Position numbers and translations under genes: made by a program | Part shown: positions 1-64,000 of the stretch, piece by piece | Layout: the number at the start of each line of letters is the position of its first letter | Position numbering within the stretch: position 1 is the stretch's first letter | Assembly: GCA_964621615.1 (NCBI GenBank) | Contig: CAZUMW010000003.1 | Span: forward strand, 131,619-195,618 | Direction: 5' to 3' | DNA from: an uncultured Thermodesulfobacteriota bacterium | GTDB taxonomy: Bacteria > Desulfobacterota > WTBG01 > CAIYCZ01 > CAIRTM01 | DNA length: 64,000 bases | The notes under the pieces: model-generated | What the model was told of the DNA's origin: nothing | The model's database searches: none | The model's input: the letters and a program-made list of their open reading frames with translations, nothing else

Positions 1-1226
1 GCCACGCAGACACGGTGTTTGAGGTGTTCAGGCAGTCGGTTCGGCAAAGAGCCGCTCTCCACCCCCGCGCATATGTGCCGCTCAGCGGGGGGCTTGACAG
101 CCGGCTTATAGCCGCCTGCATTCCTGAAGGGCAGGATGTGCCGCTGTTTACGTTCAATCCTTCGGTTGCAGACCGGGACACGCCGGAGCTTGCTGCAGCC
201 AGAGAGGTCGCCTTTCTGCTGGGGCGGCAGCACCATGTTGTGAAAACCGCGCCGCCGACACGAATCAGCGATCGCTGCCGGAGGGTGGTGCAGGGCACTG
301 GCGGTCAGAAGGGGCTTCATCATGTTGCCGGAGGCGGCTGGCCGCCGGATGATCTTGTTTGCGACCGGATCCGGCTCAGCGGCGGTCCCGGGGATGTGCT
401 GGCCGGCTCGTACCCGAAATCAATCGATTATATTTATGAAGCAAGCACTGCGCAGTGTGTCGAGCACTTCATGAAAGAGTATGTGCGCGGATCTGCGGTT
501 GGAACGCTCAGGCAGGTAATGCGTACCCCGGCAGCCGATGATCTGTCCGGACAGATCGAGCATCGCCTCCGCGATACCATAAGCGGCATGGAAGGCCCGA
601 CTGCAGCGCATAAAGTCACGGCCTGGTCCATGGTATATCGCCAGCCGTCTTTTACGCTTTTGTCGGGCATGCACCAGTCCCTGTGCCGGGGTGACTGCTG
701 CCCCCATCTGGGCTATGACTATGTTGCGCTGATGCTGCAGCTTCCGGCTGACTGGATTTTCCAGCGCAACTTCTACAAATTCATGATCTATCGGTGCATT
801 CCGGGATTGCGGCACGTGATGTACGCCAATACAGGATCGGTGCTTCCGCCGGCTATGACGGACTACCGCTCTCACCGTCAGCCGCAGGCGTCGCGTTTCA
901 GCGTGCGCAGCATGCTTTCAAAGCCCAAAAGTCTGCTTGCGCGCGGCGCCCGGCGCTTGCGGGCAGCTCCGCCACAGCCTGTTCCGGAGAAGCCGTATCT
1001 GCTTCAGGTGCTGCAGCGCGATCAGGACCTGCACGGGCGTATTCGCCGGTGGTCCACGAGCTCGCCGTCCGCGCGCGAGCTGCTGGACCCTGACAAAACC
1101 GTATCGTTTGTTGACCGGGTGGCACAGGACCGCATCGCGCCGCAGGGATACGGCCCTGCAATGGAATGCTTCGGTGCCCTTGCCACGCTGTGCGTAGCCG
1201 ATGAAATGCTCGGCGCGGGCAGTTGA
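1..1226 (+). CDS. Asparagine synthase-like amidotransferase, C-terminal synthetase domain (5' end outside window)
   Basis: Reading frame is open to position 1. It contains the PP-loop motif YVPLSGGLDSRLIA typical of Asn-synthase C-domains. The N-terminal GATase domain is presumably upstream. Confidence 0.5.
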   Translation, partial: HADTVFEVFRQSVRQRAALHPRAYVPLSGGLDSRLIAACIPEGQDVPLFTFNPSVADRDTPELAAAREVAFLLGRQHHVVKTAPPTRISDRCRRVVQGTGGQKGLHHVAGGGWPPDDLVCDRIRLSGGPGDVLAGSYPKSIDYIYEASTAQCVEHFMKEYVRGSAVGTLRQVMRTPAADDLSGQIEHRLRDTISGMEGPTAAHKVTAWSMVYRQPSFTLLSGMHQSLCRGDCCPHLGYDYVALMLQLPADWIFQRNFYKFMIYRCIPGLRHVMYANTGSVLPPAMTDYRSHRQPQASRFSVRSMLSKPKSLLARGARRLRAAPPQPVPEKPYLLQVLQRDQDLHGRIRRWSTSSPSARELLDPDKTVSFVDRVAQDRIAPQGYGPAMECFGALATLCVADEMLGAGS

Positions 1227-1260
1227 TAACGGGCCGCTGTGTCTATGAGGTGTCTTTGCT

Positions 1261-2103
1261 ATGAAGGAAACCATATATTCATCTGAGCCCGCGCTGCGAA
1301 ACTGCGGGCAGCTGTTTCGGCAGATGGTTTGTGACATCATCACATGCCGTGAGCTTGCCTGGCAGCTTTTCATCCGTGATCTCAAAGCGCGTTACCGACA
1401 GACAATCGGGGGCTTTTTCTGGATTGTCGTGCCGCCCATTGTTACAACGCTTACGTTCGCTTTTTTGAATGCCCAGAAAATTATCAATTTTGCCGAAACG
1501 CCGGTCCCTTACGCACCGTATGCGTTTGTCGGCATGCTGCTGTGGGGCAGCTTCCAGGATTCTGTTTTACACCCGCTCCAATCGCTGGAAAAAAACACGG
1601 CGATTCTGATTAAAATACAATTTCCAAGCGAGGCGGTGCTTCTGAGCAGCATGGGAACCCTTGCATTTAATTTTCTGGTGAGAATGGCTCTGATGCTTCC
1701 TGTTTTCGTGTTTTTTGATATCGATGTGTCTGCGACAATGCTGCTGGCCCCGCTGGGTTTTCTGGCTGTCATTGTGCTCGGGCTTGCAATCAGCATTGTG
1801 CTTGCGCCGCTGGCGATGCTCTATAAAGATATCCAGAAAGGGCTGAGCGTTATTATGGGGTTCTGGATGTTTTTAACACCGGTAATCTACCCGCCGCCCA
1901 AACAGGGAGCCGCTCTGATTCTGGCAAAATATAATCCGGTGAGCCCTCTGCTGGTCACGGCGCGCGATTGGGCCTTCGGGTTTGAGCCGCAGTATCTTCA
2001 GAGCTTTTATGCTGTTGCGCTCATGTCCGCTGCTCTTTTTGCTCTCGGGTGGCTTTTGTATCGCCTTGCAAAACCGCATGTGGTTGCCAGGCTGGGGATG
2101 TAA
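1261..2103 (+). CDS. ABC-2 type polysaccharide exporter permease (Wzm/KpsM/TagG-like)
   Basis: 280 aa polytopic membrane protein. The N-terminal ELAWQLFIRDLKARYRQTIGGFFW is a hallmark of ABC-2 permeases. Immediately followed by an ABC ATPase gene. Confidence 0.75.
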   Translation: MKETIYSSEPALRNCGQLFRQMVCDIITCRELAWQLFIRDLKARYRQTIGGFFWIVVPPIVTTLTFAFLNAQKIINFAETPVPYAPYAFVGMLLWGSFQDSVLHPLQSLEKNTAILIKIQFPSEAVLLSSMGTLAFNFLVRMALMLPVFVFFDIDVSATMLLAPLGFLAVIVLGLAISIVLAPLAMLYKDIQKGLSVIMGFWMFLTPVIYPPPKQGAALILAKYNPVSPLLVTARDWAFGFEPQYLQSFYAVALMSAALFALGWLLYRLAKPHVVARLGM

Positions 2104-2105
2104 CA

Positions 2106-3449
2106 ATGGCCGTTAATGACGATGACAGCCGGCATATTCGGCACCGCAGCTCGCCAGACGAGGTTCTGCTGCGCGTTGAAAATGCCGGAAAGAAATTCTG
2201 CACCGACCTCAAGCGCTCCCTGTGGTACGGGGTAAAGGATATCGCCTCCGAGGTTTTTGCGTTAAACAGCAAAGCCCGGCTGCGCAAACAGGAGTTCTGG
2301 GCAAACAAGAGCATTTCCTTTGAGCTGCGCCGGGGAGAAATTATCGGCATCATCGGGCCAAATGGAGCGGGAAAGACCACCCTGCTCAAAATGATCAACG
2401 GAATTATAAAGCCCGATGAGGGCACAATAACCATTAAGGGGGCTGTCGGGGCGCTTATAGCGCTCGGGGCGGGGTTTAACCCCATACTGACCGCGCGTGA
2501 AAATATTTATATAAACAGCGCGGTACTGGGAGTGCCGAAGCGCAAAATCGATGAATCAATTGAAAAGATCATAGCGTTTGCCGAGCTTGAAGATTTTGTC
2601 GACACGCCGGTACAGAATTACAGCTCGGGCATGCGGGTGCGCCTTGGCTTTTCTGTGGCAATCAACATCGCACCCGATGTCCTGATAATTGATGAAGTCC
2701 TGGCTGTCGGCGATCAGGCGTTCAAGCGGAAAGCACAGGAGCAAATCAGGAATCTGCTTTCTTCAGGCGTTGCCGTATTATTCGTGTCACACAATTTAAC
2801 GCAGGTCGCCCGGCTGTGCTCACGTGTGATACATCTTGAGCACGGGAAAATAAAGTCCTTTGGTGATGCGGGCCGGATCGTAGCATCCTATATTGCCGAA
2901 TCCGAAGAGCAGCCCCTGGGCAGCCCGCTTGATAATGCAGAAGCGATTATGACGCGGGCCGAGGCTGCAGATTGGGATAAGCTGATTGTGCACCGGATTC
3001 AGCTTTTCAATCAGAGCGGTGTGGAAACGGCATGCTTTAATACCTTTGATGATATCATCATTCAGATAACGTTCGAATTGCGGCGGCATTTGAAAAACAT
3101 GGAGTTTCAGATAAAAATCAATACAATGTCAGGCGAGCTGGTGTGCAAGTCGATTGCAAAACAAAATGAAAGCGAGATTTTTGAGCTGCACGTCAGGCAT
3201 GCTGTTCAGTGCCGGTTTATCAAGGCGCCCATAGGCAGAGGCCGCTATTCTATTGACCTTTTTGCCGGTGATGAGCACGGGTATATGTTCAAGTCGACGA
3301 TGGCTGCTGAAATCACATTCGAGACCCGCTATAATAATATAAAAAAAATCGGTGACTCGGTATGGTCGGATGAAGACGCGTACAGCAATCTGAGAGAGGT
3401 GACTGATCCGAGCCTGGTACATGTGAAATCGCAGTGGGAGCGTTGGTAA
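2106..3449 (+). CDS. ABC transporter ATP-binding protein (Wzt/TagH-like) with C-terminal extra domain
   Basis: Walker A GPNGAGKTT, signature YSSGMRVRL, Walker B LIIDEVLAVGD. A ~200 aa C-terminal extension resembles the substrate-binding domains of Wzt proteins. The ATG at 2106 lies 2 nt after the permease stop. Confidence 0.8.
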   Translation: MAVNDDDSRHIRHRSSPDEVLLRVENAGKKFCTDLKRSLWYGVKDIASEVFALNSKARLRKQEFWANKSISFELRRGEIIGIIGPNGAGKTTLLKMINGIIKPDEGTITIKGAVGALIALGAGFNPILTARENIYINSAVLGVPKRKIDESIEKIIAFAELEDFVDTPVQNYSSGMRVRLGFSVAINIAPDVLIIDEVLAVGDQAFKRKAQEQIRNLLSSGVAVLFVSHNLTQVARLCSRVIHLEHGKIKSFGDAGRIVASYIAESEEQPLGSPLDNAEAIMTRAEAADWDKLIVHRIQLFNQSGVETACFNTFDDIIIQITFELRRHLKNMEFQIKINTMSGELVCKSIAKQNESEIFELHVRHAVQCRFIKAPIGRGRYSIDLFAGDEHGYMFKSTMAAEITFETRYNNIKKIGDSVWSDEDAYSNLREVTDPSLVHVKSQWERW

Positions 3450-3474
3450 CCTGCACAGAAATCATACGACTGCA

Positions 3475-4455
3475 ATGCAAAAGCCTCTGGTTTTACATAT
3501 AGGTGTCGGGAAAACAGCGACCACATTGTGGCAGAAAAAAGTCTTTCCCCGGCACGGGGACATAGATTACCTCGGGCATCCGCCGCGCAATACCGCTTTG
3601 TCTGATCGCCATCAGAAAGTACAGCAGCTGACAAAAGCACTCATAAGCCTCGATGCGCTGGCCTTTGATGCATCCTACTGGAAACAGTTTTATGAAAGAG
3701 AAATTCAGCCGCATACCGCAGGCGATAAAACCAGAATATTGTCGGAGGAATGGCTGTCGGGGACGCCGGTTTCCCTGTTTCGAACAGATAGAGCGCTTAT
3801 TGCCGGGCGGTTACGTGATGTGTTCGGGAAATGCTGCATTCTTATTGTTATCAGGGACCAGCTCAGCGTTGTGGAATCGATTTATGAAAAGCATCGCTTT
3901 ATGGTTGAGCAGCTATATGATTGGCGCCGTCAGGACAGGCTTTTCACAGATGATATTTCATTTAGCGCATATATCGATTTGTTAATGAGAACGTCTGAAT
4001 GGGGTATACTCTCATTGTATAAGTATTCCGGGTTGATTAATCTATATACATCGCTGTTCGGAAGGGAAAATGTAAAGGTTATGCTGTATGAAGACTTTGA
4101 TGGTAATAAAGAGCATTTTTGTCAGGAAATAGCTGATTTTCTTCAAATAAATTGTAAAGAATTGTTAATAAAGATGCCAAATAGTAGATTGAAAATGAGG
4201 ATATCTGATATTGATCAAAAAATTTTATTTTTAGAAAAAAACAAAAATATAAAAAATAGTATCTTAAGATTTTATATTAAGTTTTCATTGAAAAAATTAT
4301 TAATAAAACAAAAGTTTTTAAAGCATACCAATCCGTATCGTGACCATTACACTGAGGAGACCAGGCAGAAAATACATGACTTTTTCAAAGAAGACAATCA
4401 CATTATTGCTCGCCGGCTGGGGCTTAATCTGAATAAATACCGGTATCCTTTATAA
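3475..4455 (+). CDS. Sulfotransferase-family protein (putative)
   Basis: N-terminal P-loop-like LHIGVGKTATT resembles the 5'-PSB motif of sulfotransferases. The C-terminal half is very AT-rich and K/N-rich. Confidence 0.45.
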   Translation: MQKPLVLHIGVGKTATTLWQKKVFPRHGDIDYLGHPPRNTALSDRHQKVQQLTKALISLDALAFDASYWKQFYEREIQPHTAGDKTRILSEEWLSGTPVSLFRTDRALIAGRLRDVFGKCCILIVIRDQLSVVESIYEKHRFMVEQLYDWRRQDRLFTDDISFSAYIDLLMRTSEWGILSLYKYSGLINLYTSLFGRENVKVMLYEDFDGNKEHFCQEIADFLQINCKELLIKMPNSRLKMRISDIDQKILFLEKNKNIKNSILRFYIKFSLKKLLIKQKFLKHTNPYRDHYTEETRQKIHDFFKEDNHIIARRLGLNLNKYRYPL

Positions 4456-4465
4456 GAATACACCC

Positions 4466-5290
4466 ATGACCCTGCCGAATTTTATAATAGCAGGCGCTAC
4501 CCGTTCGGGAACGTCATCGCTCCATGTGTACTTACGGAAGCACCCTGACGTATATATGCCTGAAAAAAAAGAATTGAATTATTTTAATAATAACGAGGAA
4601 TACAATAAAGGAATTGATTATTACCGGAAACATTTCGAACAGTATAACGGGGAAACAGCGGTAGGCGAAGCAACACCGATGTATATGGAGAAAGGTATTG
4701 TGTACCATTCATCAGGTCAATACGGCTTTCAGGAGGGAAACGATGCCATTGAACGGATTGCCCATGATTTACACAACTGCCGCATAATTATAAGTGTGAG
4801 AAACCCTGTTGATCGTATTTTTTCCATGTACTGGAAAAATTTTTATCAGGGAAAATTACGCTATACATTACATCATTATTTAAAAATGGAAATACACGGG
4901 AAAACAACATGTCTCTCCTCACCGTTTTGTTTTTTGTATCGAAATAAATATGATATTCATTTAAGCAATATATATAATTATATAAAAAAAGAGAATGTTT
5001 TGATTTTGTTTTTTGAGGAGTGGATTAATAATACAAATGAAACAATGAAGACAATATGTAAATTTTTAAATGTATCATATATTAATAAATTTAATTTTTT
5101 TGAAAAAATTAATAAAATTAATATTTACAAAAATAATGATAAATATTTTAATTTTATAATTTTAAAAATTTTTAACAGGCTCAATCATAGAAAAACAAGA
5201 AATATAATTCTTGAAAACTTAGAAGATAGTATTGTTCATGCTGAGGCTCTGTTAGGGCGCTCTTTTGATCTCTGGAGAGTGAAACGCTAA
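4466..5290 (+). CDS. Sulfotransferase-family protein
   Basis: N-terminal FIIAGATRSGTSSL (PAPS 5'-phosphosulfate-binding loop). The 3' half is extremely AT-rich. Confidence 0.6.
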   Translation: MTLPNFIIAGATRSGTSSLHVYLRKHPDVYMPEKKELNYFNNNEEYNKGIDYYRKHFEQYNGETAVGEATPMYMEKGIVYHSSGQYGFQEGNDAIERIAHDLHNCRIIISVRNPVDRIFSMYWKNFYQGKLRYTLHHYLKMEIHGKTTCLSSPFCFLYRNKYDIHLSNIYNYIKKENVLILFFEEWINNTNETMKTICKFLNVSYINKFNFFEKINKINIYKNNDKYFNFIILKIFNRLNHRKTRNIILENLEDSIVHAEALLGRSFDLWRVKR

Positions 5291-5298
5291 TTGACATC

Positions 5299-6084
5299 AT
5301 GGATAAGAAGGCAATGTATGCGGTTGTGTTAAGCTGTGATGCGTATAGATCGTTAGCCGAGCATATGATCTGCCGGTACAGGACGCTGTGGCCTGATCAT
5401 CCGTTCTGTTTTCGGCTGCCGTATCAGCAATTAAACGGCACCGACACAGCACAGGTGAACTATATCCGGACACCGGCAGGAATAAAAGACACCGTACTTA
5501 CGTTATTGGACGACCTCGGTGATAACGAGTGGATATATTGGTGTATCGATGATAAATATCCTGTTTTTTTAGATACAAAAGTTAAAAAAATAGCTCAGTG
5601 GGTCCGCGAAATTACAGAGATAACTGTCAGCGGTATTTTATTTTCCCGGCCTGAGAAATTATATCAGAAGGGGACCCTGAATAAAGACAGCATCACATCA
5701 CATGGGGGTATAAAACTGCGCGGCCGGACCGGCTATGATGCGATATGGAACCATCAGTTTTTACGAGTCAAGGTTATACGGCATTTATTTAATAATTTTC
5801 CGTCCCCGATTCATTGTGCGAAGAACATGGATCCGCTCAAAAGAAGCGTGACGCTTCCCCCGACGCACCGGTTGTTTGTAACAAAAAAAAGTTATGCTGT
5901 TTTTGGAGAGAGCACGTCCCGCGGTTTATTGACAAAAAATTGTTACGACAGCATCATGAAAAATAATTTGCCGTTACCCCCCTGGTTCAGCCAGACGAAC
6001 GGTGAAATAAAAATTCTCGGTAAAACCGGCTTTCTTACTTCGATGAGAATTTTTTTTGATAAAGTCCGGTCTGCAAAATTATAA
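5299..6084 (+). CDS. Hypothetical protein, possibly a nucleotide-sugar-dependent transferase
   Basis: 261 aa ORF in operon context. Contains a DxD-like CIDDKY. No firm family recognised. Confidence 0.3.
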   Translation: MDKKAMYAVVLSCDAYRSLAEHMICRYRTLWPDHPFCFRLPYQQLNGTDTAQVNYIRTPAGIKDTVLTLLDDLGDNEWIYWCIDDKYPVFLDTKVKKIAQWVREITEITVSGILFSRPEKLYQKGTLNKDSITSHGGIKLRGRTGYDAIWNHQFLRVKVIRHLFNNFPSPIHCAKNMDPLKRSVTLPPTHRLFVTKKSYAVFGESTSRGLLTKNCYDSIMKNNLPLPPWFSQTNGEIKILGKTGFLTSMRIFFDKVRSAKL

Positions 6085-6085
6085 T

Positions 6086-6115
6086 GTACTCCGCTGATTG
6101 GAGTACGTTTGTTCG
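6086..6115 (+). terminator. Weak hairpin terminator candidate
   Basis: GTACTCC-gctgatt-GGAGTAC followed by GTTTGTT, directly after the stop codon of the 5299-6084 gene. Confidence 0.3.
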
Positions 6116-6171
6116 GAATCCGGTAAACAATTTCGATTCTCTATTTTTCGGCGAACCTGTAAGCGTGCGAA

Positions 6172-7077
6172 ATGAATAATTTATTTTTTATATTGTATGA
6201 TTCACGATCCGGCTCTACTTTTCTTGCCAATCATTTGAGCAGATTATCTAATATTATTATACCCCCGGAAAATAATATAATTTCCTTACTTTTAAAAAAA
6301 TATCCTATCGAACAAAAGGTATCATTGGCTGACGTCATGAATTCAATATATGAGGATAGCAAATTTCAGGACTGGAATCTTGAAAGGGAATATATTGCAT
6401 CATATTTTAAAAACAAAAATATTGTAAGCATTAGAGAGTTTCTTGTTGGGTTGTTTTTTGTATATTGCACAAAGCTCGACAGTAAGGATTATCTTTTTGG
6501 AATAAAAAAGGGCAGTTATATCTTTTATTGGCGATCGATTAGAGCATTATTCCCTGAGGCAAAATTTGTGTGCCTCATACGAGACGGCAGAGCCGTATTT
6601 AACTCAAAAAAAAAGAGCATTTATTCAAAGACAGGAGAACCTTTTGAAAAAAGCCCTGTTCATGCTGCCGTTAAATGGAAAAACAAAATTCATGAAATAC
6701 GCAAACTGGAAGAAGAGCTGCCCGATAATACGCTTGTTGTATTATATGAAGACATAATGAAGGATTATGACCAAATGCTTGCTAAGATAAGTGAATTTTT
6801 GGGTGCCTCCCGGAATGCACAATATCATATGTATGCCCTGCCTGATAAGTATTCCAATCTTCACCCTCACATTGACAGCCCTCCCAAACTGGAACATATT
6901 AACAAATGGGAAAACGAGCTGTGTGATAATGAAATTGTAGCGTTTGAGACGATCGCGCACCAGGAATTACAAAAGAATGGATACCGGTTAAAAAGTAATA
7001 AAATTGAAAGGCTTACTATTCGATGCAGGCTGCAGTTAAAAAAATTTTTACGCAATACACGAATTGAGCGTACGTGA
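6172..7077 (+). CDS. Sulfotransferase-family protein (Stf0-like)
   Basis: N-terminal FFILYDSRSGSTFLANHL (PAPS-binding P-loop). AT-rich gene. Confidence 0.55.
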   Translation: MNNLFFILYDSRSGSTFLANHLSRLSNIIIPPENNIISLLLKKYPIEQKVSLADVMNSIYEDSKFQDWNLEREYIASYFKNKNIVSIREFLVGLFFVYCTKLDSKDYLFGIKKGSYIFYWRSIRALFPEAKFVCLIRDGRAVFNSKKKSIYSKTGEPFEKSPVHAAVKWKNKIHEIRKLEEELPDNTLVVLYEDIMKDYDQMLAKISEFLGASRNAQYHMYALPDKYSNLHPHIDSPPKLEHINKWENELCDNEIVAFETIAHQELQKNGYRLKSNKIERLTIRCRLQLKKFLRNTRIERT

Positions 7078-7154
7078 GAAGATGGTGTCGGAAAAGGGAT
7101 CTCACAGGTGAGATAAGCAGCGACGTTTTTTCATGCATGTTCATATGGTAGGCA

Positions 7155-8102
7155 GTGATGTTGATTATATGGAGTAGATTAAAAAAACAAAAGATTGCTA
7201 ATGTGTCATTGCTTTATCATATGGTCGGCTATGATCATAAAAATAATTTTATTAACAATAATATACATGGGATTGATGAAGATACATTCTATAGTCAAAT
7301 AAAATTATTAAAAAATAAATTTAGTTTTATTTATATAGATGAGATGGTCGAGAGAATAAAAAAAAGAAAATCTATAAAAAAACAGGCTTCAGTTACCTTT
7401 GATGACGGATATGTATCAATTTTGAATAAGGCTGTGCCGATTCTTGAGAGCTTAGAGATACCGGCGACACTTTTTTTGACAACAAAGCTTATTACCGGAG
7501 GCTCTTTTTGGCGTGACAAGGTGCGATACATCATTAACACCGGAATGACGCAGGAATTTCTTTCCTACGCGCGTCGGCGGGAACCGCTTTTTCATAATGT
7601 CCGGTCTGAATCTTTTTACCGTGAAACCAAGGACCCGGCTGTTATACACAGCGGGGCTGTTGAAACAATGCTGGACCGCTTTTTCTCGTACAAAGATATT
7701 GAGATCGAGCCGTATGCGAAAAAAACATATTGCAGTAAGAATGACCTTGCCGGCAGGCGGAATCGCTATCTGATGTTCGGCAATCACACGCACAGCCATT
7801 ATGTTTTATCCAGTCTTAACACAGATGAACAATATGAAGAGATTGTGCAGGCTGAAAAAATATTACATTTACTTGGGCTTCCCCTGTCAAAGGTTTTTTC
7901 CATCCCGTTTGGCCGGGATAGAGATTTTACTGCAGAAACACTCGACATACTCAGGCAGCGCGGGTATTCCGGGTATGCCATGTCTTCAGGGAGCACGATT
8001 GAAAATGCCTTTTCACCTGCAGTCGGCATCCGCAAAAATGACCTTGTCAGAATAAACCGGCTTATGCCTGAAAATAAACCAGCGGCATTTGTTCAACAAT
8101 GA
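7155..8102 (+). CDS. Polysaccharide deacetylase (NodB/CE4 family)
   Basis: VTFDDGYVSILNKAVPILESLEIPATLFLTT is the canonical CE4 TFDDG motif region. Conserved His-containing segment later in the protein. Confidence 0.7.
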   Translation: MMLIIWSRLKKQKIANVSLLYHMVGYDHKNNFINNNIHGIDEDTFYSQIKLLKNKFSFIYIDEMVERIKKRKSIKKQASVTFDDGYVSILNKAVPILESLEIPATLFLTTKLITGGSFWRDKVRYIINTGMTQEFLSYARRREPLFHNVRSESFYRETKDPAVIHSGAVETMLDRFFSYKDIEIEPYAKKTYCSKNDLAGRRNRYLMFGNHTHSHYVLSSLNTDEQYEEIVQAEKILHLLGLPLSKVFSIPFGRDRDFTAETLDILRQRGYSGYAMSSGSTIENAFSPAVGIRKNDLVRINRLMPENKPAAFVQQ

Positions 8103-8911
8103 GCAGAATAAACAGAAAACAAACGGGAGTATGCTTTGCTGTCGGGTGCGGGAGATCCGGAACCCATTTCCTCACGCGGATATTTAAAGAGGATCCCGCC
8201 ATTGCTTCTCATCATCTGGACACTATCGGTGAGTCAACCGGTGACAGCTTTCTTGAGTACTGCGAATGGAACCGGCTTCCGGTGGATCACGAAGGGTTTT
8301 TTCTGAATCGAAAAGAGCTGATAGACAGGTCAGCAGCAGCGGGCCGGTTATATTTTGAGGCAAATCCCTATCTTTCATTGAGCATTGTTCCCCTTCGCGA
8401 ACGATTTAATGCACAGGTTATCGCCCTGGTGAGAAACCCCCATGATGTGGTTAACTCTCATTATGTGAAAGGCTGGTATGAATACAATTTTGTGAGGGGA
8501 AGCAGCGCAAAGGCGCCCGGCTATCAATATCAAGCAAAAAGGGCAAACCATTTTTTCGGCAGAATTGTTCCGAGCGGCAATGAGTTCGACCGCTGGCTCC
8601 GGTTGTCAAGAATAGGAAAAATAGCATGGATGTGGAATGCGGTTAACAAAGAAATCATCAGTCAGCTCAGCGCTGTTCCGGAAGAGCATTGCCGGCTGAT
8701 AAAGGTGGAACATATTGATTTCGATATGTATCTGCAGCTGCATTCTTTTATCGGCGGCAAAGCGGCGATGACAAAAAGCGAGTTCAGCAAAATCAAAAAC
8801 AACAGGCCGGGGAAGGGACCTGAGAAGAGGCATATGTCCGATTGGTCGAGTCGGGAAAAAAGGGAATTTATAAAAGAAACAGAAGAAATGTGTTCGATCC
8901 TGAGCTACTGA
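8099..8911 (+). CDS. Sulfotransferase-family protein
   Basis: N-terminal CFAVGCGRSGTHFLTRIF P-loop. Overlaps the deacetylase stop (ATGA). Confidence 0.55.
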   Translation: MSRINRKQTGVCFAVGCGRSGTHFLTRIFKEDPAIASHHLDTIGESTGDSFLEYCEWNRLPVDHEGFFLNRKELIDRSAAAGRLYFEANPYLSLSIVPLRERFNAQVIALVRNPHDVVNSHYVKGWYEYNFVRGSSAKAPGYQYQAKRANHFFGRIVPSGNEFDRWLRLSRIGKIAWMWNAVNKEIISQLSAVPEEHCRLIKVEHIDFDMYLQLHSFIGGKAAMTKSEFSKIKNNRPGKGPEKRHMSDWSSREKREFIKETEEMCSILSY

Positions 8912-8980
8912 ACAGATGCACGCACATTGTATGCAGGACGGCTGTCTTTACTCCGGGACGAACCATCATGATGGTTTTTT

Positions 8981-9940
8981 ATGGATGATCACGATATTAC
9001 CGTGGTAATACGCTCAGCGCAGGACCGTACCGCGGCCGTCTGCAGTTATTTGGTAGGAAAATTATTTTCCGGTGATCGCGTATATAGTATTGAAGAAAGA
9101 CCTTTCTCAGCCGCGGTGCGAGCGGCGCTCGCAATAGGAGCTGAGCGCAGCCGGCCGTGGACGATGGTTGTTGATGCTGATGTGCTGATATCTGCAGGCG
9201 GTGTGGCTGCCCTTTGTAATGCAGCCGAAGCCGCTCCTGATAATTTTTTTGCGGTACAGGGCCTTATTTTGGATAAATTTTTTCCGGTCTTCCGCCCGTC
9301 AGGCATTCATATGTACAGAACGTCTTTAATTGATACGGCTCTCAGGTGCATACCTGCAGAGGGCACTTCTTTGCGCCCTGAATCGGATATGATCGATTCC
9401 ATGGCTCAGATGGGCTGCCCGTGGCTGCAGTGTGACGCCGTGGTCGGGGTTCACGATTTTGAGCAATACTACGCCGATATATTCAGGAAATGTTTTGTGC
9501 ATGCGCACAAGCATCAAAGCGTTATCGGCAGAGCTGAAGCATACTGGCGGGAGCAGCTCGACAGGGATTATGACTTCCAGGTGGCGCTGTGGGGCAGCGC
9601 TCTCGGCAAATCACATACCGGGCCGGTTGCTATAGATAAACAATGTGCCGAAAGACAATTTTGTGAGGTTGCTTCGATTAAGGGGATTGAGGAGAAGCCG
9701 GAGCTGTCCACGGGGGGCGACGATGCTGTTGCGGACAAAATATTGGGCGCCTATGACAGGGACTCTTTTGCTGAGTTACAGGCTGCCTTTTTTCGCAAAG
9801 AGCGGTGGAACATGGTTCATCGGTACGATGCCGAGACAAACGATACGGGGGCTGCAGGGCGGATGCCGTTTGTGAGAAAAGTACTGAGCGCAGCGGGCAA
9901 TGGCCTGATAGCCCTCGGGAAGCGTCTGCGGCATCAGTAA
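8981..9940 (+). CDS. Hypothetical protein, possible GT-A glycosyltransferase
   Basis: 319 aa. Has a VVDADV DxD-like motif. Family not firmly recognised. Confidence 0.3.
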   Translation: MDDHDITVVIRSAQDRTAAVCSYLVGKLFSGDRVYSIEERPFSAAVRAALAIGAERSRPWTMVVDADVLISAGGVAALCNAAEAAPDNFFAVQGLILDKFFPVFRPSGIHMYRTSLIDTALRCIPAEGTSLRPESDMIDSMAQMGCPWLQCDAVVGVHDFEQYYADIFRKCFVHAHKHQSVIGRAEAYWREQLDRDYDFQVALWGSALGKSHTGPVAIDKQCAERQFCEVASIKGIEEKPELSTGGDDAVADKILGAYDRDSFAELQAAFFRKERWNMVHRYDAETNDTGAAGRMPFVRKVLSAAGNGLIALGKRLRHQ

Positions 9941-10054
9941 GCGGCTTCACGGACACCGCAAAGCGTTGTGCAGCGGGTGCAGCACAGCGGTTCGGGGTGC
10001 GGTGTTTTATTCTCACGGATAGAGCCTCATGCCGTGATGGCAGCAACTGTGCGG

Positions 10055-11665
10055 CTACGGAGGGGGAACCGCATAGATGCGCACGCCGCGTTTTCCTCGT
10101 GTAAAATCCCGAACCAGAACAAAGCCCGACCAATCCAGCGAAAAATACCGCTCTGTGACAACAATATAGTCGAACCCCTTCCGGCGGTAATATGCCGGGG
10201 GATGCCCCGGCTTTTCGAGATCCTGCCAGAGGCGGTAGCGCCGGAAGTCATCGGCGCGGAAGCCGGCAGGCTCAAACACATATACGAGGTCATACCACGT
10301 TTCGGGGCGAACCGTGAGGAGCAGCTCGAGGTGCTCGGCTTTCATAAGGTTATGCGCGCGTGCGCGCGCGAGCTGACGGCGGATGTTTGCGGGGTCATTG
10401 CTGAGCTTCGGCCCTTTGTTTCCGGCATTGTCAAGGAGGATTTTCGAGCCCGCCGGAACGTGCTCCTCGATCCACTCCCGCGCCTGGGTGTCGATGCTTT
10501 TTTGAGATCGCAGGATATTCCAGCTGACTGCACAGTACAGGGGGTGTGCGATCAGTATGACAAGCAGCGCTGTCACGGCAGGAGCCTTAAGGCGGGAACA
10601 GGCCAGGGAGAACAAAACCGCGCCGCATACCGCAGTAACGGGCAGCGCATGAAGAATATATTTTGGCTCGACATAGCGGTGCATCGACTTGAACAGCAGG
10701 ACCGCGAGGGCGGCAATCACGACCGGCATCAGCCGCCGCGGGTACCGGAGCGGCGCCAGCACCAGGCCGGCGACACAAAGCGCACCCAGGGGCCTGCCCC
10801 AGTAGTCCACTGCAAGATGTCTGATATAGGCGGGCAGGTTAAAGCCGCTGAATGAGTGCATGGCCCTCAGCGCTGCAGCCTCCTTCAGGGCTGATGCTAT
10901 CTCGATGTAAAAAAACGGGCAGGCGGCAAAGTGTCCCGCCAGCACGCTTGCGCTGGCAAAAAGCAGCCTGGGCGACCATATTTTTTCACCGATTGTTTCA
11001 CCGCTGCTGCGCAGCAGATGTGCACATACAAGAGCAGGATACGCAAAGATCCCGTCAAACTTCGCCGCCGCTGCCAGGCCGACCGCAAAGCCGGCTGCGC
11101 AGTAGCTCGCCATGCTTCCGCTTTTGAACAGCCGGATGCTTAAATACACTGCCAGCGTAAAAAAGAACGTCATGGTGATGTCGACGGTACAGTAGTGTGA
11201 GTGCACGATATGCTGAAAGCAGACCGCAAGAAAAATCGCGGCATATAGCCCGGTGCTTGAGCTTCGTATCTGTGTGCCGATACGGTATGCAAGGTACACG
11301 GCAGCAGTGCCGAAAAGCGCTGAAAGCGTTCTTGCGATGATATAAAAGGCGGACGGGTCGCGGATAAACGCGGCGGCGAACTGCTCTACGGAAGAAACCT
11401 GTCCGGACAGAAAGCATAAAACAAAATAAGCGCCATAGAGAGCAAACAGCAGATACTGCATAAGCGTTCCGTACTGAAACCGGTGGGGGTTCAGGTCGCC
11501 GCTCCCAAAGCGCACCGCATGGTTTACGACCTCGGTTTCGTCGCCGTGGCTCATGGCCGGCAGGCCGTAGGATATCCCCCACACGCGCAGCCCGAGAGCG
11601 CTGATGAGCACGGCTAACAGTATATATCCGGTATGCTTTTTTCCCGAAGGCGGTATGCTCATCAT
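10055..11665 (-). CDS. GT-C fold membrane glycosyltransferase (ArnT / PMT family 39/83-like)
   Basis: 536 aa with ~10 predicted TM helices. N-terminal ILLAVLISALGLRVWGISYGLP...HGDETE is typical of the ArnT/PMT family. C-terminal soluble domain. Confidence 0.6.
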   Translation of the reverse strand: MMSIPPSGKKHTGYILLAVLISALGLRVWGISYGLPAMSHGDETEVVNHAVRFGSGDLNPHRFQYGTLMQYLLFALYGAYFVLCFLSGQVSSVEQFAAAFIRDPSAFYIIARTLSALFGTAAVYLAYRIGTQIRSSSTGLYAAIFLAVCFQHIVHSHYCTVDITMTFFFTLAVYLSIRLFKSGSMASYCAAGFAVGLAAAAKFDGIFAYPALVCAHLLRSSGETIGEKIWSPRLLFASASVLAGHFAACPFFYIEIASALKEAAALRAMHSFSGFNLPAYIRHLAVDYWGRPLGALCVAGLVLAPLRYPRRLMPVVIAALAVLLFKSMHRYVEPKYILHALPVTAVCGAVLFSLACSRLKAPAVTALLVILIAHPLYCAVSWNILRSQKSIDTQAREWIEEHVPAGSKILLDNAGNKGPKLSNDPANIRRQLARARAHNLMKAEHLELLLTVRPETWYDLVYVFEPAGFRADDFRRYRLWQDLEKPGHPPAYYRRKGFDYIVVTERYFSLDWSGFVLVRDFTRGKRGVRIYAVPPP

Positions 11666-11752
11666 ATGCGTGTCCCTTTCCGGGCCTGCATCGTAGCGGT
11701 AATAATTGCTGGTGCTGCAGGCGCGATACCATATGTTTTAAGGAAATGTTCC

Positions 11753-12544
11753 ATGGGCACCAAGCACGATCTGTTGACAGAAGAGCACATGTGCAAAGCG
11801 GCCGTCGACGCCTCGCTTACCAAACAGATTGATCTGTTCATGTCCGGACGCCCGGGCATGAAACCGGCAGACGTAAACATACTTGACTGGGGATGCGGGC
11901 GGGGCCGAACGGTCGCCACGCTTCTTGAAATGGGTTTTAACGCATTGGGCGTTGATGTTGATGATCGCATATTAAAAAACGGATACCGGCTGTTTAAAAG
12001 CCGCGGGTTTGACCCGTCTGAAATTCTTCTGCACCTGAGCAGGATACAAACCTTTCCAGACATGTTTTTTCATATTATTTTTTCCGAGCAGGTCATTGAG
12101 CATGTCGCTGATTTGAAATGGTTTGTGCAAGAGCAGCGGCGGCTGACCGCACCCGGCGGCATGGGGCTTCACACCTTTCCGGGATCGTGCTGGGTGGTTG
12201 AGCCGCATGTAAAAATGCCCTTTGTTCACTGGCTGCCGAAAAACGCATCACGGAAAATAATGATCGCTCTCATGCGCCTTGCCGGGTTCGGGCCTGACGC
12301 TGTATCATGGCCTGAGGCAAAAGAAAAATCCTTTTGGCAGGTTTGTGATATTTTTTTCCGGTACCTTAATGAAAAAACATATTACCGTGATATCAGAACC
12401 GTTCAAAAAGAATATGAAACACAGGGGTTTGCAGTAACGGTACGCCATTCAAAGCCGCCTGAAAACCGCAACAGCTCCTCTTTTCTGATAAGAAACGGCT
12501 TCATGAAAAGTCAAATTCAGCTTTCAGCGTATCGTCCCTCCTGA
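11753..12544 (+). CDS. Class I SAM-dependent methyltransferase
   Basis: Motif I LDWGCGRGRTVATLLEMGFNALGVDVD. The ATG at 11753 was chosen because the longer frame from 11633 overlaps the upstream minus-strand gene. Confidence 0.65.
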   Translation: MGTKHDLLTEEHMCKAAVDASLTKQIDLFMSGRPGMKPADVNILDWGCGRGRTVATLLEMGFNALGVDVDDRILKNGYRLFKSRGFDPSEILLHLSRIQTFPDMFFHIIFSEQVIEHVADLKWFVQEQRRLTAPGGMGLHTFPGSCWVVEPHVKMPFVHWLPKNASRKIMIALMRLAGFGPDAVSWPEAKEKSFWQVCDIFFRYLNEKTYYRDIRTVQKEYETQGFAVTVRHSKPPENRNSSSFLIRNGFMKSQIQLSAYRPS

Positions 12545-12627
12545 TTCATGAGTGCCCTGAATATTTCTTTCGTCAGCACGGCATGCTGTTGATTGGAACA
12601 TACAGCTGCGCTGAGCTGTTCTTCACC

Positions 12628-13863
12628 CTACATCAGCCGCTGCTTTGCTTTGTAATATGAAGGCTTTGAGCCGAAAAGCATGCAGCAGCGGGAGCAGCCG
12701 GGATACATATGTGCCTTTTTCAGGTGCCTTCGCAGATGCCGAAGGCTTTTGCCGTTCCACAGCGCTTTGAACGATTCGGTAAGAACATTGCCCGCAGGCG
12801 CGAAAAAGCACAGCGGGCTCAAAATAACATTGCCGTGAGGGGTTATGGACACATTGCGCCAGGGAGCGGTACACCGGTCATAAAACACAGGGGTGCAGGG
12901 GCTGCTGTAGTACAGTTTGGCTTCCTGCAGGGTGAGCTCAGGCATCTGGTGAATCGGCAGTGCATATTTTTTCCGCAGCGCATGTATCCGCTCCACAATG
13001 AGCGGGGCATCGATTTCCCGAATAGCGATCCCATCGATGTTTTCGGAGCGGATGCGGTATTGTGCGGGGGCATGACTGTTGTGGGCGTCAACAATCTCAC
13101 TGTTTTTAAACCACAGGTGATTGAAGGTGATGCTGTCGATCGGTACGTTCTGGTCGACGAACCACTGCACAAAAGAGTCTATATTGGTATAATTGTACTG
13201 TGAGAGCGTGCAGGTTACATGAATCGAGGGAAACGCCAGGCCCCGCTCCTCACGCGCCGCTGCTGTCGTGCGTATGCCGTCAACAGCCCTGCTGAACGTG
13301 CCGGGGACGCCCCGGATTTCATCGTGCGCCTCGCCGATGTCATCTATCGATACGGTAATGCTTACATCGGCGCTCTTGCGGCACCGGCTGACAAGCCCGG
13401 GGCCGATTCGGGGCAGCAGCGTCCCGTTTGTGGTTATGTGGGCAGGCAGGCCGCAGGCTGTGATCTCAGCAAAAAGCGGCAGCAGCTCATCGTACAGCAG
13501 CGGCTCTGTTCCGGTGAGCAGGATGAGCGGCCGCGGCCGAAACCCGGCAAGCTCGCGGGATACAGAAACCCAGTTATCCAGGCCCATCCATTCCGTCCCT
13601 TCATGAAGGGAGCTGACGAGGTGTGAGCCTTCTGCGCAGCCGCCGGCATTGCGCCGGCCTATATCGCACATTTTGCATTTCAGGTTGCATTTTTCAGTCA
13701 GAATGAAACACACCGACAGCGGCGGAAAGCTGAAGCCGCGCAGCATATGGTAGTCAATGTTACCATAATGAAAGGACCGGGCCAGCGAGCGCACGTAGGA
13801 TCGCCATTTGTGCGGGTCGGAGCGCAGTATGGTAAACAGTTTGCTTAAGCGCATGGGCGTCAC
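12628..13863 (-). CDS. Radical SAM (SPASM-like) protein
   Basis: CNLKCKMC = CxxxCxxC radical-SAM cluster motif near the N-terminus. Additional Cys-rich C-terminal region. Confidence 0.7.
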   Translation of the reverse strand: MTPMRLSKLFTILRSDPHKWRSYVRSLARSFHYGNIDYHMLRGFSFPPLSVCFILTEKCNLKCKMCDIGRRNAGGCAEGSHLVSSLHEGTEWMGLDNWVSVSRELAGFRPRPLILLTGTEPLLYDELLPLFAEITACGLPAHITTNGTLLPRIGPGLVSRCRKSADVSITVSIDDIGEAHDEIRGVPGTFSRAVDGIRTTAAAREERGLAFPSIHVTCTLSQYNYTNIDSFVQWFVDQNVPIDSITFNHLWFKNSEIVDAHNSHAPAQYRIRSENIDGIAIREIDAPLIVERIHALRKKYALPIHQMPELTLQEAKLYYSSPCTPVFYDRCTAPWRNVSITPHGNVILSPLCFFAPAGNVLTESFKALWNGKSLRHLRRHLKKAHMYPGCSRCCMLFGSKPSYYKAKQRLM

Positions 13864-15063
13864 TTATGTGGCGGTGATATGTGCATAGAGATCAGCATAT
13901 CGCTGAACAATATGGTTCAGGGTATACTTTTCTGCGACCAGCGCACGGGCGTTATGCCCGATGCGCTTCGCCGTGTCCGGATTGCCCAGAACAAAGCTGA
14001 GCGCATCGGCAAGGCTTTCTGCATCGCCGGGCTCGGCAAGCATCCCGGTTACGCCGTCTGTGATAAGCTCGCTGTTGCCGGCCGTCCGGGTTGCAACAAC
14101 GCACAGGCCGCTTGCCATCGCTTCGAGTATTGCATTAGACATGCCTTCAAACTGAGACGGCATGACAAAAACGTCGGCTGACCGCAGATAGGGACGCACG
14201 TCGTCTGCTGCAGGAACGAAATGCACGCTGTTTTCAAGGCCGCGGGACGTTACCATGTCTGTCAGCCGGCTGCGCTCCGGCCCGCTGCCGATAATATACA
14301 GGTGTGCCGTCCCCCCTGTGCGAAGGCGTGCGAATGCTTCGATAAGGACGCCAAGGCCCTTTTCCGGTGAGAGGCGCCCGGTATAGACAATAATCTGCCG
14401 GTTTTCAGATACATCGGGCCCCGGCACTTGTTTATGAAAATTATTATCTTTATTATACAGGGTAATATCAACGCCGTTCGGAATTTTAACAATGCCGGTT
14501 CCGGGATGCCCGATTTCTTCCAGCTCTGTGATCATACGATCATTCAGTGCGATAACGCAGGAGGCATATCTGCACAAAAAAAGAAACAGCTTTCCCCATG
14601 GGGTTCTTTTATGCCTGAGCACGTCCCCTCCGTGCCCGCTGCTTGAAAGGCTCAGCAGTGCCGGCAGCCCGCATGCCCTTGCCAGCAGTATCGCTGCCGC
14701 GGAGCTGTATCCAATCTGAAATGCATGAACAAGCCCGGTCGCTTTGCGATTCCTTAAAAGGTACATGGCAAGGGCTGATAAAAAGAATGCCGCACCGATG
14801 CATTTTATGCGTGGAGAAAAAAGCCGCACCACCGGCACCCCCTGCACTGATTCTTTTTTTGCCCAGGAAGGATGAAACCGTGACGTAACGATTTCAACCG
14901 TCACGCCGCGCCGTGTTAACGCGGCGGCAAGGCTGAGCGCCCTTTTTTCAAGCCCGCCGATGAACGGATAAAAATAGCGGATAACAAAGATTATTTTTGT
15001 ATTATTCAATTTTTGAACCTGCGTATGTATGCCTGCTATTCCCTGCTTCCGGTGTATAAGCAC
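13864..15063 (-). CDS. Glycosyltransferase family 4
   Basis: N-terminal YPFIGGLEKRALSLAAAL and C-terminal EGMSNAILEAMASGLCVVAT (the GT4 E-x7-E region). Confidence 0.75.
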   Translation of the reverse strand: MLIHRKQGIAGIHTQVQKLNNTKIIFVIRYFYPFIGGLEKRALSLAAALTRRGVTVEIVTSRFHPSWAKKESVQGVPVVRLFSPRIKCIGAAFFLSALAMYLLRNRKATGLVHAFQIGYSSAAAILLARACGLPALLSLSSSGHGGDVLRHKRTPWGKLFLFLCRYASCVIALNDRMITELEEIGHPGTGIVKIPNGVDITLYNKDNNFHKQVPGPDVSENRQIIVYTGRLSPEKGLGVLIEAFARLRTGGTAHLYIIGSGPERSRLTDMVTSRGLENSVHFVPAADDVRPYLRSADVFVMPSQFEGMSNAILEAMASGLCVVATRTAGNSELITDGVTGMLAEPGDAESLADALSFVLGNPDTAKRIGHNARALVAEKYTLNHIVQRYADLYAHITAT

Positions 15064-15110
15064 CCCCGGAGAAACAGCTCAGCACAAACAGCCAGCCTCC
15101 GGTTTGCAGG

Positions 15111-16445
15111 TTATGGCTGTTTATTTGTGTGTCGGCTCTCCCTCGATACCCTGCCGAAGGCACAGGCCACTCCCATAAGCGACCAGAAGGTCGGCGATAC
15201 CGATACCACGCTGAAAATAAAAAAGTCATTGATGCAATAGCCCAGAAAAAGCGATATGAATCCGCAATATATAATTTTGTGGGACCGGCGTGACGCGCGC
15301 CGCATGCTTTTTATCATTACAATAAACAACGTTATCAGCACGGACAGATATGCCGCAAGCCCGACCATGCCCTGTGCCAGCAGGATATCGATGTAATTGT
15401 TGTGGGCGCGGTCGATAATGACCTGTTCGTTGAAGCTCTGTATGTACTCGCGGTTAAATGTGCCCATGAGCACGACGTGCGTGTCCGGGCCGTACCCGAT
15501 AAGGGGTCTCTGTGCGGCACGCTTCAGCGCCCGCTTCCAGACGAACAGACGGGTTGCCACTCCCTTGCCCCGGGCCATATCAAAAGAGGATAACAGGCGA
15601 TTCCTTTCGCGGAAAAATTTATTTTTATAGGGATTGTCCTCTATCAGCATGGCGCTGGCAACTGTCAGGGTCACAAGAAGCAGCGATGTGCCGGCGATTG
15701 CGGCTGTCCGCCGCAGCACCCGCGCCCCGGCTGCATATGTAGCCAATACCATAAAACACGCAAGGGAGCATGCAAAGCCCAGCCAGCTTGCGCGGGTGAA
15801 GGTAATAAAAAGCGCGGCGGCGCCGATTGCAAAGCCGCATGCATACAGCATTTTTTCCCTTCTGCGACGGCTGATATAAAAATACATAATAAACAGGGGC
15901 AGCGTCAAGACCAGGTATTTGCCCAGAAAATTGGCATTGCCGATGGTCCCGGTAACATGATTGCGGGGGCTTTCACACAGCGAGGGCTGGACCGGGGCTG
16001 CACCGCAATACTGCATAACCGTCCAGGCTGCGATGATGCCGGTCGCAAGCATCAGGCAGGCGGCAAGGCGGTGAAACTGCTGCTCTGTGGTGATGAAGCA
16101 AAAGAATACAATGGGCAGCAGCGCATAGCACAGCAGCGTGCTGCAGTGCTCAAGCCGCCATGGGTCCCCGTATATGCTCAGGCGTGGCGAAATGGAAAAG
16201 ACAGTGGACAGCACAGCCGATGCCGCATACGCACAAAGGGGTACGGTAAGGGGGAAGCGCGTCAGGTGCAGCGGGAGGCGTCCGGAAATGCGGCTGAGCG
16301 CGCCGCAGCAGGTGATAAGAAATACGAATATATACACGTAGTGTATTTTGGGTGTGTAATAGCAGTCTGCAGCAAAGGGGTTTATAACCAGCGGGGGGCC
16401 GGCTAACAGCAAAAAAAGGCTGACTGAGGCAATTTGTTTACACAT
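15111..16445 (-). CDS. O-antigen ligase / Wzy-like polymerase family membrane protein
   Basis: 444 aa, ~11 TM helices with a large periplasmic loop. Topology and context fit the O-antigen ligase family. Confidence 0.55.
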   Translation of the reverse strand: MCKQIASVSLFLLLAGPPLVINPFAADCYYTPKIHYVYIFVFLITCCGALSRISGRLPLHLTRFPLTVPLCAYAASAVLSTVFSISPRLSIYGDPWRLEHCSTLLCYALLPIVFFCFITTEQQFHRLAACLMLATGIIAAWTVMQYCGAAPVQPSLCESPRNHVTGTIGNANFLGKYLVLTLPLFIMYFYISRRRREKMLYACGFAIGAAALFITFTRASWLGFACSLACFMVLATYAAGARVLRRTAAIAGTSLLLVTLTVASAMLIEDNPYKNKFFRERNRLLSSFDMARGKGVATRLFVWKRALKRAAQRPLIGYGPDTHVVLMGTFNREYIQSFNEQVIIDRAHNNYIDILLAQGMVGLAAYLSVLITLFIVMIKSMRRASRRSHKIIYCGFISLFLGYCINDFFIFSVVSVSPTFWSLMGVACAFGRVSRESRHTNKQP

Positions 16446-16496
16446 AGCAGCAGGCGGGAAGTGGCTTTTGTATGGTGTATGACAGCTGTATCTTCT

Positions 16497-16537
16497 GAAA
16501 AAAAGAGGGAGCTGTCAACAGCTCCCTCTTTTTTTTA
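16497..16537. terminator. Bidirectional rho-independent terminator
   Basis: 12-bp perfect palindrome AGAGGGAGCTGT-caa-ACAGCTCCCTCT flanked by an A-run (5') and a T-run (3'). It sits between the convergent pilin gene and the O-antigen-ligase transcript start. Confidence 0.7.
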
Positions 16538-16557
16538 AACACGCTACAGTTTGTATC

Positions 16558-17016
16558 TTAGTAGGTTTGTCTCATCATTCCTGATGAGCGAACCTCGATC
16601 TGTGCGCCCTCGAGCTCCTGCGGTACGCCGGTGCAGCGGAATATAAAATAGTAATCATCACCATAGGCAGGCCCTATGCCATCGGTGTCCCAGGAATCAT
16701 ATTGGACAAGAGAAATACCCTGGTCGTTTGCGGTTGATGCCAATGTGGCGCCGTGCTGATTGAGCGTGTTATACAGGTCGTCCCAATCGCTCAGGTCGGT
16801 ATCGGACGGGAACAGGTTGCCGCTCGAGCTTGCTGCAAAACCGGCAACGGCACCGCGTATGGACTCGGTTGTGCCAACGCCCGATGCAATCCGTGCTTTG
16901 TTCCGGTAGGCGATGAAGTTCGGCACGGCGATGGCCGCAAGAATACCGATGATGGCAACAACGATCATCAGCTCGATCAGGGTAAAACCGTGTGTGTCGT
17001 TTCTAAAACATTTCAT
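16558..17016 (-). CDS. pilA: Type IV pilin (prepilin with N-terminal cleavage/methylation domain)
   Basis: MKCFRNDTHG|FTLIELMIVVAIIGILAAIAVP is the class III signal peptide plus conserved Phe1/Glu5 hydrophobic helix. Strong SD (AGGAGG) 8 nt upstream. Confidence 0.8.
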   Translation of the reverse strand: MKCFRNDTHGFTLIELMIVVAIIGILAAIAVPNFIAYRNKARIASGVGTTESIRGAVAGFAASSSGNLFPSDTDLSDWDDLYNTLNQHGATLASTANDQGISLVQYDSWDTDGIGPAYGDDYYFIFRCTGVPQELEGAQIEVRSSGMMRQTY

Positions 17017-17136
17017 ACCTCGTACCTCCTCTTTTATGAATGGGTTTTTAATGATTTATCGTATGTGCCGCTAAAAACTTCAGTGATTTTTTGCCCCTCC
17101 TTTCTTTTTGGCCTGTATTTTTGCTGTACATACATG

Positions 17137-17152
17137 AGCAAGTGTGATGCCA
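17137..17152 (-). promoter_or_regulatory. Sigma-54 (-24/-12) promoter for the pilin gene
   Basis: Minus-strand sequence TGGCAT-CACAC-TTGCT matches the consensus TGGCAC-N5-TTGCW. It lies ~120 nt upstream of the pilin ATG and is co-located with a σ54 activator gene. Confidence 0.55.
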
Positions 17153-17347
17153 AAACGAATGCAAAATATTTTATAAAGCTATTTCAATAATTTGGGTGAA
17201 ATGATAAATCGAGGAGGAATTTTAAAACCTGCCTTATTGACAAATTTTGTCACTTGCGGTGCTCTAATTTGTTCATGAAGCTGGATGCGGGGCAATTACA
17301 AACAGTGTCCGCGGTGCCGGGACACTCCGGCCGCGTCCGGGAAGCGC

Positions 17348-19117
17348 TCATGCTGACAGCGCCGGAAGAACCACCCTGAATGTCGTCCCGGAGCCCTTCC
17401 GGCTGGTAACCGATATATGGCCCTCATGCTCCTCGATAATGCGCTGGACGATGGACAGTCCGAGGCCGATACCCTCATCGCGTGTTGTAAAAAACGGGTC
17501 GAAAATTTTTTCCATTTCCTGCTCATGCATACCGCATCCGCTGTCCTGCACTTCGATAACAGCCCATGGGTGTGGCGGATCAGCCGGGGTCCCGTTTCGG
17601 GGAGGTGCGATATCGGGCGGGGCTTCTCCTGCGCGCCGGGAGCTGAGGCGTATGGTTCCCTCGGCGCCTGCACCGATTGCCTGGGCGGCGTTGAGCATCA
17701 GGTTCCAGAGAACCTGACGCATTTGATAGTAATGCCCGGTTATGTATACGTCATCCTCCGCCGACTCAACAACACTGAGGGCGCTGCTGCATTCGGTGCT
17801 GTTTTTAAAGACAGATGCGACATCGCGGACAAGCTCCCTGACATTCAGGGGCTTTTTTTCGCTTGCAGCAGGTCGCGCATATTGTGTGAAGTCTGAAATG
17901 AGCGCGCTCAAGTGACCGCTTTCTTTTACGATTATATCCATGAGCCGCTTATCGACGTCGCTGAGCGAAACATTTTTCTGCAGCACCTGAACCGATCCGC
18001 TGATGGAGGCCAGCGGGTTGCGCACCTCATGAGCGATGCCCGCCGCAAGGCGGCCCAGCGAGGCAAGCCGCTCCAGACGCCGCGCGTTGTCCTGCATCTG
18101 CTTGTACTCGGTAAGGTCCTGAAAAACCAGTATATAGCCGGTTTGTTCTTTGTTTTTATCCCGCAGGACCGAAAAAGAGATCCCGACCCAGAGCTCGGTG
18201 CCGTCCGGGCGCGCAAAGGCGCGCTCGATGCGCCGCACCTGATTCCTGTTCGTTTCAGAAGGGGGCTGCACCTGTTCGCTGAGCGGAATGTCGGAAAATA
18301 CCTCATGTGCATGTTTCATAAATACCTGATCCCGTGAAAAGCCGGTAATGCGCTGTGCCGCCCGGTTAAAGGTGATGATTTTCTGATCGTTATTGAGGGT
18401 GACAAGGCCGTCGCTCATGCTTTGTATGATATTTTCATTCAGCACCGCAAGGTTTTCGAAATCCAGCTGCTTTTGCTGCAGCTGGATGCGCGATTTTTTT
18501 GCCTGCTCAGCCACGAAGCTGCTGAGCAGCGCAACAAGATAAAAGGCGGTGATATTTACCGCCAGCGGAAAGAACAGCGGTGAGCGCGAGTACGCCGGCC
18601 CGAGATACACTTCATACTGCGGCGGGCTGATAAGATGTGCTTCCTGCAGCACAACAAGGCTGCAGTAGCACAGGCTTGCCGCGCTTGCAGCGAGCAGCCC
18701 CCCTCCGCGATACAGCAGAATTCCGGCGGCGATGATCACGATGCTGTACATAAAAGAAAAGATGCTGTCTCTGCCGCCGGTTATGTATAAAAGGGCGGTG
18801 ACAAGCACCATATCAGCGCACACCTGCATATGGGCGAACGCGATGTGCCGCTTTATAAACGGCATAACGAAGACATATGCCAGGCTGCACACATACACGC
18901 AGGCGGTAAGCCCGTATATGTTAACCAGATACGGGGCAAGAAACGTGTCGCTTTGCTTAAGATGGGTAACGGCAGCGAGCCCGAGAAAAAAGGAAGCGAT
19001 AATGACCCGGAAAAGCATAAGCCACTGAAGCCGCCTTTTCAGGTCATAGGGGGTAATCATTTCGGTGCCGGAAGCTGACTGCATACGGTCATGTCCCTCG
19101 GGGCAGCTACACGTCAT
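17348..19117 (-). CDS. pilS: Sensor histidine kinase (PilS-like: polytopic membrane domain, PAS, HisKA, HATPase)
   Basis: N-terminal six-TM region and a PAS-like segment. H-box AHEVRNPLASI. G-boxes at the C-terminus. The start is uncertain (M1 or M12). Confidence 0.75.
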   Translation of the reverse strand: MTCSCPEGHDRMQSASGTEMITPYDLKRRLQWLMLFRVIIASFFLGLAAVTHLKQSDTFLAPYLVNIYGLTACVYVCSLAYVFVMPFIKRHIAFAHMQVCADMVLVTALLYITGGRDSIFSFMYSIVIIAAGILLYRGGGLLAASAASLCYCSLVVLQEAHLISPPQYEVYLGPAYSRSPLFFPLAVNITAFYLVALLSSFVAEQAKKSRIQLQQKQLDFENLAVLNENIIQSMSDGLVTLNNDQKIITFNRAAQRITGFSRDQVFMKHAHEVFSDIPLSEQVQPPSETNRNQVRRIERAFARPDGTELWVGISFSVLRDKNKEQTGYILVFQDLTEYKQMQDNARRLERLASLGRLAAGIAHEVRNPLASISGSVQVLQKNVSLSDVDKRLMDIIVKESGHLSALISDFTQYARPAASEKKPLNVRELVRDVASVFKNSTECSSALSVVESAEDDVYITGHYYQMRQVLWNLMLNAAQAIGAGAEGTIRLSSRRAGEAPPDIAPPRNGTPADPPHPWAVIEVQDSGCGMHEQEMEKIFDPFFTTRDEGIGLGLSIVQRIIEEHEGHISVTSRKGSGTTFRVVLPALSA

Positions 19118-20468
19118 GCTTGTCGATGCCCAGCTTTTTGAGCCGGTAGCGCATGGAGCGGAACGATACGCCGAGCAGCTCAGCCGCGCCCTTTACCGAC
19201 CCCCTGCTTATTTTGAGCGCCTCCTGAATATAGCGCTTCTCGCACCCGGCGATGATGTCGTCGAGGCTGACGCCCTCGGGCGGAATAACGCAGGCTGAGG
19301 GCCCGGCCTCCGTTTGCTGGATGGTCTCCGGAAGCAGGATGTTTGTTTTTGACAGGGCAACGCCTTTTTCAACAATATTTTCAAGCTCGCGGACATTGCC
19401 GGGAAAGTGATAATTTTTGAGACAGGTCATGACAAAATCGGAAATTTCGCCCGGCTCCTTTCCCATTTGTTCGGCGTACTCGCGGGAAAAGTGCCTGACA
19501 AGAAGCGGGATATCGTCCGCGCGCTCGCGCAGCGGGGGGATATAGATATTGATGACGTTCAGGCGGTAGAAAAGATCCTCCCGGAACGTGCCCTCCTGAA
19601 CCTTCCGGTGCAGATCTTTGTTGGTGGCGGAAATCAGGCGCAGATCAACGGTTATTTCCTGCGTATCCCCGACCGGGGTAAAGGTCTTTTCCTGCACCGC
19701 GCGCAGCAGCTTGACCTGAAGGGACATCGGAAGCTCCCCCACCTCGTCCAGAAAAAGGGTGCCGCCGTGGGCTGTTTCCAGAAACCCTTTCTTGTCTTTT
19801 GAAGCGCCGGTGAAGGCGCCTTTCCTGTACCCGAAAAGCTCGCTTTCAAGCAGCGTTTCGGGTATGCCGCCGCAGTTGATTGTCACAAAGGGCTTGTCGC
19901 GCTGGGCGCTGTGTGCGTGTATCGCTCTGGCAACAAGCTCCTTGCCCGTTCCGCTCTCCCCGGTAATGAGCACATTGCTTTTGGAGGATGCAGCCCGCGG
20001 AATCAGGTCGAACACCCGCTGCATTGCCGCGCTGCGGCCGATCATGCCGAAGGAGGACTCCTGCCCGCCCCCGGCGTCCTCAGCCGGCTTCATGTCAGCG
20101 GCTTTGGCGCGGTGAGCAAGCGCGCGCTCTATTTTCTGTTTTATATCCTCGACATCGAAGGGCTTTGTTATATAGTCGTATGCCTCCTCGTCCATCGACT
20201 GCTTTGCTGTTTCAAAGGACGCAAAGGCGGTTATCATAATGAATATTGTTTCAGGGGAGCGCGCCCGTACCCGCTTGAGAAGGCTGAGCCCGTCCATGAC
20301 CGGCATTTTAATATCGGCAACCACGACATCGTATGTGCTGTGGCGAAACAGAGCCAGCGCTTTTTCGCCGTTTGCCGCGCAGGTAACCTCATAGCCTTCG
20401 CGGTGCAGATAGATTTCAAGCATTTCGCGAATGCTTTGTTCATCATCGACCACAAGTATCCTGGGCAT
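19107..20468 (-). CDS. pilR: Sigma-54-dependent response regulator (REC-AAA+-Fis; PilR/NtrC family)
   Basis: REC domain ILVVDDEQSIREML. AAA+ GESGTGKELVARAIH. GAFTGA σ54-interaction motif. C-terminal HTH. Start placed at MPRILVV (20468). Confidence 0.85.
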   Translation of the reverse strand: MPRILVVDDEQSIREMLEIYLHREGYEVTCAANGEKALALFRHSTYDVVVADIKMPVMDGLSLLKRVRARSPETIFIMITAFASFETAKQSMDEEAYDYITKPFDVEDIKQKIERALAHRAKAADMKPAEDAGGGQESSFGMIGRSAAMQRVFDLIPRAASSKSNVLITGESGTGKELVARAIHAHSAQRDKPFVTINCGGIPETLLESELFGYRKGAFTGASKDKKGFLETAHGGTLFLDEVGELPMSLQVKLLRAVQEKTFTPVGDTQEITVDLRLISATNKDLHRKVQEGTFREDLFYRLNVINIYIPPLRERADDIPLLVRHFSREYAEQMGKEPGEISDFVMTCLKNYHFPGNVRELENIVEKGVALSKTNILLPETIQQTEAGPSACVIPPEGVSLDDIIAGCEKRYIQEALKISRGSVKGAAELLGVSFRSMRYRLKKLGIDKHDV

Positions 20469-20559
20469 GCCGGGAGCTCCTGTTTGCAGTATGAAAATCA
20501 CATGCATTGAGGCGGCCAAAGGCCGTGCACCGGATGGGAAGCTGCACGCCGCGCCGCCG

Positions 20560-21846
20560 CTATCGCGGCCTGCGGTACACAACGGCGCCGGCAACGATGG
20601 TATAGGCGCAGCGGCCCGTTAGCTGCCAGCCGTGAAAGGGGGTGTTCCTGCTCTTGGATGCAAACTGTTCTTTATCGACAGTAAATTCTTCTGAGGGATC
20701 GATCACGGTTATATCTGCGGCCGCACCCCGGGCGATCCGCCCTCTATCGATTCCGATGACCGCTGCGGGCCGAACCGTCATTTTTTCGATTGCCTGCGCA
20801 AGGGTAAGCACGCTTTCGCGGACAAGCGCGAGCGCAAGCGGAAGCGATGTTTCAAGACCGATAATACCGAACGCTGCCCTGTCGAACTCAACGTCCTTTT
20901 CCAGGCTGGAGTGGGGGGCGTGGTCGCTGGCAATCACATCGATCGTTCCGTCGGCAAGGCCGGCACGGACCGCTGCGACGTCCCCGTCAGTGCGCAGGGG
21001 CGGGTACATTTTTGTCGCGGTGTCGAAGCCGGCAACCGCTTTATCGGTAAGCGTAAAATAATGGGGTGCGGTTTCCGCGGTGACCGGTACGCCGCGCGCC
21101 TTTGCCTCGCGCACCAGCCCGACGGCGCGGGCGGTGCTGACATGGGCGATATGAACCGGATGCCCGGTGAGCTCCGAAAGCATAATATCACGCGCGACAA
21201 CACTGTCTTCAGCAGCTGCGGGGATTCCGCGAAGCCCGAGCATCGTGGAGACGGCGCCTTCGTTCATTACGCCGTCGCCGGAGAGGCTGTAGTCCTGACA
21301 GTGGCACATGACGGGCATGGAAAAGCTTGCCGCATATTCGAGCGACAGCCGCATGATGCGCCCGTCTGCTATGGTTCTGCCGTCATCTGAAAGGGCAACA
21401 GCGCCGGCCTCTTTCAGGTCGCCCATCTCGGTGAGGTCGGCGCCCTTGAGCCCGCGGGTAAGCGCTGCCACGGGCAGCACAGTGACGCAGGCCTGCGCGG
21501 AGGCTCTTTCACAGATAAAGCGGGTGACAGAGGCAGTGTCATTGACCGGGCTGGTATTGGGCATGCAGGCTATGGTGGTAAATCCGCCTGCGGCAGCGGA
21601 CATCGCCCCCGTACGAATGGTTTCCTTATATTCGAACCCCGGCTCCCGAAGGTGGGTGTGTATGTCAATAAGCCCCGGGGCGACAACCATGCCCCCGGCA
21701 TCGATGACCTCACAGGCGCTGTCTGTCCCGGATGAGCCGCACTCGGCAATATCCGATATCCTGCCATCGGTTATTATAACGTCGCGCACTGCATCAAGCC
21801 CTGATGCCGGATCCACAACCCGTCCGTTTTTTATGCAAAGGTCCAT
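20560..21846 (-). CDS. pyrC: Dihydroorotase
   Basis: DIHTHLREPG metal-binding motif and conserved amidohydrolase core. The alternative upstream start at 21870 would overlap pyrB. Confidence 0.8.
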   Translation of the reverse strand: MDLCIKNGRVVDPASGLDAVRDVIITDGRISDIAECGSSGTDSACEVIDAGGMVVAPGLIDIHTHLREPGFEYKETIRTGAMSAAAGGFTTIACMPNTSPVNDTASVTRFICERASAQACVTVLPVAALTRGLKGADLTEMGDLKEAGAVALSDDGRTIADGRIMRLSLEYAASFSMPVMCHCQDYSLSGDGVMNEGAVSTMLGLRGIPAAAEDSVVARDIMLSELTGHPVHIAHVSTARAVGLVREAKARGVPVTAETAPHYFTLTDKAVAGFDTATKMYPPLRTDGDVAAVRAGLADGTIDVIASDHAPHSSLEKDVEFDRAAFGIIGLETSLPLALALVRESVLTLAQAIEKMTVRPAAVIGIDRGRIARGAAADITVIDPSEEFTVDKEQFASKSRNTPFHGWQLTGRCAYTIVAGAVVYRRPR

Positions 21847-21859
21847 ACCGTGATCACCG

Positions 21860-22786
21860 CTATCTTCCAATTAACAGGTACATCAGCGCCATTCTGACCG
21901 CAACCCCCCCAGCGACCTGGTCAAGTATAACCGTATAGGGGCCGGACAAAAGCTCGGGCGATATTTCCACTCCCCGGTTTACCGGCCCGGGGTGCATAAT
22001 GAGCACATCCTGTTTAGCCTGCCGCAGCTTCTCCCTGCTGAGCCCGAAATACCGTGCGTATTCGCGGATCGAGGGGAAGAGATTGCCCTTTTGCCGCTCT
22101 TTCTGTATCCTGAGCATCATAATCACGTCGGCATCCCGAATCGCTTCCTGCATATCGGGCACAAAGCTGCAGCCGAGCTGCTCCACACAGGGGGGGATCA
22201 TTGTTCGCGGCCCGGACACGCATATCCGTGAGCCCATTTTGACAAGAAGCTGAATGTTCGAGCGGGCCACCCGGCTGTGTGTGATATCCCCGATAATGGC
22301 AATATTGAGCCCGTCGAGCCGCTGCTTTTTCTCGCGTATGGTGAAGGCGTCCAGCAGCGCCTGTGTGGGGTGCTCGTGCGCCCCGTCCCCTGCGTTTATT
22401 ATGGCGCACGGAAGGAGCGTGGCCAGTATTTTCGGCGCGCCGGCGCAGCTGTGGCGAAGCACGATAAGATCGGGGTTCATCGCCTGAAGATTCTTTCCGG
22501 TATCCTCGAGCGTTTCGCCCTTGACCACGCTGCTTGTGCTCGTGGAAATGTTGACAACGTCAGCGCTCAGGCGCTTTCCCGCGATTTCAAATGAGGTGCG
22601 GGTTCTGGTGCTGGGCTCGAAAAAGAGATTAATAATGGTTTTGCCGCGCAGGGTCGGAACTTTTTTGATTTCGCGGGAAGAGACCTCTTTCATGGAGGCA
22701 GCGGTATCAAGAATAAGGGAGACTTCTGCGGGAGAAAGATCGCCGACGCCGAGGACGTCTTTATTCTTCAGTTCCATTGTGTGCAC
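21860..22786 (-). CDS. pyrB: Aspartate carbamoyltransferase catalytic subunit
   Basis: STRTRTSFE carbamoyl-phosphate site and HPTQALLD motif. Confidence 0.9.
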
Positions 22787-23315
22787 CCTGCGTTACTATG
22801 ACCTGATCGATCCCGTCATCCTCTTCGAGCAGCACCTCCACAAGCTCATCCTTTGTGGTGGATATGCTTTTGCCTGCATAATTGGGCTGTATCGGGAGCT
22901 CCCGGTGCCCGCGATCGATCAGCACCACCAGCCGGATGGCTTTGGGGCGGCCCATATCAATGATGCTGTCAAGAGCGGCGCGGATTGTCCGTCCGGTGTA
23001 CAGCACGTCGTCGCACAAAAGGATTTTTTTATCGTGAATATCAAAAGGGATTTCAGTCTTTTTGAGAACCGGCTGCGCGGCTATTTCAGAAAGATCGTCG
23101 CGGTAGAGGTTAATGTCCAGCGCACCGACGGGAACCGTCACTCCCGCATACTTGTGCAGCTTTGCGGCAATGCGCTCGGCAATGGTAACCCCGCGCCTCC
23201 TGATGCCGATAAGCACAAAATTGCCGCCCCTGTTGCGCTCCCATATCTCATGGGCCATGCGGTTCAGGGTGATGGCAATGTCCTGTCCGTCAAGAATTAA
23301 GCCGGTTTTCTTCAT
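22761..23315 (-). CDS. pyrR: Bifunctional pyrimidine operon regulator / uracil phosphoribosyltransferase PyrR
   Basis: 184 aa. [28 protein letters not shown] aligns with the PyrR N-terminus. PRTase motif [13 protein letters not shown]. Confidence 0.85.
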
Positions 23316-23318
23316 GTG

Positions 23319-23345
23319 TGCTCATAAAAAAACCTTCCCAACAAA
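23319..23345 (-). promoter_or_regulatory. Leader stem-loop + U-run immediately upstream of pyrR (attenuator/terminator-like)
   Basis: Minus-strand CCTTCC-tgatttgttg-GGAAGG followed by TTTTTTT, ending ~10 nt before the pyrR ATG. Confidence 0.35.
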
Positions 23346-23403
23346 TCAGGAAGGTGTTAGTTATCTTTTCTTACACCGCATAAAATAACATTTATTAACA
23401 CTG

Positions 23404-23674
23404 GTGTCCAAAATAATGTAATGAAGCCGGTTCGGGCGGGGCTCTGCAAAGCCCCCGCAACAAGTGAAGAGGTTATGGAACGGCATGTGCCGTTACATTT
23501 CAGCAGACACACGGTCCGGAGGAAGGTGCTGTTTGGGATAATCCCTGCAAAATGCCTGTTCCTGAGTACAGTGAGCGGTATCGGGCCGTCCATGAAGTGG
23601 GGTTTCATATGGCGGCGGCTGCGCAGGGACCCGCCCGAACCGGTTTTTTTAATGCTTTAATTTATTTTGGACAC
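23404..23674. repeat. ~270-bp element bounded by a bipartite inverted repeat (MITE-like or long-range RNA helix)
   Basis: The 13-bp arm 23404-23416 gtgtccaaaataa is an exact reverse complement of 23662-23674. The 14-bp arm 23427-23440 ccggttcgggcggg is an exact reverse complement of 23630-23643. Located in the pyrR/asnB divergent intergenic region. Confidence 0.45.
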
Positions 23675-23849
23675 GTTTGATTTATTAACATAATTAAATT
23701 ATGCCGTATGTCTGCTTTTTTTTTACGTATCACAGCATACAGTTCCGGTCAAGAAAAAAGCGCGGCAATAACGCGCGGCTCATGTTTTGTGCATATAAAA
23801 CGATATAAAGAGAAAAATACTTTCAGGCAAGCCGGGGAGAGGGAAGGCC

Positions 23850-25775
23850 GTGTGTGGAATTTGCGGAAAGCTGTTTGTCGACGCTGAGCGAAGAGTGGAT
23901 CGGGAGCTGATAGCCCGCATGTGCTCTGTGCTTCATCATCGGGGGCCTGATGATGAAGGCGTGTATTGTAAGGGAGCCGTGGGGCTCGGCCACCGCCGCC
24001 TCAGCATACTTGATCTGAGCCGGGCCGGCCGTCAGCCGATGTCAAATGAGGATGGGACGGTGTGGCTTGTGTGCAACGGGGAAATTTATAATTATCCCCA
24101 GCTCAGGCAGGAGCTGATTGAACGGGGGCACACATTTTCATCGCGCACTGACACCGAAACGATTATTCACTTATATGAGGAGCGGGGCATAGACTGCCTG
24201 GCCGGGCTGCGCGGCATGTTTTCCTTTGCGCTCTGGGACTCCGTAAAGCGGCGCCTTTTGCTTGCGCGCGACCGCGCCGGGCAGAAGCCGCTGGTGTATT
24301 TCTGGGACGGGCGGCAGCTTGTGTTTGCGTCCGAGCTGAAATCCCTGCTGCAGGATGACACCATCGAGCGGTCGATCGACCCTCTGGCAATTCACTATTA
24401 TCTTACCTATCAGTATGTTCCCGCACCGCGGACCATGTTTGGGAATGTCCGCAAGCTGCCGCCCGCCCACTACATGATATATGAAAGCGGACAGGCGGCG
24501 GTCAGGCGGTACTGGGATTTGTCCGCTTCGGAGACGTGCCGGTACGCCGGCGCGCGCGAATACCGCGAGCATTTTTTTCAGGTGTTTGGCGAGGCCGTCC
24601 GCATGCGCCTTCACAGCGACGTGCCCTTTGGCGCTTTTCTAAGCGGGGGGGTTGATTCGAGCCTGGTTGTGTCCCTCATGAGCGGATTTCTCGCAGAGCC
24701 TGTTAAGACTTTCTCGATCGGGTTTAAGGAGCAGCAGTACAATGAGCTGCCCTATGCGCGGATTGTTGCAGATGCATACGGCACGGATCATCATGAATTT
24801 GTTGTGGAGCCCGATGTTGTTTCCATTCTGCCGGGCCTTGTGTGGCAGTATAATGAGCCGTTTGCAGACTCATCGGCAATTCCCACCTATATGCTTTCTC
24901 AGATGACCCGGCGCCATGTAACAATGGCCCTGAGCGGCGACGGCTGCGATGAGTGCTTTGCGGGATATGAGCGCTACCGGCAGGCGCTGCGGCGGCGGGC
25001 CGTTCTCGGCATACCCGCGCCGCTGTGGCGCGCGGCCCGGAAGGCCCTTGGGCGGATCTCCGCCGGCAGGCGCTACCGCTCGCCGTGGCGCCGCCTCCAC
25101 CGGTATGCTGCCCGTGCCGGGTCCGGCCCCGAGAGCCGCTATCTGGAAAGCCTCTACCGGTTCGATCCCTTTTTGCTGCAGGAGCTGTATGCAGGCGGCT
25201 TTGCCGAGCAGTGCGGCGGATGCGATGCGTCTCTGTATATACACGATTTATTTAAGCGGGCCCGCGGGTGCTCCTTTCTGGACAAGCTGCTGTATGTCGA
25301 CAGCATGTCATACCTGCCTGAGGATCTGCTGGTAAAGATCGATATGGCAAGCATGGCCCATTCCCTGGAGGTGCGCTCTCCGTTTGTTGACCATGTCGTC
25401 ATGGAATGCGCTGCCGCTGCGCCCGCTGAAATGAAGATCAAAAACGGGCAGACAAAGTATATCTTAAAGCAGATCGTAAAAGACCGGCTTCCCCGCCCGG
25501 TTGTTTTCAGGAAGAAGAAAGGGTTCGCGATTCCGCTGGAGCACTGGTTCCGCTCAGATCTGCGGGAGATGATGTATGATGTCCTGTGCGACCGGACCGC
25601 GCGCTGCCGCGGCTATTTCGACCCTGAGTGCGTCCGCATGCTTCTTGATGAGCACTGCAGCGCAACCTATGATCACTCATCGCGGATCTGGACCCTTCTG
25701 TGCCTGGAGCTCTGGCATAGAATATTTATTGATAAAAGCGTTACGCCTCCAGAAAGGCCGGCAGGGTATGCATAA
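23850..25775 (+). CDS. asnB: Asparagine synthase (glutamine-hydrolysing), AsnB family
   Basis: GTG start gives MCGICGK, with Cys2 as the Ntn nucleophile of class II GATases. C-domain SGGVDSS PP-loop. SD GGGAAGG upstream. Confidence 0.8.
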   Translation: MCGICGKLFVDAERRVDRELIARMCSVLHHRGPDDEGVYCKGAVGLGHRRLSILDLSRAGRQPMSNEDGTVWLVCNGEIYNYPQLRQELIERGHTFSSRTDTETIIHLYEERGIDCLAGLRGMFSFALWDSVKRRLLLARDRAGQKPLVYFWDGRQLVFASELKSLLQDDTIERSIDPLAIHYYLTYQYVPAPRTMFGNVRKLPPAHYMIYESGQAAVRRYWDLSASETCRYAGAREYREHFFQVFGEAVRMRLHSDVPFGAFLSGGVDSSLVVSLMSGFLAEPVKTFSIGFKEQQYNELPYARIVADAYGTDHHEFVVEPDVVSILPGLVWQYNEPFADSSAIPTYMLSQMTRRHVTMALSGDGCDECFAGYERYRQALRRRAVLGIPAPLWRAARKALGRISAGRRYRSPWRRLHRYAARAGSGPESRYLESLYRFDPFLLQELYAGGFAEQCGGCDASLYIHDLFKRARGCSFLDKLLYVDSMSYLPEDLLVKIDMASMAHSLEVRSPFVDHVVMECAAAAPAEMKIKNGQTKYILKQIVKDRLPRPVVFRKKKGFAIPLEHWFRSDLREMMYDVLCDRTARCRGYFDPECVRMLLDEHCSATYDHSSRIWTLLCLELWHRIFIDKSVTPPERPAGYA

Positions 25776-26898
25776 GCGCGTGCTCATGATAATCTCGCTG
25801 TATTATCCCCATTGCGGCGGCTCTGAGCAGCAGGCGCACCTGCTTGCAAGAAATCTCTTGCAAAAAAGCTGTTCGGTGCGCATCCTCACCAGAAAATTCA
25901 GGGGCCTTCCCGCCCGTGAAACAATCGATGGGGTGCCCGTCGTGCGCGCTATACGCGTTATTCCGGCTAAGGGCTTGTTCGGCATGACGTATATGCTGTC
26001 GGTGCTGATCTTTTTGCTGCGCGCGCGGCAGAGCTTCGACATAATTCACTGTCACGAGTTTTCCGGGTTCCACTGTATTGTTGCGGTTGCTTTCGGAAAA
26101 ATATTCAACAAAAAAGTTGTCGGGCGGGTTGCCTCGAGCGGGGCCGGAAGCGATTTTAAAAAAATAAAAAAAAGCCTGTATGGCCGCCTGTGCATACGGG
26201 CCTATCAAAGCATCGACCGGCTGGTGACGCTGTGCAGCGCCTCGTCCGAGGAGGCCCGCCTGGAGGGGTTTGATGACGCCGCAGTGCGCTGCATTCCAAA
26301 CGGGGTTGACATCGATGTGTTCCGGCCCGCCGGGGGCGCTGATGCGCAGCGGGAAACCGTTGTCTACGTAGGGCGCCTGATAGAGAGCAAGGGGGTTCAG
26401 GTTCTTCTGGAGGCGTTTGAGCTGCTTGCCGAAGAGCGCCCCGGAGCGCGGCTTTCTGTTGTGGGCGATGGGCCGATGAGGCGGCGGCTTCAGCGCTGTG
26501 CTGCGGCGCTGCCCTGCAGGGACAGGATTTCCTTTCACGGCAGCTGCGGCGATGTCCAGCGCTTTTTGAAAACAGCGTCCGTATTTGTGCTTCCCTCCTT
26601 TGTGGAAGGGCTGCCAAACGCGCTGATCGAGGCCATGGCATGCGGGCTGCCGGTTGTGGCCACACGGGTCGGCGGCATACCCGACGTCGTTGATGACGGG
26701 CGCACCGGTATCCTTGTTGCCCCGGGGGATCGCAGCGATGTGGCCGATGCGCTCAAGGTGCTGTGTGGCAGCGCACATATGCGAGCGCAGATGGGCAGCG
26801 CGGCGCGCGAAACGATTGTGCAGCGCTACTCAATCGAAGCTGCCGCACGGCGGTATATCGATCTTTACGACGAGCTGCTTGAGCGCAGGGGCGGGTAA
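25768..26898 (+). CDS. Glycosyltransferase family 4
   Basis: MHKRVLMIISLYYPHCGGSEQQ N-terminus and C-terminal EGLPNALIEAMACGLPVVAT. The start overlaps the asnB stop by 8 nt. Confidence 0.75.
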   Translation: MHKRVLMIISLYYPHCGGSEQQAHLLARNLLQKSCSVRILTRKFRGLPARETIDGVPVVRAIRVIPAKGLFGMTYMLSVLIFLLRARQSFDIIHCHEFSGFHCIVAVAFGKIFNKKVVGRVASSGAGSDFKKIKKSLYGRLCIRAYQSIDRLVTLCSASSEEARLEGFDDAAVRCIPNGVDIDVFRPAGGADAQRETVVYVGRLIESKGVQVLLEAFELLAEERPGARLSVVGDGPMRRRLQRCAAALPCRDRISFHGSCGDVQRFLKTASVFVLPSFVEGLPNALIEAMACGLPVVATRVGGIPDVVDDGRTGILVAPGDRSDVADALKVLCGSAHMRAQMGSAARETIVQRYSIEAAARRYIDLYDELLERRGG

Positions 26899-26951
26899 TG
26901 CAGCGGGTTCGGCCCGGCCAACTTCTCCGGGGCGTATGCGGGAACGGGGGC

Positions 26952-28790
26952 TCAGTTGATATACCCAAGCGCTTCAAGCTGCTTTTTAGTGTTTTTGTCG
27001 ATTACGGCTCGCGTGATCTGCTCGGCGCACACCGGTGGCATCTGCAGGAATGTATCAAGAGCCGCTGTCAGGTTCGTGTTTTCAGCACAGTGCGGCGCGC
27101 GGTTCACCGATTCCGAGGGGTCTGTGTCTAAATTGTAGCACTCAGCCGCATCCGTGCTGGTGTAGCCGATGAGCTTCCACTTGTGCCTGCTGCGCTCAGT
27201 GTTGCGAATGTATTTATGGCCGTTCTGAATGACGCACATCTTTTCTGTCCCGTACAGCGTGGCTGTTGCAAAAACGGCCCTGTTTGCGGGGGGTGCAGCA
27301 CCCCCCGGCGGGGAAAGCAGGTTTCTGCCCTGCATGGGGGCGCCGCACGGCTCGGTGCGCGTTAATGCAAGGATCGTCGGGTGAATATCAATCAGCTGCA
27401 CGGGGGCTGAAACAGCGTTTGATGAAACGGCGCGCCCGGCAATGATAAGCGGGACGTGCAGCAGTTCGTTATAGAGGGTGTGCCCGTGCTCAAAGTTGCG
27501 GTGGTCCCAGAATTCCTCTCCGTGATCAGCGGTTATGATCAATATCGTATTGTCCAGCAGGCTGCTGTTTTTTAGCTGCAGGAGTATGTTTTTTATATTT
27601 TCATCTATATACCGGATCTGCCCGTCATACAGATCGACAATCCGCTGCTTTTCCTCCGGGGAAAGCTGCCCCTTTTTCGTCATCAGGCGTATTTTTTTCA
27701 ATACGCTGCCCCGGCCGCTGTGCGTACGCAGGGGCTTTTTGCCAATAAACGTATTGGTAAACATATTGGCCTTGTATGGCGTGTGGGCATCCATGTAATG
27801 AATATAGGCAAAAAACGGCGTGTTGTTTGTGTTTTGAATATAGCGCAAAAAGTCATGGGTTATGGCCTCTCCCGCACGCTTGGCGTAGGGGCGGTACAGA
27901 TAGCGGGAAAAGCCCTGGTCCACATTGAAGTCCTTTTTAACAAACAGGTTCCCGCCGTTGAAAAACGCGGTATGGTAGCCGCTGTTTTTCAGCGCTTCGG
28001 CGGTGGTGACCAGCGTGTCTGGCATGGTGCTGCCCGGGCTTATTATGTTGTGGACATGCGGATACAGCGATGTAAAAAGCGATGCAACAGAGGGCTTGGT
28101 CCAGGGGGCCTGTGCGTATGCCCGGCTGAATACGGTGCCCGCGCCCGCCAGAGCGTCGATGGCGGGGGAGGTGTTCCGCCCGTATCCGTAACACCCAAGA
28201 TGGTCGGCGCGCAGGCAGTCTATAACGATAAGGACGATGTTCGGGCGGCCCGCGGCGGTAAGCGATGTTGCCGCCGGGACAGCATACAGGATGAAAATGA
28301 AAATCAGCGCCACAAGGGCCAGGCATTTGACGGCCGCAGCGGCTCTGCTGAGAAGCCGGCCCTTTGGCAGAGAAACAATTATCCATGCAGCTGCAAAAAC
28401 GGCAGCTGCAGCGATAATCCGGGCGGGGCTGCTGAAAAAAGCGGTGCGTGCTGAAGCTGCGGCGGCTGTCAGAACGCATATGCCGGCAATGACAGCTGCG
28501 GCAGCACAAAGCGCTTTTTGTCTTCGGCCCGAGTGGCTGAAGCAGAGCTGTTTTGTGTAAATGGCCGCTGCGCCGGCGAAGGCCCCTGCCGCCCCGCCGG
28601 CGCATGCGGCGATAAGATGGCCGGGCAGGTTTTTTTGCAGAATCAGGCATATGAGAGTATAGAGGCCGTAAAGCTGATAGCCCTGCCGAATGATTTCCGG
28701 CAGCGCGCTGCCGAACCCTGCAGCGCTGCCGGCGATTATGCTCACTCCGGCAATCATGAACAATTGATTTTTAATCCTGTCGGGGGGCAT
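26952..28790 (-). CDS. Membrane-anchored sulfatase (alkaline-phosphatase superfamily, LTA-synthase-like architecture)
   Basis: N-terminal ~5 TM helices followed by the sulfatase core PNIVLIVIDCLRADHLGCYGY (the C-x-x-R / Ser catalytic motif region). Start taken at MPPDRIK. Confidence 0.7.
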   Translation of the reverse strand: MPPDRIKNQLFMIAGVSIIAGSAAGFGSALPEIIRQGYQLYGLYTLICLILQKNLPGHLIAACAGGAAGAFAGAAAIYTKQLCFSHSGRRQKALCAAAAVIAGICVLTAAAASARTAFFSSPARIIAAAAVFAAAWIIVSLPKGRLLSRAAAAVKCLALVALIFIFILYAVPAATSLTAAGRPNIVLIVIDCLRADHLGCYGYGRNTSPAIDALAGAGTVFSRAYAQAPWTKPSVASLFTSLYPHVHNIISPGSTMPDTLVTTAEALKNSGYHTAFFNGGNLFVKKDFNVDQGFSRYLYRPYAKRAGEAITHDFLRYIQNTNNTPFFAYIHYMDAHTPYKANMFTNTFIGKKPLRTHSGRGSVLKKIRLMTKKGQLSPEEKQRIVDLYDGQIRYIDENIKNILLQLKNSSLLDNTILIITADHGEEFWDHRNFEHGHTLYNELLHVPLIIAGRAVSSNAVSAPVQLIDIHPTILALTRTEPCGAPMQGRNLLSPPGGAAPPANRAVFATATLYGTEKMCVIQNGHKYIRNTERSRHKWKLIGYTSTDAAECYNLDTDPSESVNRAPHCAENTNLTAALDTFLQMPPVCAEQITRAVIDKNTKKQLEALGYIN

Positions 28791-28868
28791 GATATACTGA
28801 TCACCTTTTGTTTCACCATATAAGCGGTTAGCTCCTACCATATGTATCAGAAGCGCGAAGATAATTCA

Positions 28869-30620
28869 ATGTGCCAAAGCACACGCGACAGCCGCTCCCG
28901 CATGCGCGCCGGGCTGCTGCTCGTTCTGGCGGCGGTGCTCGTGTATGCAAATACCCTGGCAAACGATTTTGTGGCCGGCGACCGGCAGTTTCTCCTCCGC
29001 AATCCGGCCCTGGGCTCGCACAAAGCGGTGCTGCATTCGTTTGCCGCCGATTACTGGGCGGTGCTCGGCGCCGAGTCGTATGCCTATTACCGCCCTGTTG
29101 TTGTGCTGAGCCACTATGTTGACTGGGTGCTGTTCGGCAAAGCGCCGGCAGGGCATCATCTGTCCAATATCGTATACCACTGCATTGCGGTTCTGCTGGT
29201 GTTCAGGCTGTTTGTGATGCTGCTGGCACACACCGGGGCGGCCGCGGCAGGGGCCCTTCTGTTTGCCATGCACCCGGTGCACACGCATTCAGTCAGCTAT
29301 GTGGTCGGGCGGACCGATGTTCTCGCCGCGATTTTTTTCCTTGCGGCGCTTGTGCTGTGGCTTGACAAAAAAGGGGGAGCGATAAAGACGGCCCTGTGCT
29401 GCGTGTGTTATCTTGCAGCGATGCTGTGTAAGGAAATCGCCGTCACGCTTCCCGCGGCTGTTTTGCTGCACCGGTACCTGTGGCCTGAGGCCCGAAGCGC
29501 ACCTGCCCTTTACTGGCGGGTGCGCTTCGGGTGCCTGGTAGCCCCCGCGGTGATATACGGCTTTTTGAGATGGTATGCGGTCGGGCTGTCTGCGCCTTCT
29601 GCGGCGGAGCCTGAGTGGTACAGCCTGTGGCAGCAGTGCGCAATGGTGCCGATCACCCTTGGGTTTTACGCTGCAAAGCTCATGTTTCCCGTCACGCTGT
29701 GTTATTACAGCAATTTAATTGTCCCCGAAACATATATGCACATGCTGATGTCACCCTATTTCATCACAGGCTGTACCGTGATGATTATCGCGGCGTTCAG
29801 TGTCCGGCGTTTGCCGCGATATGCCTTTGGCGCGTGCTTTGTGATTATAACCCTTATGCCGGTGCTTAACATTATTCCCCTGCCTGAATGTGCAAAGGAA
29901 AATTACCTGTATCTTCCCTCGATCGGCTTTTGCCTGGTGGTTTCGCTCCCCGCTGCGCGGGCTGCGGCACAGAGGCGGCGGAAATATATTTATGCCTGCA
30001 TAGGAATCGTGTGTCTGCTCTATGGTGTGAAAACAGTGCAGAGAAATCTCGATTATCGCTCTCCTGTGCGCTTTCTGCAGGCAACCCTTGAGGATATGGA
30101 CGCGGTGGAGCCGAAAAACCGCGGGAATGTCTGTTACTTTTCCGCGGTGAAAAACCATTTTATTACCTACCGGAATCTGGGGCGGATATATTTCAAGCAG
30201 GGGGAAATGGAAAAGGCCGCCCGGGCCTTTGAGCAGGCGCTCCGGTATGCGCCGCCCTATTTCTCGCCGCGCTATGCCGACGATGCCGCTGTTTCCCTTG
30301 GGCGCGCGTATGAAAAACTGGGCCGGTATGAGCGCGCTGCCGCGGTGCTCACCGACATTCTCCCTGTGACCGGGCGCCCTGCGCAGGTGCACAACCTGCT
30401 GGGCGTTATTTCAATACGGCAAGCTGATTACAGCGCTGCGCAGCGGCATTTTGAAGAGGCTGTCCGCCTGAATCCCGGATATGCATCGGCACACTATAAT
30501 CTGGGGCTTTTATATCTGCACAGAGGAGACCGGGCGCGGGCGCTGTCCCGGCTGCGCACAGCAGCACGGCTCGACACCCGGTACCGGGTTCCGGAGAGGC
30601 TCCGGGGCGGTGGTGAATGA
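28869..30620 (+). CDS. GT-C-like polytopic membrane protein with C-terminal TPR repeats (TMTC/PMT_2-like)
   Basis: N-terminal YANTLANDFVAGDRQFLLRNP...YYRPVVVLSHYVDW is the typical DUF1736/PMT_2 region. ~9 TM helices. Three or four C-terminal TPR motifs. Confidence 0.6.
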   Translation: MCQSTRDSRSRMRAGLLLVLAAVLVYANTLANDFVAGDRQFLLRNPALGSHKAVLHSFAADYWAVLGAESYAYYRPVVVLSHYVDWVLFGKAPAGHHLSNIVYHCIAVLLVFRLFVMLLAHTGAAAAGALLFAMHPVHTHSVSYVVGRTDVLAAIFFLAALVLWLDKKGGAIKTALCCVCYLAAMLCKEIAVTLPAAVLLHRYLWPEARSAPALYWRVRFGCLVAPAVIYGFLRWYAVGLSAPSAAEPEWYSLWQQCAMVPITLGFYAAKLMFPVTLCYYSNLIVPETYMHMLMSPYFITGCTVMIIAAFSVRRLPRYAFGACFVIITLMPVLNIIPLPECAKENYLYLPSIGFCLVVSLPAARAAAQRRRKYIYACIGIVCLLYGVKTVQRNLDYRSPVRFLQATLEDMDAVEPKNRGNVCYFSAVKNHFITYRNLGRIYFKQGEMEKAARAFEQALRYAPPYFSPRYADDAAVSLGRAYEKLGRYERAAAVLTDILPVTGRPAQVHNLLGVISIRQADYSAAQRHFEEAVRLNPGYASAHYNLGLLYLHRGDRARALSRLRTAARLDTRYRVPERLRGGGE

Positions 30621-30682
30621 TTCAGAAGCACAGCGGCTCCCGGATGGGCAGCGGTTGCGGCAGCGACGGTGACCGGAAGCGG

Positions 30683-33600
30683 CTAGTCAATGTCAAGCCG
30701 CAGGGTGCTGCGCTTTTTTTTGTCTTTTCCGCTCCGGCCGGCCGGCGGGGCGTCCCGGCTTTCAGGCGGCTGGCTGCTGTCAGGTGTGTGCCCATGATGG
30801 CATGCATGACCGGCGAGGGCTTTCAGGTGTGATTCAACGGCCGATGGGGGTATCCACCCGTATCCGGCACAGGCAAGGCGGTCGAGCAGCGCTGCAAATT
30901 CACTGCTGTCCCGCGGCGGAGCGGTGATTTCTCCCCGGGGGCGCTCCGGCTGCGGGCTGCACGTGCCCCCTGAGGCGCGCATGGTTAGAAATGCCCTCAG
31001 ATAGGCGGCGGCCCCCTCATCCCAGGTCTCTGCTGCCGGGGAGGCAAGCTCCCAGTCGAGCAGCCACAGCCGGACTGCAGCGTCTTTGCCGCCTGATATG
31101 AGCCGGTGACCCGGCGGAGCGAGGTCAATCCCGCTCACCCCGTATTCGTGCCCCTCAAACACTCTCAGCGCGCTGCCGGTGCCGGGATCCCAGAGGCGCA
31201 CCGTGCCGTCATCGCTGCCGGATGCAGCACAATGCCGATCGCAGCTCATGGCGACTGCGGTGATCCGCCCCGTATGCCCCTTCATGGCGGACAGGCAGCT
31301 GCCGGTTTCAATCTCCCAGATCCGTATGCTGCAGTCCGCGTGGCCGGTAATCACCCGCATCCCGTCGCTGCTTACATCAAGGCAGGTGACGGGTGAGCTT
31401 CTCTCATCGAATATGCGCACGCACGTGCCCGTTGCCGTGTCCCAGAGGCGCACCGTGCTGTCCCCGCTGCCTGACACAATAAACCGGCCGTCAGGGGTGA
31501 CGCCGAGCGAGGTTACCGGACCGGCGTGCCCGCTCAGCGTGGCGCGGCACGCGCCGGTTTTCACATCCCAGAGCTTTATCAATGCATCTGCGAACCCCGA
31601 TGCGAACAGCCTGCTGTCAGGAGCGGCTGCGAGAGCGTATACGCTTTGCCGGTGGGCTTTCAGGGTGTGCGCGCACGACGGGTCAGCTGTGGCCCATATT
31701 TTTATGCTTCCGTCACCCGCTCCGGAGAGCAGCCGCTCCCCGGCCGGGCAGAGGGCATAGATCGGGCCGCTGTGCGCCTCGAGGGCTGCCAGGCACTGGA
31801 AGGAATTCATATCCCAGAGCCGCAGCTCTCCCTGCTCGCTGCCCGATGCGGCAGCGCGGCCGCCGCTGCACATGCACACGGCTGTTACTGCATCTTCGTG
31901 TCCCTGCAGCAGATGCTCTGCCCAGGCTCCCCGCAGGCCCTGCTTGGGCAGCTTCCGATAAAGCTGAAGCCACAGGGAGAGCGCTTCCGGGCTGCGCTCG
32001 TATCCTTTTTGTGCCCGCGCCCGCATGAGATGATTTCGTGCCTCCCCCGGCATATGCGCGCTGAGCGCGTCATGTGCTTTGCCCACATGATGCTCATAGG
32101 CGCTGTGCGCCCTGAGTGCGTCCTCGCTTGCGCTGAGCTGCGACAGGCTCATCGGTGCGGGAAGGGCGGGGGAGGTTATGGAAACGCACCACTGCTTAAT
32201 GGTTGCGTCTTCGCTGCCCGAGAAGGCATGCAGCCCGTCCGGCGCAAAGCAGGCCGACGTTACGGCGCCGGTATGGCCGGTGAAGGTATACAGGCACCGC
32301 CCCCGCTCGGTTTCCCAGAGCTTAAGGGCCCGCTCCTTGCCGAAAAAGCTGCCCCCGCCGGACAGGAAGTACTGTCCTGTGGGGCTCAGGCAGACCGCGG
32401 TTACCGCTTCCGCATGACCGGCGAACGTTTTCAGGCAGCAGCCGTCCTGAAGCGACCACAGCCTCACGGTTGTATCGCTGCTGCCGGACAAAATGTGGCC
32501 GGCGCCGCTGCTGATGCTCAGCGTCGTAACAGGGCCGCTGTGTCCGGTCAGGGTGCGCATGCATGCGCCTGACCGGGTATCCCATATGCTGATAGCCGCA
32601 TCGCGCCCCGCTGATATAATGCGGGAGCCGTCGGGCGTCCAGCACAGGGCGGCGACCGCATCCTCATGCGCGCGTATTGAAGTAATGCAGCGGCCTGTGT
32701 GTACGTCCCACACAAAAACAGCGCCGTTGCGCCCGCCGGATGCGGCGCGGGAGCCGTCATCGGACATGCAGGCGCATTCGACCGGCGCCTCATGCCCGGC
32801 AAGCGTGCGCAGGCATGTGCCGGAGACCGTGTCCCACAGTTTCAGGGTCCCGTCGACGCTGGCCGACAGGAGCAGGGTGCCGGTATGGTCGCAGCATACC
32901 GAGGTTATTTTGCCCCCGTGGCCGGTATATGCGCTGATGAGGGATCCTGTTTCTATATCCCACATCCGGATGCTGAAATCCTTTTCCCGCGCAAAGGCAA
33001 CGGGTGAGCCGCTCCCGGAAAAAAGCACCTTTCCCTGCGGGTGCAGGCACAGCGCGTTGACAGCATTGCTGTGCCCCTCAAGCGTTTTAACGCACCGGCG
33101 CGTCAGGTTCCGGCGGCTCCGGGCGGCATCCATCACATCGCGTGCATCCTGCAGCGCGGGGCTTTCAGGCGAAAGGGGCTCGCAGCGCTCAAGGGCGCTT
33201 TCGTAATTGCCGCGCTCGAGCTCAAGGCGTGCCAGAAGCGCCTCGCTTTTATCGTCGTCGGGGTGTGCGTGCAGCATTTCCTCGACCGAGCGGATCGCTG
33301 CGGCGTCGCTGATGCTGCCGGAGCGCCACAGCATCAGCGCCCTGTTGTATGTTGCATCAGGATGGCCGGGATGCAGGGCAAGCGCCCTGTTGAAGCACTC
33401 GGCCGCTTCGGGAATGTGGTCGAGGTCGATGAGCGAAACGCCGCGGTTGTTCAGGCTGTCTGCCAGAGCCTGCGCCGATTGCGGGTCGGGGCGCGGATAC
33501 AGGGATCCCGCAGCCGTGCGGTATATGTCCTGAAGCAGGCCGATAGCCTGGTCGAGAAAAGGGCGCTCTGCGGGGTTGTGTGTGAGGCACCGGCCGATAA

Positions 33601-34627
33601 GGGCAAAGAGCTTTTCGGGCAGCGGGGGAAGCCCGGCACGCAGCGGCCGCCCCGGCGTCAGTGCGTGCAAAGCATCGGCGGCCTGCTCGCCGCTCTGCCA
33701 CGTAACAGCGCCGGTAAACATTTCGAGAATAGAGACCCCCCAGGACCAGATATCGGTTGCGGGCGTCAGTTTCTCGCGCTTGTGCTGCGGCATTCCCTGC
33801 TGAGCCTGCGCCACGATCGCGGCCTGCTCCGGGGAGCAGTATGCCGGCGTCATTCCCCCGCAGGTTGCAACAATATTGTCACCGTAGCCTCTGGGCAGCG
33901 CGCCGATCAGCGCGCTGGCTTTGGCAAGCCCGAAATCGGTGACCTTTGCGGTTCCCGCCCCCGTTGTCATAATATTTGCCGGCTTGACATCCTGATGTAT
34001 CAGGCCCTGCTGATGGGCAAACTGAAGGCCCCATGCAGCCTGAATCGCTATGTCGAGGATTCGCTTGAGCGATTCGGCTTCGCCTCCCTGATACAGTGCC
34101 CGGGACTGTATCAGATCAAAAAGGCTTCCGCCGTCTATAAACTCCGAGAATACGAACGGGGTGCCGCCAAGAACGCGGACATAATAGCAGCTGACGATGT
34201 GGGGGTGGAGCCCCAGGTTTACCCAGGTTTCGGCTTCGCTCACAAAGTTTTCACGCCCGGCGGACGTTTCCAGAAGGCCGGGCTTCGGCGTTTTCACGGC
34301 CAGGTCCCTGCCCCAGGCTCTGTGTCGGACGCGGTAGACGGTTGCAGTGCCTCCGGTAACAAAAATGTCTTTGACTTCATAGAGGTCAAGGATGATATCG
34401 CCGACGGACCAGCGTGCGGGTGCGCGATGGTGCGCCTCCGCTTCAGCCCCGGTCATGTGTATCGTGCCGGTGCGCAGCTGCCGGGTGACGGATGAGGATA
34501 CGGCGGGCTGTGTTGAAGAGCCGGAACCTGCCGGGCCGGCGCTCTCCGGTGATTCCGGAAGGCCTGCGGTGTCCCCGCTGCTGTTGCGAGGTGCCGGTTT
34601 GTCGGTGCCGGAATGGTTTGAATTCAT
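30683..34627 (-). CDS. Ser/Thr protein kinase fused to TPR repeats and ~14 WD40 repeats
   Basis: Hanks kinase motifs: VAVK-like lysine region, HQDVKPANIM catalytic loop, DFGLA. TPR region follows, then many xxGHxxxVxxVxxSPDGxxxxSGSxDxTxRLWD repeats. Confidence 0.85.
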   Translation of the reverse strand: MNSNHSGTDKPAPRNSSGDTAGLPESPESAGPAGSGSSTQPAVSSSVTRQLRTGTIHMTGAEAEAHHRAPARWSVGDIILDLYEVKDIFVTGGTATVYRVRHRAWGRDLAVKTPKPGLLETSAGRENFVSEAETWVNLGLHPHIVSCYYVRVLGGTPFVFSEFIDGGSLFDLIQSRALYQGGEAESLKRILDIAIQAAWGLQFAHQQGLIHQDVKPANIMTTGAGTAKVTDFGLAKASALIGALPRGYGDNIVATCGGMTPAYCSPEQAAIVAQAQQGMPQHKREKLTPATDIWSWGVSILEMFTGAVTWQSGEQAADALHALTPGRPLRAGLPPLPEKLFALIGRCLTHNPAERPFLDQAIGLLQDIYRTAAGSLYPRPDPQSAQALADSLNNRGVSLIDLDHIPEAAECFNRALALHPGHPDATYNRALMLWRSGSISDAAAIRSVEEMLHAHPDDDKSEALLARLELERGNYESALERCEPLSPESPALQDARDVMDAARSRRNLTRRCVKTLEGHSNAVNALCLHPQGKVLFSGSGSPVAFAREKDFSIRMWDIETGSLISAYTGHGGKITSVCCDHTGTLLLSASVDGTLKLWDTVSGTCLRTLAGHEAPVECACMSDDGSRAASGGRNGAVFVWDVHTGRCITSIRAHEDAVAALCWTPDGSRIISAGRDAAISIWDTRSGACMRTLTGHSGPVTTLSISSGAGHILSGSSDTTVRLWSLQDGCCLKTFAGHAEAVTAVCLSPTGQYFLSGGGSFFGKERALKLWETERGRCLYTFTGHTGAVTSACFAPDGLHAFSGSEDATIKQWCVSITSPALPAPMSLSQLSASEDALRAHSAYEHHVGKAHDALSAHMPGEARNHLMRARAQKGYERSPEALSLWLQLYRKLPKQGLRGAWAEHLLQGHEDAVTAVCMCSGGRAAASGSEQGELRLWDMNSFQCLAALEAHSGPIYALCPAGERLLSGAGDGSIKIWATADPSCAHTLKAHRQSVYALAAAPDSRLFASGFADALIKLWDVKTGACRATLSGHAGPVTSLGVTPDGRFIVSGSGDSTVRLWDTATGTCVRIFDERSSPVTCLDVSSDGMRVITGHADCSIRIWEIETGSCLSAMKGHTGRITAVAMSCDRHCAASGSDDGTVRLWDPGTGSALRVFEGHEYGVSGIDLAPPGHRLISGGKDAAVRLWLLDWELASPAAETWDEGAAAYLRAFLTMRASGGTCSPQPERPRGEITAPPRDSSEFAALLDRLACAGYGWIPPSAVESHLKALAGHACHHGHTPDSSQPPESRDAPPAGRSGKDKKKRSTLRLDID

Positions 34628-34657
34628 ACGCTGTACGCGAGCGCGTATGTGCCGGTT

Positions 34658-36340
34658 CTATGCGCTGCCGAGCACTTCATATGTCATGACGGCCGTGCTT
34701 TTGCCCTTGACTTTTTTCGGGCCGATTTTTCTTATGGAAAATCTGTCCTGCACAAGCCGATAGGTGTCCTCCCCGATGAGGATCTGATTTTCGCCGGCTA
34801 TTGACTCAAGGCGCGATGCGGTGTTGACCACATCGCCGATAACCGTGTACTCGAGCCTCCTGAGCGAGCCGATATTGCCGGCAACAACGGGGCCGGTGTT
34901 AATGCCGATGCGTATGTTGAATGAGCTTGTGAGCTCGGACTCGTCTTTCATTGCGGCAAGCTGCGCTCTCATATCTATTGCGGCTCTGATTGCCCGCTCT
35001 GCATCGTCGTCCTTTTGCATCGGCGCGCCGAAAACCGCCATCATTCCGTCGCCGATATATTTGTCAAGCGTGCCGTCATAGGTGAATACTATATCGGTCA
35101 TCCGGGAGAAATACCTGTTCAGAAGCATGGTTGTTTCCCGCGGCGGCATCTTTTCAGCAAGGCCGGTAAAGCCGATTATATCGGTAAACAGAATCGTTGC
35201 GGTCACCTCCTTGGGCTCCATGAGGCTTTCCTTTGTTTCCTGCGTGCCCTGCAGAATCATTTCGATGACCTGCGGTGAGTGGAACCGCTCAAGCCTGCTG
35301 CGCATTGCCTCCTCGGCCCGGATCTGCTCATTCAGGCTTGCCTGCTCGATGACCATGGCCATCTGGCTGCCGATCGCCTTGAGCAGCTCCAGATCGTCTT
35401 TGGTGAAATGGTTGTCAGGCCGCACGCTGTCGAGCTGTATGACGCCGATTATGGTGTCTTTTTTCCACAGCGGTACGCACATCGCAGAGCGTATCTGCTG
35501 GATGAACACGCTTTTGGCGCTGTCAAGGCGGGAATCATCCATGGCGTTGGAGGTCAGCAGGGCCACTTTGTCGTTTATCACACGCTTGATAATTGTCCTG
35601 CTTGCTTTCAGGGGCTCGCTGCTTTTGTGCTGCTCGTCCTTGTGTTTAACGACAACGGGCACAAGGTCGTCATCGCCGTTCCCCTCGGTCAGTATGAGGA
35701 AGCCGTAGTCGGCATCGACAACCATGAATATCAGATCCATTATTTTTTTCAGCAGCTCATCGAAATCCTGAATATAATTCAGCTGCCGGCTTATTTCATA
35801 CAGCACGAAAAGAACTTTGTTGGTGCGCTCCAGCGATGAAATATCGACAGCGCTGTACCCGGAGCCGGAACCCGCTGAGCTGCGGGCGCTGAAATGCCCG
35901 CTGGATAATTTTTGGGGTGCGGGGGTGACCAGAAGATTTTCGGACGCCACGTAGCTGGCCTGCGGGCTGCTGTCTACAACCTTTTGATCCTCAATCTCCC
36001 TGTCTCCCTCAGGCGCCAGGATGACCGAATCCGTGTGCAGGCGGGACCTGCTGTGGTCGCCGCTGAATATCAGCTTAGTTTCCCCGAGCCGTATTTCGTC
36101 CTGATTGCGCAGCCGGCAGCTCCGGACCGGCTTGCCGTTAACTTTCGTTCCGTTGAAGCTCTCCAGATCCTCAATCATATGTCCCTCTGCGGACGTGCGT
36201 ATTACGGCATGATTGCGGGAGGCGGTATTATCGGCAACCACAATGTCGTTGTCTTTGCTGCGGCCGATCGATAGTGTGTCGCCCGTGAGGGGATGTTCCG
36301 TGGTGGTGCCGTCTTTGTGGATAACGGTGATAGTTGCCAT
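34658..36340 (-). CDS. FHA-GAF-class III adenylate/guanylate cyclase
   Basis: N-terminal FHA LSIGRSKDNDIVVADNTASRNHAVI. Central GAF. C-terminal cyclase ILFTDIIGFTGLAE ... GDGMMAVFG. Sits 30 nt upstream of the kinase gene on the same strand. Confidence 0.8.
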   Translation of the reverse strand: MATITVIHKDGTTTEHPLTGDTLSIGRSKDNDIVVADNTASRNHAVIRTSAEGHMIEDLESFNGTKVNGKPVRSCRLRNQDEIRLGETKLIFSGDHSRSRLHTDSVILAPEGDREIEDQKVVDSSPQASYVASENLLVTPAPQKLSSGHFSARSSAGSGSGYSAVDISSLERTNKVLFVLYEISRQLNYIQDFDELLKKIMDLIFMVVDADYGFLILTEGNGDDDLVPVVVKHKDEQHKSSEPLKASRTIIKRVINDKVALLTSNAMDDSRLDSAKSVFIQQIRSAMCVPLWKKDTIIGVIQLDSVRPDNHFTKDDLELLKAIGSQMAMVIEQASLNEQIRAEEAMRSRLERFHSPQVIEMILQGTQETKESLMEPKEVTATILFTDIIGFTGLAEKMPPRETTMLLNRYFSRMTDIVFTYDGTLDKYIGDGMMAVFGAPMQKDDDAERAIRAAIDMRAQLAAMKDESELTSSFNIRIGINTGPVVAGNIGSLRRLEYTVIGDVVNTASRLESIAGENQILIGEDTYRLVQDRFSIRKIGPKKVKGKSTAVMTYEVLGSA

Positions 36341-36850
36341 GCTGTGTGTTTTCTAACGGCTGTTATGGCTGATATGGTGAAATCTGCTCCCGGCCTCACG
36401 CCTGCGAGGGCGACCGGAGCAGCGCCTGGCCGCCGCTTGTCATATTTATTCTGATTCACTGTTAAATGTATCACTGCGGCATGATTTGGTCAAACAGGAA
36501 AAAAACAGTTTTTTTTCATTGTATATCGCATGCCGCTTTATGCATTGCGTGCAGGCGGTACATGGTGGTGCTTGTGAGCAGCGGCAGTGCCGCTGTTTTT
36601 TTAACTTTTAGATGAAACCATGGTTCTTTATATGTGTTAAACATAATAGAGCCGGTAAAAACCGAAAAGGTGCTCAGAAATGAAGTGGATAACAACACAA
36701 CTGTTTGAAAGAGAAGATGTAATCATTGTGTGGCTGAGTATCCTGCTGTGGATATTCAGTCTTGGCGGTATTTATATGTTTTGCCGCTTGTTCCTGTACT
36801 GAAAGACTTTTTATCTCATAAAATGACTGCAGCACCACTGCGGTCTGCCC

Positions 36851-36885
36851 AAACGATTACAAAGCCTGCGTTATGCAGGCTTTTT
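36851..36885 (+). terminator. Rho-independent terminator-like hairpin in the cobD leader
   Basis: AAAGCCTGC-gttat-GCAGGCTTTTTTT located ~200 nt upstream of the cobD start. Confidence 0.45.
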
Positions 36886-37086
36886 TTGTCTGCTGTTATG
36901 CCGGTGCATGTGTGTAAAAATGAAAGTATTTTTAGTCATTTAAACATTATTTATAATGTTTTTGTCCTGTGGGTCCATTTTCCTGATTGACAAAATGATG
37001 AAAATACAATAAGTTAGATGAAGCAAAAAAAGCCTGCTGCACCGCCGGCCCAACATATCACCCCTTGCAAGAAAAAGGAGATTCTC

Positions 37087-38169
37087 GTGTTAAAAAAACA
37101 TGGTGGCAATGTTTATGAAATTGCACGGCAGCTTGGTGTTGACGTTGACGCCATTACTGATTTCAGCGCAAATATAAATCCGCTTGGCTACTCGGGGCGG
37201 GTGAAAAAAATGCTGACAGCCATGGATCGGGATATACTGAACTACCCTGATCAGAGCGCCCGGGCATTTGTTGACGCGCTTGCCGAGTATCACGGTATTC
37301 CGGCGGACAATATTCTGGCAGGAAACGGCTCGACGGAGTTTATTCATTTTTTCCCCGGTATCATACGGCCCAAAAGTGTATTGATTGTGTCACCTGCATT
37401 TACCGAGTATGAGCACAGCTTTCACCGGGCCAAAGGCGTTGTGTTTCATTTTATGACACATGAAAAGGACGGCTTCAAAATACAGGAAAAAAAGCTGATC
37501 GATGAGCTCAGGCGGGGATACAGCGCCCTGTACCTGTGCAACCCGTCGTGTCCGGCAGGCGTGGTTATCCCGGCAAAGACAATGAAGGACATCATCACTG
37601 CCGCTCATAAAAAAGGCTCCACGATCATCGTGGATGAGACATTTATGGACTATACCGAGGAGCATTCCGTAAAAGCGCTGGCCGGATCCATGGACAATGT
37701 CTATATACTCAGATCGATGAGTAAATTTTTCGGCATGCCGGGGCTGCGCTGCGGCTACATTATCGCACACCCGAAGGCTGTTGAGCGCCTCAGGGAAAAG
37801 CTGCCGTCCTGGAGCGTCAATGCCGTGGCGCAGCATGCAGGTGCTGAAAGCGTAAAAGACGGCTCATTTATTCAAAAAACCGTTTCCTACAACCAGGACG
37901 CCCGGAGAGCCTTTGTCAAGGAGCTCAAAAAGCTCCCGGGGCTCTCCGTGTTTGAAGGCGCTGCAAATTATCTGCTGGTAAAATGTGACGAGTCTGCTCC
38001 GGTTGCGGCCCCCGGCCTGCATGAAATACTTTTGGAAAAGCACATGCTCATAAGAATATGCGATGACTTTCATGGCCTTGATGAGTCCTGGTTCCGGGTG
38101 GCCGTCAAGAAGAAAAACGACAATAAAAAGCTGGTATCGGAGCTGAAAAAAATCCTCAGCCAGCAATGA
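37087..38169 (+). CDS. cobD: Threonine-phosphate decarboxylase / aminotransferase class I-II (CobD/CobC-like)
   Basis: LKKHGGNVYEIARQLGVDVDAITDFSANINPLG matches the CobD N-terminus. GTG at 37087 is preceded by AAGGAG at -6. The longer ATG frame from 37018 lacks an SD. Confidence 0.65.
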   Translation: MLKKHGGNVYEIARQLGVDVDAITDFSANINPLGYSGRVKKMLTAMDRDILNYPDQSARAFVDALAEYHGIPADNILAGNGSTEFIHFFPGIIRPKSVLIVSPAFTEYEHSFHRAKGVVFHFMTHEKDGFKIQEKKLIDELRRGYSALYLCNPSCPAGVVIPAKTMKDIITAAHKKGSTIIVDETFMDYTEEHSVKALAGSMDNVYILRSMSKFFGMPGLRCGYIIAHPKAVERLREKLPSWSVNAVAQHAGAESVKDGSFIQKTVSYNQDARRAFVKELKKLPGLSVFEGAANYLLVKCDESAPVAAPGLHEILLEKHMLIRICDDFHGLDESWFRVAVKKKNDNKKLVSELKKILSQQ

Positions 38170-38268
38170 GGGCCTATGCGCGGGCCCTGTATCCGATGCG
38201 GCGACGCGCGCCTGCCGCCGCTGCCCCGCCCGCACGGGAATCCGTAAAGCCTGAAATGGAGAGCAGAC

Positions 38269-39087
38269 ATGAATGTGAGCCTCAAATGGTGGGTGCTGAT
38301 TGTGCTGTGCGCGGTTTTAGCCCAGCGGCCGCTGCACGCCTCAGGGTCGGAATCGCTGATTAAAATCGCACATGTCTCCGATTCGGTGCTGGATGATTTT
38401 GCCGGCTGGAAGGGATTCCTGGGGCGCGGGAATCGCTGCTTCCCGCACCTGCATAGAGCGCTGAGCGCCGGAGTCAGAGCCGGCAGGCCAACCGATGCCG
38501 ACAATGCCACCATAAAGGCATCTGATAGCTTACGGAAGTCGTGCGCGCCGTCTCCTGACGGGCTGAGCCGCATTTCCGGCGCGACAGGGCGGCTTGCGGG
38601 CACACAGCCTCCCGGCAACGGCTCCGGCTGGGATAAATTCATTGTGAATTTTCCGAAAGACCATCCCGGCGCCTCGTTTTTTTTCGAGATATCAGGAGGG
38701 CGGGACCGCTGCAGTGCAGTTGCCGCATATAATGAAAAGGGCGTGCTTGAGCAGATGCCCCTGGTCGGCCCCGGCGATGCGCCCGGCTCAGGCGTCAGCG
38801 TTGTTTCGCTTCAGGAGTTCCGGCGGCGCTGTGCATCCGCTCAGGCTGGCGCCTGGCTTGACAGCGTGCTCCCCGCCAATGACCATATCGGCGTGCTGCT
38901 TGTGCGCGGCAATGAAAGCCCGGCTGGAGAGCAGTCGGACAAAGTGATTATCAGGATACAAAACCGCCCGTCACAGGATTCCGGCCACCTGTTTAACAAA
39001 GAAAGCATTGTCATTTCATGGTCTCCGCCGGAGACGAGCGCACCTCCTCCCGGGAGGAAGCACAGCATATGGCCCTGGGGCGATTGA
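38269..39087 (+). CDS. Hypothetical secreted protein
   Basis: N-terminal signal peptide MNVSLKWWVLIVLCAVLAQRPLHASGS. No recognised domain. Confidence 0.4.
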   Translation: MNVSLKWWVLIVLCAVLAQRPLHASGSESLIKIAHVSDSVLDDFAGWKGFLGRGNRCFPHLHRALSAGVRAGRPTDADNATIKASDSLRKSCAPSPDGLSRISGATGRLAGTQPPGNGSGWDKFIVNFPKDHPGASFFFEISGGRDRCSAVAAYNEKGVLEQMPLVGPGDAPGSGVSVVSLQEFRRRCASAQAGAWLDSVLPANDHIGVLLVRGNESPAGEQSDKVIIRIQNRPSQDSGHLFNKESIVISWSPPETSAPPPGRKHSIWPWGD

Positions 39088-39160
39088 TGTGGCGGCACCC
39101 GTGTCGGATGCCGGCACAATCCAGCGCCCGGCTTCCCCGGTGCCAATCCCATAAATATCT

Positions 39161-40561
39161 ATGACAGAAAAAACGATACAAGGATGTGTTATCGCGGGTG
39201 AGCGCAGCGGCGTGGGCAAAACGGTTCTGACGCTGGCTCTTGCCCGGTCGCTCATGAATCGCGGCATGCGGGTCCGGTGCTTCAAGGTGGGGCCTGATTT
39301 CATCGATCCCGGATTTCACACAGCTGTCACCGGCTGTGACTGCATTAACCTGGACGGCTGGATGATGGGCCGGCAGGCCTGCATAGACACGGTTGCGCGC
39401 CATTGTGCTGATACGGACATTGTTCTTGTGGAGGGCGTCATGGGCCTGTATGACGGTTTTGACGGCACAGGCGAGGATGGCTCCACGGCTCAGATTGCAA
39501 AATGGCTGGATCTTCCTGCCGTGCTTGTTATCGACGGCCAGTCTCTTGCGCGCACTGCTGGGGCGATCGCGCTGGGGCTGCAGGCCTTTGATCGTGAGCT
39601 GGCGGTTGCCGGGGTGCTGTTCAACCGGGTGGCAGGGCCGCGGCATTTTGACTACGTGCGTGACGGGGTGCGATGTGGTGGCGCTCTCCCGGTGTTCGGA
39701 TACGTTTCCTCGGATGAGCAGTGGCAGGTTCCTGAGCGGCACCTGGGGCTGGTGACGGCCGGGGAAATTGCGTCGCTTCTCAGCAGGGTTTCAGCGTGGT
39801 GCGGCCGCTTTGAGAAAACCGTATCCGTGGAGGCGATTCTCGACGCATGCGGCGTGATTGCCTGCCCGTCTGCTGCTGCGCCCGGCGGACCTGCAGGCGG
39901 GCGCGTAAAGGCGCGGATCGGCATAGCCCGGGATGCGGCATTCTGTTTTTATTATCCCGACAATCTTGATCTGCTTGAGCGCTTCGGCGCCGAGCTGGTG
40001 TTCTTCAGCCCGCTTGACGAGCAGGATCTGCCGCCGGATCTTGACGGCCTCTACCTGGGTGGCGGGTATCCGGAGCTCCATATGAAGCGGCTTTCCGAAA
40101 ACGAGCCGATGCGCTCCGCTATCAGCAGGTTCTGCGGCTCGGGAAGGCCCGTGTATGCCGAGTGCGGGGGCTTTCTGTATCTGCTTGAGTCGATTCGCGA
40201 CACCCACGGTACCGCCTATCCGCTTGCAGGCGTGTTCCCTGCCCGCGCGGTGATGCAGGACCGCCGGGTGAGGCTCGGCTATGTCGAAGTGCGCACCGGG
40301 CCGGGCTGCCCGTTTGCTGACGAGGGAGCTCTTCTGCGGGGGCATGAATTTCACTATTCAGATATCACGGAGATGCCCGCAAGCGTAGAGCGGTGTTACG
40401 GCATATATAGACGAAAATCCGGCGTCCGGGTGGCTGAAGGCTACTGCAGCGGCGCGGTGCTGGCAAGCTATGTGCATCTGCACTTTGCATCGTGCCCTGA
40501 TTTTGCCCGCAGGTTTGTGGAGCGCTGCGCGCAAGAGGGCCGGTCCGTCCGGAGCGAATAG
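39161..40561 (+). CDS. cbiA: Cobyrinate a,c-diamide synthase
   Basis: N-terminal GCVIAGERSGVGKTVLTLALARSL P-loop and C-terminal GATase domain with the conserved Cys (AECGGFLYL). Confidence 0.85.
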   Translation: MTEKTIQGCVIAGERSGVGKTVLTLALARSLMNRGMRVRCFKVGPDFIDPGFHTAVTGCDCINLDGWMMGRQACIDTVARHCADTDIVLVEGVMGLYDGFDGTGEDGSTAQIAKWLDLPAVLVIDGQSLARTAGAIALGLQAFDRELAVAGVLFNRVAGPRHFDYVRDGVRCGGALPVFGYVSSDEQWQVPERHLGLVTAGEIASLLSRVSAWCGRFEKTVSVEAILDACGVIACPSAAAPGGPAGGRVKARIGIARDAAFCFYYPDNLDLLERFGAELVFFSPLDEQDLPPDLDGLYLGGGYPELHMKRLSENEPMRSAISRFCGSGRPVYAECGGFLYLLESIRDTHGTAYPLAGVFPARAVMQDRRVRLGYVEVRTGPGCPFADEGALLRGHEFHYSDITEMPASVERCYGIYRRKSGVRVAEGYCSGAVLASYVHLHFASCPDFARRFVERCAQEGRSVRSE

Positions 40562-40761
40562 ATAATGAGGAGTTTTTTTGTGTTTTGTGTCCAAACTTTT
40601 ACGGATTTCCGGAATGACGAGGCTGTGTCATTGTTCATAGATAACCCGGTAGCCGCAGGCGTTAGCCTGCGCACCATCGTGCTTGACAAAGGGGTTATGC
40701 TGGTATATCGTATGTCGCTGTTTTAATGGCAGGCAGCGATTGCTGCATATGAGGGAGTGAC

Positions 40762-42096
40762 ATGAAAAAAGTACGCATCGGCATTATCGGCTTCGGCACT
40801 GTGGGAACCGGCACCGTCCGCATATTGCAGAAAAACGCCTCTCACATACAGGAGCGCCTCGGCTGCGGGCTGGAGATCAAAACAATTGCCGATCTGGATA
40901 CGGTGACGGACCGCGGCGCCGATTTGAAAAAAATCGAGCTCACTGCCGATGCAACAGCTGTTACCGACGATCCCGGGATTGATATCGCAGTCGAGCTGAT
41001 CGGCGGCGTTGAGCCTGCCCGTTCGCTTATTCTCCGCGCCGTGCGGAACGGCAAGCCTGTTGTCACCGCAAACAAGGCGCTGCTGTGCGATCACGGGTTT
41101 GAGATTTTCAGCGCTGCGGCGGAGCGCGGGGTCGGGGTCGGCTTTGAGGCAAGCGTGGGCGGCGGCATACCCATAATCCGTGCGGTAAAGGATGCCTTTG
41201 CCTCTGACCGCATTGTCAGCATGTTCGGCATTCTCAACGGCACCGCAAATTATATCCTGAGCCGAATGACCAGCGAGGCGGCGCCGTTCAAAGAGGTTCT
41301 GCGCGATGCGCAGCAGCAGGGCTATGCAGAGGCGGATCCGACATTTGATATCGAGGGCATCGATACGCTGCATAAGCTGTGCGTGCTCATAAGCCTCGCG
41401 GCCCGGCGAAGGATCAGCGCAAAAAAGGTCTATACCGAGGGAATTACCAACATAACGCCGCTTGACATAGAATTTGCCCGCGAGCTTGGCTACCGCATAA
41501 AGCTTCTCGCAATCTGCCGCAGCACAAAGCGCGAAGTCGACGCACGCGTGCATCCCGCGCTGGTCCCGGAAAGCCATATGCTTTCGCGGGTGAACGGCAC
41601 GTACAATGCGGTTTTTCTGCACAACCGGGATGCGGGCCCCACTATGCTCTACGGGCAGGGCGCAGGCATGATGCCTACCGGCAGCGCGGTTGTTGCAGAC
41701 ATCATGGAGTGCGCACGCAGCATCAGGGACGGCGTATCGCCGCAGGAGCCGCTTTATTCCGGCGCGAGAAAAAGGGCCAGGGAAATAACGCTCAAGCCGT
41801 TCAGGGAAGTTGCCACCCGGTATTATGTGCGCTTTACCGCTGCCGACAAGACCGGCGTGCTGTCAAGAATATCCGGCATTCTGGGGCGGTGCGGCATCAG
41901 CATTCACTCGGTTGTGCAGAAGGGCAGGCGGGCGCGCGGCGGGACCGTCTCTATATTTATGCTTACGCATCAGGCCCGGGAAGCCGATATGCAGCGGGCC
42001 ATTAAGCAGATAGACCGGCTTGATTTACTGCGCCAGAAAACTGTGGTGATTCGCATAGAGGACGGCATTCTGAACGACGAAGCGGCCTCCGCCTGA
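40762..42096 (+). CDS. hom: Homoserine dehydrogenase (with C-terminal ACT domain)
   Basis: VRIGIIGFGTVGTGTV Rossmann motif, conserved catalytic core, C-terminal ACT. Confidence 0.85.
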   Translation: MKKVRIGIIGFGTVGTGTVRILQKNASHIQERLGCGLEIKTIADLDTVTDRGADLKKIELTADATAVTDDPGIDIAVELIGGVEPARSLILRAVRNGKPVVTANKALLCDHGFEIFSAAAERGVGVGFEASVGGGIPIIRAVKDAFASDRIVSMFGILNGTANYILSRMTSEAAPFKEVLRDAQQQGYAEADPTFDIEGIDTLHKLCVLISLAARRRISAKKVYTEGITNITPLDIEFARELGYRIKLLAICRSTKREVDARVHPALVPESHMLSRVNGTYNAVFLHNRDAGPTMLYGQGAGMMPTGSAVVADIMECARSIRDGVSPQEPLYSGARKRAREITLKPFREVATRYYVRFTAADKTGVLSRISGILGRCGISIHSVVQKGRRARGGTVSIFMLTHQAREADMQRAIKQIDRLDLLRQKTVVIRIEDGILNDEAASA

Positions 42097-42137
42097 CGGA
42101 TCATCCCGCATCCAGCACTGCTGTCACCCCCGCTGAT

Positions 42138-43085
42138 TCATGCAGGCCCCCGGGCGCGATCCGGCGCTCCCTTTGTGAAAAGCAGGCACACCCACTCGTC
42201 TTCCTGCATGCTGCGATACAGATTCAGCTCCCCTGAAAACGCATCCGCCACCTCAGAGGCTTTTTCTGTGATAATCCCCGACAGAATAAGAAAGCCCGGG
42301 CTCTGAACGCGTGCGGCAAGCGCCTCCTTCATCGCGATAAGCACATGAGGCAGAATATTGGCCGCGACGATTGGAAATGATTCGCTGATTTGCGCCGCGG
42401 GAGCAGTGCTCAGAACAATGCGGCTCCCGACGCCGTTTTTTCGGGCGTTTTCCTGAGCGCTTTTCACCGCCAGCGGGTCATTGTCGACGCCGGCCGCGCT
42501 GGGGATGCCAAGGAGAACGGCAGCTATAGCCAGTATGCCGGAGCCGGTTCCCACGTCAAGCAGGCTTAAGCCCTTTGTCGACCCGAATGCGCCGATGCAG
42601 TGCTCGATCGCCCGTAAGCACAAACGCGTCGTCTGATGGGTGCCGGTGCCGAATGCCATGCCGGGGTCAAGCTCGATAACGATCTCACCTTCCAGAGGCT
42701 CGTAGGGCTGCCACGACGGCTTGACCACCAGGCGGTCTGATATTTTTGTGGGGCTGTAATAGGATTTCCATACCGCGTTCCAGTCTCTGTCGGGAATGAG
42801 GGAGGCTTTTGTTTGGAAATGCTGTGCCGCTTCGGGCGACGAGGCGGCAATCAGGTCGCGGAATGCCGATACCTTTTTGAGCAGCGAAGCCCGGTCGGCG
42901 CTTCCCGGAAAATAGGCCGTTACTTCGCGCAGGCCCGGCGCTCCGGCAGCGCTCTGCTCTGAGGTGCCTCTGCTTCCCAGCTCGATGAGATGCGCGGAGA
43001 GAGCATCTGCATAGTCTGCAGGAAGCGTTACCGTGAGCTCGAGCCAGGACTGTTTGCCGTGTTTTGAAAAGGATGCGCCGGGCAT
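42138..43085 (-). CDS. prmA: Ribosomal protein L11 methyltransferase
   Basis: SWQPYEPLEGEIVIELDPGMAFGTGTHQTT and LDVGTGSGILAIAA motifs. Confidence 0.85.
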   Translation of the reverse strand: MPGASFSKHGKQSWLELTVTLPADYADALSAHLIELGSRGTSEQSAAGAPGLREVTAYFPGSADRASLLKKVSAFRDLIAASSPEAAQHFQTKASLIPDRDWNAVWKSYYSPTKISDRLVVKPSWQPYEPLEGEIVIELDPGMAFGTGTHQTTRLCLRAIEHCIGAFGSTKGLSLLDVGTGSGILAIAAVLLGIPSAAGVDNDPLAVKSAQENARKNGVGSRIVLSTAPAAQISESFPIVAANILPHVLIAMKEALAARVQSPGFLILSGIITEKASEVADAFSGELNLYRSMQEDEWVCLLFTKGAPDRARGPA

Positions 43086-43115
43086 TGGTTTTCCGCGCTC
43101 ATTAATGGATTGCTG

Positions 43116-43958
43116 TCATGAGGAAAGAAGCCAGAGAGCCAGCGCGCCCGCGCCGGCAAGGCAGCAGTACGGCGCAAACAGATAGAAGGCGCCTTTTTTT
43201 ATCACTTTCAGGAGAAATACAAGCGATATGTAGCCGGTCACGATTGCAGCCGCCGTTCCCGCGCACAGGGTCAGCGCCTCGGCGCCGCTCAGGCGTGCAT
43301 CGGAAAGGTTGAGCAGGGTCGCGCCGGTAATGGCGGGCATCGACAGCAGAAAAGAAAACCGGCCGCTTGTTTCCCGCTCAACTCCGAGAAACAGGGCCAC
43401 GGCAATCGTTGCGCCGGAGCGGGAGATGCCCGGTGTTATGGCAAGCCCCTGCGCAAGCCCGATAACGAGGGCGCTGAGAAGCGACATCTGGAGCACCCTG
43501 CGCGTGGTGTTCTGGAAATATTTGGTGAGCCATAAAACAGCGGCCGTTACAAGCAGTGTGAAACCCACCACCTGTATAGAAGCAAACAGCGACTCGAACA
43601 GGTCCTTAAAGAGCAGGCCGAGGCACACGGTGGGAATGGTTCCGGCCAGAATCAGCAGCAGCATCCGCGTATCCTCATCGCTGGTGTACAGCTGTCCGAT
43701 CCGGGTAATATTCCGTGGCTGCGCAAGCCTGCCGCAGGATGCGCAGAGCCTGACAACGTCTGCGCGGAAGACGGCAAACAGCGCAATGAGCGTGCCGAAA
43801 TGAAGGGCCGTGTCAAATACGAGCGCCGGTTCGCGGAGCCCGAACAGGTGCTGAAAAATTACCAGGTGCCCTGAGCTGCTTATGGGCAGAAATTCGGTCA
43901 TTCCCTGAACGGCGCCGAGTATGATGGCCTGCGTGAGCGTCATGGTACCTGTAGGCAA
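43116..43958 (-). CDS. uppP: Undecaprenyl-diphosphatase
   Basis: GAVQGMTEFLPISSSGHL and PGISRSGATI motifs. 8 TM helices. Confidence 0.85.
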   Translation of the reverse strand: MPTGTMTLTQAIILGAVQGMTEFLPISSSGHLVIFQHLFGLREPALVFDTALHFGTLIALFAVFRADVVRLCASCGRLAQPRNITRIGQLYTSDEDTRMLLLILAGTIPTVCLGLLFKDLFESLFASIQVVGFTLLVTAAVLWLTKYFQNTTRRVLQMSLLSALVIGLAQGLAITPGISRSGATIAVALFLGVERETSGRFSFLLSMPAITGATLLNLSDARLSGAEALTLCAGTAAAIVTGYISLVFLLKVIKKGAFYLFAPYCCLAGAGALALWLLSS

Positions 43959-44081
43959 TAACAGATATTGCAGGGTAACGCAAGCGAATTCAGGCAGCAG
44001 GCAGTTGACAAACAGCCTGCTGTCACGTATTATTCAATAATTTTGATGCACGCATACCGTGGTTATGTAAAAGGGCAGGTT

Positions 44082-45293
44082 ATGAAATATATAGTGCTTC
44101 TCGGGGACGGTATGGCGGATTACCCGCTTGAAGAACGTAATGGGAAAACGCCTTTGGAGATAAGCAGCACGCCGGCTATGGACGGGCTGGCCGCACGCGG
44201 CGCGATCGGCATGGCAAAGACGGTTCCGGACGGGATGCCGCCGGGAAGCGACGTGGCGAACCTGTCGGTTATGGGCTATGACCCGAAGCGGTATTATACG
44301 GGCAGGGCACCGATTGAAGCGGCAAGCATCGGCGTGCAGCTTGACGAGCGCGATGTGGCATTTCGCTGCAACCTGGTAACCATCGGGGAGCGCGGCGGCA
44401 GCCGCTATATGCATGACTACAGCGCCGGGCACATATCGACCCCTGAGGCCCGCGAGCTTATCGGAATCCTCAAAGAGCAGCTTGATTCGGAGGAAATCAC
44501 GTTTTATCCCGGCGTGAGCTACCGGCACCTGATGGTCTGGCGCGGCGGCAGCGCCGCAGTCTGCGCCGTGCCGCCGCATGATATATCAGACCGGGACATC
44601 GAGCCGCATATGCCCTCGGGCGAGGGCGCGCCGTTTGTGACGCACATCATGGAGCGGAGCCGCGGCCTGCTGGATGCTGCCGGGGTAAACCGCACACGGA
44701 TGCAGAACGGGCAGAACCCGGCAAATGCTATCTGGCTGTGGGGGCAGGGCACCGCCCTGAGGATCCCGTCGTTTATGGACCTGTACGGCGTCGGCGGCGG
44801 GGTTGTGTCCGCGGTCGATCTCATTAAGGGCCTCGGCATTTCGGCCGGGCTCACCAGCATTGACGTTCCCGGCGCAACCGGCTATCTTGATACCAATTAT
44901 GAGGGGAAGGTGTCCGCTGCGATGCAGGCGCTTGACAGCGGGGATTTTGTCTATGTGCATGTTGAGGCGCCTGATGAAACCTCGCACAAGGGCTGCCTGG
45001 ATGAAAAAATCAAAGCGATCGAGGATTTTGACCGGAAAATCGTTCAGCCGGTGCTTGACGGATGCCGCCGGCGGGGAGAGCCGTTCAGAATTCTGGTGCT
45101 TCCGGATCACCCGACCCCGCTGTCGCTGAAAACGCACACGGCCGATCCGGTGCCCTTTATCATCTATTCATCGGAGAACGAGCAGGCTCCCGGCCCGGCC
45201 CGCTATTGTGAAAAGGATGCGCGCATGAAAGGGCTGTTTGTCGGTGAGGGCTGGCAGCTTATGGGGATATTCATTAAAGGAGAGGGGATCTGA
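44082..45293 (+). CDS. apgM: Cofactor-independent phosphoglycerate mutase, archaeal-type (ApgM family)
   Basis: MKYIVLLGDGMADYP N-terminus characteristic of the ApgM/PhnP-like metalloenzyme family. Start placed at M39 of the long ORF. Confidence 0.7.
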   Translation: MKYIVLLGDGMADYPLEERNGKTPLEISSTPAMDGLAARGAIGMAKTVPDGMPPGSDVANLSVMGYDPKRYYTGRAPIEAASIGVQLDERDVAFRCNLVTIGERGGSRYMHDYSAGHISTPEARELIGILKEQLDSEEITFYPGVSYRHLMVWRGGSAAVCAVPPHDISDRDIEPHMPSGEGAPFVTHIMERSRGLLDAAGVNRTRMQNGQNPANAIWLWGQGTALRIPSFMDLYGVGGGVVSAVDLIKGLGISAGLTSIDVPGATGYLDTNYEGKVSAAMQALDSGDFVYVHVEAPDETSHKGCLDEKIKAIEDFDRKIVQPVLDGCRRRGEPFRILVLPDHPTPLSLKTHTADPVPFIIYSSENEQAPGPARYCEKDARMKGLFVGEGWQLMGIFIKGEGI

Positions 45294-45718
45294 TGGAGCC
45301 GCATGTTACCGAGTACCGCGTTATTTACGGGGACAGCGACCCGTTTGATGTGGTCTATTATGCAAACTATTTTGATTTTTTCGAGCGCGGCCGGACCGAG
45401 CTGTTCCGGGATCTGGGCTATACCTATCGGGATATCTCCGATAAGGGGATTTATCTGCCGGTGTCGGAAACCTATTGCAAATACCACAGCTCGGCCACCT
45501 ATGACGATCTTATTGCAATTGAAACGACCATAGACTGGGTAAAGCGCGTCAGCATCAAATTTGTGTATAATGTATACCGCAAGGAGCCCCGCACCCTGCT
45601 TGCTGAAGGCTACACGGTTCACGCATTTGTTAACGGCCAGGGAAAGATTCAGCGCGCCCCTGCGGAAGTGATCGATGCGGTAAATGATCTTCTGGCGGAA
45701 CAGAACCCGCCGGAATAA
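45293..45718 (+). CDS. Acyl-CoA thioesterase (hotdog fold, YbgC/4HBT family)
   Basis: VIYGDSDPFDVVYYANYFDFFERGRTELF is the canonical 4HBT N-terminus. Confidence 0.7.
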   Translation: MEPHVTEYRVIYGDSDPFDVVYYANYFDFFERGRTELFRDLGYTYRDISDKGIYLPVSETYCKYHSSATYDDLIAIETTIDWVKRVSIKFVYNVYRKEPRTLLAEGYTVHAFVNGQGKIQRAPAEVIDAVNDLLAEQNPPE

Positions 45719-45792
45719 ATAAAATGGTAATATGCCTTGACATGAAAAACCGCTGCTTGTATACTTAATAAGTTATTCACAAATAGACATGA

Positions 45793-45869
<77 letters not shown>

Positions 45870-45874
45870 AAGCA

Positions 45875-45912
45875 AAAAAAGGCACTTAGGAGCGATCCCG
45901 AGTGCCTTTTTT
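45875..45912 (+). terminator. Rho-independent terminator after tRNA-Met
   Basis: GGCACT-(14 nt loop)-AGTGCC followed by TTTTTTG. Confidence 0.6.
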
Positions 45913-45987
45913 GTTGTCTGGAGAGGTCTCAGGGGTGGTTTTTGCCCAAATTTTGCCCAAATTCGATTTAACCATCGCTACTTCCTT

Positions 45988-47457
45988 TTACTTTTCACTG
46001 TCTGCCGGAGAAAATATCCTGTCCAGAGCGTGCAGTTCAGCATTGTTGCTGTTGTTTTCGACATATTTGCTGTAGACATTGATAATCATCTCCGTGTTCC
46101 GGTGACCCATCATATGTGCTATGTACAACGGGTTGACACCGTTACTGAAGGCGGTTGTGGCAAATGAATGCCGTGTCTGCCGCAAGTCACGGTACGCTAC
46201 ACCGGCATCCTCAAGGGCTGTTGCCCATACCCTTTTTCTGAAGTTGTCGATGTCGATTCGCTTACCTTCAGGGGTGCAGAAAAAATATTCACTGCCGAGT
46301 GTGTTATGAATTTTTTTCTGTTGTGTCAGTATTTCAATCATACCTGGCGTCAGTTTTATGGTTCTTCTGCTGAAGGCATTTTTTGTTCTGCCTTCAATGA
46401 TTTTGCCTTGCGCATCACGAGTCATAGCACGCCTGATATGCAGAAGACCTTTCTGCCAGTCAATGTCCCCCGGCTTTATTGCCGTTTGTTCTCCATGCCT
46501 CATGCCGCAGCAAAATGCGAACCTGATATACGGTTTCCAGTGGGTGGGGGTATGATGCACTATTTCCTGCTGCTCCTGTAGTGTGCACGGGTTGATTTTT
46601 TCATACGAGTTATCCTCTTTCAGTTTCTTGAAGCCGAAGAACGGATTGTATACTGCACCCCAGTTGTACTCTATAGCTGCGTCTTTACAGATCAGTTTCA
46701 GCGGAATGAAAATATTATTGATAGTCTTATTACCGATCACCTTGTTTTTGAGTTGCCGGTTACGGGACCAGGCCACGAACCGTTCAAAAACAGTTTTGTT
46801 CAGATGTGCAAATGTATAATTTTCAAAGAATGGTTTAATGTAATTGTTGAGATAGCTTTTGTAATCACGAAGCGTCCTTCCGGTCATACGTCCCGTTGCT
46901 TCAACCGTTTCAATCCACCGTTGCGCATAATCTGCAACGGAAACCTCACCGGGCGGTTTAGGCATTCCCAGAAGCCGTTCTTCTTTCTGCGTAAAATAGT
47001 CCTTCTTTCTGCTTTCAGGAAAAACCTCTGCGAATCTGAACTCACCGGACTTGATGGCAAGGATTATTTTGTCAAGCTGCTGCCTGACGGTCTTCACATT
47101 TTTTTCATTCCACCTGAGCCCGGCACTCTCACGGACCCGCTCGCCCATGTACCGGAAATCGACATATATGGTGCCGTTCATGTTACGTATGGAGCCCTCA
47201 CGGTTTCTGTTCAGGCCCTGCTTTCTGCCTTTACGGTTTGTCCTGGGCAGTCGGATAACCTCGGCAGACATACCACTGTTGTGTGACATATCTATCCTCC
47301 AGTCATCGGCATCCCTCCTTTCTGCTGATTTTCCCTTGTCATAGATTATCATAGCCGACTGCCTGTTCAAACCAAAATTATATGTTGATAGAGCTCTTTG
47401 CCGGGGACTTTTTTGTGCCTTTTTCGGCAGTATCCCTGCACACTTCTGTACCGTCAT
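45988..47457 (-). CDS. int: Tyrosine-type site-specific integrase
   Basis: C-terminal catalytic domain with R...HxxR...Y residues (HSFATTAFSNGVNPLYIAHMMGH...NVYSKY). The start is uncertain: internal Met at 47352 or 47286 would remove the overlap with the excisionase gene. Confidence 0.8.
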   Translation of the reverse strand: MTVQKCAGILPKKAQKSPRQRALSTYNFGLNRQSAMIIYDKGKSAERRDADDWRIDMSHNSGMSAEVIRLPRTNRKGRKQGLNRNREGSIRNMNGTIYVDFRYMGERVRESAGLRWNEKNVKTVRQQLDKIILAIKSGEFRFAEVFPESRKKDYFTQKEERLLGMPKPPGEVSVADYAQRWIETVEATGRMTGRTLRDYKSYLNNYIKPFFENYTFAHLNKTVFERFVAWSRNRQLKNKVIGNKTINNIFIPLKLICKDAAIEYNWGAVYNPFFGFKKLKEDNSYEKINPCTLQEQQEIVHHTPTHWKPYIRFAFCCGMRHGEQTAIKPGDIDWQKGLLHIRRAMTRDAQGKIIEGRTKNAFSRRTIKLTPGMIEILTQQKKIHNTLGSEYFFCTPEGKRIDIDNFRKRVWATALEDAGVAYRDLRQTRHSFATTAFSNGVNPLYIAHMMGHRNTEMIINVYSKYVENNSNNAELHALDRIFSPADSEK

Positions 47458-47629
47458 CCCCCAGCCATTGTTTAATAGCGGACCATTTGAAAAGCAGCTT
47501 TCGCGGGGAGGGCTTCAGGTAATGTATACCGCGTATGAAGGTTCCCCGGCAGATCATATTGTATATGGTTTGGGGTTTGTACTTAATTGTGGCACACAGC
47601 TCTTTGAGTGTCAGATATTGTTCCTGCAT
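47378..47629 (-). CDS. AlpA/excisionase-family HTH DNA-binding protein
   Basis: 83 aa. YLTLKELCATIKYKPQTIYNMICRGTFIRGIHYL resembles the AlpA/Xis HTH_17 family. Confidence 0.55.
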   Translation of the reverse strand: MQEQYLTLKELCATIKYKPQTIYNMICRGTFIRGIHYLKPSPRKLLFKWSAIKQWLGDDGTEVCRDTAEKGTKKSPAKSSINI

Positions 47630-48196
47630 GGGAATATCTCCTGTAAAATATTCCTGTTATGCATGCCGGGTTGACGCGGCAGTATAACGATTATGAAGCG
47701 GGAACTCACCGCCGGTTCAGGTTTTGCCGATGACGCTGCCAATACCGTCACGTCGTTTTATTAACCGTGTCGAATAAATACACGGTTAAATACTGGGTTC
47801 CCCGGCGGCTTCTGTTTTTGTACATTTTCCCGACAGGTCTGCGCGATTCTTTTCTCTTTTGCCGGACATTACTTTCCGTTTGCTCTGTATCGCTTTCATC
47901 CTGTTTCCTGGGGTAGATCCAATAATCAGGATCCTGTTTGTGGCGTTTGTTTCTGTTCTTTGATGCATAGAAGACCTGCATAACACCTCCTTTGTGCTGT
48001 AAGCACGTTATTAATTCACTCTTCTATAAGGTAGAACGATAAAGGTCTGCAAAAATTAATACCCGGCGGCCGTTTTTTTTCAATAGAGCGGACATCTTTT
48101 GTGACGGCCTTTCTCTAATATGTCTGCACATGATGGCGCTTCTTTCAAAAAAAATGACAATCTTTATATACGGGGGCTGCTGGTGGGAAATATACA

Positions 48197-48604
48197 ATGA
48201 CAAAGGAACGCCGGTACCGGTTCCTCAACTTCTGCACAGGCAACAGATGGTACAAACCCATTGCGACTGCAGCAGCACTGTACCGTATGCCCGATGAAAG
48301 GCTCAGCGGACGGCAACGGCTGCGCAAACTGCGGCTGCTGCGGTACCTGCTCAGTATACTGGTAATCGTGAGTGTGATGTGGTCTGTGCTTATGGTTCTT
48401 ATCTACTTACAGGTGCAAAGCGGAATACATATTGAAAATGCACCATATGTCCATACCGGCAAAACGTCGGTAAATTGTTACCGCAGTTTTCACGGCGGGC
48501 TGATCTGTTGCGCCGAAAAACCGATGTTCAAAAGGCAATATCTTAACAGCACCAGAAAACCGGTTGCCGGATATGAGTGCTACAAATACCAGGAAATCGA
48601 TTAG
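48197..48604 (+). CDS. Hypothetical membrane protein
   Basis: 135 aa with one strong TM helix (LLRYLLSILVIVSVMWSVLMVLIYL). Island cargo. Confidence 0.3.
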   Translation: MTKERRYRFLNFCTGNRWYKPIATAAALYRMPDERLSGRQRLRKLRLLRYLLSILVIVSVMWSVLMVLIYLQVQSGIHIENAPYVHTGKTSVNCYRSFHGGLICCAEKPMFKRQYLNSTRKPVAGYECYKYQEID

Positions 48605-48691
48605 CAAAAGACAATGATGATCCTGCCTGCAATGACCCCTCAACAGCATTGAGAGGGGTCATGAAGAAGACTTCTTTCGGAGGTATCTACA

Positions 48692-49066
48692 ATGCAAATG
48701 CTGGAAACCAGACAGACACAGGAACCCGAAAGGGAAAAGCAGAAAGCGACCGCAAAACAGATAAACTATATCAACATGCTGGCAAAACAGCTGGGCTTTC
48801 ATGTAAATGCCGGCGAGTTGAGTAAGCGGACAGCGGCACAAAAAATAGAGCTGTTCAGAAAGATACGGTTGTCCGAGCTTCAACAAAAATCAAAAGAGCA
48901 GGAGGTGCGGATGGCCATGGTGAAAAAGCTTATCTACAAAAAGTGGCTCATGCACAACAAGGAAATCAGCAGGCAGACCGAAAAGGCCTTCATGCAGGAG
49001 GTGTGCTATATCCATCGGTTGTTCAACAAAATCGACAGAGTGGCTGCAGCCAATGAAGCGGCATAG
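48692..49066 (+). CDS. Hypothetical protein
   Basis: 124 aa, charged/helical. Good SD (GGAGGT) upstream. Confidence 0.35.
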   Translation: MQMLETRQTQEPEREKQKATAKQINYINMLAKQLGFHVNAGELSKRTAAQKIELFRKIRLSELQQKSKEQEVRMAMVKKLIYKKWLMHNKEISRQTEKAFMQEVCYIHRLFNKIDRVAAANEAA

Positions 49067-49421
49067 GGCCGCTTTTTTTTCTATATCGTAACATCAATCC
49101 TGACGGCTATTTATGAAAACACGCCTTGCAGCGCTTATAAAGTTGTTTTGTTTTGATTTGGCTTTACGAAACGGCTGATGAACGTCGCAATTAAGCACGA
49201 TTATGTTGAAATGCTCATCTGTAATATTAATGGGGGGTAATTGTAGCAACGTGGAAGAGTTGGACAAACAAAGCAAACGCAATGGCCCTTTTGAAATAAA
49301 CGCAGGAAATATGATAGAAATTTTTGATAGTGAGGGATGTGGAGGTTACAAGAAAACTTGGTTGACCGTTGAGAGCAAGGGCTTTATAGTATGCTTATAA
49401 AATATAGAGAAAGGAACAATA

Positions 49422-50156
49422 ATGAATCACCGAAAGCGCATAAAAGATTCTGAAACTCCTTGGAAAACCAATGGTTGGGTTCCATTTGCGTTAGTTGAAA
49501 ATGAGGCAGAATTTGAAACGCTGCACAAATACCTACTGCTAGTTGAAGATCATATCAGAGACAAAACTGTGGCATTCGCGAGCAATATAAAGAAGACGAT
49601 AGAAAGACTAGGCCTAAGCGGACAAGATGCTGACTATTACTACGAGTCACATGAAAATGAATATGGCAGATTGCATGAAGCGTATCCCAACATTGCCCGT
49701 GCCACTGTGCTCTCAATGGCTTGTTCAGTTTTTGAAAGTGGACTTACAGAGATTTGCAAGGAGTTCGAAAGGACGGATGATGTGCAAACGACCCGAATCA
49801 AGTGGGATAAAATAAATAATGCAACCGGAATAATCAGAGCAAAAAAATACATCAAAAAAAATTTTGATATTCATTTTAATGAACATCAAGAGTGGCAGGC
49901 AATCCGAGATTATTATAAGGTGCGAGACTGCTTTGTACATGCGAACGGCGATGTATCTCTCATGAAAGAGAAGCAAAGTAAAGATATCGAATCGATTACC
50001 CGAAGAGTACCAGGGGTCACCATAGAATATAAACGTTTAAGGCTAGATAGCCGAAGATTTTTCGACGGTGTCTTTGGGACCATGAGTAGATTTTGGTCAG
50101 ACTTGAGGATAGCATTTCGAGAAAACGAAATTGTTGGTCCCGTTTACTGGGAGTAA
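49422..50156 (+). CDS. Hypothetical protein with HEPN-like Rx4H motif
   Basis: 244 aa, AT-rich codon usage. C-terminal region YYKVRDCFVHANG (K-x-R-D-x-F-V-H). Confidence 0.45.
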   Translation: MNHRKRIKDSETPWKTNGWVPFALVENEAEFETLHKYLLLVEDHIRDKTVAFASNIKKTIERLGLSGQDADYYYESHENEYGRLHEAYPNIARATVLSMACSVFESGLTEICKEFERTDDVQTTRIKWDKINNATGIIRAKKYIKKNFDIHFNEHQEWQAIRDYYKVRDCFVHANGDVSLMKEKQSKDIESITRRVPGVTIEYKRLRLDSRRFFDGVFGTMSRFWSDLRIAFRENEIVGPVYWE

Positions 50157-50250
50157 GAACAGATTTCATAGTCATCATGGAAAAAGAAATAGTCTATCAC
50201 ATTGTTCAGCAGATTGGTGCTTTGTGACTGCAGCTAAGCAACTACGCTAG

Positions 50251-51279
50251 TTGTACAAACAGATTATTATGATCGCAAGAATTTACATACAACTCCCATT
50301 CGCTTTAACAATTCCGGAAAAAGAATCTTATCCAGTTTATGCCTATAAATTAGGTGCTTACAATATCTACTATTTCTTTCCGAAGAGAAGCGAGATGGCA
50401 AATAGATATTCCAGCGCTGACAGCATGAAAATGGACGGTAAGCCCGCAATGAGTGCAGATGTCTTACATATTGATTTCCAGACAAAAAGATTTAACCGAA
50501 AAGTCGATGCACAGGTTGATCCTCCGCCTGAATTGATAGAAGAAATTGCAAACGATTTTTTAGCAAGATTGAGATATGTTACCAATGCAAGCAAAATTAA
50601 ATTGATAAAATTATCTAATTTAAATTGGTCTTGTACATATCTGAAAGATGACGGCACTGAGTTAAGGAAAAATAAGCGCTATATTTGTGGCAGAGGAGTG
50701 AGAAAGTTCGTTTTTTCTTATGTGGCGTTGGATAAACAAATTTGGGAGGATATTCACTCTATTCCTCCGGGTTATGAATTTCCGGTTTGGAAAACGCTAT
50801 TACTTGATGCTGCTTCAATATTACCGGAAACTGGTCCAGCAATCATTTTGACCTTTACAGCATTAGAGGTGTTCATTTCAAAAATATTAGATAGTGTAGC
50901 CAAATATAATAAAATTGATCGGGATTTTTGGGGATGGGTCAATAGCCGAGGTTATTTAAAAGAACCAAGCATTGAGGAGAAATATAATTTTTTATCGCTA
51001 CATATAATTGGGAAATCAATAAAAGAGAATAATGATCTTTGGGAGGCTTTTAAACATCTCCGTAAGGCAAGAAATTCGTTCGCACACACTGGTGTAGCAA
51101 TGATTGGTGATGAACTTGTTACAGAAGAGAAAACCCGTTTTTTTATACGCAAAGCCAAAGAAATAATAGATTTTATAAAAAAAGAAATTCCAGAAGAATT
51201 GCGATGGCTTGAGTTTAAGCATGGAGTACAAATGGAAATTATCCAGGCGTTAAGACAGTCTATGGAAGAAGAGCAGTAA
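50251..51279 (+). CDS. Hypothetical protein with HEPN-like RNx3H motif (Abi-like)
   Basis: 342 aa, AT-rich. C-terminal region HLRKARNSFAHTG (K-x-R-N-x-F-A-H). Size and motif are reminiscent of the Abi_2 (AbiD/AbiF) family. Confidence 0.45.
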   Translation: MYKQIIMIARIYIQLPFALTIPEKESYPVYAYKLGAYNIYYFFPKRSEMANRYSSADSMKMDGKPAMSADVLHIDFQTKRFNRKVDAQVDPPPELIEEIANDFLARLRYVTNASKIKLIKLSNLNWSCTYLKDDGTELRKNKRYICGRGVRKFVFSYVALDKQIWEDIHSIPPGYEFPVWKTLLLDAASILPETGPAIILTFTALEVFISKILDSVAKYNKIDRDFWGWVNSRGYLKEPSIEEKYNFLSLHIIGKSIKENNDLWEAFKHLRKARNSFAHTGVAMIGDELVTEEKTRFFIRKAKEIIDFIKKEIPEELRWLEFKHGVQMEIIQALRQSMEEEQ

Positions 51280-51353
51280 CGTCGCTGCATTTGGGGTTTC
51301 CCCAAGAACAATTCATCACGCCCCGCTTCTCCGGTGAAACGGAGCGTGATAAA

Positions 51354-51575
51354 ATGTCTCGAAAAGATAAAAAATTATGTGAGGTTTGCTGTCGTCTGCG
51401 GAATGATGTGCCTGTGGACAGGTATCACGTTTGTGAAGCCTGTCGCAGAGGCGGCAGCGGCATGCCGCGAAGGCTTTCGGTAGTTACACTGAGCAGGGGC
51501 AAACACTATTTCATCGATAAGCGGCTTAAAGAACTGCGCAATGTCGAAAATCCGCTTGACAAAATTGACCTGTAA
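51354..51575 (+). CDS. Small zinc-ribbon protein
   Basis: 73 aa with CEVCCRL...CEACRRG (CxxC-x13-CxxC). GGAG-cgTGATAAA-ATG leader. The longer ORF from 51291 lacks an SD. Confidence 0.4.
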   Translation: MSRKDKKLCEVCCRLRNDVPVDRYHVCEACRRGGSGMPRRLSVVTLSRGKHYFIDKRLKELRNVENPLDKIDL

Positions 51576-51604
51576 GCCGATTCCTGCCACACAGTCAATA
51601 GTGC

Positions 51605-52132
51605 CTAACGTATCGTGAAATAACAGCCATCCGGGCGCTGAATTTTATCGATCGCGTACACTGATTCCTGCGTCAGTTTCCTGTTCAGCCGTGAAAGCTG
51701 GACCCGCAAAGCAGGTATATCGCGAACATCAAGCCTGCTGTTGTGTGCCGATTCGAGGATTTGTGTGTAATTTTTTTCACCCTGACTCAATATTTTAAAA
51801 AGCCCGAGCTGCTTGGGGTTGAGTATGGTATGGATGTTTTCACTCTGGCGCTTTTTCCTGTCAGCTTCAAGCTTTGCCGGTGCATTTAATGTTATCTCGG
51901 TGAGTTCTTTTTTGAGCTCTGCTATGGTATTTTCCTTTTGCCTGATTTCCGTTTCCCGGTCGTTGAGAAGGCGCTGTGTATATCGCAATTCGGATTCCTT
52001 TTCAATTCTCAATGATATGATTTCCTGTTCCAGCTTCTGTATATTTTCGAACAGATCGCGCGGTGCCAGAAAATAACGGATACTGTTCAGGATGCCCTGT
52101 CTCTTTTCCATCGGTATCACCTTTCGTAACAC
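51605..52132 (-). CDS. Hypothetical coiled-coil protein
   Basis: 175 aa, heptad-rich (EQEIISLRIEKESELRYTQRLLNDRETEIRQKENTIAELKKEL). Confidence 0.4.
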   Translation of the reverse strand: MLRKVIPMEKRQGILNSIRYFLAPRDLFENIQKLEQEIISLRIEKESELRYTQRLLNDRETEIRQKENTIAELKKELTEITLNAPAKLEADRKKRQSENIHTILNPKQLGLFKILSQGEKNYTQILESAHNSRLDVRDIPALRVQLSRLNRKLTQESVYAIDKIQRPDGCYFTIR

Positions 52133-52401
52133 ATGATATCATACATAACGGTACCGCCTGTTTATAAATCTTTTGGTATGTCTCCGGTCGTATCGATGGG
52201 TATTACCTGTGTTGATATGCTGATATATTGTTTTTCATCACGGCTAAAGATTTATTGTCCGGTTCGCTCATCGCGAGCCGGAACATAAATCGTTCCCCCT
52301 GCGGGGTCGCCTGAAAAAGTATATGATCGACTGCACAATACGGGGTTTGTTCAGGGAGCAGCTGTTTTGTGTTTGATGTGATTTCGTGATCGTTTTAACC
52401 C

Positions 52402-52432
52402 CCAAATCTTTTCTCAGGACAGAAAGATTTGG
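52402..52432 (+). promoter_or_regulatory. SD-sequestering leader hairpin (copy A)
   Basis: CCAAATCTTT-tctcaggacag-AAAGATTTGG (10-bp perfect stem). The 3' arm overlaps GGAGG, then ctgataacc-GTG. Confidence 0.5.
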
Positions 52433-52444
52433 AGGCTGATAACC

Positions 52445-52903
52445 GTGAAACAAACCGACATACAATCCGTGCGGATACACAATATGGTGGAATATATAAG
52501 AAACAGCGGCAGGTTCTTATGCGATCTGTATGAGCTTGCAGAGCGGGGGATACAAAACATTCTCAGGGAGGATTTTGATATATACGGGTCCTTCACCGAT
52601 GAGGAGATGGCGGTACTGAAAGAGGATCTTTACAGGATGGCCTTTGACAATGAAATGCGTGAGGCACAGTATCTGTATAGAAGACTGATTCCGTATGATG
52701 AGGGTGAGGATTTGCTTCATTCGTCTCCTGACAACATATATGGAAAGGTTACTACGTACCGGGCCGGTTACAGCTATCCGGTGCAGAGAAGTATCAGAAT
52801 GCTGCCGGTGGTTAGATATCCGTTAAAGGCAGTAAACGGTAAAGAGATGAGTCATTTGGAGCAGACAAATAAGGTGTTAAATGAGCAGCTTGTGGGGGAT
52901 TAG
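52445..52903 (+). CDS. Hypothetical protein
   Basis: 152 aa, GTG start 9 nt after GGAGG. No recognised domain. Confidence 0.4.
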   Translation: MKQTDIQSVRIHNMVEYIRNSGRFLCDLYELAERGIQNILREDFDIYGSFTDEEMAVLKEDLYRMAFDNEMREAQYLYRRLIPYDEGEDLLHSSPDNIYGKVTTYRAGYSYPVQRSIRMLPVVRYPLKAVNGKEMSHLEQTNKVLNEQLVGD

Positions 52904-53095
52904 GATCAGCAGGCTGATGATTGTTTGTTGAGGGAAGGGGTGCCCGGGGAAAATTTTATTGTCCTGAAAAACAAAAAAGTTTTTCAGAATCATAAATTTT
53001 TCCCCTTGGTTTGGGTGGTTGCAACAGAGTGTTTTTTTTAAGGCGGCTGATGATTGTTGTTTGGTGCGTGCGCTTTTGCAGCGGGGTATCAACCC

Positions 53096-53125
53096 CCAAT
53101 TTTTTTATCAAACAGAAAAAATTGG
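53096..53125 (+). promoter_or_regulatory. SD-sequestering leader hairpin (copy B, paralogous to copy A)
   Basis: CCAATTTTTT-tatcaaacag-AAAAAATTGG (10-bp stem). Differs from copy A by compensatory changes. The 3' arm overlaps GGAGG, then ttgataaa-ATG. Confidence 0.5.
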
Positions 53126-53136
53126 AGGTTGATAAA

Positions 53137-53268
53137 ATGGATTATGAAATGCATACAGTTTGTCTTTTTTGCGGGAAATGGCTTGAACCCGAAGAGGAGA
53201 AATCAGGTATTGCTTTTTGTTCTTCCTGTTATGAGATGTACCGGGAAGTTGCCTGGAAGGTTCATTAA
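53137..53268 (+). CDS. Small zinc-ribbon protein
   Basis: 43 aa, MDYEMHTVCLFCGKW...CSSCYEMY (CxxC-x18-CxxC). SD GGAGG 8 nt upstream. Confidence 0.4.
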   Translation: MDYEMHTVCLFCGKWLEPEEEKSGIAFCSSCYEMYREVAWKVH

Positions 53269-53682
53269 GTGGGGAGCAGCTCCCCCCCTTCACCCCCTCA
53301 GGGGGAAATTTCCGCTCCTTTTAGTCGCGCTATTGATATCGCTCGCTTTTTTTATTTTTTGGCTGGTTGTAAAAATAAAAGAGAATCGCGACCGTACGGT
53401 CGTGGTTCGAGCATGAGCGTGAGAAAGAAAGAGATAATATGAATAATACAGAGATATGTTTAAATCGAAGCGGGAAAGCTCCTTGAATTTGATCATAATG
53501 ATCAAATAATTAAATAATTAAAATAGAGATAATAATAATAACTTCTGAATTTGGTTGCCGGTCCTGTATTGTTTGGGGAAGGGCTCATCATGGTGCCCGG
53601 TTTTACCGGGTGCACATGTGAAGGCAATGAAAAGAGGAAAAGGGCCGGATTGCCGCACTTGGCAGGGTCCGGCCCGGCAGGA

Positions 53683-54405
53683 TTAATCACAGATACTGCA
53701 CCCCTTTTTTCTTTCAACCGTACTGCAGAATTCCGGGATAGTCCCGTCAAGAAACATCTCCTTATAGTTCCACACCCGCATCCTGTCCATAAAGAGGGTG
53801 TCGACCGCATACAGTACGATGCCTCCAACCACTTTGAGTATATCCTTTATGGCCGGCGTACCCGGGCAGGGGTTTTTACCGTCATTGATTGCATCGGGCC
53901 TGAAGCAGCCGAAACAGGCTTTGCCCGGCTCCTGCACATACACGTAGCCGGCATTGCCGAGTTCATTCACGGCAGTGAATATGACCGGTATGTTCCGGCG
54001 GTAATAGTAGTCGGAGACAAACACCCTGGCCGCATCATTGTCAACGCCGCATACCGCAACATCACAGCCAATGTCATGGGAGTCGAACCCGGCGGCATCC
54101 TGAAACTTCCAGGGAAAACCATTAAGACGGGTATCTCCAATACCGTCATGAACCAGGTTTTGTGCAAGCTGCACGGCCTTGTTTTTGTACAGATCTTTTT
54201 TGTAGAACCGTTGCCGGTTAAGGTTTGAAAGCTCCACCGTATCGTCATCAAAGATGCTAAGGGAGCCGACCCCCTTCCGGACAAGTCCCTCGCCGATCTC
54301 GCTACCCAGTCCACCGGCACCGATGAGGTTCAGTCTCAGCTTCCTGAATGTGTTCTGGCTGAACCCTTTGATCTTCTCCTGCCGATCGGTTGCCGGGGCC
54401 TCCAT
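53683..54405 (-). CDS. E1-like ubiquitin-activating / ThiF-MoeB family adenylyltransferase
   Basis: LNLIGAGGLGSEIGEGLVRKGVGSLSIFDDDTVELSNLNRQ nucleotide-binding fold. Two CxxC pairs (ACFGCF, GCSICD). Start placed at MEAPATD (54405). The longer frame to 54690 would run antisense-free but overlaps the JAB gene. Confidence 0.7.
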   Translation of the reverse strand: MEAPATDRQEKIKGFSQNTFRKLRLNLIGAGGLGSEIGEGLVRKGVGSLSIFDDDTVELSNLNRQRFYKKDLYKNKAVQLAQNLVHDGIGDTRLNGFPWKFQDAAGFDSHDIGCDVAVCGVDNDAARVFVSDYYYRRNIPVIFTAVNELGNAGYVYVQEPGKACFGCFRPDAINDGKNPCPGTPAIKDILKVVGGIVLYAVDTLFMDRMRVWNYKEMFLDGTIPEFCSTVERKKGCSICD

Positions 54406-54952
54406 CCTGTGCGTTTTCTGCAGCGGCGTTACGGTTAAAAAAACCGGCTGTTGTGAATCTGAAATGTGTGTCGTCAATTTGCTCAACCCCCTTTCCGTAG
54501 ACGTGAATAATAAAGGGTAGATTGTGTGAAAAAAATCTGATCTGCCCGTCTCTGGTAAATATGCCGCCGATGGCATTGTATCCTCCCGCCTCAATCCGTG
54601 CCTGGTAGTCGAGGTCGATACCCGATGGCGATGAGAAATTTCCGGGATGGCTGTGAAAGTGTGCGTGAAGGCGATGGCCGAACATTTCATCCATTGTTAT
54701 AAGGGTTTTTGCCACCGAATTGATATCGGTTTTGACCTGTACGGGGCTCTGAGTTTGCATCTTTACCTGCTGCATATAGTCAAAGGTCCGCATCCAGCCC
54801 ACCCTGATACCGGTGACAAAATGAAAGACTTCATTAGGACCCATTGAGGTTAGGTACCGGTAACACCGGTACAGAAAAAGCGAGCCGGTCATGAAACACA
54901 GAGGCGTTGCAAGCTCATTCTTGCCTTTCTGAAAAACGTTCGGAAAAAACAT
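54302..54952 (-). CDS. JAB/JAMM (MPN+) family metallopeptidase
   Basis: JAMM motif E...HAHFHSHPGNFSSPSGID (H-x-H-x7-S-x2-D). The 3' end overlaps the E1-like gene by ~100 nt in another frame. Confidence 0.7.
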   Translation of the reverse strand: MFFPNVFQKGKNELATPLCFMTGSLFLYRCYRYLTSMGPNEVFHFVTGIRVGWMRTFDYMQQVKMQTQSPVQVKTDINSVAKTLITMDEMFGHRLHAHFHSHPGNFSSPSGIDLDYQARIEAGGYNAIGGIFTRDGQIRFFSHNLPFIIHVYGKGVEQIDDTHFRFTTAGFFNRNAAAENAQDGGPGNRSAGEDQRVQPEHIQEAETEPHRCRWTG

Positions 54953-54973
54953 GGCATACCTCCCCTGGCAGAT

Positions 54974-55354
54974 TTAAAATCCAAAATATATTTCATGTAT
55001 GATTCGTTCTATGTGAATTATCCCCGAATCGATATCCCGCGGCTGCCGGCTGAAGTGAATAAAGAATTTTCCACCGCCTTTATGGTTGTTGAAACATGCA
55101 CCATGTTCGGGATGATCCAGGATTTTTCCGGTTGGTTCATAAATATAGAACCTGAGTTCGGTCGGAAGACGATATTCTTCGATAAGGCCTTGAAAGTCGG
55201 TAAGCAAGGAGATTTTATATCGGCCGTGATAGGAAAACCCCAAACCTCTGGGGCTTCGTATCCAGCCGTTTTCCTCCCAGTAGGGTTTCAGGGACCGCTT
55301 TATCCGCAGCGGTCCGGTCCTGAAAGCCGGGTCGGATTTGATGCGGATGGTCAT
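54974..55354 (-). CDS. Putative E2-like (UBC-fold) protein
   Basis: 127 aa from MTIRIK (strong SD AGGAGG 8 nt upstream). Contains a DHPEHGAC segment resembling the E2 HPN-x-Cys active-site region. Positioned between the Ubl and JAB genes. Confidence 0.4.
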   Translation of the reverse strand: MTIRIKSDPAFRTGPLRIKRSLKPYWEENGWIRSPRGLGFSYHGRYKISLLTDFQGLIEEYRLPTELRFYIYEPTGKILDHPEHGACFNNHKGGGKFFIHFSRQPRDIDSGIIHIERIIHEIYFGF

Positions 55355-55418
55355 AGGGTATCCTCCTTTCAAAAAAAAAGAGGACAGCAGGATGTCGGCA
55401 CTGCTGCCCTCCCATAGA

Positions 55419-55646
55419 TCAGCCGACCATAGCATTGGTGATTGCAAAGAGTTTGGCACCGTCATTAACATGCGGGTACACCACCTCGGTATCGGCAAAC
55501 GGAGGATGTGAGGGACCGAGTGAGAGTTTGTAGCCATAGAGGTTAAGCTGGTGGCAAATATCATATGCTGTTGTGCCGGGTTCTATAGTGATGTCATGGG
55601 GTTCCCCGTCGGTGCTTGCTACCTTGACTGCAAGTCTTTTTGCCAT
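55419..55646 (-). CDS. Putative ubiquitin-like (beta-grasp) protein ending in Gly
   Basis: 75 aa (MAKRLAVKV...AITNAMVG-stop). The size, a Gly immediately before the stop, and the position at the head of the E2-JAB-E1 genes support a Ubl. SD GAGGAG 9 nt upstream. Confidence 0.45.
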   Translation of the reverse strand: MAKRLAVKVASTDGEPHDITIEPGTTAYDICHQLNLYGYKLSLGPSHPPFADTEVVYPHVNDGAKLFAITNAMVG

Positions 55647-55659
55647 GATATGTGTCTCC

Positions 55660-55917
55660 TCAGGATATGGTTTTTTTGATGTTTTCATCCGGTTTGCTGC
55701 CGGTGGAATTGACCAGACCCTGCATTACTTCAGGCCGTTCACCGGTGATCAGATCCTCAAGATCGGTAAGGCTTTTCCACTTCATGGCCTTCAATATCGT
55801 CAGAATCTCAAGCAGTGTCCTGCAGGTTTTCAGATCAATTCCCTTCACTTTTTCCTGCACGATATTTTTGAGAACGATATCGCACAGGTCCTGCTTTTTT
55901 TCATTTTTGCCGGACAT
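55660..55917 (-). CDS. Small hypothetical protein heading the Ubl-E2-JAB-E1 operon
   Basis: 85 aa, Lys-rich and helical. Very strong SD (AGGAGGTG). Its stop is 13 nt before the Ubl start. Confidence 0.4.
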   Translation of the reverse strand: MSGKNEKKQDLCDIVLKNIVQEKVKGIDLKTCRTLLEILTILKAMKWKSLTDLEDLITGERPEVMQGLVNSTGSKPDENIKKTIS

Positions 55918-56338
55918 TTTTCACCTCCTTTCCTTGGCATCGGTTAGGGTTTGTTTTTTATCTGCACACTCATATATTTGTCATGTGCAGGCCCCGATTA
56001 TTTACAAATTTTTTTCATTGGGTCCCGTATGCCGTTGGTTTTACCCGTTAATGTGAAACATGAGCCTGCTGCTTTTACCCTTAGTCCGGTGGCGGATTGA
56101 AAAATTTTCGATTTTTTTGCACAGTAATGATGATTGTCTTTCATATTGATAAACGGGAAGATCTACAGGAAATTTACCGCCAGGATGAAAAAAATATTTT
56201 TTTGTGGTGCCAATGAGGCGCGAATGAGTGAAAACATCTGGGTAGACAGACAGATGCGGGGGCAAAACCGAAAGGTTTATATAGTAGTTGTGTTTTATGG
56301 TTACTATTTCCAGGTAATAAAATAAGCGGGGTGATTAT

Positions 56339-56848
56339 ATGAGTCTGACACCGGAAACCATGCTTTCATACTTTGATGTGAAATACGTATATACCGGGAC
56401 ATACACACCGATAAAGGCGCAGTACGGGTCACCACTCGGCCCGGACCGGTATGCCGGCGGTTATGCCGGATCCGTGTCGGCCGCTGCGGACCCCCTGGAG
56501 CAGATCATGGGCGAAAAGAAGCAGCTTCTGCAGTCAAAAATCGAGATGCTTCTTGCCGGTATTGAGCAGCGAAGGAAGATCAAACAGGACAATATGTACC
56601 GCATCGATCTTGATTCCTGCGATGTTAACACCATGATCTTTCAGCTGCCGCCTTACCGGAAATACGGCATTGACCGGGAACGCTTGACGCTTGAGCGAAT
56701 GAAAAAGGATCTTGAAAAACAAAGAAGGGCGGAAGAAGTAAATTATTTTCGGGATCTGTCATTTATGCAAAAAGATCTGATCGAGACCGCCATACAGTAC
56801 CTTGGCGAGCAGAACAAACAACGGATACTGTCGGCGTCGGAGGAATAA
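56339..56848 (+). CDS. Hypothetical protein (first gene of the nuclease/ATPase operon)
   Basis: 169 aa, no recognised domain. Followed 2 nt later by the next gene. Confidence 0.4.
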   Translation: MSLTPETMLSYFDVKYVYTGTYTPIKAQYGSPLGPDRYAGGYAGSVSAAADPLEQIMGEKKQLLQSKIEMLLAGIEQRRKIKQDNMYRIDLDSCDVNTMIFQLPPYRKYGIDRERLTLERMKKDLEKQRRAEEVNYFRDLSFMQKDLIETAIQYLGEQNKQRILSASEE

Positions 56849-56850
56849 CC

Positions 56851-57039
56851 ATGTATGTAACAGAAGATGATATAAAAAAACTTTTATATGAACCGCTTGA
56901 ATTTGCAAGCAGAATGGAAACCGCTGAGATTGATTACGTACTGGAGAAATTTTTGGACGTACGCACTGTAAAATATAAATACCAGGAGGACTTTATGAAA
57001 TCAAAATGGCAAAAAGAATACAATCCCCTTCATCGATAA
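56851..57039 (+). CDS. Small hypothetical protein
   Basis: 62 aa, acidic N-terminus. Overlaps the start of the nuclease gene. Confidence 0.35.
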   Translation: MYVTEDDIKKLLYEPLEFASRMETAEIDYVLEKFLDVRTVKYKYQEDFMKSKWQKEYNPLHR

Positions 57040-57749
57040 ACATGTACAATCGATGTCCCCGTAAGTATTTCCTGCACTACATATTAAAAAATCCCATCAA
57101 ACCGAACATCCATCTGTACCGCGGCTCAATCGTACACAGCACCCTGCATCTGTTCGAACAGCTCAAGCTCAGCAACATTACCCGGAAGGACCACCCGCAG
57201 CTCAGAACACAGCTGCTGGATATCTTTTATGCAGAGTGGAAAAGGCATGCAGAAGACATTGCCGGGCTGTGGCTGCCCGATGATGTCGTAAACGGGTTCC
57301 GGGAGGAAAGCATCATGATGCTTGACAATTTTCTTGCTCATTACATTGAGGAACAGATACGCGGTCCGCCGGAGAAAAAGACCGAGCTCAAGCTGTTCTC
57401 CGGTGACGAATACTCGGTGATGGGTATCGTTGACCTCATAAAGGAAAAGGACGGAACCGTTGAGATCATCGACTACAAAACCGCAAAAAAAGCGGACATG
57501 ACAGCAGAATACCGGCTGCAGCTTGCAATCTATGCGCTGCTGTATGAAGAAAAATTTAACCGGCTGCCTTCCCGTGTCGGGATTCATTTCCTGAAGTACA
57601 AAGACGGTGTCAGGATGATTGAGGTCGACGAGCAGCTTGTCAACCTTGCCAAACGCGAGGCAAAGCTGATTCATGTCAATACCGCCTCGGACAATCCTGC
57701 CGATTATCCCTGCAGGTGCGGGGGATGGTGCGAGAGGGATTTTGCATGA
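57006..57749 (+). CDS. Cas4-like / RecB-family PD-(D/E)xK nuclease with Fe-S cluster cysteines (DUF83-like)
   Basis: N-terminal SPSSINMYNRCPRKYFLHY (Cas4 motif with first Cys). VMGIVDLIKE...EIIDYKTAKK (D...E-x-D-Y-K catalytic motif). C-terminal CRCGGWC (Cx1Cx3C), giving a 4-Cys cluster. Confidence 0.65.
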   Translation: MAKRIQSPSSINMYNRCPRKYFLHYILKNPIKPNIHLYRGSIVHSTLHLFEQLKLSNITRKDHPQLRTQLLDIFYAEWKRHAEDIAGLWLPDDVVNGFREESIMMLDNFLAHYIEEQIRGPPEKKTELKLFSGDEYSVMGIVDLIKEKDGTVEIIDYKTAKKADMTAEYRLQLAIYALLYEEKFNRLPSRVGIHFLKYKDGVRMIEVDEQLVNLAKREAKLIHVNTASDNPADYPCRCGGWCERDFA

Positions 57750-59701
57750 GAAACGATATCAGAGAAACGTTGCAGAAGCTGAAACCGCTTATCGGTAAAA
57801 AGGCCGATGCCCTGTGGCTGTTGTACCAGTCTGCAGATTACCGGGAACGGGGGGATGTTGAAATAAAGATCAACCTTATTGCCGAAAAATATCTCAGAAG
57901 TTTTGAGGATAAAATCGAGCTGCCGCCGTTAACAAGTGCGGATGCAGCAGGAGAGTTGGAAGTCGGCCGGGTAAACTATGCAGACAAAAATCTCTACGGT
58001 TTCGGGCTCAGAAAGCAGGAGCTTCTGAAACATATCGGCATATTCGGTCAAACAGGAAGCGGCAAAACCGTTGCAACGTTGAACCTTTTAAAAGAACTTT
58101 GCAGTCAGAAGGTGCCGTTTCTGGTGTTTGACTATAAGCGTAATTACCGGGACATAATCGACCACCCGGATTTTACAGATGAAGAGATTCTTATCTTTAC
58201 CGTGGGCCGTGACATATCCCCGTTTTATTTCAACCCGAAAAACAAACCGCCCGGAGTTGAGCCGCACGTATGGAACAAAAAATTGTGCAACGTTATCGAG
58301 AAAGCCTATTACCTGGGCTATGGTGCCATGGATGTTATTATGGAAGCATTCGGCAGCAAAACCTTCAAGGAAATGGAGGGCTATCTTAAAAAGCAGCGCA
58401 AGCGTGCCAGGGAGCTTTTGTGGTATATGAGCGCAAAAAGGACTTTGAATGCGATTAATTTCCCGGGGCTCTCAGAGGTCGTAAACTGTGAGAAAGGATA
58501 CCCGATTGAAGAACTCCTGAAGAAGAAAGTCATCCTGGAACTCGACGGACTTTCCGATACCGACAAGGCGTTTTTTACCGGCAGCCTGCTTTTGTGGATC
58601 TATTACTTTCGTTTATGCGAACAGCAAAGAGAGACGGTGAAACATGCGGTCATAATCGAAGAGGCACATAATCTTTTCTACAAAACAAAACACGATGCCG
58701 AAGATATCACCGACATTATTATGCGTGAGATAAGAGAGCTGGGTGAGAGTATCACCGTAATCGACCAGCTTCCTCACCGTATTTCGCTCACTGCACTGGG
58801 AAACATCTTTACAAAAATCTGCCTCAGCCTGTCGCTGACCCAGGATATCATTGCCATGAGCAATGCTCTGTTGCTTGACAACCATCAGAAGCGATACCTC
58901 GGCATGCTGACACTCGGCAGGGCTATTGTAAAGACGGGAAGACATCCGTTTCCCTTTCTTGTCACCATCCCTGCGTTTAATTTGCGCAAGGGCTCGATCA
59001 GCGACAGCGGTGTAAAACAGCATATGCGTCCGTATTTGAAGCATTTAGGCCGTGAAATGCCTCCGATGCCGAAAACGGCAGATGTTCAGGGTGTTCAAAA
59101 ACCTGATTCCCTGTCCCCCATTGCGAAGATTTTGCTTAGCGATATCTGCATGAATCCCTTTGCCGGTATCGTCAAACGGTATAAAACACTGGGGCTGGGC
59201 ACGGCGGAAGGAACTGCGGCACAGCAGGAACTTATGGACAGGCACCTGATTAGAGCCGTAACCGTCGAGGGTACAAAGATCCTTGATTTGACCGATACCG
59301 GAAAAGAACTGGTGAAATCTATGGGTATACAGGGGTCTTTTAAAAAGCCCCGCGGCGGGACAATCCACAATTATTACATACACCGCATAAAAAAAGAGCT
59401 GATAAAAGCAGGCCGGTTTACATTCATTGAACATGACCGGATTGATATCGTTACGCAAAGCGGAAACCTTCACCAGACCATTGCAATAGAGGTTGAGACC
59501 GGCACGTCCACCATTGAAGGAAATCTGTGGAAACTTGCAAAACATACCGCTGACCGGAAGTATATGATAGCAACAAACAAAGAAGCGCTGAAACATATTG
59601 AGCAGATATACGCTCCTTTGTTAATACCTGATAAGGAAAAGATAAAGATATATTATGTCAAAGATTTCCTTGCAGACCTTCCCCACATCCTTTCATGCTG
59701 A
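57746..59701 (+). CDS. HerA/FtsK-like (DUF87-type) P-loop ATPase with C-terminal wHTH/endonuclease-like region
   Basis: Walker A GIFGQTGSGKTVATLNLL followed by LVFDYKRNY (HerA-type). Walker B VIIEEAHNLF. C-terminal ~200 aa with HTH-like and IEHDRIDIV...IAIEVETG segments. ATGA start/stop overlap with the nuclease gene. Confidence 0.6.
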   Translation: MRNDIRETLQKLKPLIGKKADALWLLYQSADYRERGDVEIKINLIAEKYLRSFEDKIELPPLTSADAAGELEVGRVNYADKNLYGFGLRKQELLKHIGIFGQTGSGKTVATLNLLKELCSQKVPFLVFDYKRNYRDIIDHPDFTDEEILIFTVGRDISPFYFNPKNKPPGVEPHVWNKKLCNVIEKAYYLGYGAMDVIMEAFGSKTFKEMEGYLKKQRKRARELLWYMSAKRTLNAINFPGLSEVVNCEKGYPIEELLKKKVILELDGLSDTDKAFFTGSLLLWIYYFRLCEQQRETVKHAVIIEEAHNLFYKTKHDAEDITDIIMREIRELGESITVIDQLPHRISLTALGNIFTKICLSLSLTQDIIAMSNALLLDNHQKRYLGMLTLGRAIVKTGRHPFPFLVTIPAFNLRKGSISDSGVKQHMRPYLKHLGREMPPMPKTADVQGVQKPDSLSPIAKILLSDICMNPFAGIVKRYKTLGLGTAEGTAAQQELMDRHLIRAVTVEGTKILDLTDTGKELVKSMGIQGSFKKPRGGTIHNYYIHRIKKELIKAGRFTFIEHDRIDIVTQSGNLHQTIAIEVETGTSTIEGNLWKLAKHTADRKYMIATNKEALKHIEQIYAPLLIPDKEKIKIYYVKDFLADLPHILSC

Positions 59702-60057
59702 CCCCGCAATGTATCCGTTACCGGGATACACATCACACACAGGCAGATAACTTATAAAGCGATTTTGGTGCCTGACGGCTCGATAACGTAAAGCGACAGG
59801 TGAGCCATTGTATGAAACGGAATCTCCCGACGAGAACGCCGGGGGAGCCGTGATTTATACAGCTGCAGCACTATTTTTGGAGAAAGGGGGTGTTACCGAA
59901 AAATTATACCATTTGTAACCGGCTTATTCTTAACCGAAAGGAGGTGGACGGCACGCAGTAAAACACATTTTTTTACATTGTCACATCATCTTGAAGGGGG
60001 CGGGCGGCACAGTACAGTGCAGCTTGTCCCCTTTTTTTTCAAGAAAGGAGACAAGCT

Positions 60058-60999
60058 ATGATGAAAACAAAAAGCAACAAATCAGAAAATGGGTTCAATC
60101 TCTATCAGCACATCACTGATAAAATCATTGAAGCGCTTGAAAAAGGTGTCGGACCGTGGGTGCGGCCATGGGACGATTCCGGAGTGCAGTTCATCTGGCC
60201 GAGAAACGCGTTATCGGCCAGACCGTACAACGGGATAAATGTCCTGCTTTTGAACATGGTTGCCCTTGAAAAAGGCTATACGGACCCGCGCTGGGTGACC
60301 TTCACCGATGTAAAAAAGCGCGGCGGACACATAAACAAAGGTGAACGCCATACAAAAATCGTTTTCTGGAAATTCCTGGAGCGCCGGGACCGACAGGAAG
60401 ACGACGACACGCACAGAGACGAGCATACCGGTAAAAAGGTTATACCGCTTCTGCGCTATTACCGTGTTTTTAATGTGCAGCAGTGCAAGGGTTTAAAATT
60501 AAAAGAGCTTCAGAAGCCCGAGCCGGAAACTGCTGCAGGCGGGGAAAACATCCGGGCGGAAAAAATCCTGTCACTGCCCGACATACGAACCGGCGGGAAC
60601 CGTGCCGTCTATCATCCTGGACAGGATATCATACAGCTGCCGCCGAAAACATCTTTTAAAAACCTGCAGCATTATTACGCCACCGGCTTCCATGAAACGG
60701 TTCACTGGTCAGGTCACGGTACACGGCTTACCCGCAGTTTCGGTAAACGATTCGGTGACGACACATACGCAATGGAAGAGTTGGTTGCCGAGATCGGATC
60801 GGCATTCCTGGGCGGTCATGTCGGTCTGCCGTTTACGGAGATGCGTCATCCTGAATACATACAGTCCTGGATTACATCCCTGAAAAACGACAACAGGGCA
60901 ATATTCACCGCATGCCGGATGGCGCAGGCTGCAAGTGATTACATTTTGAAAAACGCCGGCATTGACCGGCCTGAGGACCAAACAGCGGCTGTCCTCTGA
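60058..60999 (+). CDS. ardC: ArdC-like antirestriction protein (N-terminal ssDNA-binding domain + zincin metalloprotease domain)
   Basis: N-terminal NLYQHITDKIIEALEKGVGPWVRPWD...PYNGINVLLL (DUF1738/ArdC-N). C-terminal HETVHWSGH (HExxH). Confidence 0.75.
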   Translation: MMKTKSNKSENGFNLYQHITDKIIEALEKGVGPWVRPWDDSGVQFIWPRNALSARPYNGINVLLLNMVALEKGYTDPRWVTFTDVKKRGGHINKGERHTKIVFWKFLERRDRQEDDDTHRDEHTGKKVIPLLRYYRVFNVQQCKGLKLKELQKPEPETAAGGENIRAEKILSLPDIRTGGNRAVYHPGQDIIQLPPKTSFKNLQHYYATGFHETVHWSGHGTRLTRSFGKRFGDDTYAMEELVAEIGSAFLGGHVGLPFTEMRHPEYIQSWITSLKNDNRAIFTACRMAQAASDYILKNAGIDRPEDQTAAVL

Positions 61000-61086
61000 A
61001 GTGCTTTTCTGTTACGGCACTTCCCGCATTTCCTTCATCAATACGAAATCCCATAACCGACATACAGCAAAAAGGAGGTACATGCC

Positions 61087-61260
61087 ATGGACCCGATCCA
61101 TGAAAAGGTGAACTGCGTCCTGCGGATACCGCTTTTAAAAAGACAACTGCGGGCATGCATTATCCTGCGGGCTGTCTCGGTGAGCACCGACCACGAACGC
61201 GAACAATTAAACACGGTCCTTGATAGCGTTATCGAGGACAGCAAAAAGAAAGGCAGGTAG
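61087..61260 (+). CDS. Small hypothetical protein
   Basis: 57 aa ORF (below the 60-aa track cutoff) with a strong SD AAAGGAGGT 6 nt upstream. Confidence 0.35.
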   Translation: MDPIHEKVNCVLRIPLLKRQLRACIILRAVSVSTDHEREQLNTVLDSVIEDSKKKGR

Positions 61261-61264
61261 CAAT

Positions 61265-61522
61265 ATGGCATATACACCGCAACTGACATATCAGTATTCG
61301 GCAATCCTCAGGCGGCTTGCCTGGGCGGCGGACCTTCCCATGACAAAAACGATCGAATTGATACTTGATTCCGCTGTGGAGCGCACAGACACGTCTTTTG
61401 TCTGTGAAAAATGCAGGGACAGGAGCAGGTGCAGCGGCTGTCCGTTTTACCATAAGAAAGGAGATAGTGCAGATGGAAACAATAGTGCTTTTACAGTGGA
61501 AGCTCAAAGAGGAGTTTCTTGA
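61265..61522 (+). CDS. Small Cys-rich protein
   Basis: 85 aa from MAYTPQ. CEKCRDRSRCSGCPF cluster. SD AAAGGCAGG upstream. Confidence 0.35.
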   Translation: MAYTPQLTYQYSAILRRLAWAADLPMTKTIELILDSAVERTDTSFVCEKCRDRSRCSGCPFYHKKGDSADGNNSAFTVEAQRGVS

Positions 61523-61655
61523 TGAAGGCGGCACACTGGCACGGTGCCCGGTGTGTCAGGCGGAAACAAAGTTGGGTACCGACGAGGAGATCATGGCCGG
61601 GCTTTTTGTCTATCACTGCTGGAACTGTACGACACACATTATACATGAATCCTGA
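61473..61655 (+). CDS. Small zinc-ribbon protein
   Basis: 60 aa METIVLLQ...CPVCQ...CWNC. SD AAAGGAG 10 nt upstream. Overlaps the previous gene in another frame. Confidence 0.35.
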   Translation: METIVLLQWKLKEEFLDEGGTLARCPVCQAETKLGTDEEIMAGLFVYHCWNCTTHIIHES

Positions 61656-61672
61656 AAAGAAAGGAGCCTTAT

Positions 61673-61885
61673 ATGGAAATCACCACCATCATTAAATCAA
61701 AGGGCTTTGAGTGCCTGGACATTGACGAGCGTTCGGATGCCTTTGAAGAGTACCTGGAAAAATGCGGCAGACTGCAGCACACCGGTGAAATGTTGGCGCT
61801 GCTTGACGGACGTGTCTGGGTTATTACCAACGAATACGATGTCGGCGAACTGACGGCAACCTTTCTGCTGCCGTCTGAATACTGA
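61673..61885 (+). CDS. Small hypothetical protein
   Basis: 70 aa, SD AAAGGAG upstream. Confidence 0.4.
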   Translation: MEITTIIKSKGFECLDIDERSDAFEEYLEKCGRLQHTGEMLALLDGRVWVITNEYDVGELTATFLLPSEY

Positions 61886-61900
61886 AAGGAGGCATGTGCT

Positions 61901-62119
61901 ATGAAACCGAGAGTAATTGTGGAAGTAAGAAAGGGCATCGCCCATGTTACAACAGACAGCCGGGATATCGCGGTAACGGTCATTGATTATGATGTGGAAG
62001 GCTGCCCGGTTCCGCAGTCTATCTGCAAGGCAGCCGCAGACGGCAACCACCGGGCAGCCGTAACACAGGTTGAAAACACTGATCTGGCTTATGTCGACCG
62101 GATGTTTCTGCAGATTTAA
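61901..62119 (+). CDS. Small hypothetical protein
   Basis: 72 aa, SD AAAGGAGG upstream. Confidence 0.4.
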   Translation: MKPRVIVEVRKGIAHVTTDSRDIAVTVIDYDVEGCPVPQSICKAAADGNHRAAVTQVENTDLAYVDRMFLQI

Positions 62120-62149
62120 TTACGGTAACAACAGTGAAAGGATATCGTG

Positions 62150-62314
62150 ATGAGCACAAAGAGGAAAAATACATACCGGGTCGATTGCTATATGTACATC
62201 GAACCCGATGAAACTGAAACCTATGACAGCCGTGATGAGGCCCGGAAAGCACAGGAACACCTGGAATGCGTACATCCGGAAAACATCTACCTGATACGGA
62301 AAACAGAAGAGTAG
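62150..62314 (+). CDS. Small hypothetical protein
   Basis: 54 aa MSTKRKNTYRVDCYMYIEPDE..., SD GAAAGGA upstream. Followed by a terminator. Confidence 0.3.
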   Translation: MSTKRKNTYRVDCYMYIEPDETETYDSRDEARKAQEHLECVHPENIYLIRKTEE

Positions 62315-62339
62315 AAGATAAGAAGAAATAAAGCAGACC

Positions 62340-62388
62340 CAAAACAGACAAGCCTCCGGGTCACACTCCCGGGGGCTTTTTTATTATA
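62340..62388 (+). terminator. Rho-independent terminator
   Basis: AAGCCTCCGGG-tcacact-CCCGGGGGCTT followed by TTTTTATT. Confidence 0.55.
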
Positions 62389-62400
62389 AGGAGAAAGCCG

Positions 62401-62847
62401 ATGAAGCGGATAAACATAGTCAGGATAATGCAGGTTCGGGAGGGCAATCTTTCCTATGATACATCGACTGTGTCATGCAATGGTGATGCGGCACATATCG
62501 TCGAAAAATTCCTGGAAGGCGTCGACCGTGAACACTTCGGCGTGCTGTGTCTGAACGCAAAAAACAGGATCAATGCCATCAATACTGTTTCCATCGGAGC
62601 GGTTGACCAGTGTATGGTAACCCCGCGTGAATGCTATAAGGCAGCCATTCTCAGCAACAGCGTATCAGTAATATTTTTTCACAACCACCCCAGCGGCGAT
62701 CCTGCGCCCAGCCGACATGATACGCATTTGACCGGAATCCTGGTTGAAAGCGGAAAGATCCTGGGCATAACGGTTCACGACCACATCATCACAGCCGGCA
62801 ACGGCAGATACATCAGCATGCGGGATGAAAATCCCGACATGTTCTGA
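62401..62847 (+). CDS. radC: RadC-like JAB-domain protein (UPF0758)
   Basis: VIFFHNHPSGDPAPSRHDTHLT is the RadC/JAMM signature. Common on conjugative elements. Confidence 0.8.
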   Translation: MKRINIVRIMQVREGNLSYDTSTVSCNGDAAHIVEKFLEGVDREHFGVLCLNAKNRINAINTVSIGAVDQCMVTPRECYKAAILSNSVSVIFFHNHPSGDPAPSRHDTHLTGILVESGKILGITVHDHIITAGNGRYISMRDENPDMF

Positions 62848-63052
62848 TAACCGCTTTTGCAGAAGCAAAAAAAACATAATTCAGACGGGTTTGTGAAATG
62901 CTTCAGATGCACGACGCACGAAATCTTGTGGAATAAAGAGTGATACATGATGAGCGCCCAGCCGCAGATGGACTTTTTGCCAATCCGTCATTCTTCCTCA
63001 AAGAAGAGGTCCGCACGTGGCCTCTTCTTGTGAGGCATGGAGGTGATAGACA

Positions 63053-63451
63053 ATGGATACCATGAAAGAACTTTTTGGTGATGTAATACACGTATATACC
63101 CGCACACAGGCAATCGAAGACGGTGTGCTTATTGATGTCACGCAAACCGCCCGGGAAGCAGGCATCCGTTTCCCGGTAGCATTGACGGCGGCAGTATGGC
63201 AGGAATATGTCGTTCCGGATGAAGCATTAAAAAATCACGGCCAGTCAACGGAAGGCAGGCTCTGGGATGTATTGTGGATGTTCCGGTTCAGTGCCGGTTT
63301 GAGTTCTGAAGCTGTCATATGCTATCAGGTGTTCTTTACCATGCTTGTAAACCAAACACCGGAGCAGCGGCTTGTAACCCTCAAAGCTGTTTGCGGTCCC
63401 GGCGATCATGGCGAGCCGGTGATAACCATCATGAAGTCTGATGAGGACTAA
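63053..63451 (+). CDS. Hypothetical protein
   Basis: 132 aa, SD GGAGGTG upstream. No recognised family. Confidence 0.35.
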   Translation: MDTMKELFGDVIHVYTRTQAIEDGVLIDVTQTAREAGIRFPVALTAAVWQEYVVPDEALKNHGQSTEGRLWDVLWMFRFSAGLSSEAVICYQVFFTMLVNQTPEQRLVTLKAVCGPGDHGEPVITIMKSDED

Positions 63452-63469
63452 ATGGGTGAAGGGCAGGGC

Positions 63470-63775
63470 TCACTTCGGGATAGTCCTGCCCTTTTTCTTT
63501 ATTGAATTCAACAAACCATGGCGGTTTGGATCGAGATTGTCCCGATAAATATCCGACCTGATTTGTTTATTACTTGAAAATTTTTCAGGTTTAATGGCCG
63601 TCTTCTTTTTAGTCGAAAATATGCGATTATAAATATCCTGTTTGTTTGGGAAAAAGACTGCCCCGCCGACTTTCATTCCGCCAAGCAATTCTTTATTCTT
63701 GTATACCCAGCTCAAAATTTTGTTAAGATAGCGAGCTACTTCCTCCGGTGTCATTATTTCTTTTTCTTGCCTCAT
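63470..63775 (-). CDS. Excisionase/HTH_17-family DNA-binding protein
   Basis: MTPEEVARYLNKILSWVYKNKELLGGMKVGGAVFF fits the Xis/MerR-like helix-turn-helix pattern (LT.EEvA.YL...T.Y.....G.lP..KvGg...F). Confidence 0.5.
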   Translation of the reverse strand: MRQEKEIMTPEEVARYLNKILSWVYKNKELLGGMKVGGAVFFPNKQDIYNRIFSTKKKTAIKPEKFSSNKQIRSDIYRDNLDPNRHGLLNSIKKKGRTIPK

Positions 63776-63949
63776 GTTTTATTATCTACTCACAAAGTGG
63801 CTTTTTTATGATCTTATTTGGAAAATTTATATGCTAAAAAAAATAAAAAATAAAGTAATTTTGTGCAATTGACACTTTTTGAGTCATTTGATAAGCTGAC
63901 GAATATTTCCTTTCTTAAACAAAACAATAAAAAAATCAAAAGGTTTAGT

Positions 63950-63990
63950 TATGAATGCGTTTGAGCTTCGTAACAAACTCATCTCGGCCT
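63950..63990 (+). CDS. Start of an ORF truncated by the window end
   Basis: ATG at 63950 gives MNAFELRNKLISAYQN... after a very AT-rich promoter-like region. Identity not determinable. Confidence 0.2.
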
Positions 63991-64000
63991 ACCAAAATTA

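Follow-up and report, generated by a model that had tools for sequence, protein, structure and literature searches.

Within the window, the whole 64,000-nt stretch of DNA that was analysed, ORF reading placed five co-directional genes on the minus strand, at the coordinates first given for them in a preliminary description of this DNA, and each of the first four is preceded by an RBS. The genes and the features around them are as follows:

55660..55917, minus strand: g1, an 85-aa Lys/Glu-rich protein with 13 Lys (strong RBS, GGAGGTG), first gene of the transcription unit
55419..55646, minus strand: Ubl, 75 aa (RBS GAGGAG), ending ...AMVG right before the stop codon
55371..55413, minus strand: hairpin resembling a terminator, with a 13-bp stem and a U9 tail, immediately 3' of the Ubl stop codon
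54974..55354, minus strand: E2-like protein, 126 aa (RBS AGGAGG), with HPEHGAC as residues 81-87
54302..54952, minus strand: JAB/JAMM metallopeptidase, 216 aa (RBS GGGAGG), with the full E...HxHx7Sx2D motif
53683..54405, minus strand: E1, a single-domain MoeB/ThiF-type adenylyltransferase, 240 aa, with GAGGLG, CFGC and CSIC
53629..53675, minus strand: hairpin resembling an intrinsic terminator with a U-rich tail, from RNA folding, at the end of the operon
57006..57749, plus strand: Cas4-like PD-(D/E)XK nuclease (Pfam PDDEXK_1, 6.5e-26; PADLOC Cas4 models, best 1.1e-16)
57716..59701, plus strand: HerA/FtsK/VirD4-superfamily ATPase, 661 aa (Pfam DUF87, 1.4e-10, and TrwB_AAD_bind; PADLOC mad8 and HerA)
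45793-45869, plus strand: tRNA-Met (ARAGORN), island boundary
47457-45988, minus strand: tyrosine integrase (Pfam Phage_integrase, Arm-DNA-bind_2) adjoining the tRNA-Met, island boundary

The Ubl gene starts 13 nt after the g1 stop codon, and the hairpin that closes the operon folds with a dG of -24 kcal/mol (z -4.1), a value that 0 of 200 shuffles equalled. The E1 ORF extends from 54690 to 53683 and overlaps the JAB ORF; its true start is internal, at either ATG 54405 (240 aa, with a conserved ...DRQxKIxGFxQ N-terminus) or TTG 54477 (264 aa, the Logan-contig call), and the JAB ORF runs past the TTG start to encode a conserved C-terminal tail. A frameshift or a JAB-E1 fusion at a T7 run in the overlap was considered; the orthologs likewise have overlapping, separate genes. 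The Logan contigs that contain the operon are copies of this element at 100% identity and add no independent information.

The surroundings agree with the tRNA-integrated island proposed earlier: the tyrosine integrase lies next to tRNA-Met, GC content changes from ~57% to ~45% at the island, and HEPN proteins recognized by PADLOC models flank the cassette. In a repeat search for attR, the tRNA 3' end did not recur within the window, so the far end of the island lies beyond position 64000. The ATPase gene is divergent from the cassette, with the nuclease gene upstream of it and overlapping it. ArdC and RadC are encoded on the same island (Pfam scan), and no relaxase was seen in the window up to position 64000.

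Structure prediction for the 75-aa Ubl, with an alignment of database proteins as input, returned a beta-grasp model, so that the fold test named beforehand for this protein came out positive by structure model. In the structure search the model resembles ubiquitin, ISG15 and BilA, and neither ThiS nor MoaD is among its top 60 matches. The C-terminal Val-Gly is conserved in the family and directly precedes the stop codon, so the Ubl is encoded in its mature form. Some related Ubls carry variable tails after the VG, and six related loci encode the Ubl and the E2-like protein as one fusion; together, these tails and fusions imply maturation by the JAB. The latter protein was correctly taken to be a JAMM/JAB metallopeptidase, as its motif HSHPGNFSSPSGID reads HxHx7Sx2D and sequence reading adds the upstream Glu in GPNEVFHF, predicted from the motif to be the catalytic Glu at about residue 41. 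The Pfam Prok-JAB family matches the window JAB weakly (E=0.007) and is on record for the orthologs in L002, L005 and L006, and phmmer relates the window protein to its orthologs at 1e-41 to 1e-14.

The E1 also bears out its assignment as an E1/ThiF-like enzyme with GxGxxG and two CxxC pairs: it is a single Pfam ThiF domain (E=3.5e-27) that holds GAGGLG, NLNRQ, VDND and the pairs CFGC and CSIC, and ortholog alignment identifies a conserved crossover-loop Cys180 in PCPG. Its best solved relatives are MoeB and ThiF, which align over the full length (residues 8-239 against 14-247 of the 249-aa MoeB), and in relatives of the cassette the E1 measures 218-291 aa. The NCBIfam models all score far below their cut-offs (ThiF 76.7 vs 275; MoeB 72.1 vs 449; UbaA 63.7 vs 450), and alignment to the PADLOC E1-E2 models is confined to the E1 part.

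The third cassette protein had been described as a 127-aa E2 candidate with an HPEHGAC segment; the motif is present, at residues 81-87, and the length is 126 aa. A word-indexed search with this protein recovered only itself, and its relatives, 411 at the level of 50% clusters, came from an exhaustive HMMER scan. Pfam gave no match for the window protein at E<=1 and none for 68 relatives at E<=0.01, the Prok-E2_A to Prok-E2_E and canonical UBC families included, and neither the protein nor a 68-sequence profile found anything credible in Pfam, PADLOC, NCBIfam, PHROGs, PDB sequences or PLSDB plasmids. An hhalign comparison with four canonical E2s gave no match (probability 0.13%), and Foldseek against the PDB gave no significant match. 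The structure model of the E2-like protein has a UBC/UEV/RWD-like fold, in keeping with a four-strand meander, then an active-site loop and a helix, and with structural similarity to E2/UEV/RWD domains, and the UBC-like fold, a second test named beforehand, is thus supported by structure model. The motif takes the form H-x2-C-F followed by a beta-hairpin, not the HPN-x(7-8)-C of canonical UBC proteins, and Cys87 occupies the loop following strand 4 and the PP motif, which is the site of the E2 catalytic Cys. Cys87, Phe88 and His100 are invariant in the 68 aligned relatives and His84 is near-invariant, so the candidate E2 appears from its family alignment to have the conserved Cys expected of it. 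A zinc site of the form HxHxxC...H was also considered for this protein and is unlikely, as the fourth ligand, His82, is not conserved.

These observations bear on whether the E2-like protein acts as an enzyme or as a non-catalytic UEV/RWD-type Ubl-binding adaptor or membrane anchor beside an E1 that conjugates directly, as in SAMP/UbaA. An adaptor of this kind would suit an E1 closest to MoeB, ThiF and UbaA-type enzymes, and it would also suit two exceptional homologs: that of L014 has Asn at the His100 position, and that of L003 is tandem-duplicated with a first copy that has no Cys. In that first copy, however, the Cys and the His are lost together, which we count in favor of E2-like catalysis, and both the invariance of Cys87, Phe88 and His100, unexpected for a pure binding module, and the E2-like placement of Cys87 make a purely non-catalytic role unlikely. 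A different use of the same E1, in a ThiS/MoaD-ThiF/MoeB-type sulfur-carrier or cofactor biosynthesis module whose JAB would be Mec+-like and which would not modify proteins, is suggested by ThiF and MoeB being its best sequence matches and by the occurrence of a JAB, an E1 and a small beta-grasp protein in CysO-type pathways as well (Iyer 2006, PMC1779556). We judge this very improbable, since the window and the related loci hold no rhodanese, ThiG, MoaE or CysM-type partner and no nearby thiamine, molybdopterin or cysteine genes, the ThiF and MoeB models remain far below their cut-offs, the likeness of the Ubl model is to ubiquitin, ISG15 and BilA, with ThiS and MoaD outside its top 60 matches, and the cassette, which is carried by mobile elements, includes a UBC-fold protein whose Cys is invariant. 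The SAMP/UbaA/HvJAMM1 and ThiS/MoaD-ThiF/MoeB systems do share with the cassette a JAMM peptidase, a small beta-grasp protein that ends in Gly and an E1 with a single domain of the MoeB/ThiF type, but they are chromosomal housekeeping systems without an E2, whereas here the UBC-fold protein is always present and the setting is a mobile element.

Related loci were gathered with the E1 alignment as query. The order Ubl-E2like-JAB-E1 is kept in about 35 of them, in many bacterial phyla, many of them uncultured (WOR-3, Brocadia, Zixibacteria, Omnitrophota, Ignavibacteria, Acidobacteria, Acetothermia and others) and in three archaea (Methanosarcinaceae, Halobaculum and Methanobacteriota). The layout is not a product of chance, since other organisms repeat it in about 35 independent loci. 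The claim of a complete Ubl-E2-JAB-E1 operon stands. A VirD4/HerA-type ATPase adjoins ~2/3 of the related loci, and most of the loci with the ATPase also have a Replic_Relax relaxase; some have integrases as well. In 12 distinct loci the genes for a T4CP-like ATPase and Replic_Relax follow the cassette immediately, and in 4 further loci they lie upstream of it, beside an integrase; in 6 of 11 T4CP-type loci the E2-like protein bears an N-terminal transmembrane helix. Five divergent loci (L016, L025-L028) lack the ATPase/relaxase association, which counts against a role tied to the mobile element, as do the divergent orientation of the ATPase gene in the window and the failure to see a relaxase there up to position 64000. 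The window ATPase has HerA-type homologs in five other loci (L009, L012, L014, L015 and L019), among them the cassette-adjacent ATPase of L012 (BLASTP E=2e-23), and is weakly linked to the T4CP-type ATPase of L056. Since its homologs accompany the cassette elsewhere, the window ATPase likely either works together with the cassette or belongs to the backbone of the element. In several loci integrases and a ParB-MT-A70 gene flank the cassette, and in several related elements defence cargo lies beside it (GmrSD, type I CRISPR, Lamassu-like genes and SIR2). These defence genes vary, whereas the ATPase, relaxase, integrase and ParB-methyltransferase genes keep a fixed position across phyla, and a fixed position of the cassette relative to transfer genes is a pattern typical of backbone and not of cargo. 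The neighbourhood had been called defence-like, a description that does not extend to the conserved partners, which are the VirD4/HerA-type ATPase, Replic_Relax, the integrase and the ParB-methyltransferase.

To our knowledge, bacterial Ubl conjugation has so far been demonstrated for CBASS Cap2, Bil and Bub, the first two of which serve antiphage immunity. The preliminary description had placed the operon with Bil, an ISG15-like antiphage ubiquitination system of two types (Chambers et al., preprint, PMC10557695). Bil too consists of four separate genes in the order Ubl-E2-JAB-E1 with the same four activities (PMC10557695), its Ubl has a conserved Gly often followed by a short tail that the JAB removes, and the Ubl fold is nearer to eukaryotic Ubls than to ThiS or MoaD. 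The Bil E2 has its catalytic Cys138 and, 13 residues downstream, a conserved His151 (PMC10557695), a spacing equal to that of Cys87 and His100 here. Together with the HEPN proteins and the pair of HerA and Cas4-like nuclease that adjoin the cassette, and with the defence genes beside it in related elements, these parallels speak for antiphage defence like that of BilABCD, in which a phage structural protein would be tagged with the Ubl during infection and the cassette would be island cargo. We consider this role doubtful. Both Bil types have been described with an E1 that contains IAD and CYS domains (PMC11601596), whereas the E1 here, at 240-264 aa, has one adenylation domain, no inactive adenylation domain and no CYS insertion, and aligns end to end with the 249-aa MoeB. 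The E2-like protein could not be linked by sequence to any known prokaryotic E2 family and fits no Prok-E2, PADLOC or NCBIfam model; among the PADLOC defence models there is no match for the Ubl or the E2-like protein and only a marginal one for the JAB (E=0.0096). Further departures from Bil are the Ubl-E2 fusion or membrane-anchored E2 of some relatives, the archaeal carriers, and conserved neighbours that are mobile-element transfer genes, relative to which the cassette is fixed across phyla while the neighbouring defence genes vary. Judged by these sequence comparisons, the cassette resembles the antiphage Bil systems and does not appear to be one of them.

Other known systems differ in other ways. 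An ancillary CBASS module had been excluded at the outset, and we agree: in contrast to the Cap2/Cap3 of type II CBASS, the E2-like protein and the E1 are separate genes without E2-E1 fusion, no CD-NTase was found among the neighbours scanned, and the modifier is a dedicated Ubl, not a cyclase C-terminus. The solved Citrobacter E1, an annotated BubCD fusion (PDB 9eav), is a weak match to the window E1 (E=9e-5). Bub operates through oxyester (Ser) intermediates (PMC11601596) and its Ubls have one to three beta-grasp domains after N-terminal domains (PMC11601603); its peptidase, BubD, is of the serine type, whereas here we find an invariant Cys in the E2-like protein, a separate JAMM peptidase and one 75-aa beta-grasp. 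The '6E' label given to the operon is mistaken, for in Iyer et al. 2006 that row covers JAB-E1 fusions with multi-Ubl proteins and an inactive E2 (PMC1779556). The operons of row 6d are described there as containing a Ubl, a JAB with JAB-N, an E1, an E2 with a downstream His and an alpha-helical protein (Iyer, Burroughs and Aravind 2006, PMC1779556). They are similar to the present operon in having five genes (a small Gly-terminal Ubl, a separate JAB, an E1, an E2-like protein and an extra small helical protein) and an absolutely conserved His downstream of the Cys in the E2-like protein. Row 6d is presumably the PRTRC cassette (ParB-related, ThiF-related), which is found on proteobacterial ICEs and plasmids. 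Location on mobile elements is a further likeness, as is the ParB-family gene that flanks the cassette in several relatives. Unlike in row 6d/PRTRC, the JAB here has no room for JAB-N, its catalytic Glu coming so early, a further His is retained in the E2-like protein, ahead of the Cys, and the extra gene is not conserved. Of the NCBIfam PRTRC models (proteins A-F and PRTRC_ThiF), only PRTRC_ThiF gave a match, to the E1 and below threshold, at 39.4 bits vs a cut-off of 144.75; the other four proteins gave nothing. Literature searches returned no description of the cassette, which does not prove that none exists, and the family is apparently without annotation or published description.

We think it probable that the four genes form a functional minimal Ubl conjugation cassette, representing a distinct, apparently unannotated family that integrative mobilizable or conjugative elements carry as part of their backbone, in bacteria as well as archaea. 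For its proteins, folds and motifs were assigned from tool results, and the chemistry that follows is inferred from established E1/E2/JAMM enzymology and the Bil precedent. The E1, presumably a homodimer, would adenylate the C-terminal Gly75 of the Ubl, with a thioester then probably formed on the crossover-loop Cys180. The Ubl would be handed to Cys87 of the E2-like protein, where the neighbouring invariant His100 would assist catalysis, and be moved from there onto a lysine of target proteins. The JAMM peptidase would strip the conjugates and, in tailed or E2-fused relatives, would also expose the Ubl Gly. With its MoeB-sized single-domain E1, 126-aa UBC-fold protein bearing a Cys and a His, JAMM peptidase and 75-aa tag, the cassette has the simplest architecture with a separate E2 that we know of; if it truly conjugates proteins, it would offer a compact model for E1-to-E2 transfer without a CYS domain or UFD and would raise the question of what use Ubl tagging is to mobile elements. 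The eukaryotic ubiquitin precursor fusions would have a prokaryotic counterpart in the Ubl-E2 fusions.

As for the role of such a conjugation cassette, the conserved synteny suggests that it more likely serves the mobile element itself than belongs to freely exchangeable defence cargo. It may regulate or protect the transfer/establishment machinery (the VirD4/HerA-type ATPase and the Replic_Relax relaxase), or its targets may be host proteins. We tentatively propose that it could be a core module of a widespread, cross-domain element family in which Ubl conjugation controls DNA transfer or establishment, with the ATPase, relaxase or proteins of the recipient host as possible targets. Were this the case, a ubiquitin-type system would serve horizontal gene transfer and not immunity, by way of a minimal E1-E2 cascade on a MoeB-sized E1 whose conjugating E2-like enzyme is often membrane-anchored or made fused to its own Ubl.

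The leading 85-aa gene, put forward as a possible new accessory component, does not keep that standing. The g1 protein is a singleton 90% cluster without a match in Pfam, PADLOC, NCBIfam or PHROG, it is otherwise present only in L054 and L055, which are identical copies of this element, and the about 35 related loci contain no homolog of it, nor do their small upstream proteins show similarity to it. Lacking homologs in the related loci, g1 is specific to this element, and its likeliest role is that of a local regulator or adaptor, co-transcribed with the cassette without being a core component. The hairpin that follows the Ubl gene (dG -20.7 kcal/mol, z -2.05, by RNA folding) was not called by the consensus terminator scan, its predicted 10-nt loop being longer than the 3-8 nt that the scan allows, and it is possibly an attenuator that gives a high ratio of Ubl to enzymes.

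Five co-directional open reading frames occupy the minus strand from 55917 to 53683, each with a Shine-Dalgarno-like sequence ahead of it:

55917-55660, minus, g1, the leading gene, 85 aa with 13 Lys
55646-55419, minus, Ubl candidate, 75 aa, its C-terminus ...AMVG abutting the stop codon
55354-54974, minus, E2 candidate, 126 aa, residues 81-87 reading HPEHGAC
54952-54302, minus, JAMM (JAB) peptidase, 216 aa, motif HSHPGNFSSPSGID with a Glu upstream within GPNEVFHF
54690-53683, minus, ThiF-type E1 (open reading frame), with GAGGLG, CFGC and CSIC

The preliminary description had the coordinates and motifs correct throughout, apart from giving the E2 candidate 127 aa. The E1 and JAB open reading frames overlap. 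Orthologs retain the JAB tail GFFNRN and have an E1 N-terminus that reads ...DRQxKIxGFxQ, which places the E1 start at ATG 54405 (240 aa) or at TTG 54477 (264 aa; the start called on a Logan contig). The overlap (54302-54477, minus) is 104 nt with the ATG and 176 nt with the TTG; E1 is read in frame +1 with respect to JAB, and a T7 run (GGTTTTTTTAAC, ~54440) falls inside it. Shorter overlaps of the two genes occur in orthologs, and the gene calls of one Logan contig miss the JAB gene and put a 66-aa antisense open reading frame in its place.

The E1 stop is followed by a strong hairpin with a U-rich tail (dG -24 kcal/mol, z -4.1). Just past this terminator, on the opposite strand, lies a small open reading frame with a zinc-ribbon-like CxxC...CxxC pattern (53011-53268, plus); in some related elements a 141-aa zinc-ribbon and transmembrane protein adjoins the relaxase gene. 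A second, terminator-like hairpin stands directly 3' of the Ubl stop and ahead of the E2-like gene (55371-55413, minus), with a 13-bp stem, a 10-nt loop and a U9 tail (dG -20.7, z -2.05); it went uncalled in a consensus terminator scan, which admits loops of 3-8 nt, shorter than the 10 nt predicted here. We infer that this hairpin may act as an attenuator, so that the g1 and Ubl transcript would outnumber that of the enzyme genes and the modifier would be made in excess over its enzymes.

The E1 matched Pfam ThiF at E=3.5e-27, and it aligned over its whole length with its nearest solved relatives, MoeB and ThiF of E. coli (query residues 8-239 against 14-247 of 249); every NCBIfam equivalog model scored far under its cut-off. 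The JAB protein gave a weak match to Pfam Prok-JAB (E=0.007), but it carries the full catalytic motif and its orthologs are recorded as Prok-JAB.

The E2 candidate had no match in Pfam, PADLOC, NCBIfam, PHROGs or PDB sequences, and a word-indexed protein search returned only the query itself. An exhaustive HMMER scan recovered 411 representative relatives, with E<=1e-10 for 52, and none of the 68 examined carried a Pfam domain. Their alignment has the consensus FYIxxPPxxLxxHxHxxCF...HFS, with Trp31, Gly44, Gly56, Cys87, Phe88 and His100 invariant and Tyr46, Pro74, His84, Gly111 and Glu116 nearly so. Because Foldseek against the PDB gave no significant match and hhalign found none to canonical E2s, the E2 assignment, although moderately strong, would hold at the level of the fold only. 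The Cys of HPEHGAC had been put forward as the E2 active site; this residue, Cys87, is a candidate counterpart of the E2 catalytic Cys. The E2-like domain is tandemly duplicated in one related locus (L003, 6001-6891), where copy one lacks both Cys and His.

Members of the Ubl family end in a conserved Val-Gly, after which the chain stops (as in the window), runs on for 1-16 variable residues or continues into a fused E2-like domain; such translational fusions, with VG at the junction, occur in six related loci (L007, L012, L015, L016, L023 and L026). Tails and fusions of this kind mark a modifier that needs a peptidase to free its Gly. In the mechanism we propose, the E1 would adenylate Gly75 of the Ubl, the thioester would pass via E1 Cys180 to Cys87 of the E2-like protein with His100 assisting, and the Ubl would be joined to targets by an isopeptide bond; JAB would deconjugate it and, in relatives, also process Ubl precursors. 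The folds, the catalytic motifs, the synteny, the tails and fusions, and the conservation of the Ubl Gly, of the Cys and His in the E2-like protein and of the Cys in the E1 loop are tool-derived, and the chemistry is modeled on established E1, E2 and JAMM enzymology and on the Bil precedent.

The cassette had been likened to the BilABCD antiphage system, with which it shares the gene order and a Cys-x12-His arrangement (Cys138 and His151 in BilB, the Bil E2; PMC10557695). The Bil E1, however, is described with an inactive adenylation domain and a CYS domain in both types (PMC11601596), and the window E1 has neither, so that membership in Bil fails on a defining feature. The '6E'-type label, also given initially, does not fit, since that row of Iyer et al. 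2006 comprises JAB-E1 fusions, multi-Ubl proteins and inactive E2 domains (PMC1779556); the closest description there is row 6d (Ubl, JAB, E1, an E2 with a downstream His, and a helical protein). A CBASS module, rejected from the outset, is excluded by the lack of an E2-E1 fusion and of a CD-NTase, Bub by its Ser chemistry and BubCD fusion, and a sulfur-carrier system by the absence of partner enzymes, the ubiquitin-like Ubl and the presence of the E2-like protein. NCBIfam PRTRC models did not match the window proteins, and the JAB-N domain is absent. We found no description of the cassette in the literature, where our limited coverage of Aravind-group work leaves its absence unproven.

The leading gene g1 is co-transcribed with the Ubl gene, since the gap is 13 nt and contains no terminator. 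It matched no family and forms a singleton cluster present only in identical copies of the same element. None of the related loci has a counterpart; the gene upstream of the cassette elsewhere varies (MerR-like HTH, sigma-54 activator, DUF2958, DNA methyltransferase or ATPase). The suggestion that g1 is a new accessory component is thus not borne out: it is element-specific, and not a fifth conserved member of the cassette.

Related loci were gathered from contigs encoding E2-like or Ubl homologs and from species-representative genomes scanned with an E1 alignment. Among the ~35 independent loci, local phmmer and hmmsearch mapping gave the order Ubl-E2like-JAB-E1, as first proposed, in every sufficiently long one. 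Bacterial hosts include WOR-3, Brocadia, Zixibacteria, Omnitrophota, Ignavibacteria, Acidobacteria, Entotheonellaceae, Acetothermia, Sumerlaeota, Phycisphaerales and Anaerolineae; the three archaeal carriers are a Methanosarcinaceae MAG, a Methanobacteriota MAG and the isolate Halobaculum sp. EA56. The neighbors are mobile-element genes. At 12 distinct loci a VirD4/TraG-like (T4CP-type) ATPase (DUF87, TrwB_AAD_bind, TraG-D_C) and a Replic_Relax relaxase come after the E1. A second group of four elements is arranged ATPase-Replic_Relax-integrase-(methyltransferase or DUF2958)-cassette, with ParB_N/MT-A70 downstream in three of the four and, past these, variable defense cargo (GmrSD, type I CRISPR, Lamassu-like genes, SIR2). 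The ATPase of five loci is a homolog of the 661-aa HerA-type ATPase of the window (57716-59701; BLASTP E=2e-23 to L012), and five divergent loci showed neither ATPase nor relaxase. In this small sample the E2-like protein bears an N-terminal transmembrane helix in 6 of 11 T4CP-type loci vs none of five HerA-type loci. The window cassette belongs to a minimal Ubl-E2-JAB-E1 family, widespread and unannotated, that is linked to an integrative mobile-element backbone in bacteria and archaea. Its biological role is probably a mobile-element function and, less likely, a Bil-like defense. The original observation was real and its biochemical reading largely right, its family label wrong in detail; the interest of the locus lies in this mobile-element-linked minimal family, which differs from what was then proposed. 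At an Anaerolineaceae locus (L027), a second ThiF protein of larger size (429 aa, 2327-3616) and a 678-aa JAB-domain protein (4589-6625) lie directly downstream of the cassette and may form a second Ubl-type system in tandem.

The window cassette sits, as had been recognized, in a tRNA-integrated, low-GC island. Its start is marked by tRNA-Met (45793-45869), alongside a tyrosine integrase and an AlpA-like gene, and its other end lies past the window edge; it also holds two HEPN proteins, a Cas4-like nuclease, the HerA-type ATPase, ArdC and RadC. The adjacent HEPN-type Rx4H proteins (49422-50156 and 50251-51279, both plus; motifs RDCFVH and RNSFAH) have weak HEPN matches in Pfam and PADLOC (RTasHEPN at 3.9e-7) and are possibly a cargo pair of abortive-infection type. 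A divergent plus-strand unit (57006-59701, with 56339-57039) encodes 169-aa and 62-aa proteins, the Cas4-like PD-(D/E)XK nuclease and the HerA/FtsK-type ATPase, and could be a defense module or the element's DNA-processing machinery. The C-terminal ~190 residues of this ATPase, unmatched in Pfam, resemble by eye a separate 118-123 aa protein of L012 and L015, encoded between ATPase and cassette and weakly matching a CoiA nuclease-like Pfam family. An ArdC-type antirestriction protein (60058-60999, plus; ArdcN and a zincin-like metallopeptidase domain) and a RadC-like JAB protein (62401-62847, plus) are of kinds typical of conjugative or mobilizable elements. Unconnected with the Ubl cassette is a further low-GC stretch at ~2000-9000 (35-37% at 4-8 kb), whose genes for a Wzt-type ABC transporter ATPase, a polysaccharide deacetylase and two sulfotransferases resemble a cluster for modifying cell-surface glycans.

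Follow-up and report, generated by a model that had tools for sequence, protein, structure and literature searches.

The window analysed here is the whole 64,000-nucleotide stretch of DNA from an uncultured member of the Thermodesulfobacteriota, and at 56339-59701 it holds a cassette of four tightly coupled genes on the same strand, referred to here as g1 to g4. The open reading frames (169, 62, 247 and 651 aa) are laid out exactly as described in an earlier reading made from the letters alone (hereafter the sequence-only reading). The translational coupling which that reading proposed takes the form of a 2-nt gap between g1 and g2, a 34-nt overlap between g2 and g3 and an ATGA junction between g3 and g4; the g1 stop is TAA, and the g2 start that follows it is preceded by GGAGGA. 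The four-gene cassette is confirmed as a real observation, since the identical gene order returns across related loci of at least 6 kb (n=28), far more than chance would produce.

The surroundings are those of a tRNA island, as had been suggested: a tRNA-Met (45793-45869), a tyrosine integrase on the minus strand (45988-47457), a fall in GC content from 0.565 to 0.456 and an ArdC gene (60058-60999) were all seen. On the minus strand at 53683-55688, where a Ubl-conjugation operon had been placed, lie a ThiF/E1 gene with a weak JAB match and unassigned ORFs; the latter, earlier read as E2 and Ubl, gave no significant Pfam match.

The first two genes encode small helical proteins without known relatives. 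The product of g1 (56339..56848, plus strand, 169 aa) is variable and Tyr/Pro-rich at its N-terminus and conserved over a helical, coiled-coil-like C-terminal half with the pattern YRI..D..C ... LE.EKR.EE..YFRD..FL.KELRE; it belongs to no Pfam, NCBIfam, PADLOC, PHROG or PDB family, the searches returning coiled-coil noise only. The product of g2 (56851..57039, plus strand, 62 aa) has the conserved core DPLxFAxxM..E..E.VI..F, ranges from 48 to 64 aa in relatives and gave no family match in Pfam, PADLOC, NCBIfam or PHROG. A small ORF occupies the g2 position in the relatives inspected, where gene calls are 47-57 aa long.

The third gene, g3 (57006..57749, plus strand), encodes a 247-aa protein with the four-cysteine (Fe-S) signature of Cas4/AddB-type PD-(D/E)xK nucleases. 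The start at 57006 was preferred to that of the automatic gene call, which begins later and yields 235 aa, since the later start would leave out the conserved SP(T/S)xIN motif. All motifs quoted for a Cas4-like nuclease in the sequence-only reading are present and conserved. The protein carries SPSSINMYNRCPRKY, C17, D143, D156-Y-K158, Q172..Y176 and C236-x-C238-x3-C242, each of them at least 90% conserved in 25 homologues. Pfam matches were obtained to PDDEXK_1 (6.5e-26) and Cas_Cas4 (2.5e-6), both above gathering thresholds, and to Dna2 (7e-4); PADLOC Cas4 models matched at 1e-16 to 1e-9 and a PHROG 'exonuclease' at 3.7e-25. By these residues g3 is an Fe-S nuclease of the Cas4/AddB type whose active site is intact. 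Like the Fe-S RecB-family nucleases Cas4, AddB and Dna2, it combines a PD-(D/E)xK core, a QxxxY motif and four cysteines, one N-terminal and three C-terminal. It differs from Cas4 in having no adjoining cas1, cas2 or CRISPR array, in its score against TIGR00372 cas4 (55.4 bits, under the cut-off of 65) and in its C-terminal cysteine spacing, CxCx3C.

The last gene, g4 (57746..59701, plus strand), encodes a soluble, ring-type P-loop ATPase of the HerA clade, 651 aa long from its ATG; an upstream GTG in the ORF list would make it 661 aa. Walker A occupies residues 101-108 and Walker B, IIEEAH, residues 303-308. The HerA-type motifs GQTGSGKT, VFDYK and IIEEAH, already pointed out in the sequence-only reading, are invariant in 30 homologues, and Pfam DUF87, the HerA central domain, matches at 1.4e-10. 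A conjugation family (VirB4/TraC/TraD) had been raised as an alternative, and both profiles and folds place the protein in the HerA clade instead. The PDB profile search found HerA (4d2i, 3.3e-11) and no match to VirB4, TrwB or FtsK, and when the AlphaFold model (pLDDT 72.8) was compared with the PDB by Foldseek, the top 50 hits were all HerA-clade (best 4d2i, 1.7e-13), the top neighbours including SIR2-HerA, DUF4297-HerA and TdpAB as well as repair HerA. In NCBIfam, CedD is the best match in 30/30 members of the g4 family (window protein 8e-27, best 1.1e-29) and outscores the HerA repair and anti-phage models by a wide margin, g4 scoring 94 bits against a CedD cut-off of 600. The NCBIfam HerA models gave 17-31 bits with cut-offs of 800-970 (HerA_antiphage 30 bits against 800) and Pfam FtsK_SpoIIIE 15 bits against 24, and there were faint Pfam matches to TrwB_AAD_bind and the TraG P-loop. 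No transmembrane segment was found in any of the four cassette proteins.

Behind a disordered linker (residues ~435-454), the C-terminal region earlier described as HTH/nuclease-like consists of a PadR/MarR-type winged helix-turn-helix (59117..59320, plus strand, residues ~458-525) followed by a restriction-endonuclease (REase)-fold domain of alpha-beta-beta-beta-alpha-beta order (59351..59695, plus strand, residues ~536-650), a tail architecture newly recognised here. In the REase-fold domain H541, E562, D567 and E584 are invariant, and the customary Lys of the fold is not conserved, being Thr in the window. Foldseek returns matches to Can2 nuclease at E 3e-3 over ~257 columns. The domain profile finds 371 representatives, mostly tails of ~650-680-aa ATPases, and in a set of 46 of these some weak matches to REase families occur (AHJR-like, CoiA_nuc at 1.5e-4, MTES_1575, RE_TdeIII). 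The REase fold is moderately supported, and we infer that the domain is catalytically active.

Two conserved non-coding features, also newly recognised here, flank the genes. The alignment of 24 loci contains a promoter/operator-like block upstream of g1 (56264..56306, plus strand), conserved at the nucleotide level ~35-75 nt before the g1 start and reading AAAACCGAAA..TTTATATAG..AGTnnCACT..CCAGTAAC in relatives. It presumably acts as a promoter; a simple sigma-70 scan did not place it above chance. Directly after g4 lies a structured element of ~165 nt (59690..59862, plus strand). Its parts are hairpin 1, a 'GGCAG-ATAAC..AGCGAC..-TGCC' hairpin in one or two copies and, at the end, a GC-rich, terminator-like hairpin; in most relatives the element closes with a T-run terminator, which is weaker in the window. 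It is conserved at the nucleotide level though the proteins of the loci are only ~50-60% identical. Its helices covary (96.3% of cells paired; 11 two-sided pair changes against 3.1 when shuffled, 0/500), slid controls collapse and the G-U pairs favour the plus strand. In each of the loci carrying that region (23/23), a covariance model finds a single strong element (E 1.5e-4 or better), invariably following the ATPase, and the sole other match was marginal (L082, E 0.25). The window element scores 27.9 bits (E 1e-4) with a fold z of -2.8, and no Rfam family matched. With its own conserved 5' block and covarying 3' element the cassette has the character of a unit under its own regulation within the mobile element, and the four genes and two non-coding features together form a self-contained cassette of the element backbone.

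The gene-order check across related loci of at least 6 kb bore out the four-gene arrangement, with g1 and g3 in 28/28 and g4 in 27/28, and with constant order and flanks. These loci come from Desulfosarcina, Desulfocarbo, Syntrophales and metagenomes. In every case the cassette stands between variable cargo upstream (for example Ubl/E1/JAB, TA pairs, Fic, Y-family polymerase and HEPN) and a co-oriented DUF2958/ArdC/RadC/methyltransferase-SNF2 array downstream. Relatives often have a Cdc6/Orc1-like AAA operon upstream; the window and the loci closest to it lack this operon, and in the others variable cargo stands between it and the cassette. The pairwise identities of the cassette proteins rise and fall together (rho 0.79-0.86) and also follow those of ArdC (0.56-0.71), and g4 is the most conserved backbone protein, with a mean identity of ~60% against 44% for ArdC. 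The cassette is an invariant, co-diverging backbone part of integrative mobile elements that make up one family in Thermodesulfobacteriota, the element in the window being inserted at a tRNA. The family seems confined to such elements, and no relative was found in phage or IMG/VR collections. In the variable part of one element (L004) there is a paralogous ATPase with a g4-type tail and different partners. A conserved T4SS gene set was also looked for around the operon in related loci, and none lay near: neither the whole 29-kb Desulfocarbo scaffold (L009 + L081) nor two segments (L015 + L086) that together cover ~43 kb of one element gave a T4SS or relaxase Pfam hit, these negatives covering the 10-20 kb readable on each side of the cassette.

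PADLOC returned no system match for the cassette and no model for g1 or g2, the matches being at superfamily level only (g4 to HerA and mad8; g3 to Cas4, DruK and Aga-nuclease). No NCBIfam family reached its cut-off for the cassette proteins and the four-gene combination was not found in the published literature, so that as far as this can be tested it is, as had been supposed, undescribed. The context speaks against the label 'defence module' given in the sequence-only reading: defence is possible but not the best-supported reading, since the cassette is an invariant part of the backbone and the variable, defence-like cargo lies just upstream. The use of HerA versus conjugation family as a test of defence versus transfer is a false dichotomy, as the HerA-clade CedB/CedD and TdtA drive transfer.

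The explanation we tentatively prefer, at somewhat less than an even chance, is a cut-and-pump DNA machine of the element backbone, for which the REase-NurA-TdtA operon of ICETh1 provides an analogy. The winged helix would recruit a g4 hexamer to DNA, the Cas4-like g3 and the REase-fold domain fused to g4 would make and trim a DNA end, and the g4 ring would translocate the trimmed DNA, with g1 and g2 as adaptor or regulatory subunits. Such a machine would serve the transfer or establishment of the element itself, donating or exporting its DNA or processing it on arrival, and would not be a swappable anti-phage system. This is favoured by the invariant order and flanks of the cassette across loci of at least 6 kb, by the placing of defence-like cargo upstream of the cassette and never inside it, by its co-divergence with the ArdC backbone with g4 the most conserved, by the DNA-import ATPase CedD as best curated profile in every member, by the want of any PADLOC system or phage and IMG/VR relative, and by the conserved 5' block and covarying 3' element that the cassette has to itself. 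No T4SS or relaxase was seen in the element sequence covered, yet ArdC and RadC imply horizontal entry. ICETh1 offers a precedent. Export is left unexplained by the lack of a membrane anchor in the four proteins and of a conserved neighbouring channel protein.

A close rival, possible though improbable on balance, is defence or inter-element exclusion, in which the HerA scaffold would sense or translocate foreign DNA and activate two nucleases (g3, acting in trans, and the REase-fold domain, acting in cis as part of g4) to degrade phage or rival plasmid DNA as a fixed weapon of the element. An NTPase fused to a REase-fold 'effector' is typical of conflict systems, AHJR-like and MTES_1575 domains being typical effector modules, and the nearest solved structures include TdpAB and the anti-phage SIR2-HerA and DUF4297-HerA besides repair HerA. 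The superfamily-level PADLOC matches, the adjoining cargo hotspot with defence-like genes and the L004 paralogue, which looks like defence-style modularity, point the same way; the fusion, the anti-phage structures and the paralogue also count against the cut-and-pump reading. The anti-phage HerA systems (SIR2-HerA/Nezha, DUF4297-HerA) and TdpAB likewise join a HerA-clade ATPase to an effector nuclease, and DUF4297 is, as g3, a PD-(D/E)xK nuclease. However, they comprise two genes scattered in variable islands. The cassette, by contrast, consists of four genes and a structured element in a fixed backbone place; it is never variable, was seen in one element backbone only, diverges in step with it and lacks a SIR2 or DUF4297 partner. 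PADLOC and NCBIfam scores, HerA_antiphage included, are far from family level, and a family seemingly limited to Thermodesulfobacteriota elements contrasts with the patchy cross-phylum spread of defence systems.

An accessory role in recombination or replication is unlikely. Here the Cas4-like exonuclease would replace NurA in HerA-NurA-like end resection or Dna2-like flap processing, and the machine would help the excised or incoming element to integrate, be repaired or replicate, perhaps with the Cdc6/Orc1-like operon often found upstream. HerA and HerA-NurA are top fold and profile matches, g3 matches phage exonuclease PHROGs and Dna2 and AddB nuclease models, and the nuclease gene is translationally coupled immediately upstream of the ATPase; but NurA, Mre11 and Rad50 are absent, HerA-NurA has no counterpart to the winged helix and REase tail or to g1 and g2, the Cdc6 operon is absent or cargo-separated as described, and no recombinase (RecT, Erf, RecA-like) or polymerase is conserved alongside. 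More doubtful still is an unconventional Dtr module mobilised via a T4SS supplied in trans, with the PD-(D/E)xK nuclease as a MOBC-type relaxase, g4 as a coupling-protein analogue and the 3' element as oriT. Francia et al. 2013, a reference of PMC5365140, are said to have described restriction-endonuclease-type relaxases, the element sequence searched has no canonical relaxase, the hairpin-rich conserved element directly adjoins both the nuclease/ATPase operon and the ArdC array, and the faint TrwB_AAD_bind and TraG matches would fit. Yet g4 has no transmembrane anchor and is not VirD4-clade, and the 3' element has a T-run terminator in most relatives and G-U pairs that indicate a plus-strand RNA. 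Were the 3' element an oriT, it would lie between a cassette and an ArdC array that both run in one direction, and by the usual leading-region logic the anti-restriction genes would be the last to transfer.

Three known systems bear on the cut-and-pump reading, ICETh1 being the nearest working model. FtsK, SpoIIIE and Streptomyces TraB read DNA sequence through a flexibly linked winged helix at the C-terminus, and the g4 tail recalls this arrangement. These dsDNA pumps belong to the same ATPase superfamily; in contrast to them, g4 has no membrane domain, and its winged helix is PadR/MarR-like and followed by the REase-fold domain. CedD of the crenarchaeal Ced system (CedB/CedD) is a HerA-clade DNA-import ATPase acting in DNA transfer (PMC11868833), but has an N-terminal transmembrane domain and the membrane partners CedA and CedB, whereas g4 is soluble and without such neighbours. 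In Thermus thermophilus, ICETh1 is inserted at a tRNA and has no T4SS; its four-gene operon (TthHB27I REase, NurA-like nuclease, TdtA, methylase) provides nucleases required for DNA donation and the HerA-like hexamer TdtA, without a secretion signal, which together push DNA out of the donor (PMC5365140, PMC7767461). The cassette is likewise a four-gene operon of nuclease(s) and a HerA-like ATPase on a tRNA-integrated element with no T4SS seen, the likeness of g4 to TdtA resting on descriptions of TdtA and the transfer role being demonstrated for ICETh1 and proposed for the cassette. Both ATPases are without a signal sequence, TdtA having, like g4, no membrane anchor; the hexamer is proven in TdtA and predicted for g4. 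The cassette differs in that its nuclease is Cas4-like and not NurA-like, its REase-fold domain forms part of the ATPase itself, following a winged helix, where ICETh1 has a separate type IIG enzyme, and two small proteins, g1 and g2, take the place of the methylase.

The cassette consists of four genes on the forward strand, delimited in the ORF list as g1 (56339-56848; 169 aa), g2 (56851-57039; 62 aa), g3 (57006-57749; 247 aa) and g4 (57746-59701; 651 aa counted from the ATG). When the junctions were read in the sequence, the TAA stop codon of g1 was found 2 nt upstream of the g2 ATG, which is itself preceded by GGAGGA; g2 and g3 overlap by 34 nt, and g3 and g4 overlap at ATGA. The translational coupling proposed in the sequence-only reading is therefore evident from the junctions, and its g3 start at 57006 was retained since it includes a conserved SP(T/S)xIN motif that the automatic 235-aa call would drop. 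The tRNA-island setting is likewise confirmed: a tRNA-Met gene (45793-45869), a tyrosine integrase (45988-47457, minus strand), a fall in GC content from 0.565 to 0.456 and an ArdC gene (60058-60999) are all present. The neighbouring operon, which had been described as a Ubl-conjugation operon, holds up in part. A ThiF/E1 gene, a weak JAB match and unassigned ORFs were located at 53683-55688 on the minus strand, and the ORFs that had been taken for E2 and Ubl match no family.

The protein encoded by g3 matched Pfam PDDEXK_1 (6.5e-26) and Cas_Cas4 (2.5e-6), PADLOC Cas4 models as good as 1e-16 and a phage 'exonuclease' PHROG (3.7e-25). In 25 homologues, the residues D143, D156-Y-K158 and Q172..Y176 of a RecB-type PD-(D/E)xK nuclease with a QxxxY motif were at least 90% conserved, and C17, C236, C238 and C242 were kept in at least 90%; hence neither the active site nor the four-cysteine signature is disrupted, and an Fe-S cluster is predicted from the latter. 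By these signatures g3 is a Cas4/AddB-type nuclease, in agreement with the original description. We refer to it as Cas4-like and not as Cas4 because its score against the Cas4 equivalog TIGR00372 (55.4 bits) did not reach the cut-off of 65 and no cas genes, cas1/cas2 or CRISPR linkage included, flank the cassette in any locus examined.

The Walker A and Walker B motifs of g4 are invariant in its homologues. A profile of 30 homologues searched against the PDB retrieved HerA (4d2i, 3.3e-11) as well as SIR2-HerA and DUF4297-HerA chains, and none of the VirB4, TrwB or FtsK chains. The AlphaFold model of g4 (pLDDT 72.8) gave a consistent picture, in that the top 50 Foldseek matches were all members of the HerA clade (HerA, HerA-NurA, SIR2-HerA, DUF4297-HerA and TdpAB). 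Profile and predicted fold together indicate that g4 belongs to this clade, as had been read from its motifs. The best NCBIfam match in 30/30 members was the archaeal DNA-import ATPase CedD (window protein 8e-27, best 1.1e-29). HerA_antiphage (best 1.8e-12) and HerA (best 2.2e-11) trailed clearly, and all three scored far under their family cut-offs.

Evidence for a conjugative ATPase was also sought, given that the sequence-only reading would have taken g4 as DNA-transfer machinery had it been placed in a VirB4/TraC/TraD family within T4SS gene sets. VirB4/TraC models matched the window protein at an E value of 0.01 or worse, VirB4_plasma matched 13 of the 30 members far under its cut-off (best 3e-5), and TrwB_AAD_bind gave 20.3 bits against a cut-off of 20.5 with the P-loop alone aligned. 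No transmembrane segment was predicted in any of the four cassette proteins; the maximum Kyte-Doolittle 19-residue average of g4 is 1.47 and lies within the ATPase core, short of a VirD4-type anchor, and the same analysis found no N-terminal hydrophobic segment. The profiles and folds are thus those of the HerA clade, and no T4SS genes were seen in the flanks read. Such a test nevertheless leaves too much out, since DNA transfer is also driven by ATPases of this clade.

In the model, the C-terminal tail of g4 begins after a disordered linker at about residues 435-454 and comprises two domains, a winged helix followed by an alpha-beta-beta-beta-alpha-beta domain with invariant H541, E562, D567 and E584; the earlier description of an HTH and possible endonuclease-like domain at the C-terminus was accurate. 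The whole tail aligned weakly to the Can2 nuclease by Foldseek (E ~3e-3). A profile of the last 120 residues recovered 371 representatives from 1.84 billion proteins searched, most of them tails of ~650-680-aa ATPases. Profile searches with the g4 tail had no matches among PDB sequences. Several of 46 of these representatives weakly match Pfam families of the restriction endonuclease (REase) fold, namely AHJR-like, CoiA_nuc, MTES_1575 and RE_TdeIII (1.5e-4 to 8e-3). The topology and the invariant residues fit the REase core, which carries acidic residues at beta2 and beta3. Together with the Can2 alignment and these family matches, they make an REase fold probable for the second tail domain, with catalytic activity regarded as putative as the canonical REase-fold lysine is not conserved. 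One related locus (L004, 16735-20770) encodes a 678-aa paralogue of the ATPase, downstream of ArdC in the same element as the cassette; it shares 24% identity with g4 and has the same winged-helix and REase-fold tail. Ahead of it come a 444-aa protein with internal repeats and a 159-aa Zn-ribbon protein whose C-terminus is hydrophobic, and not a Cas4-like nuclease.

For g1 and g2, no relatives were found in Pfam, NCBIfam, PADLOC, PHROGs or the PDB, the g1 searches of the PDB and Pfam giving nothing beyond coiled-coil noise. The N-terminus of g1 is variable and rich in Tyr and Pro, and its C-terminal half is conserved, helical and coiled-coil-like; g2 has a short, conserved, helical core.

Relatives of g4 fall into more than 700 protein clusters, the best among the matches listed being 47-73% identical, and the few with a named source are from Thermodesulfobacteriota (Desulfosarcina, Desulfocarbo and Syntrophales). 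A pattern scan of genome contigs yielded matches with an alignment as the query and none with a single protein, and 70 loci were collected from the genome and metagenome scans. When ORFs were clustered in the loci spanning 6 kb or more, g1 and g3 were present in 28/28 and g4 in 27/28, with an ORF of 48-64 aa at the place of g2 in the relatives inspected; the four-gene order recurs. Desulfosarcina variabilis and Desulfocarbo indianensis carry the cassette in strain-level genome records, the latter in two copies.

The position of the cassette is always the same, with a variable region upstream and a conserved array downstream. The upstream region holds the Ubl/E1/JAB genes in the window and its closest relatives, and elsewhere TA pairs, Fic, a Y-family polymerase or, on the opposite strand, a Cdc6/Orc1-like AAA operon. 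The downstream array, on the same strand as the cassette, comprises small ORFs, a DUF2958-like protein and ArdC, to which an AAA/DUF2997/DUF3150 set, RadC and a DUF6094 methyltransferase with an SNF2 helicase are often added. Pairwise identities correlate among the cassette proteins (rho 0.79-0.86) and between these and ArdC (rho 0.56-0.71), and g4 is the most conserved protein (mean ~60%, against 44% for ArdC). The cassette is a fixture in the backbone of a widespread, undescribed family of integrative elements of environmentally important anaerobes. No T4SS or relaxase families were detected across a whole 29-kb Desulfocarbo scaffold (L009 plus L081), in two segments of one element totalling ~43 kb (L015 plus L086) or in any of the remaining flanks read. 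Relatives in PLSDB plasmids are ~25% identical and lie inside much larger Streptomyces, Rhodococcus and Priestia proteins, in uninformative contexts. A prophage packaging role was considered and dropped because IMG/VR and GenBank phages held no cassette relatives; the PHROG 'terminase' matches span the P-loop alone.

Comparison of the loci further revealed two conserved non-coding parts, visible only by this means and additional to the four genes that had been correctly described. The first is a block of ~40 nt, 35-75 nt upstream of g1 (56264-56306, plus strand), conserved at the nucleotide level with the pattern AAAACCGAAA..TTTATATAG..AGTnnCACT..CCAGTAAC, which may serve as promoter or operator, or as a common protein-binding site. 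The motif ACCGAAAA is common to this block and the start of the second part, and is only a lead towards a shared candidate binding site. The second part is the ~165 nt right after the g4 stop, conserved above the level of coding DNA (59690-59862, plus strand; covariance-model match 27.9 bits, E 1e-4) and found likewise in the 165 nt after the ATPase stop in related loci (L027, 6113-6280; L008, 11843-12010). In its fold, a long hairpin is accompanied by one or two others whose loops are conserved (GGCAG-ATAAC..AGCGAC..-TGCC) and by a GC-rich, terminator-like hairpin at the end. Most relatives have a T-run after this last hairpin, and the window has a weaker one; the window clade carries two copies of the middle hairpin and a shorter hairpin 1.

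Covariation in this 3' element is clear: pairing was maintained in 96.3% of cells, and 11 pairs changed on both sides compared with 3.1 in shuffles (0/500); slid controls collapsed. The many G-U pairs point to the plus strand, and the fold in the window has z = -2.8. In 23/23 loci holding the region, including the window and loci left out of model building, the covariance model picked out a single strong copy (E 1.5e-4 or better), in each case immediately behind the ATPase gene; the sole further match was marginal (L082, E 0.25). No Rfam family corresponds to the element, and a repeat and inverted-repeat search together with a simple promoter and terminator scan around the cassette gave chance-level results in the window. 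The minus strand of hairpin 1 contains GGTGCGCC, which we take to resemble the nic region of RSF1010; the likeness was judged coincidental, its position relative to the hairpin being different. With a conserved block at one end and a structured element at the other, the cassette appears to be a bounded and regulated unit.

Pairs of a HerA-clade ATPase and a nuclease are found in DNA repair, in anti-phage defence and in one case of unconventional DNA transfer. The fold and the Walker A and B motifs of the HerA repair helicase are shared by g4, yet it scores only 31 and 17 bits against the curated HerA models (cut-offs 800 and 970), and NurA, Mre11 and Rad50 are absent beside the cassette and from every locus examined. 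Against the anti-phage HerA model NF042943 it reaches 30 bits where the cut-off is 800, its PADLOC HerA matches are partial (1e-12 at best), and the partner is a Cas4-like nuclease in place of the SIR2 or DUF4297 protein of SIR2-HerA and DUF4297-HerA. CedD, a DNA-transfer ATPase of the HerA clade, is the best match and still lies far from equivalog level (94 bits against 600); it has a transmembrane domain, a VirB4-like N-terminal domain and CedA/CedB partners (PMC11868833), whereas g4 has no transmembrane segment. ICETh1 of Thermus thermophilus is a 14-kb tRNA-integrated element with a four-gene operon encoding a type IIG REase, a NurA-like nuclease, the HerA-like hexamer TdtA, which lacks a secretion signal, and a methylase; the operon expels DNA from the donor and its nucleases are needed (PMC5365140; PMC7767461). 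The cassette shares with it a tRNA-integrated element and an operon of a HerA-like ATPase with nuclease(s), a resemblance of architecture from which no homology is claimed, but has a Cas4-like nuclease instead of the NurA-family enzyme, a probable REase fold fused to the ATPase instead of the type IIG REase/methylase, and no methylase. Literature searches gave no described HerA and Cas4-like system and no PADLOC or NCBIfam model matched at family level, so the view that the combination is undescribed stands as far as these searches and models tell. The cassette is a fourth HerA and nuclease arrangement, in which an ATPase fused to a winged helix and a probable REase-fold domain is joined by a Cas4-like nuclease, two orphans and a covarying element.

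As to function, we tentatively place first a role in the service of the element, whereby the cassette would act as a 'cut-and-pump' machine in transfer or establishment. The g4 ring translocase, with a DNA-reading winged helix, would move DNA, the two RecB/REase-fold nucleases (g3 and the g4 tail) would make or process a DNA end, and g1 and g2 would be adaptor-like proteins. The ranking follows from the comparative evidence, the ICETh1 precedent and the CedD match: a core function is favoured over swappable defence cargo because of the fixed position, the constant presence of the cassette, its co-divergence with the backbone, the rank of g4 as the most conserved backbone protein and the variable cargo alongside. 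The anti-restriction array implies that the element enters horizontally, and a transfer or establishment role would bear on how elements that carry anti-restriction genes, with no T4SS or relaxase in the flanks read, move between cells. The defence module originally proposed, or an exclusion system, is a somewhat less probable explanation. The HerA-effector logic and structural neighbours, the REase-type domain fused to g4 and the L004 paralogue with other partners all speak for it; the fixed place in the backbone, the lack of a family-level PADLOC or NCBIfam match and the absence of known HerA-system partners make it other than the best-supported label. If it were correct, the cassette would represent a new system of the HerA type, unusual in its fixed position and accompanied by an RNA.

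A more specific form of the preferred element-serving role, rather unlikely, is that the cassette would be a T4SS-independent DNA-donation or transfer apparatus by which a large and undescribed family of integrative elements spreads among Thermodesulfobacteriota that reduce sulfate or live syntrophically. In bacteria it would then correspond to Thermus transjugation and to the Ced-type exchange of DNA in archaea, its components being a HerA-clade pump that has a winged-helix and REase tail of its own and a Cas4-like nuclease. End resection or replication, to which the similarities to HerA-NurA, Dna2 and phage exonucleases would be suited, is still less likely, as a conserved recombinase or polymerase partner is missing. 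We give least credence to an unconventional Dtr module with the 3' element as oriT: the position of the element would fit, but g4 is soluble and of the HerA clade, the element is terminator-like and RNA-like on the plus strand, and the gene orientation is unfavourable.

Several further features of the elements were recorded. A conserved protein of ~394 aa (c75) lies at or near the element edge (for example L008, 19693-20877, minus strand; homologues in L081-L086), belongs to no Pfam or PHROG family and may have a boundary or recombination function. Its place varies, being downstream of the SNF2 helicase in some elements but in L083 on the upstream side of the cassette. Four loci pair it with a ribonucleotide-reductase-like gene, and in L085 host-like PAS/Che genes come directly after it. 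Two Desulfocarbo indianensis scaffolds (L008 and L009; scaffolds 6.1 and 13.1) carry near-identical copies of the whole backbone in one genome, with c75 proteins 94% identical, which suggests recent duplication or mobility. Reading toward the far end of the element via c75 revealed an RNR gene and ThiF with a 908-aa NTPase; one locus had an FtsK_SpoIIIE/WXG100 block and another type I-C CRISPR-Cas, with no T4SS and no clear boundary. In L086 (17066-21170), one element carries as cargo a type I-C locus (Cas3, Cas5d and Csd1) together with IS elements and the RT of a group II intron, placed after the ArdC array and before c75.

Within the window, the minus-strand operon upstream of the cassette extends over 53683-55917 and includes, besides ThiF/E1 and the weak JAB match, ORFs of 196 and 89 aa (the supposed E2 and Ubl) and one of 85 aa; the closest relatives (L019-L021) also have the Ubl and 85-aa genes, next to the cassette on its upstream side. 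Since the listed E1 ORF shares ~390 nt with the JAB ORF, E1 probably starts further downstream than listed. Two cargo genes at 49422-51279 (plus strand) have weak HEPN-type matches (PADLOC RTasHEPN at 3.9e-7 for the 244-aa protein; Pfam HEPN families at ~2e-3 for the 342-aa protein) and may form a further small conflict module of the island. A DUF6573 protein is encoded in the downstream array (63053-63451, plus strand; compare L017, 1-192); on a Streptomyces avidinii linear plasmid a DUF6573 gene lies ~5.6 kb from the distant DUF87 homologue, which may be a weak recurring linkage or a coincidence. A DEAD/ResIII helicase of more than 648 aa begins at ~63951-64000 (plus strand), runs on in L080 (2151-4094) and takes the place held in relatives by the methyltransferase-SNF2 pair. 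Distant from the tRNA island, a second low-GC stretch at 4001-8000 (0.35-0.38, against ~0.57 in its flanks) may be another horizontally acquired segment.
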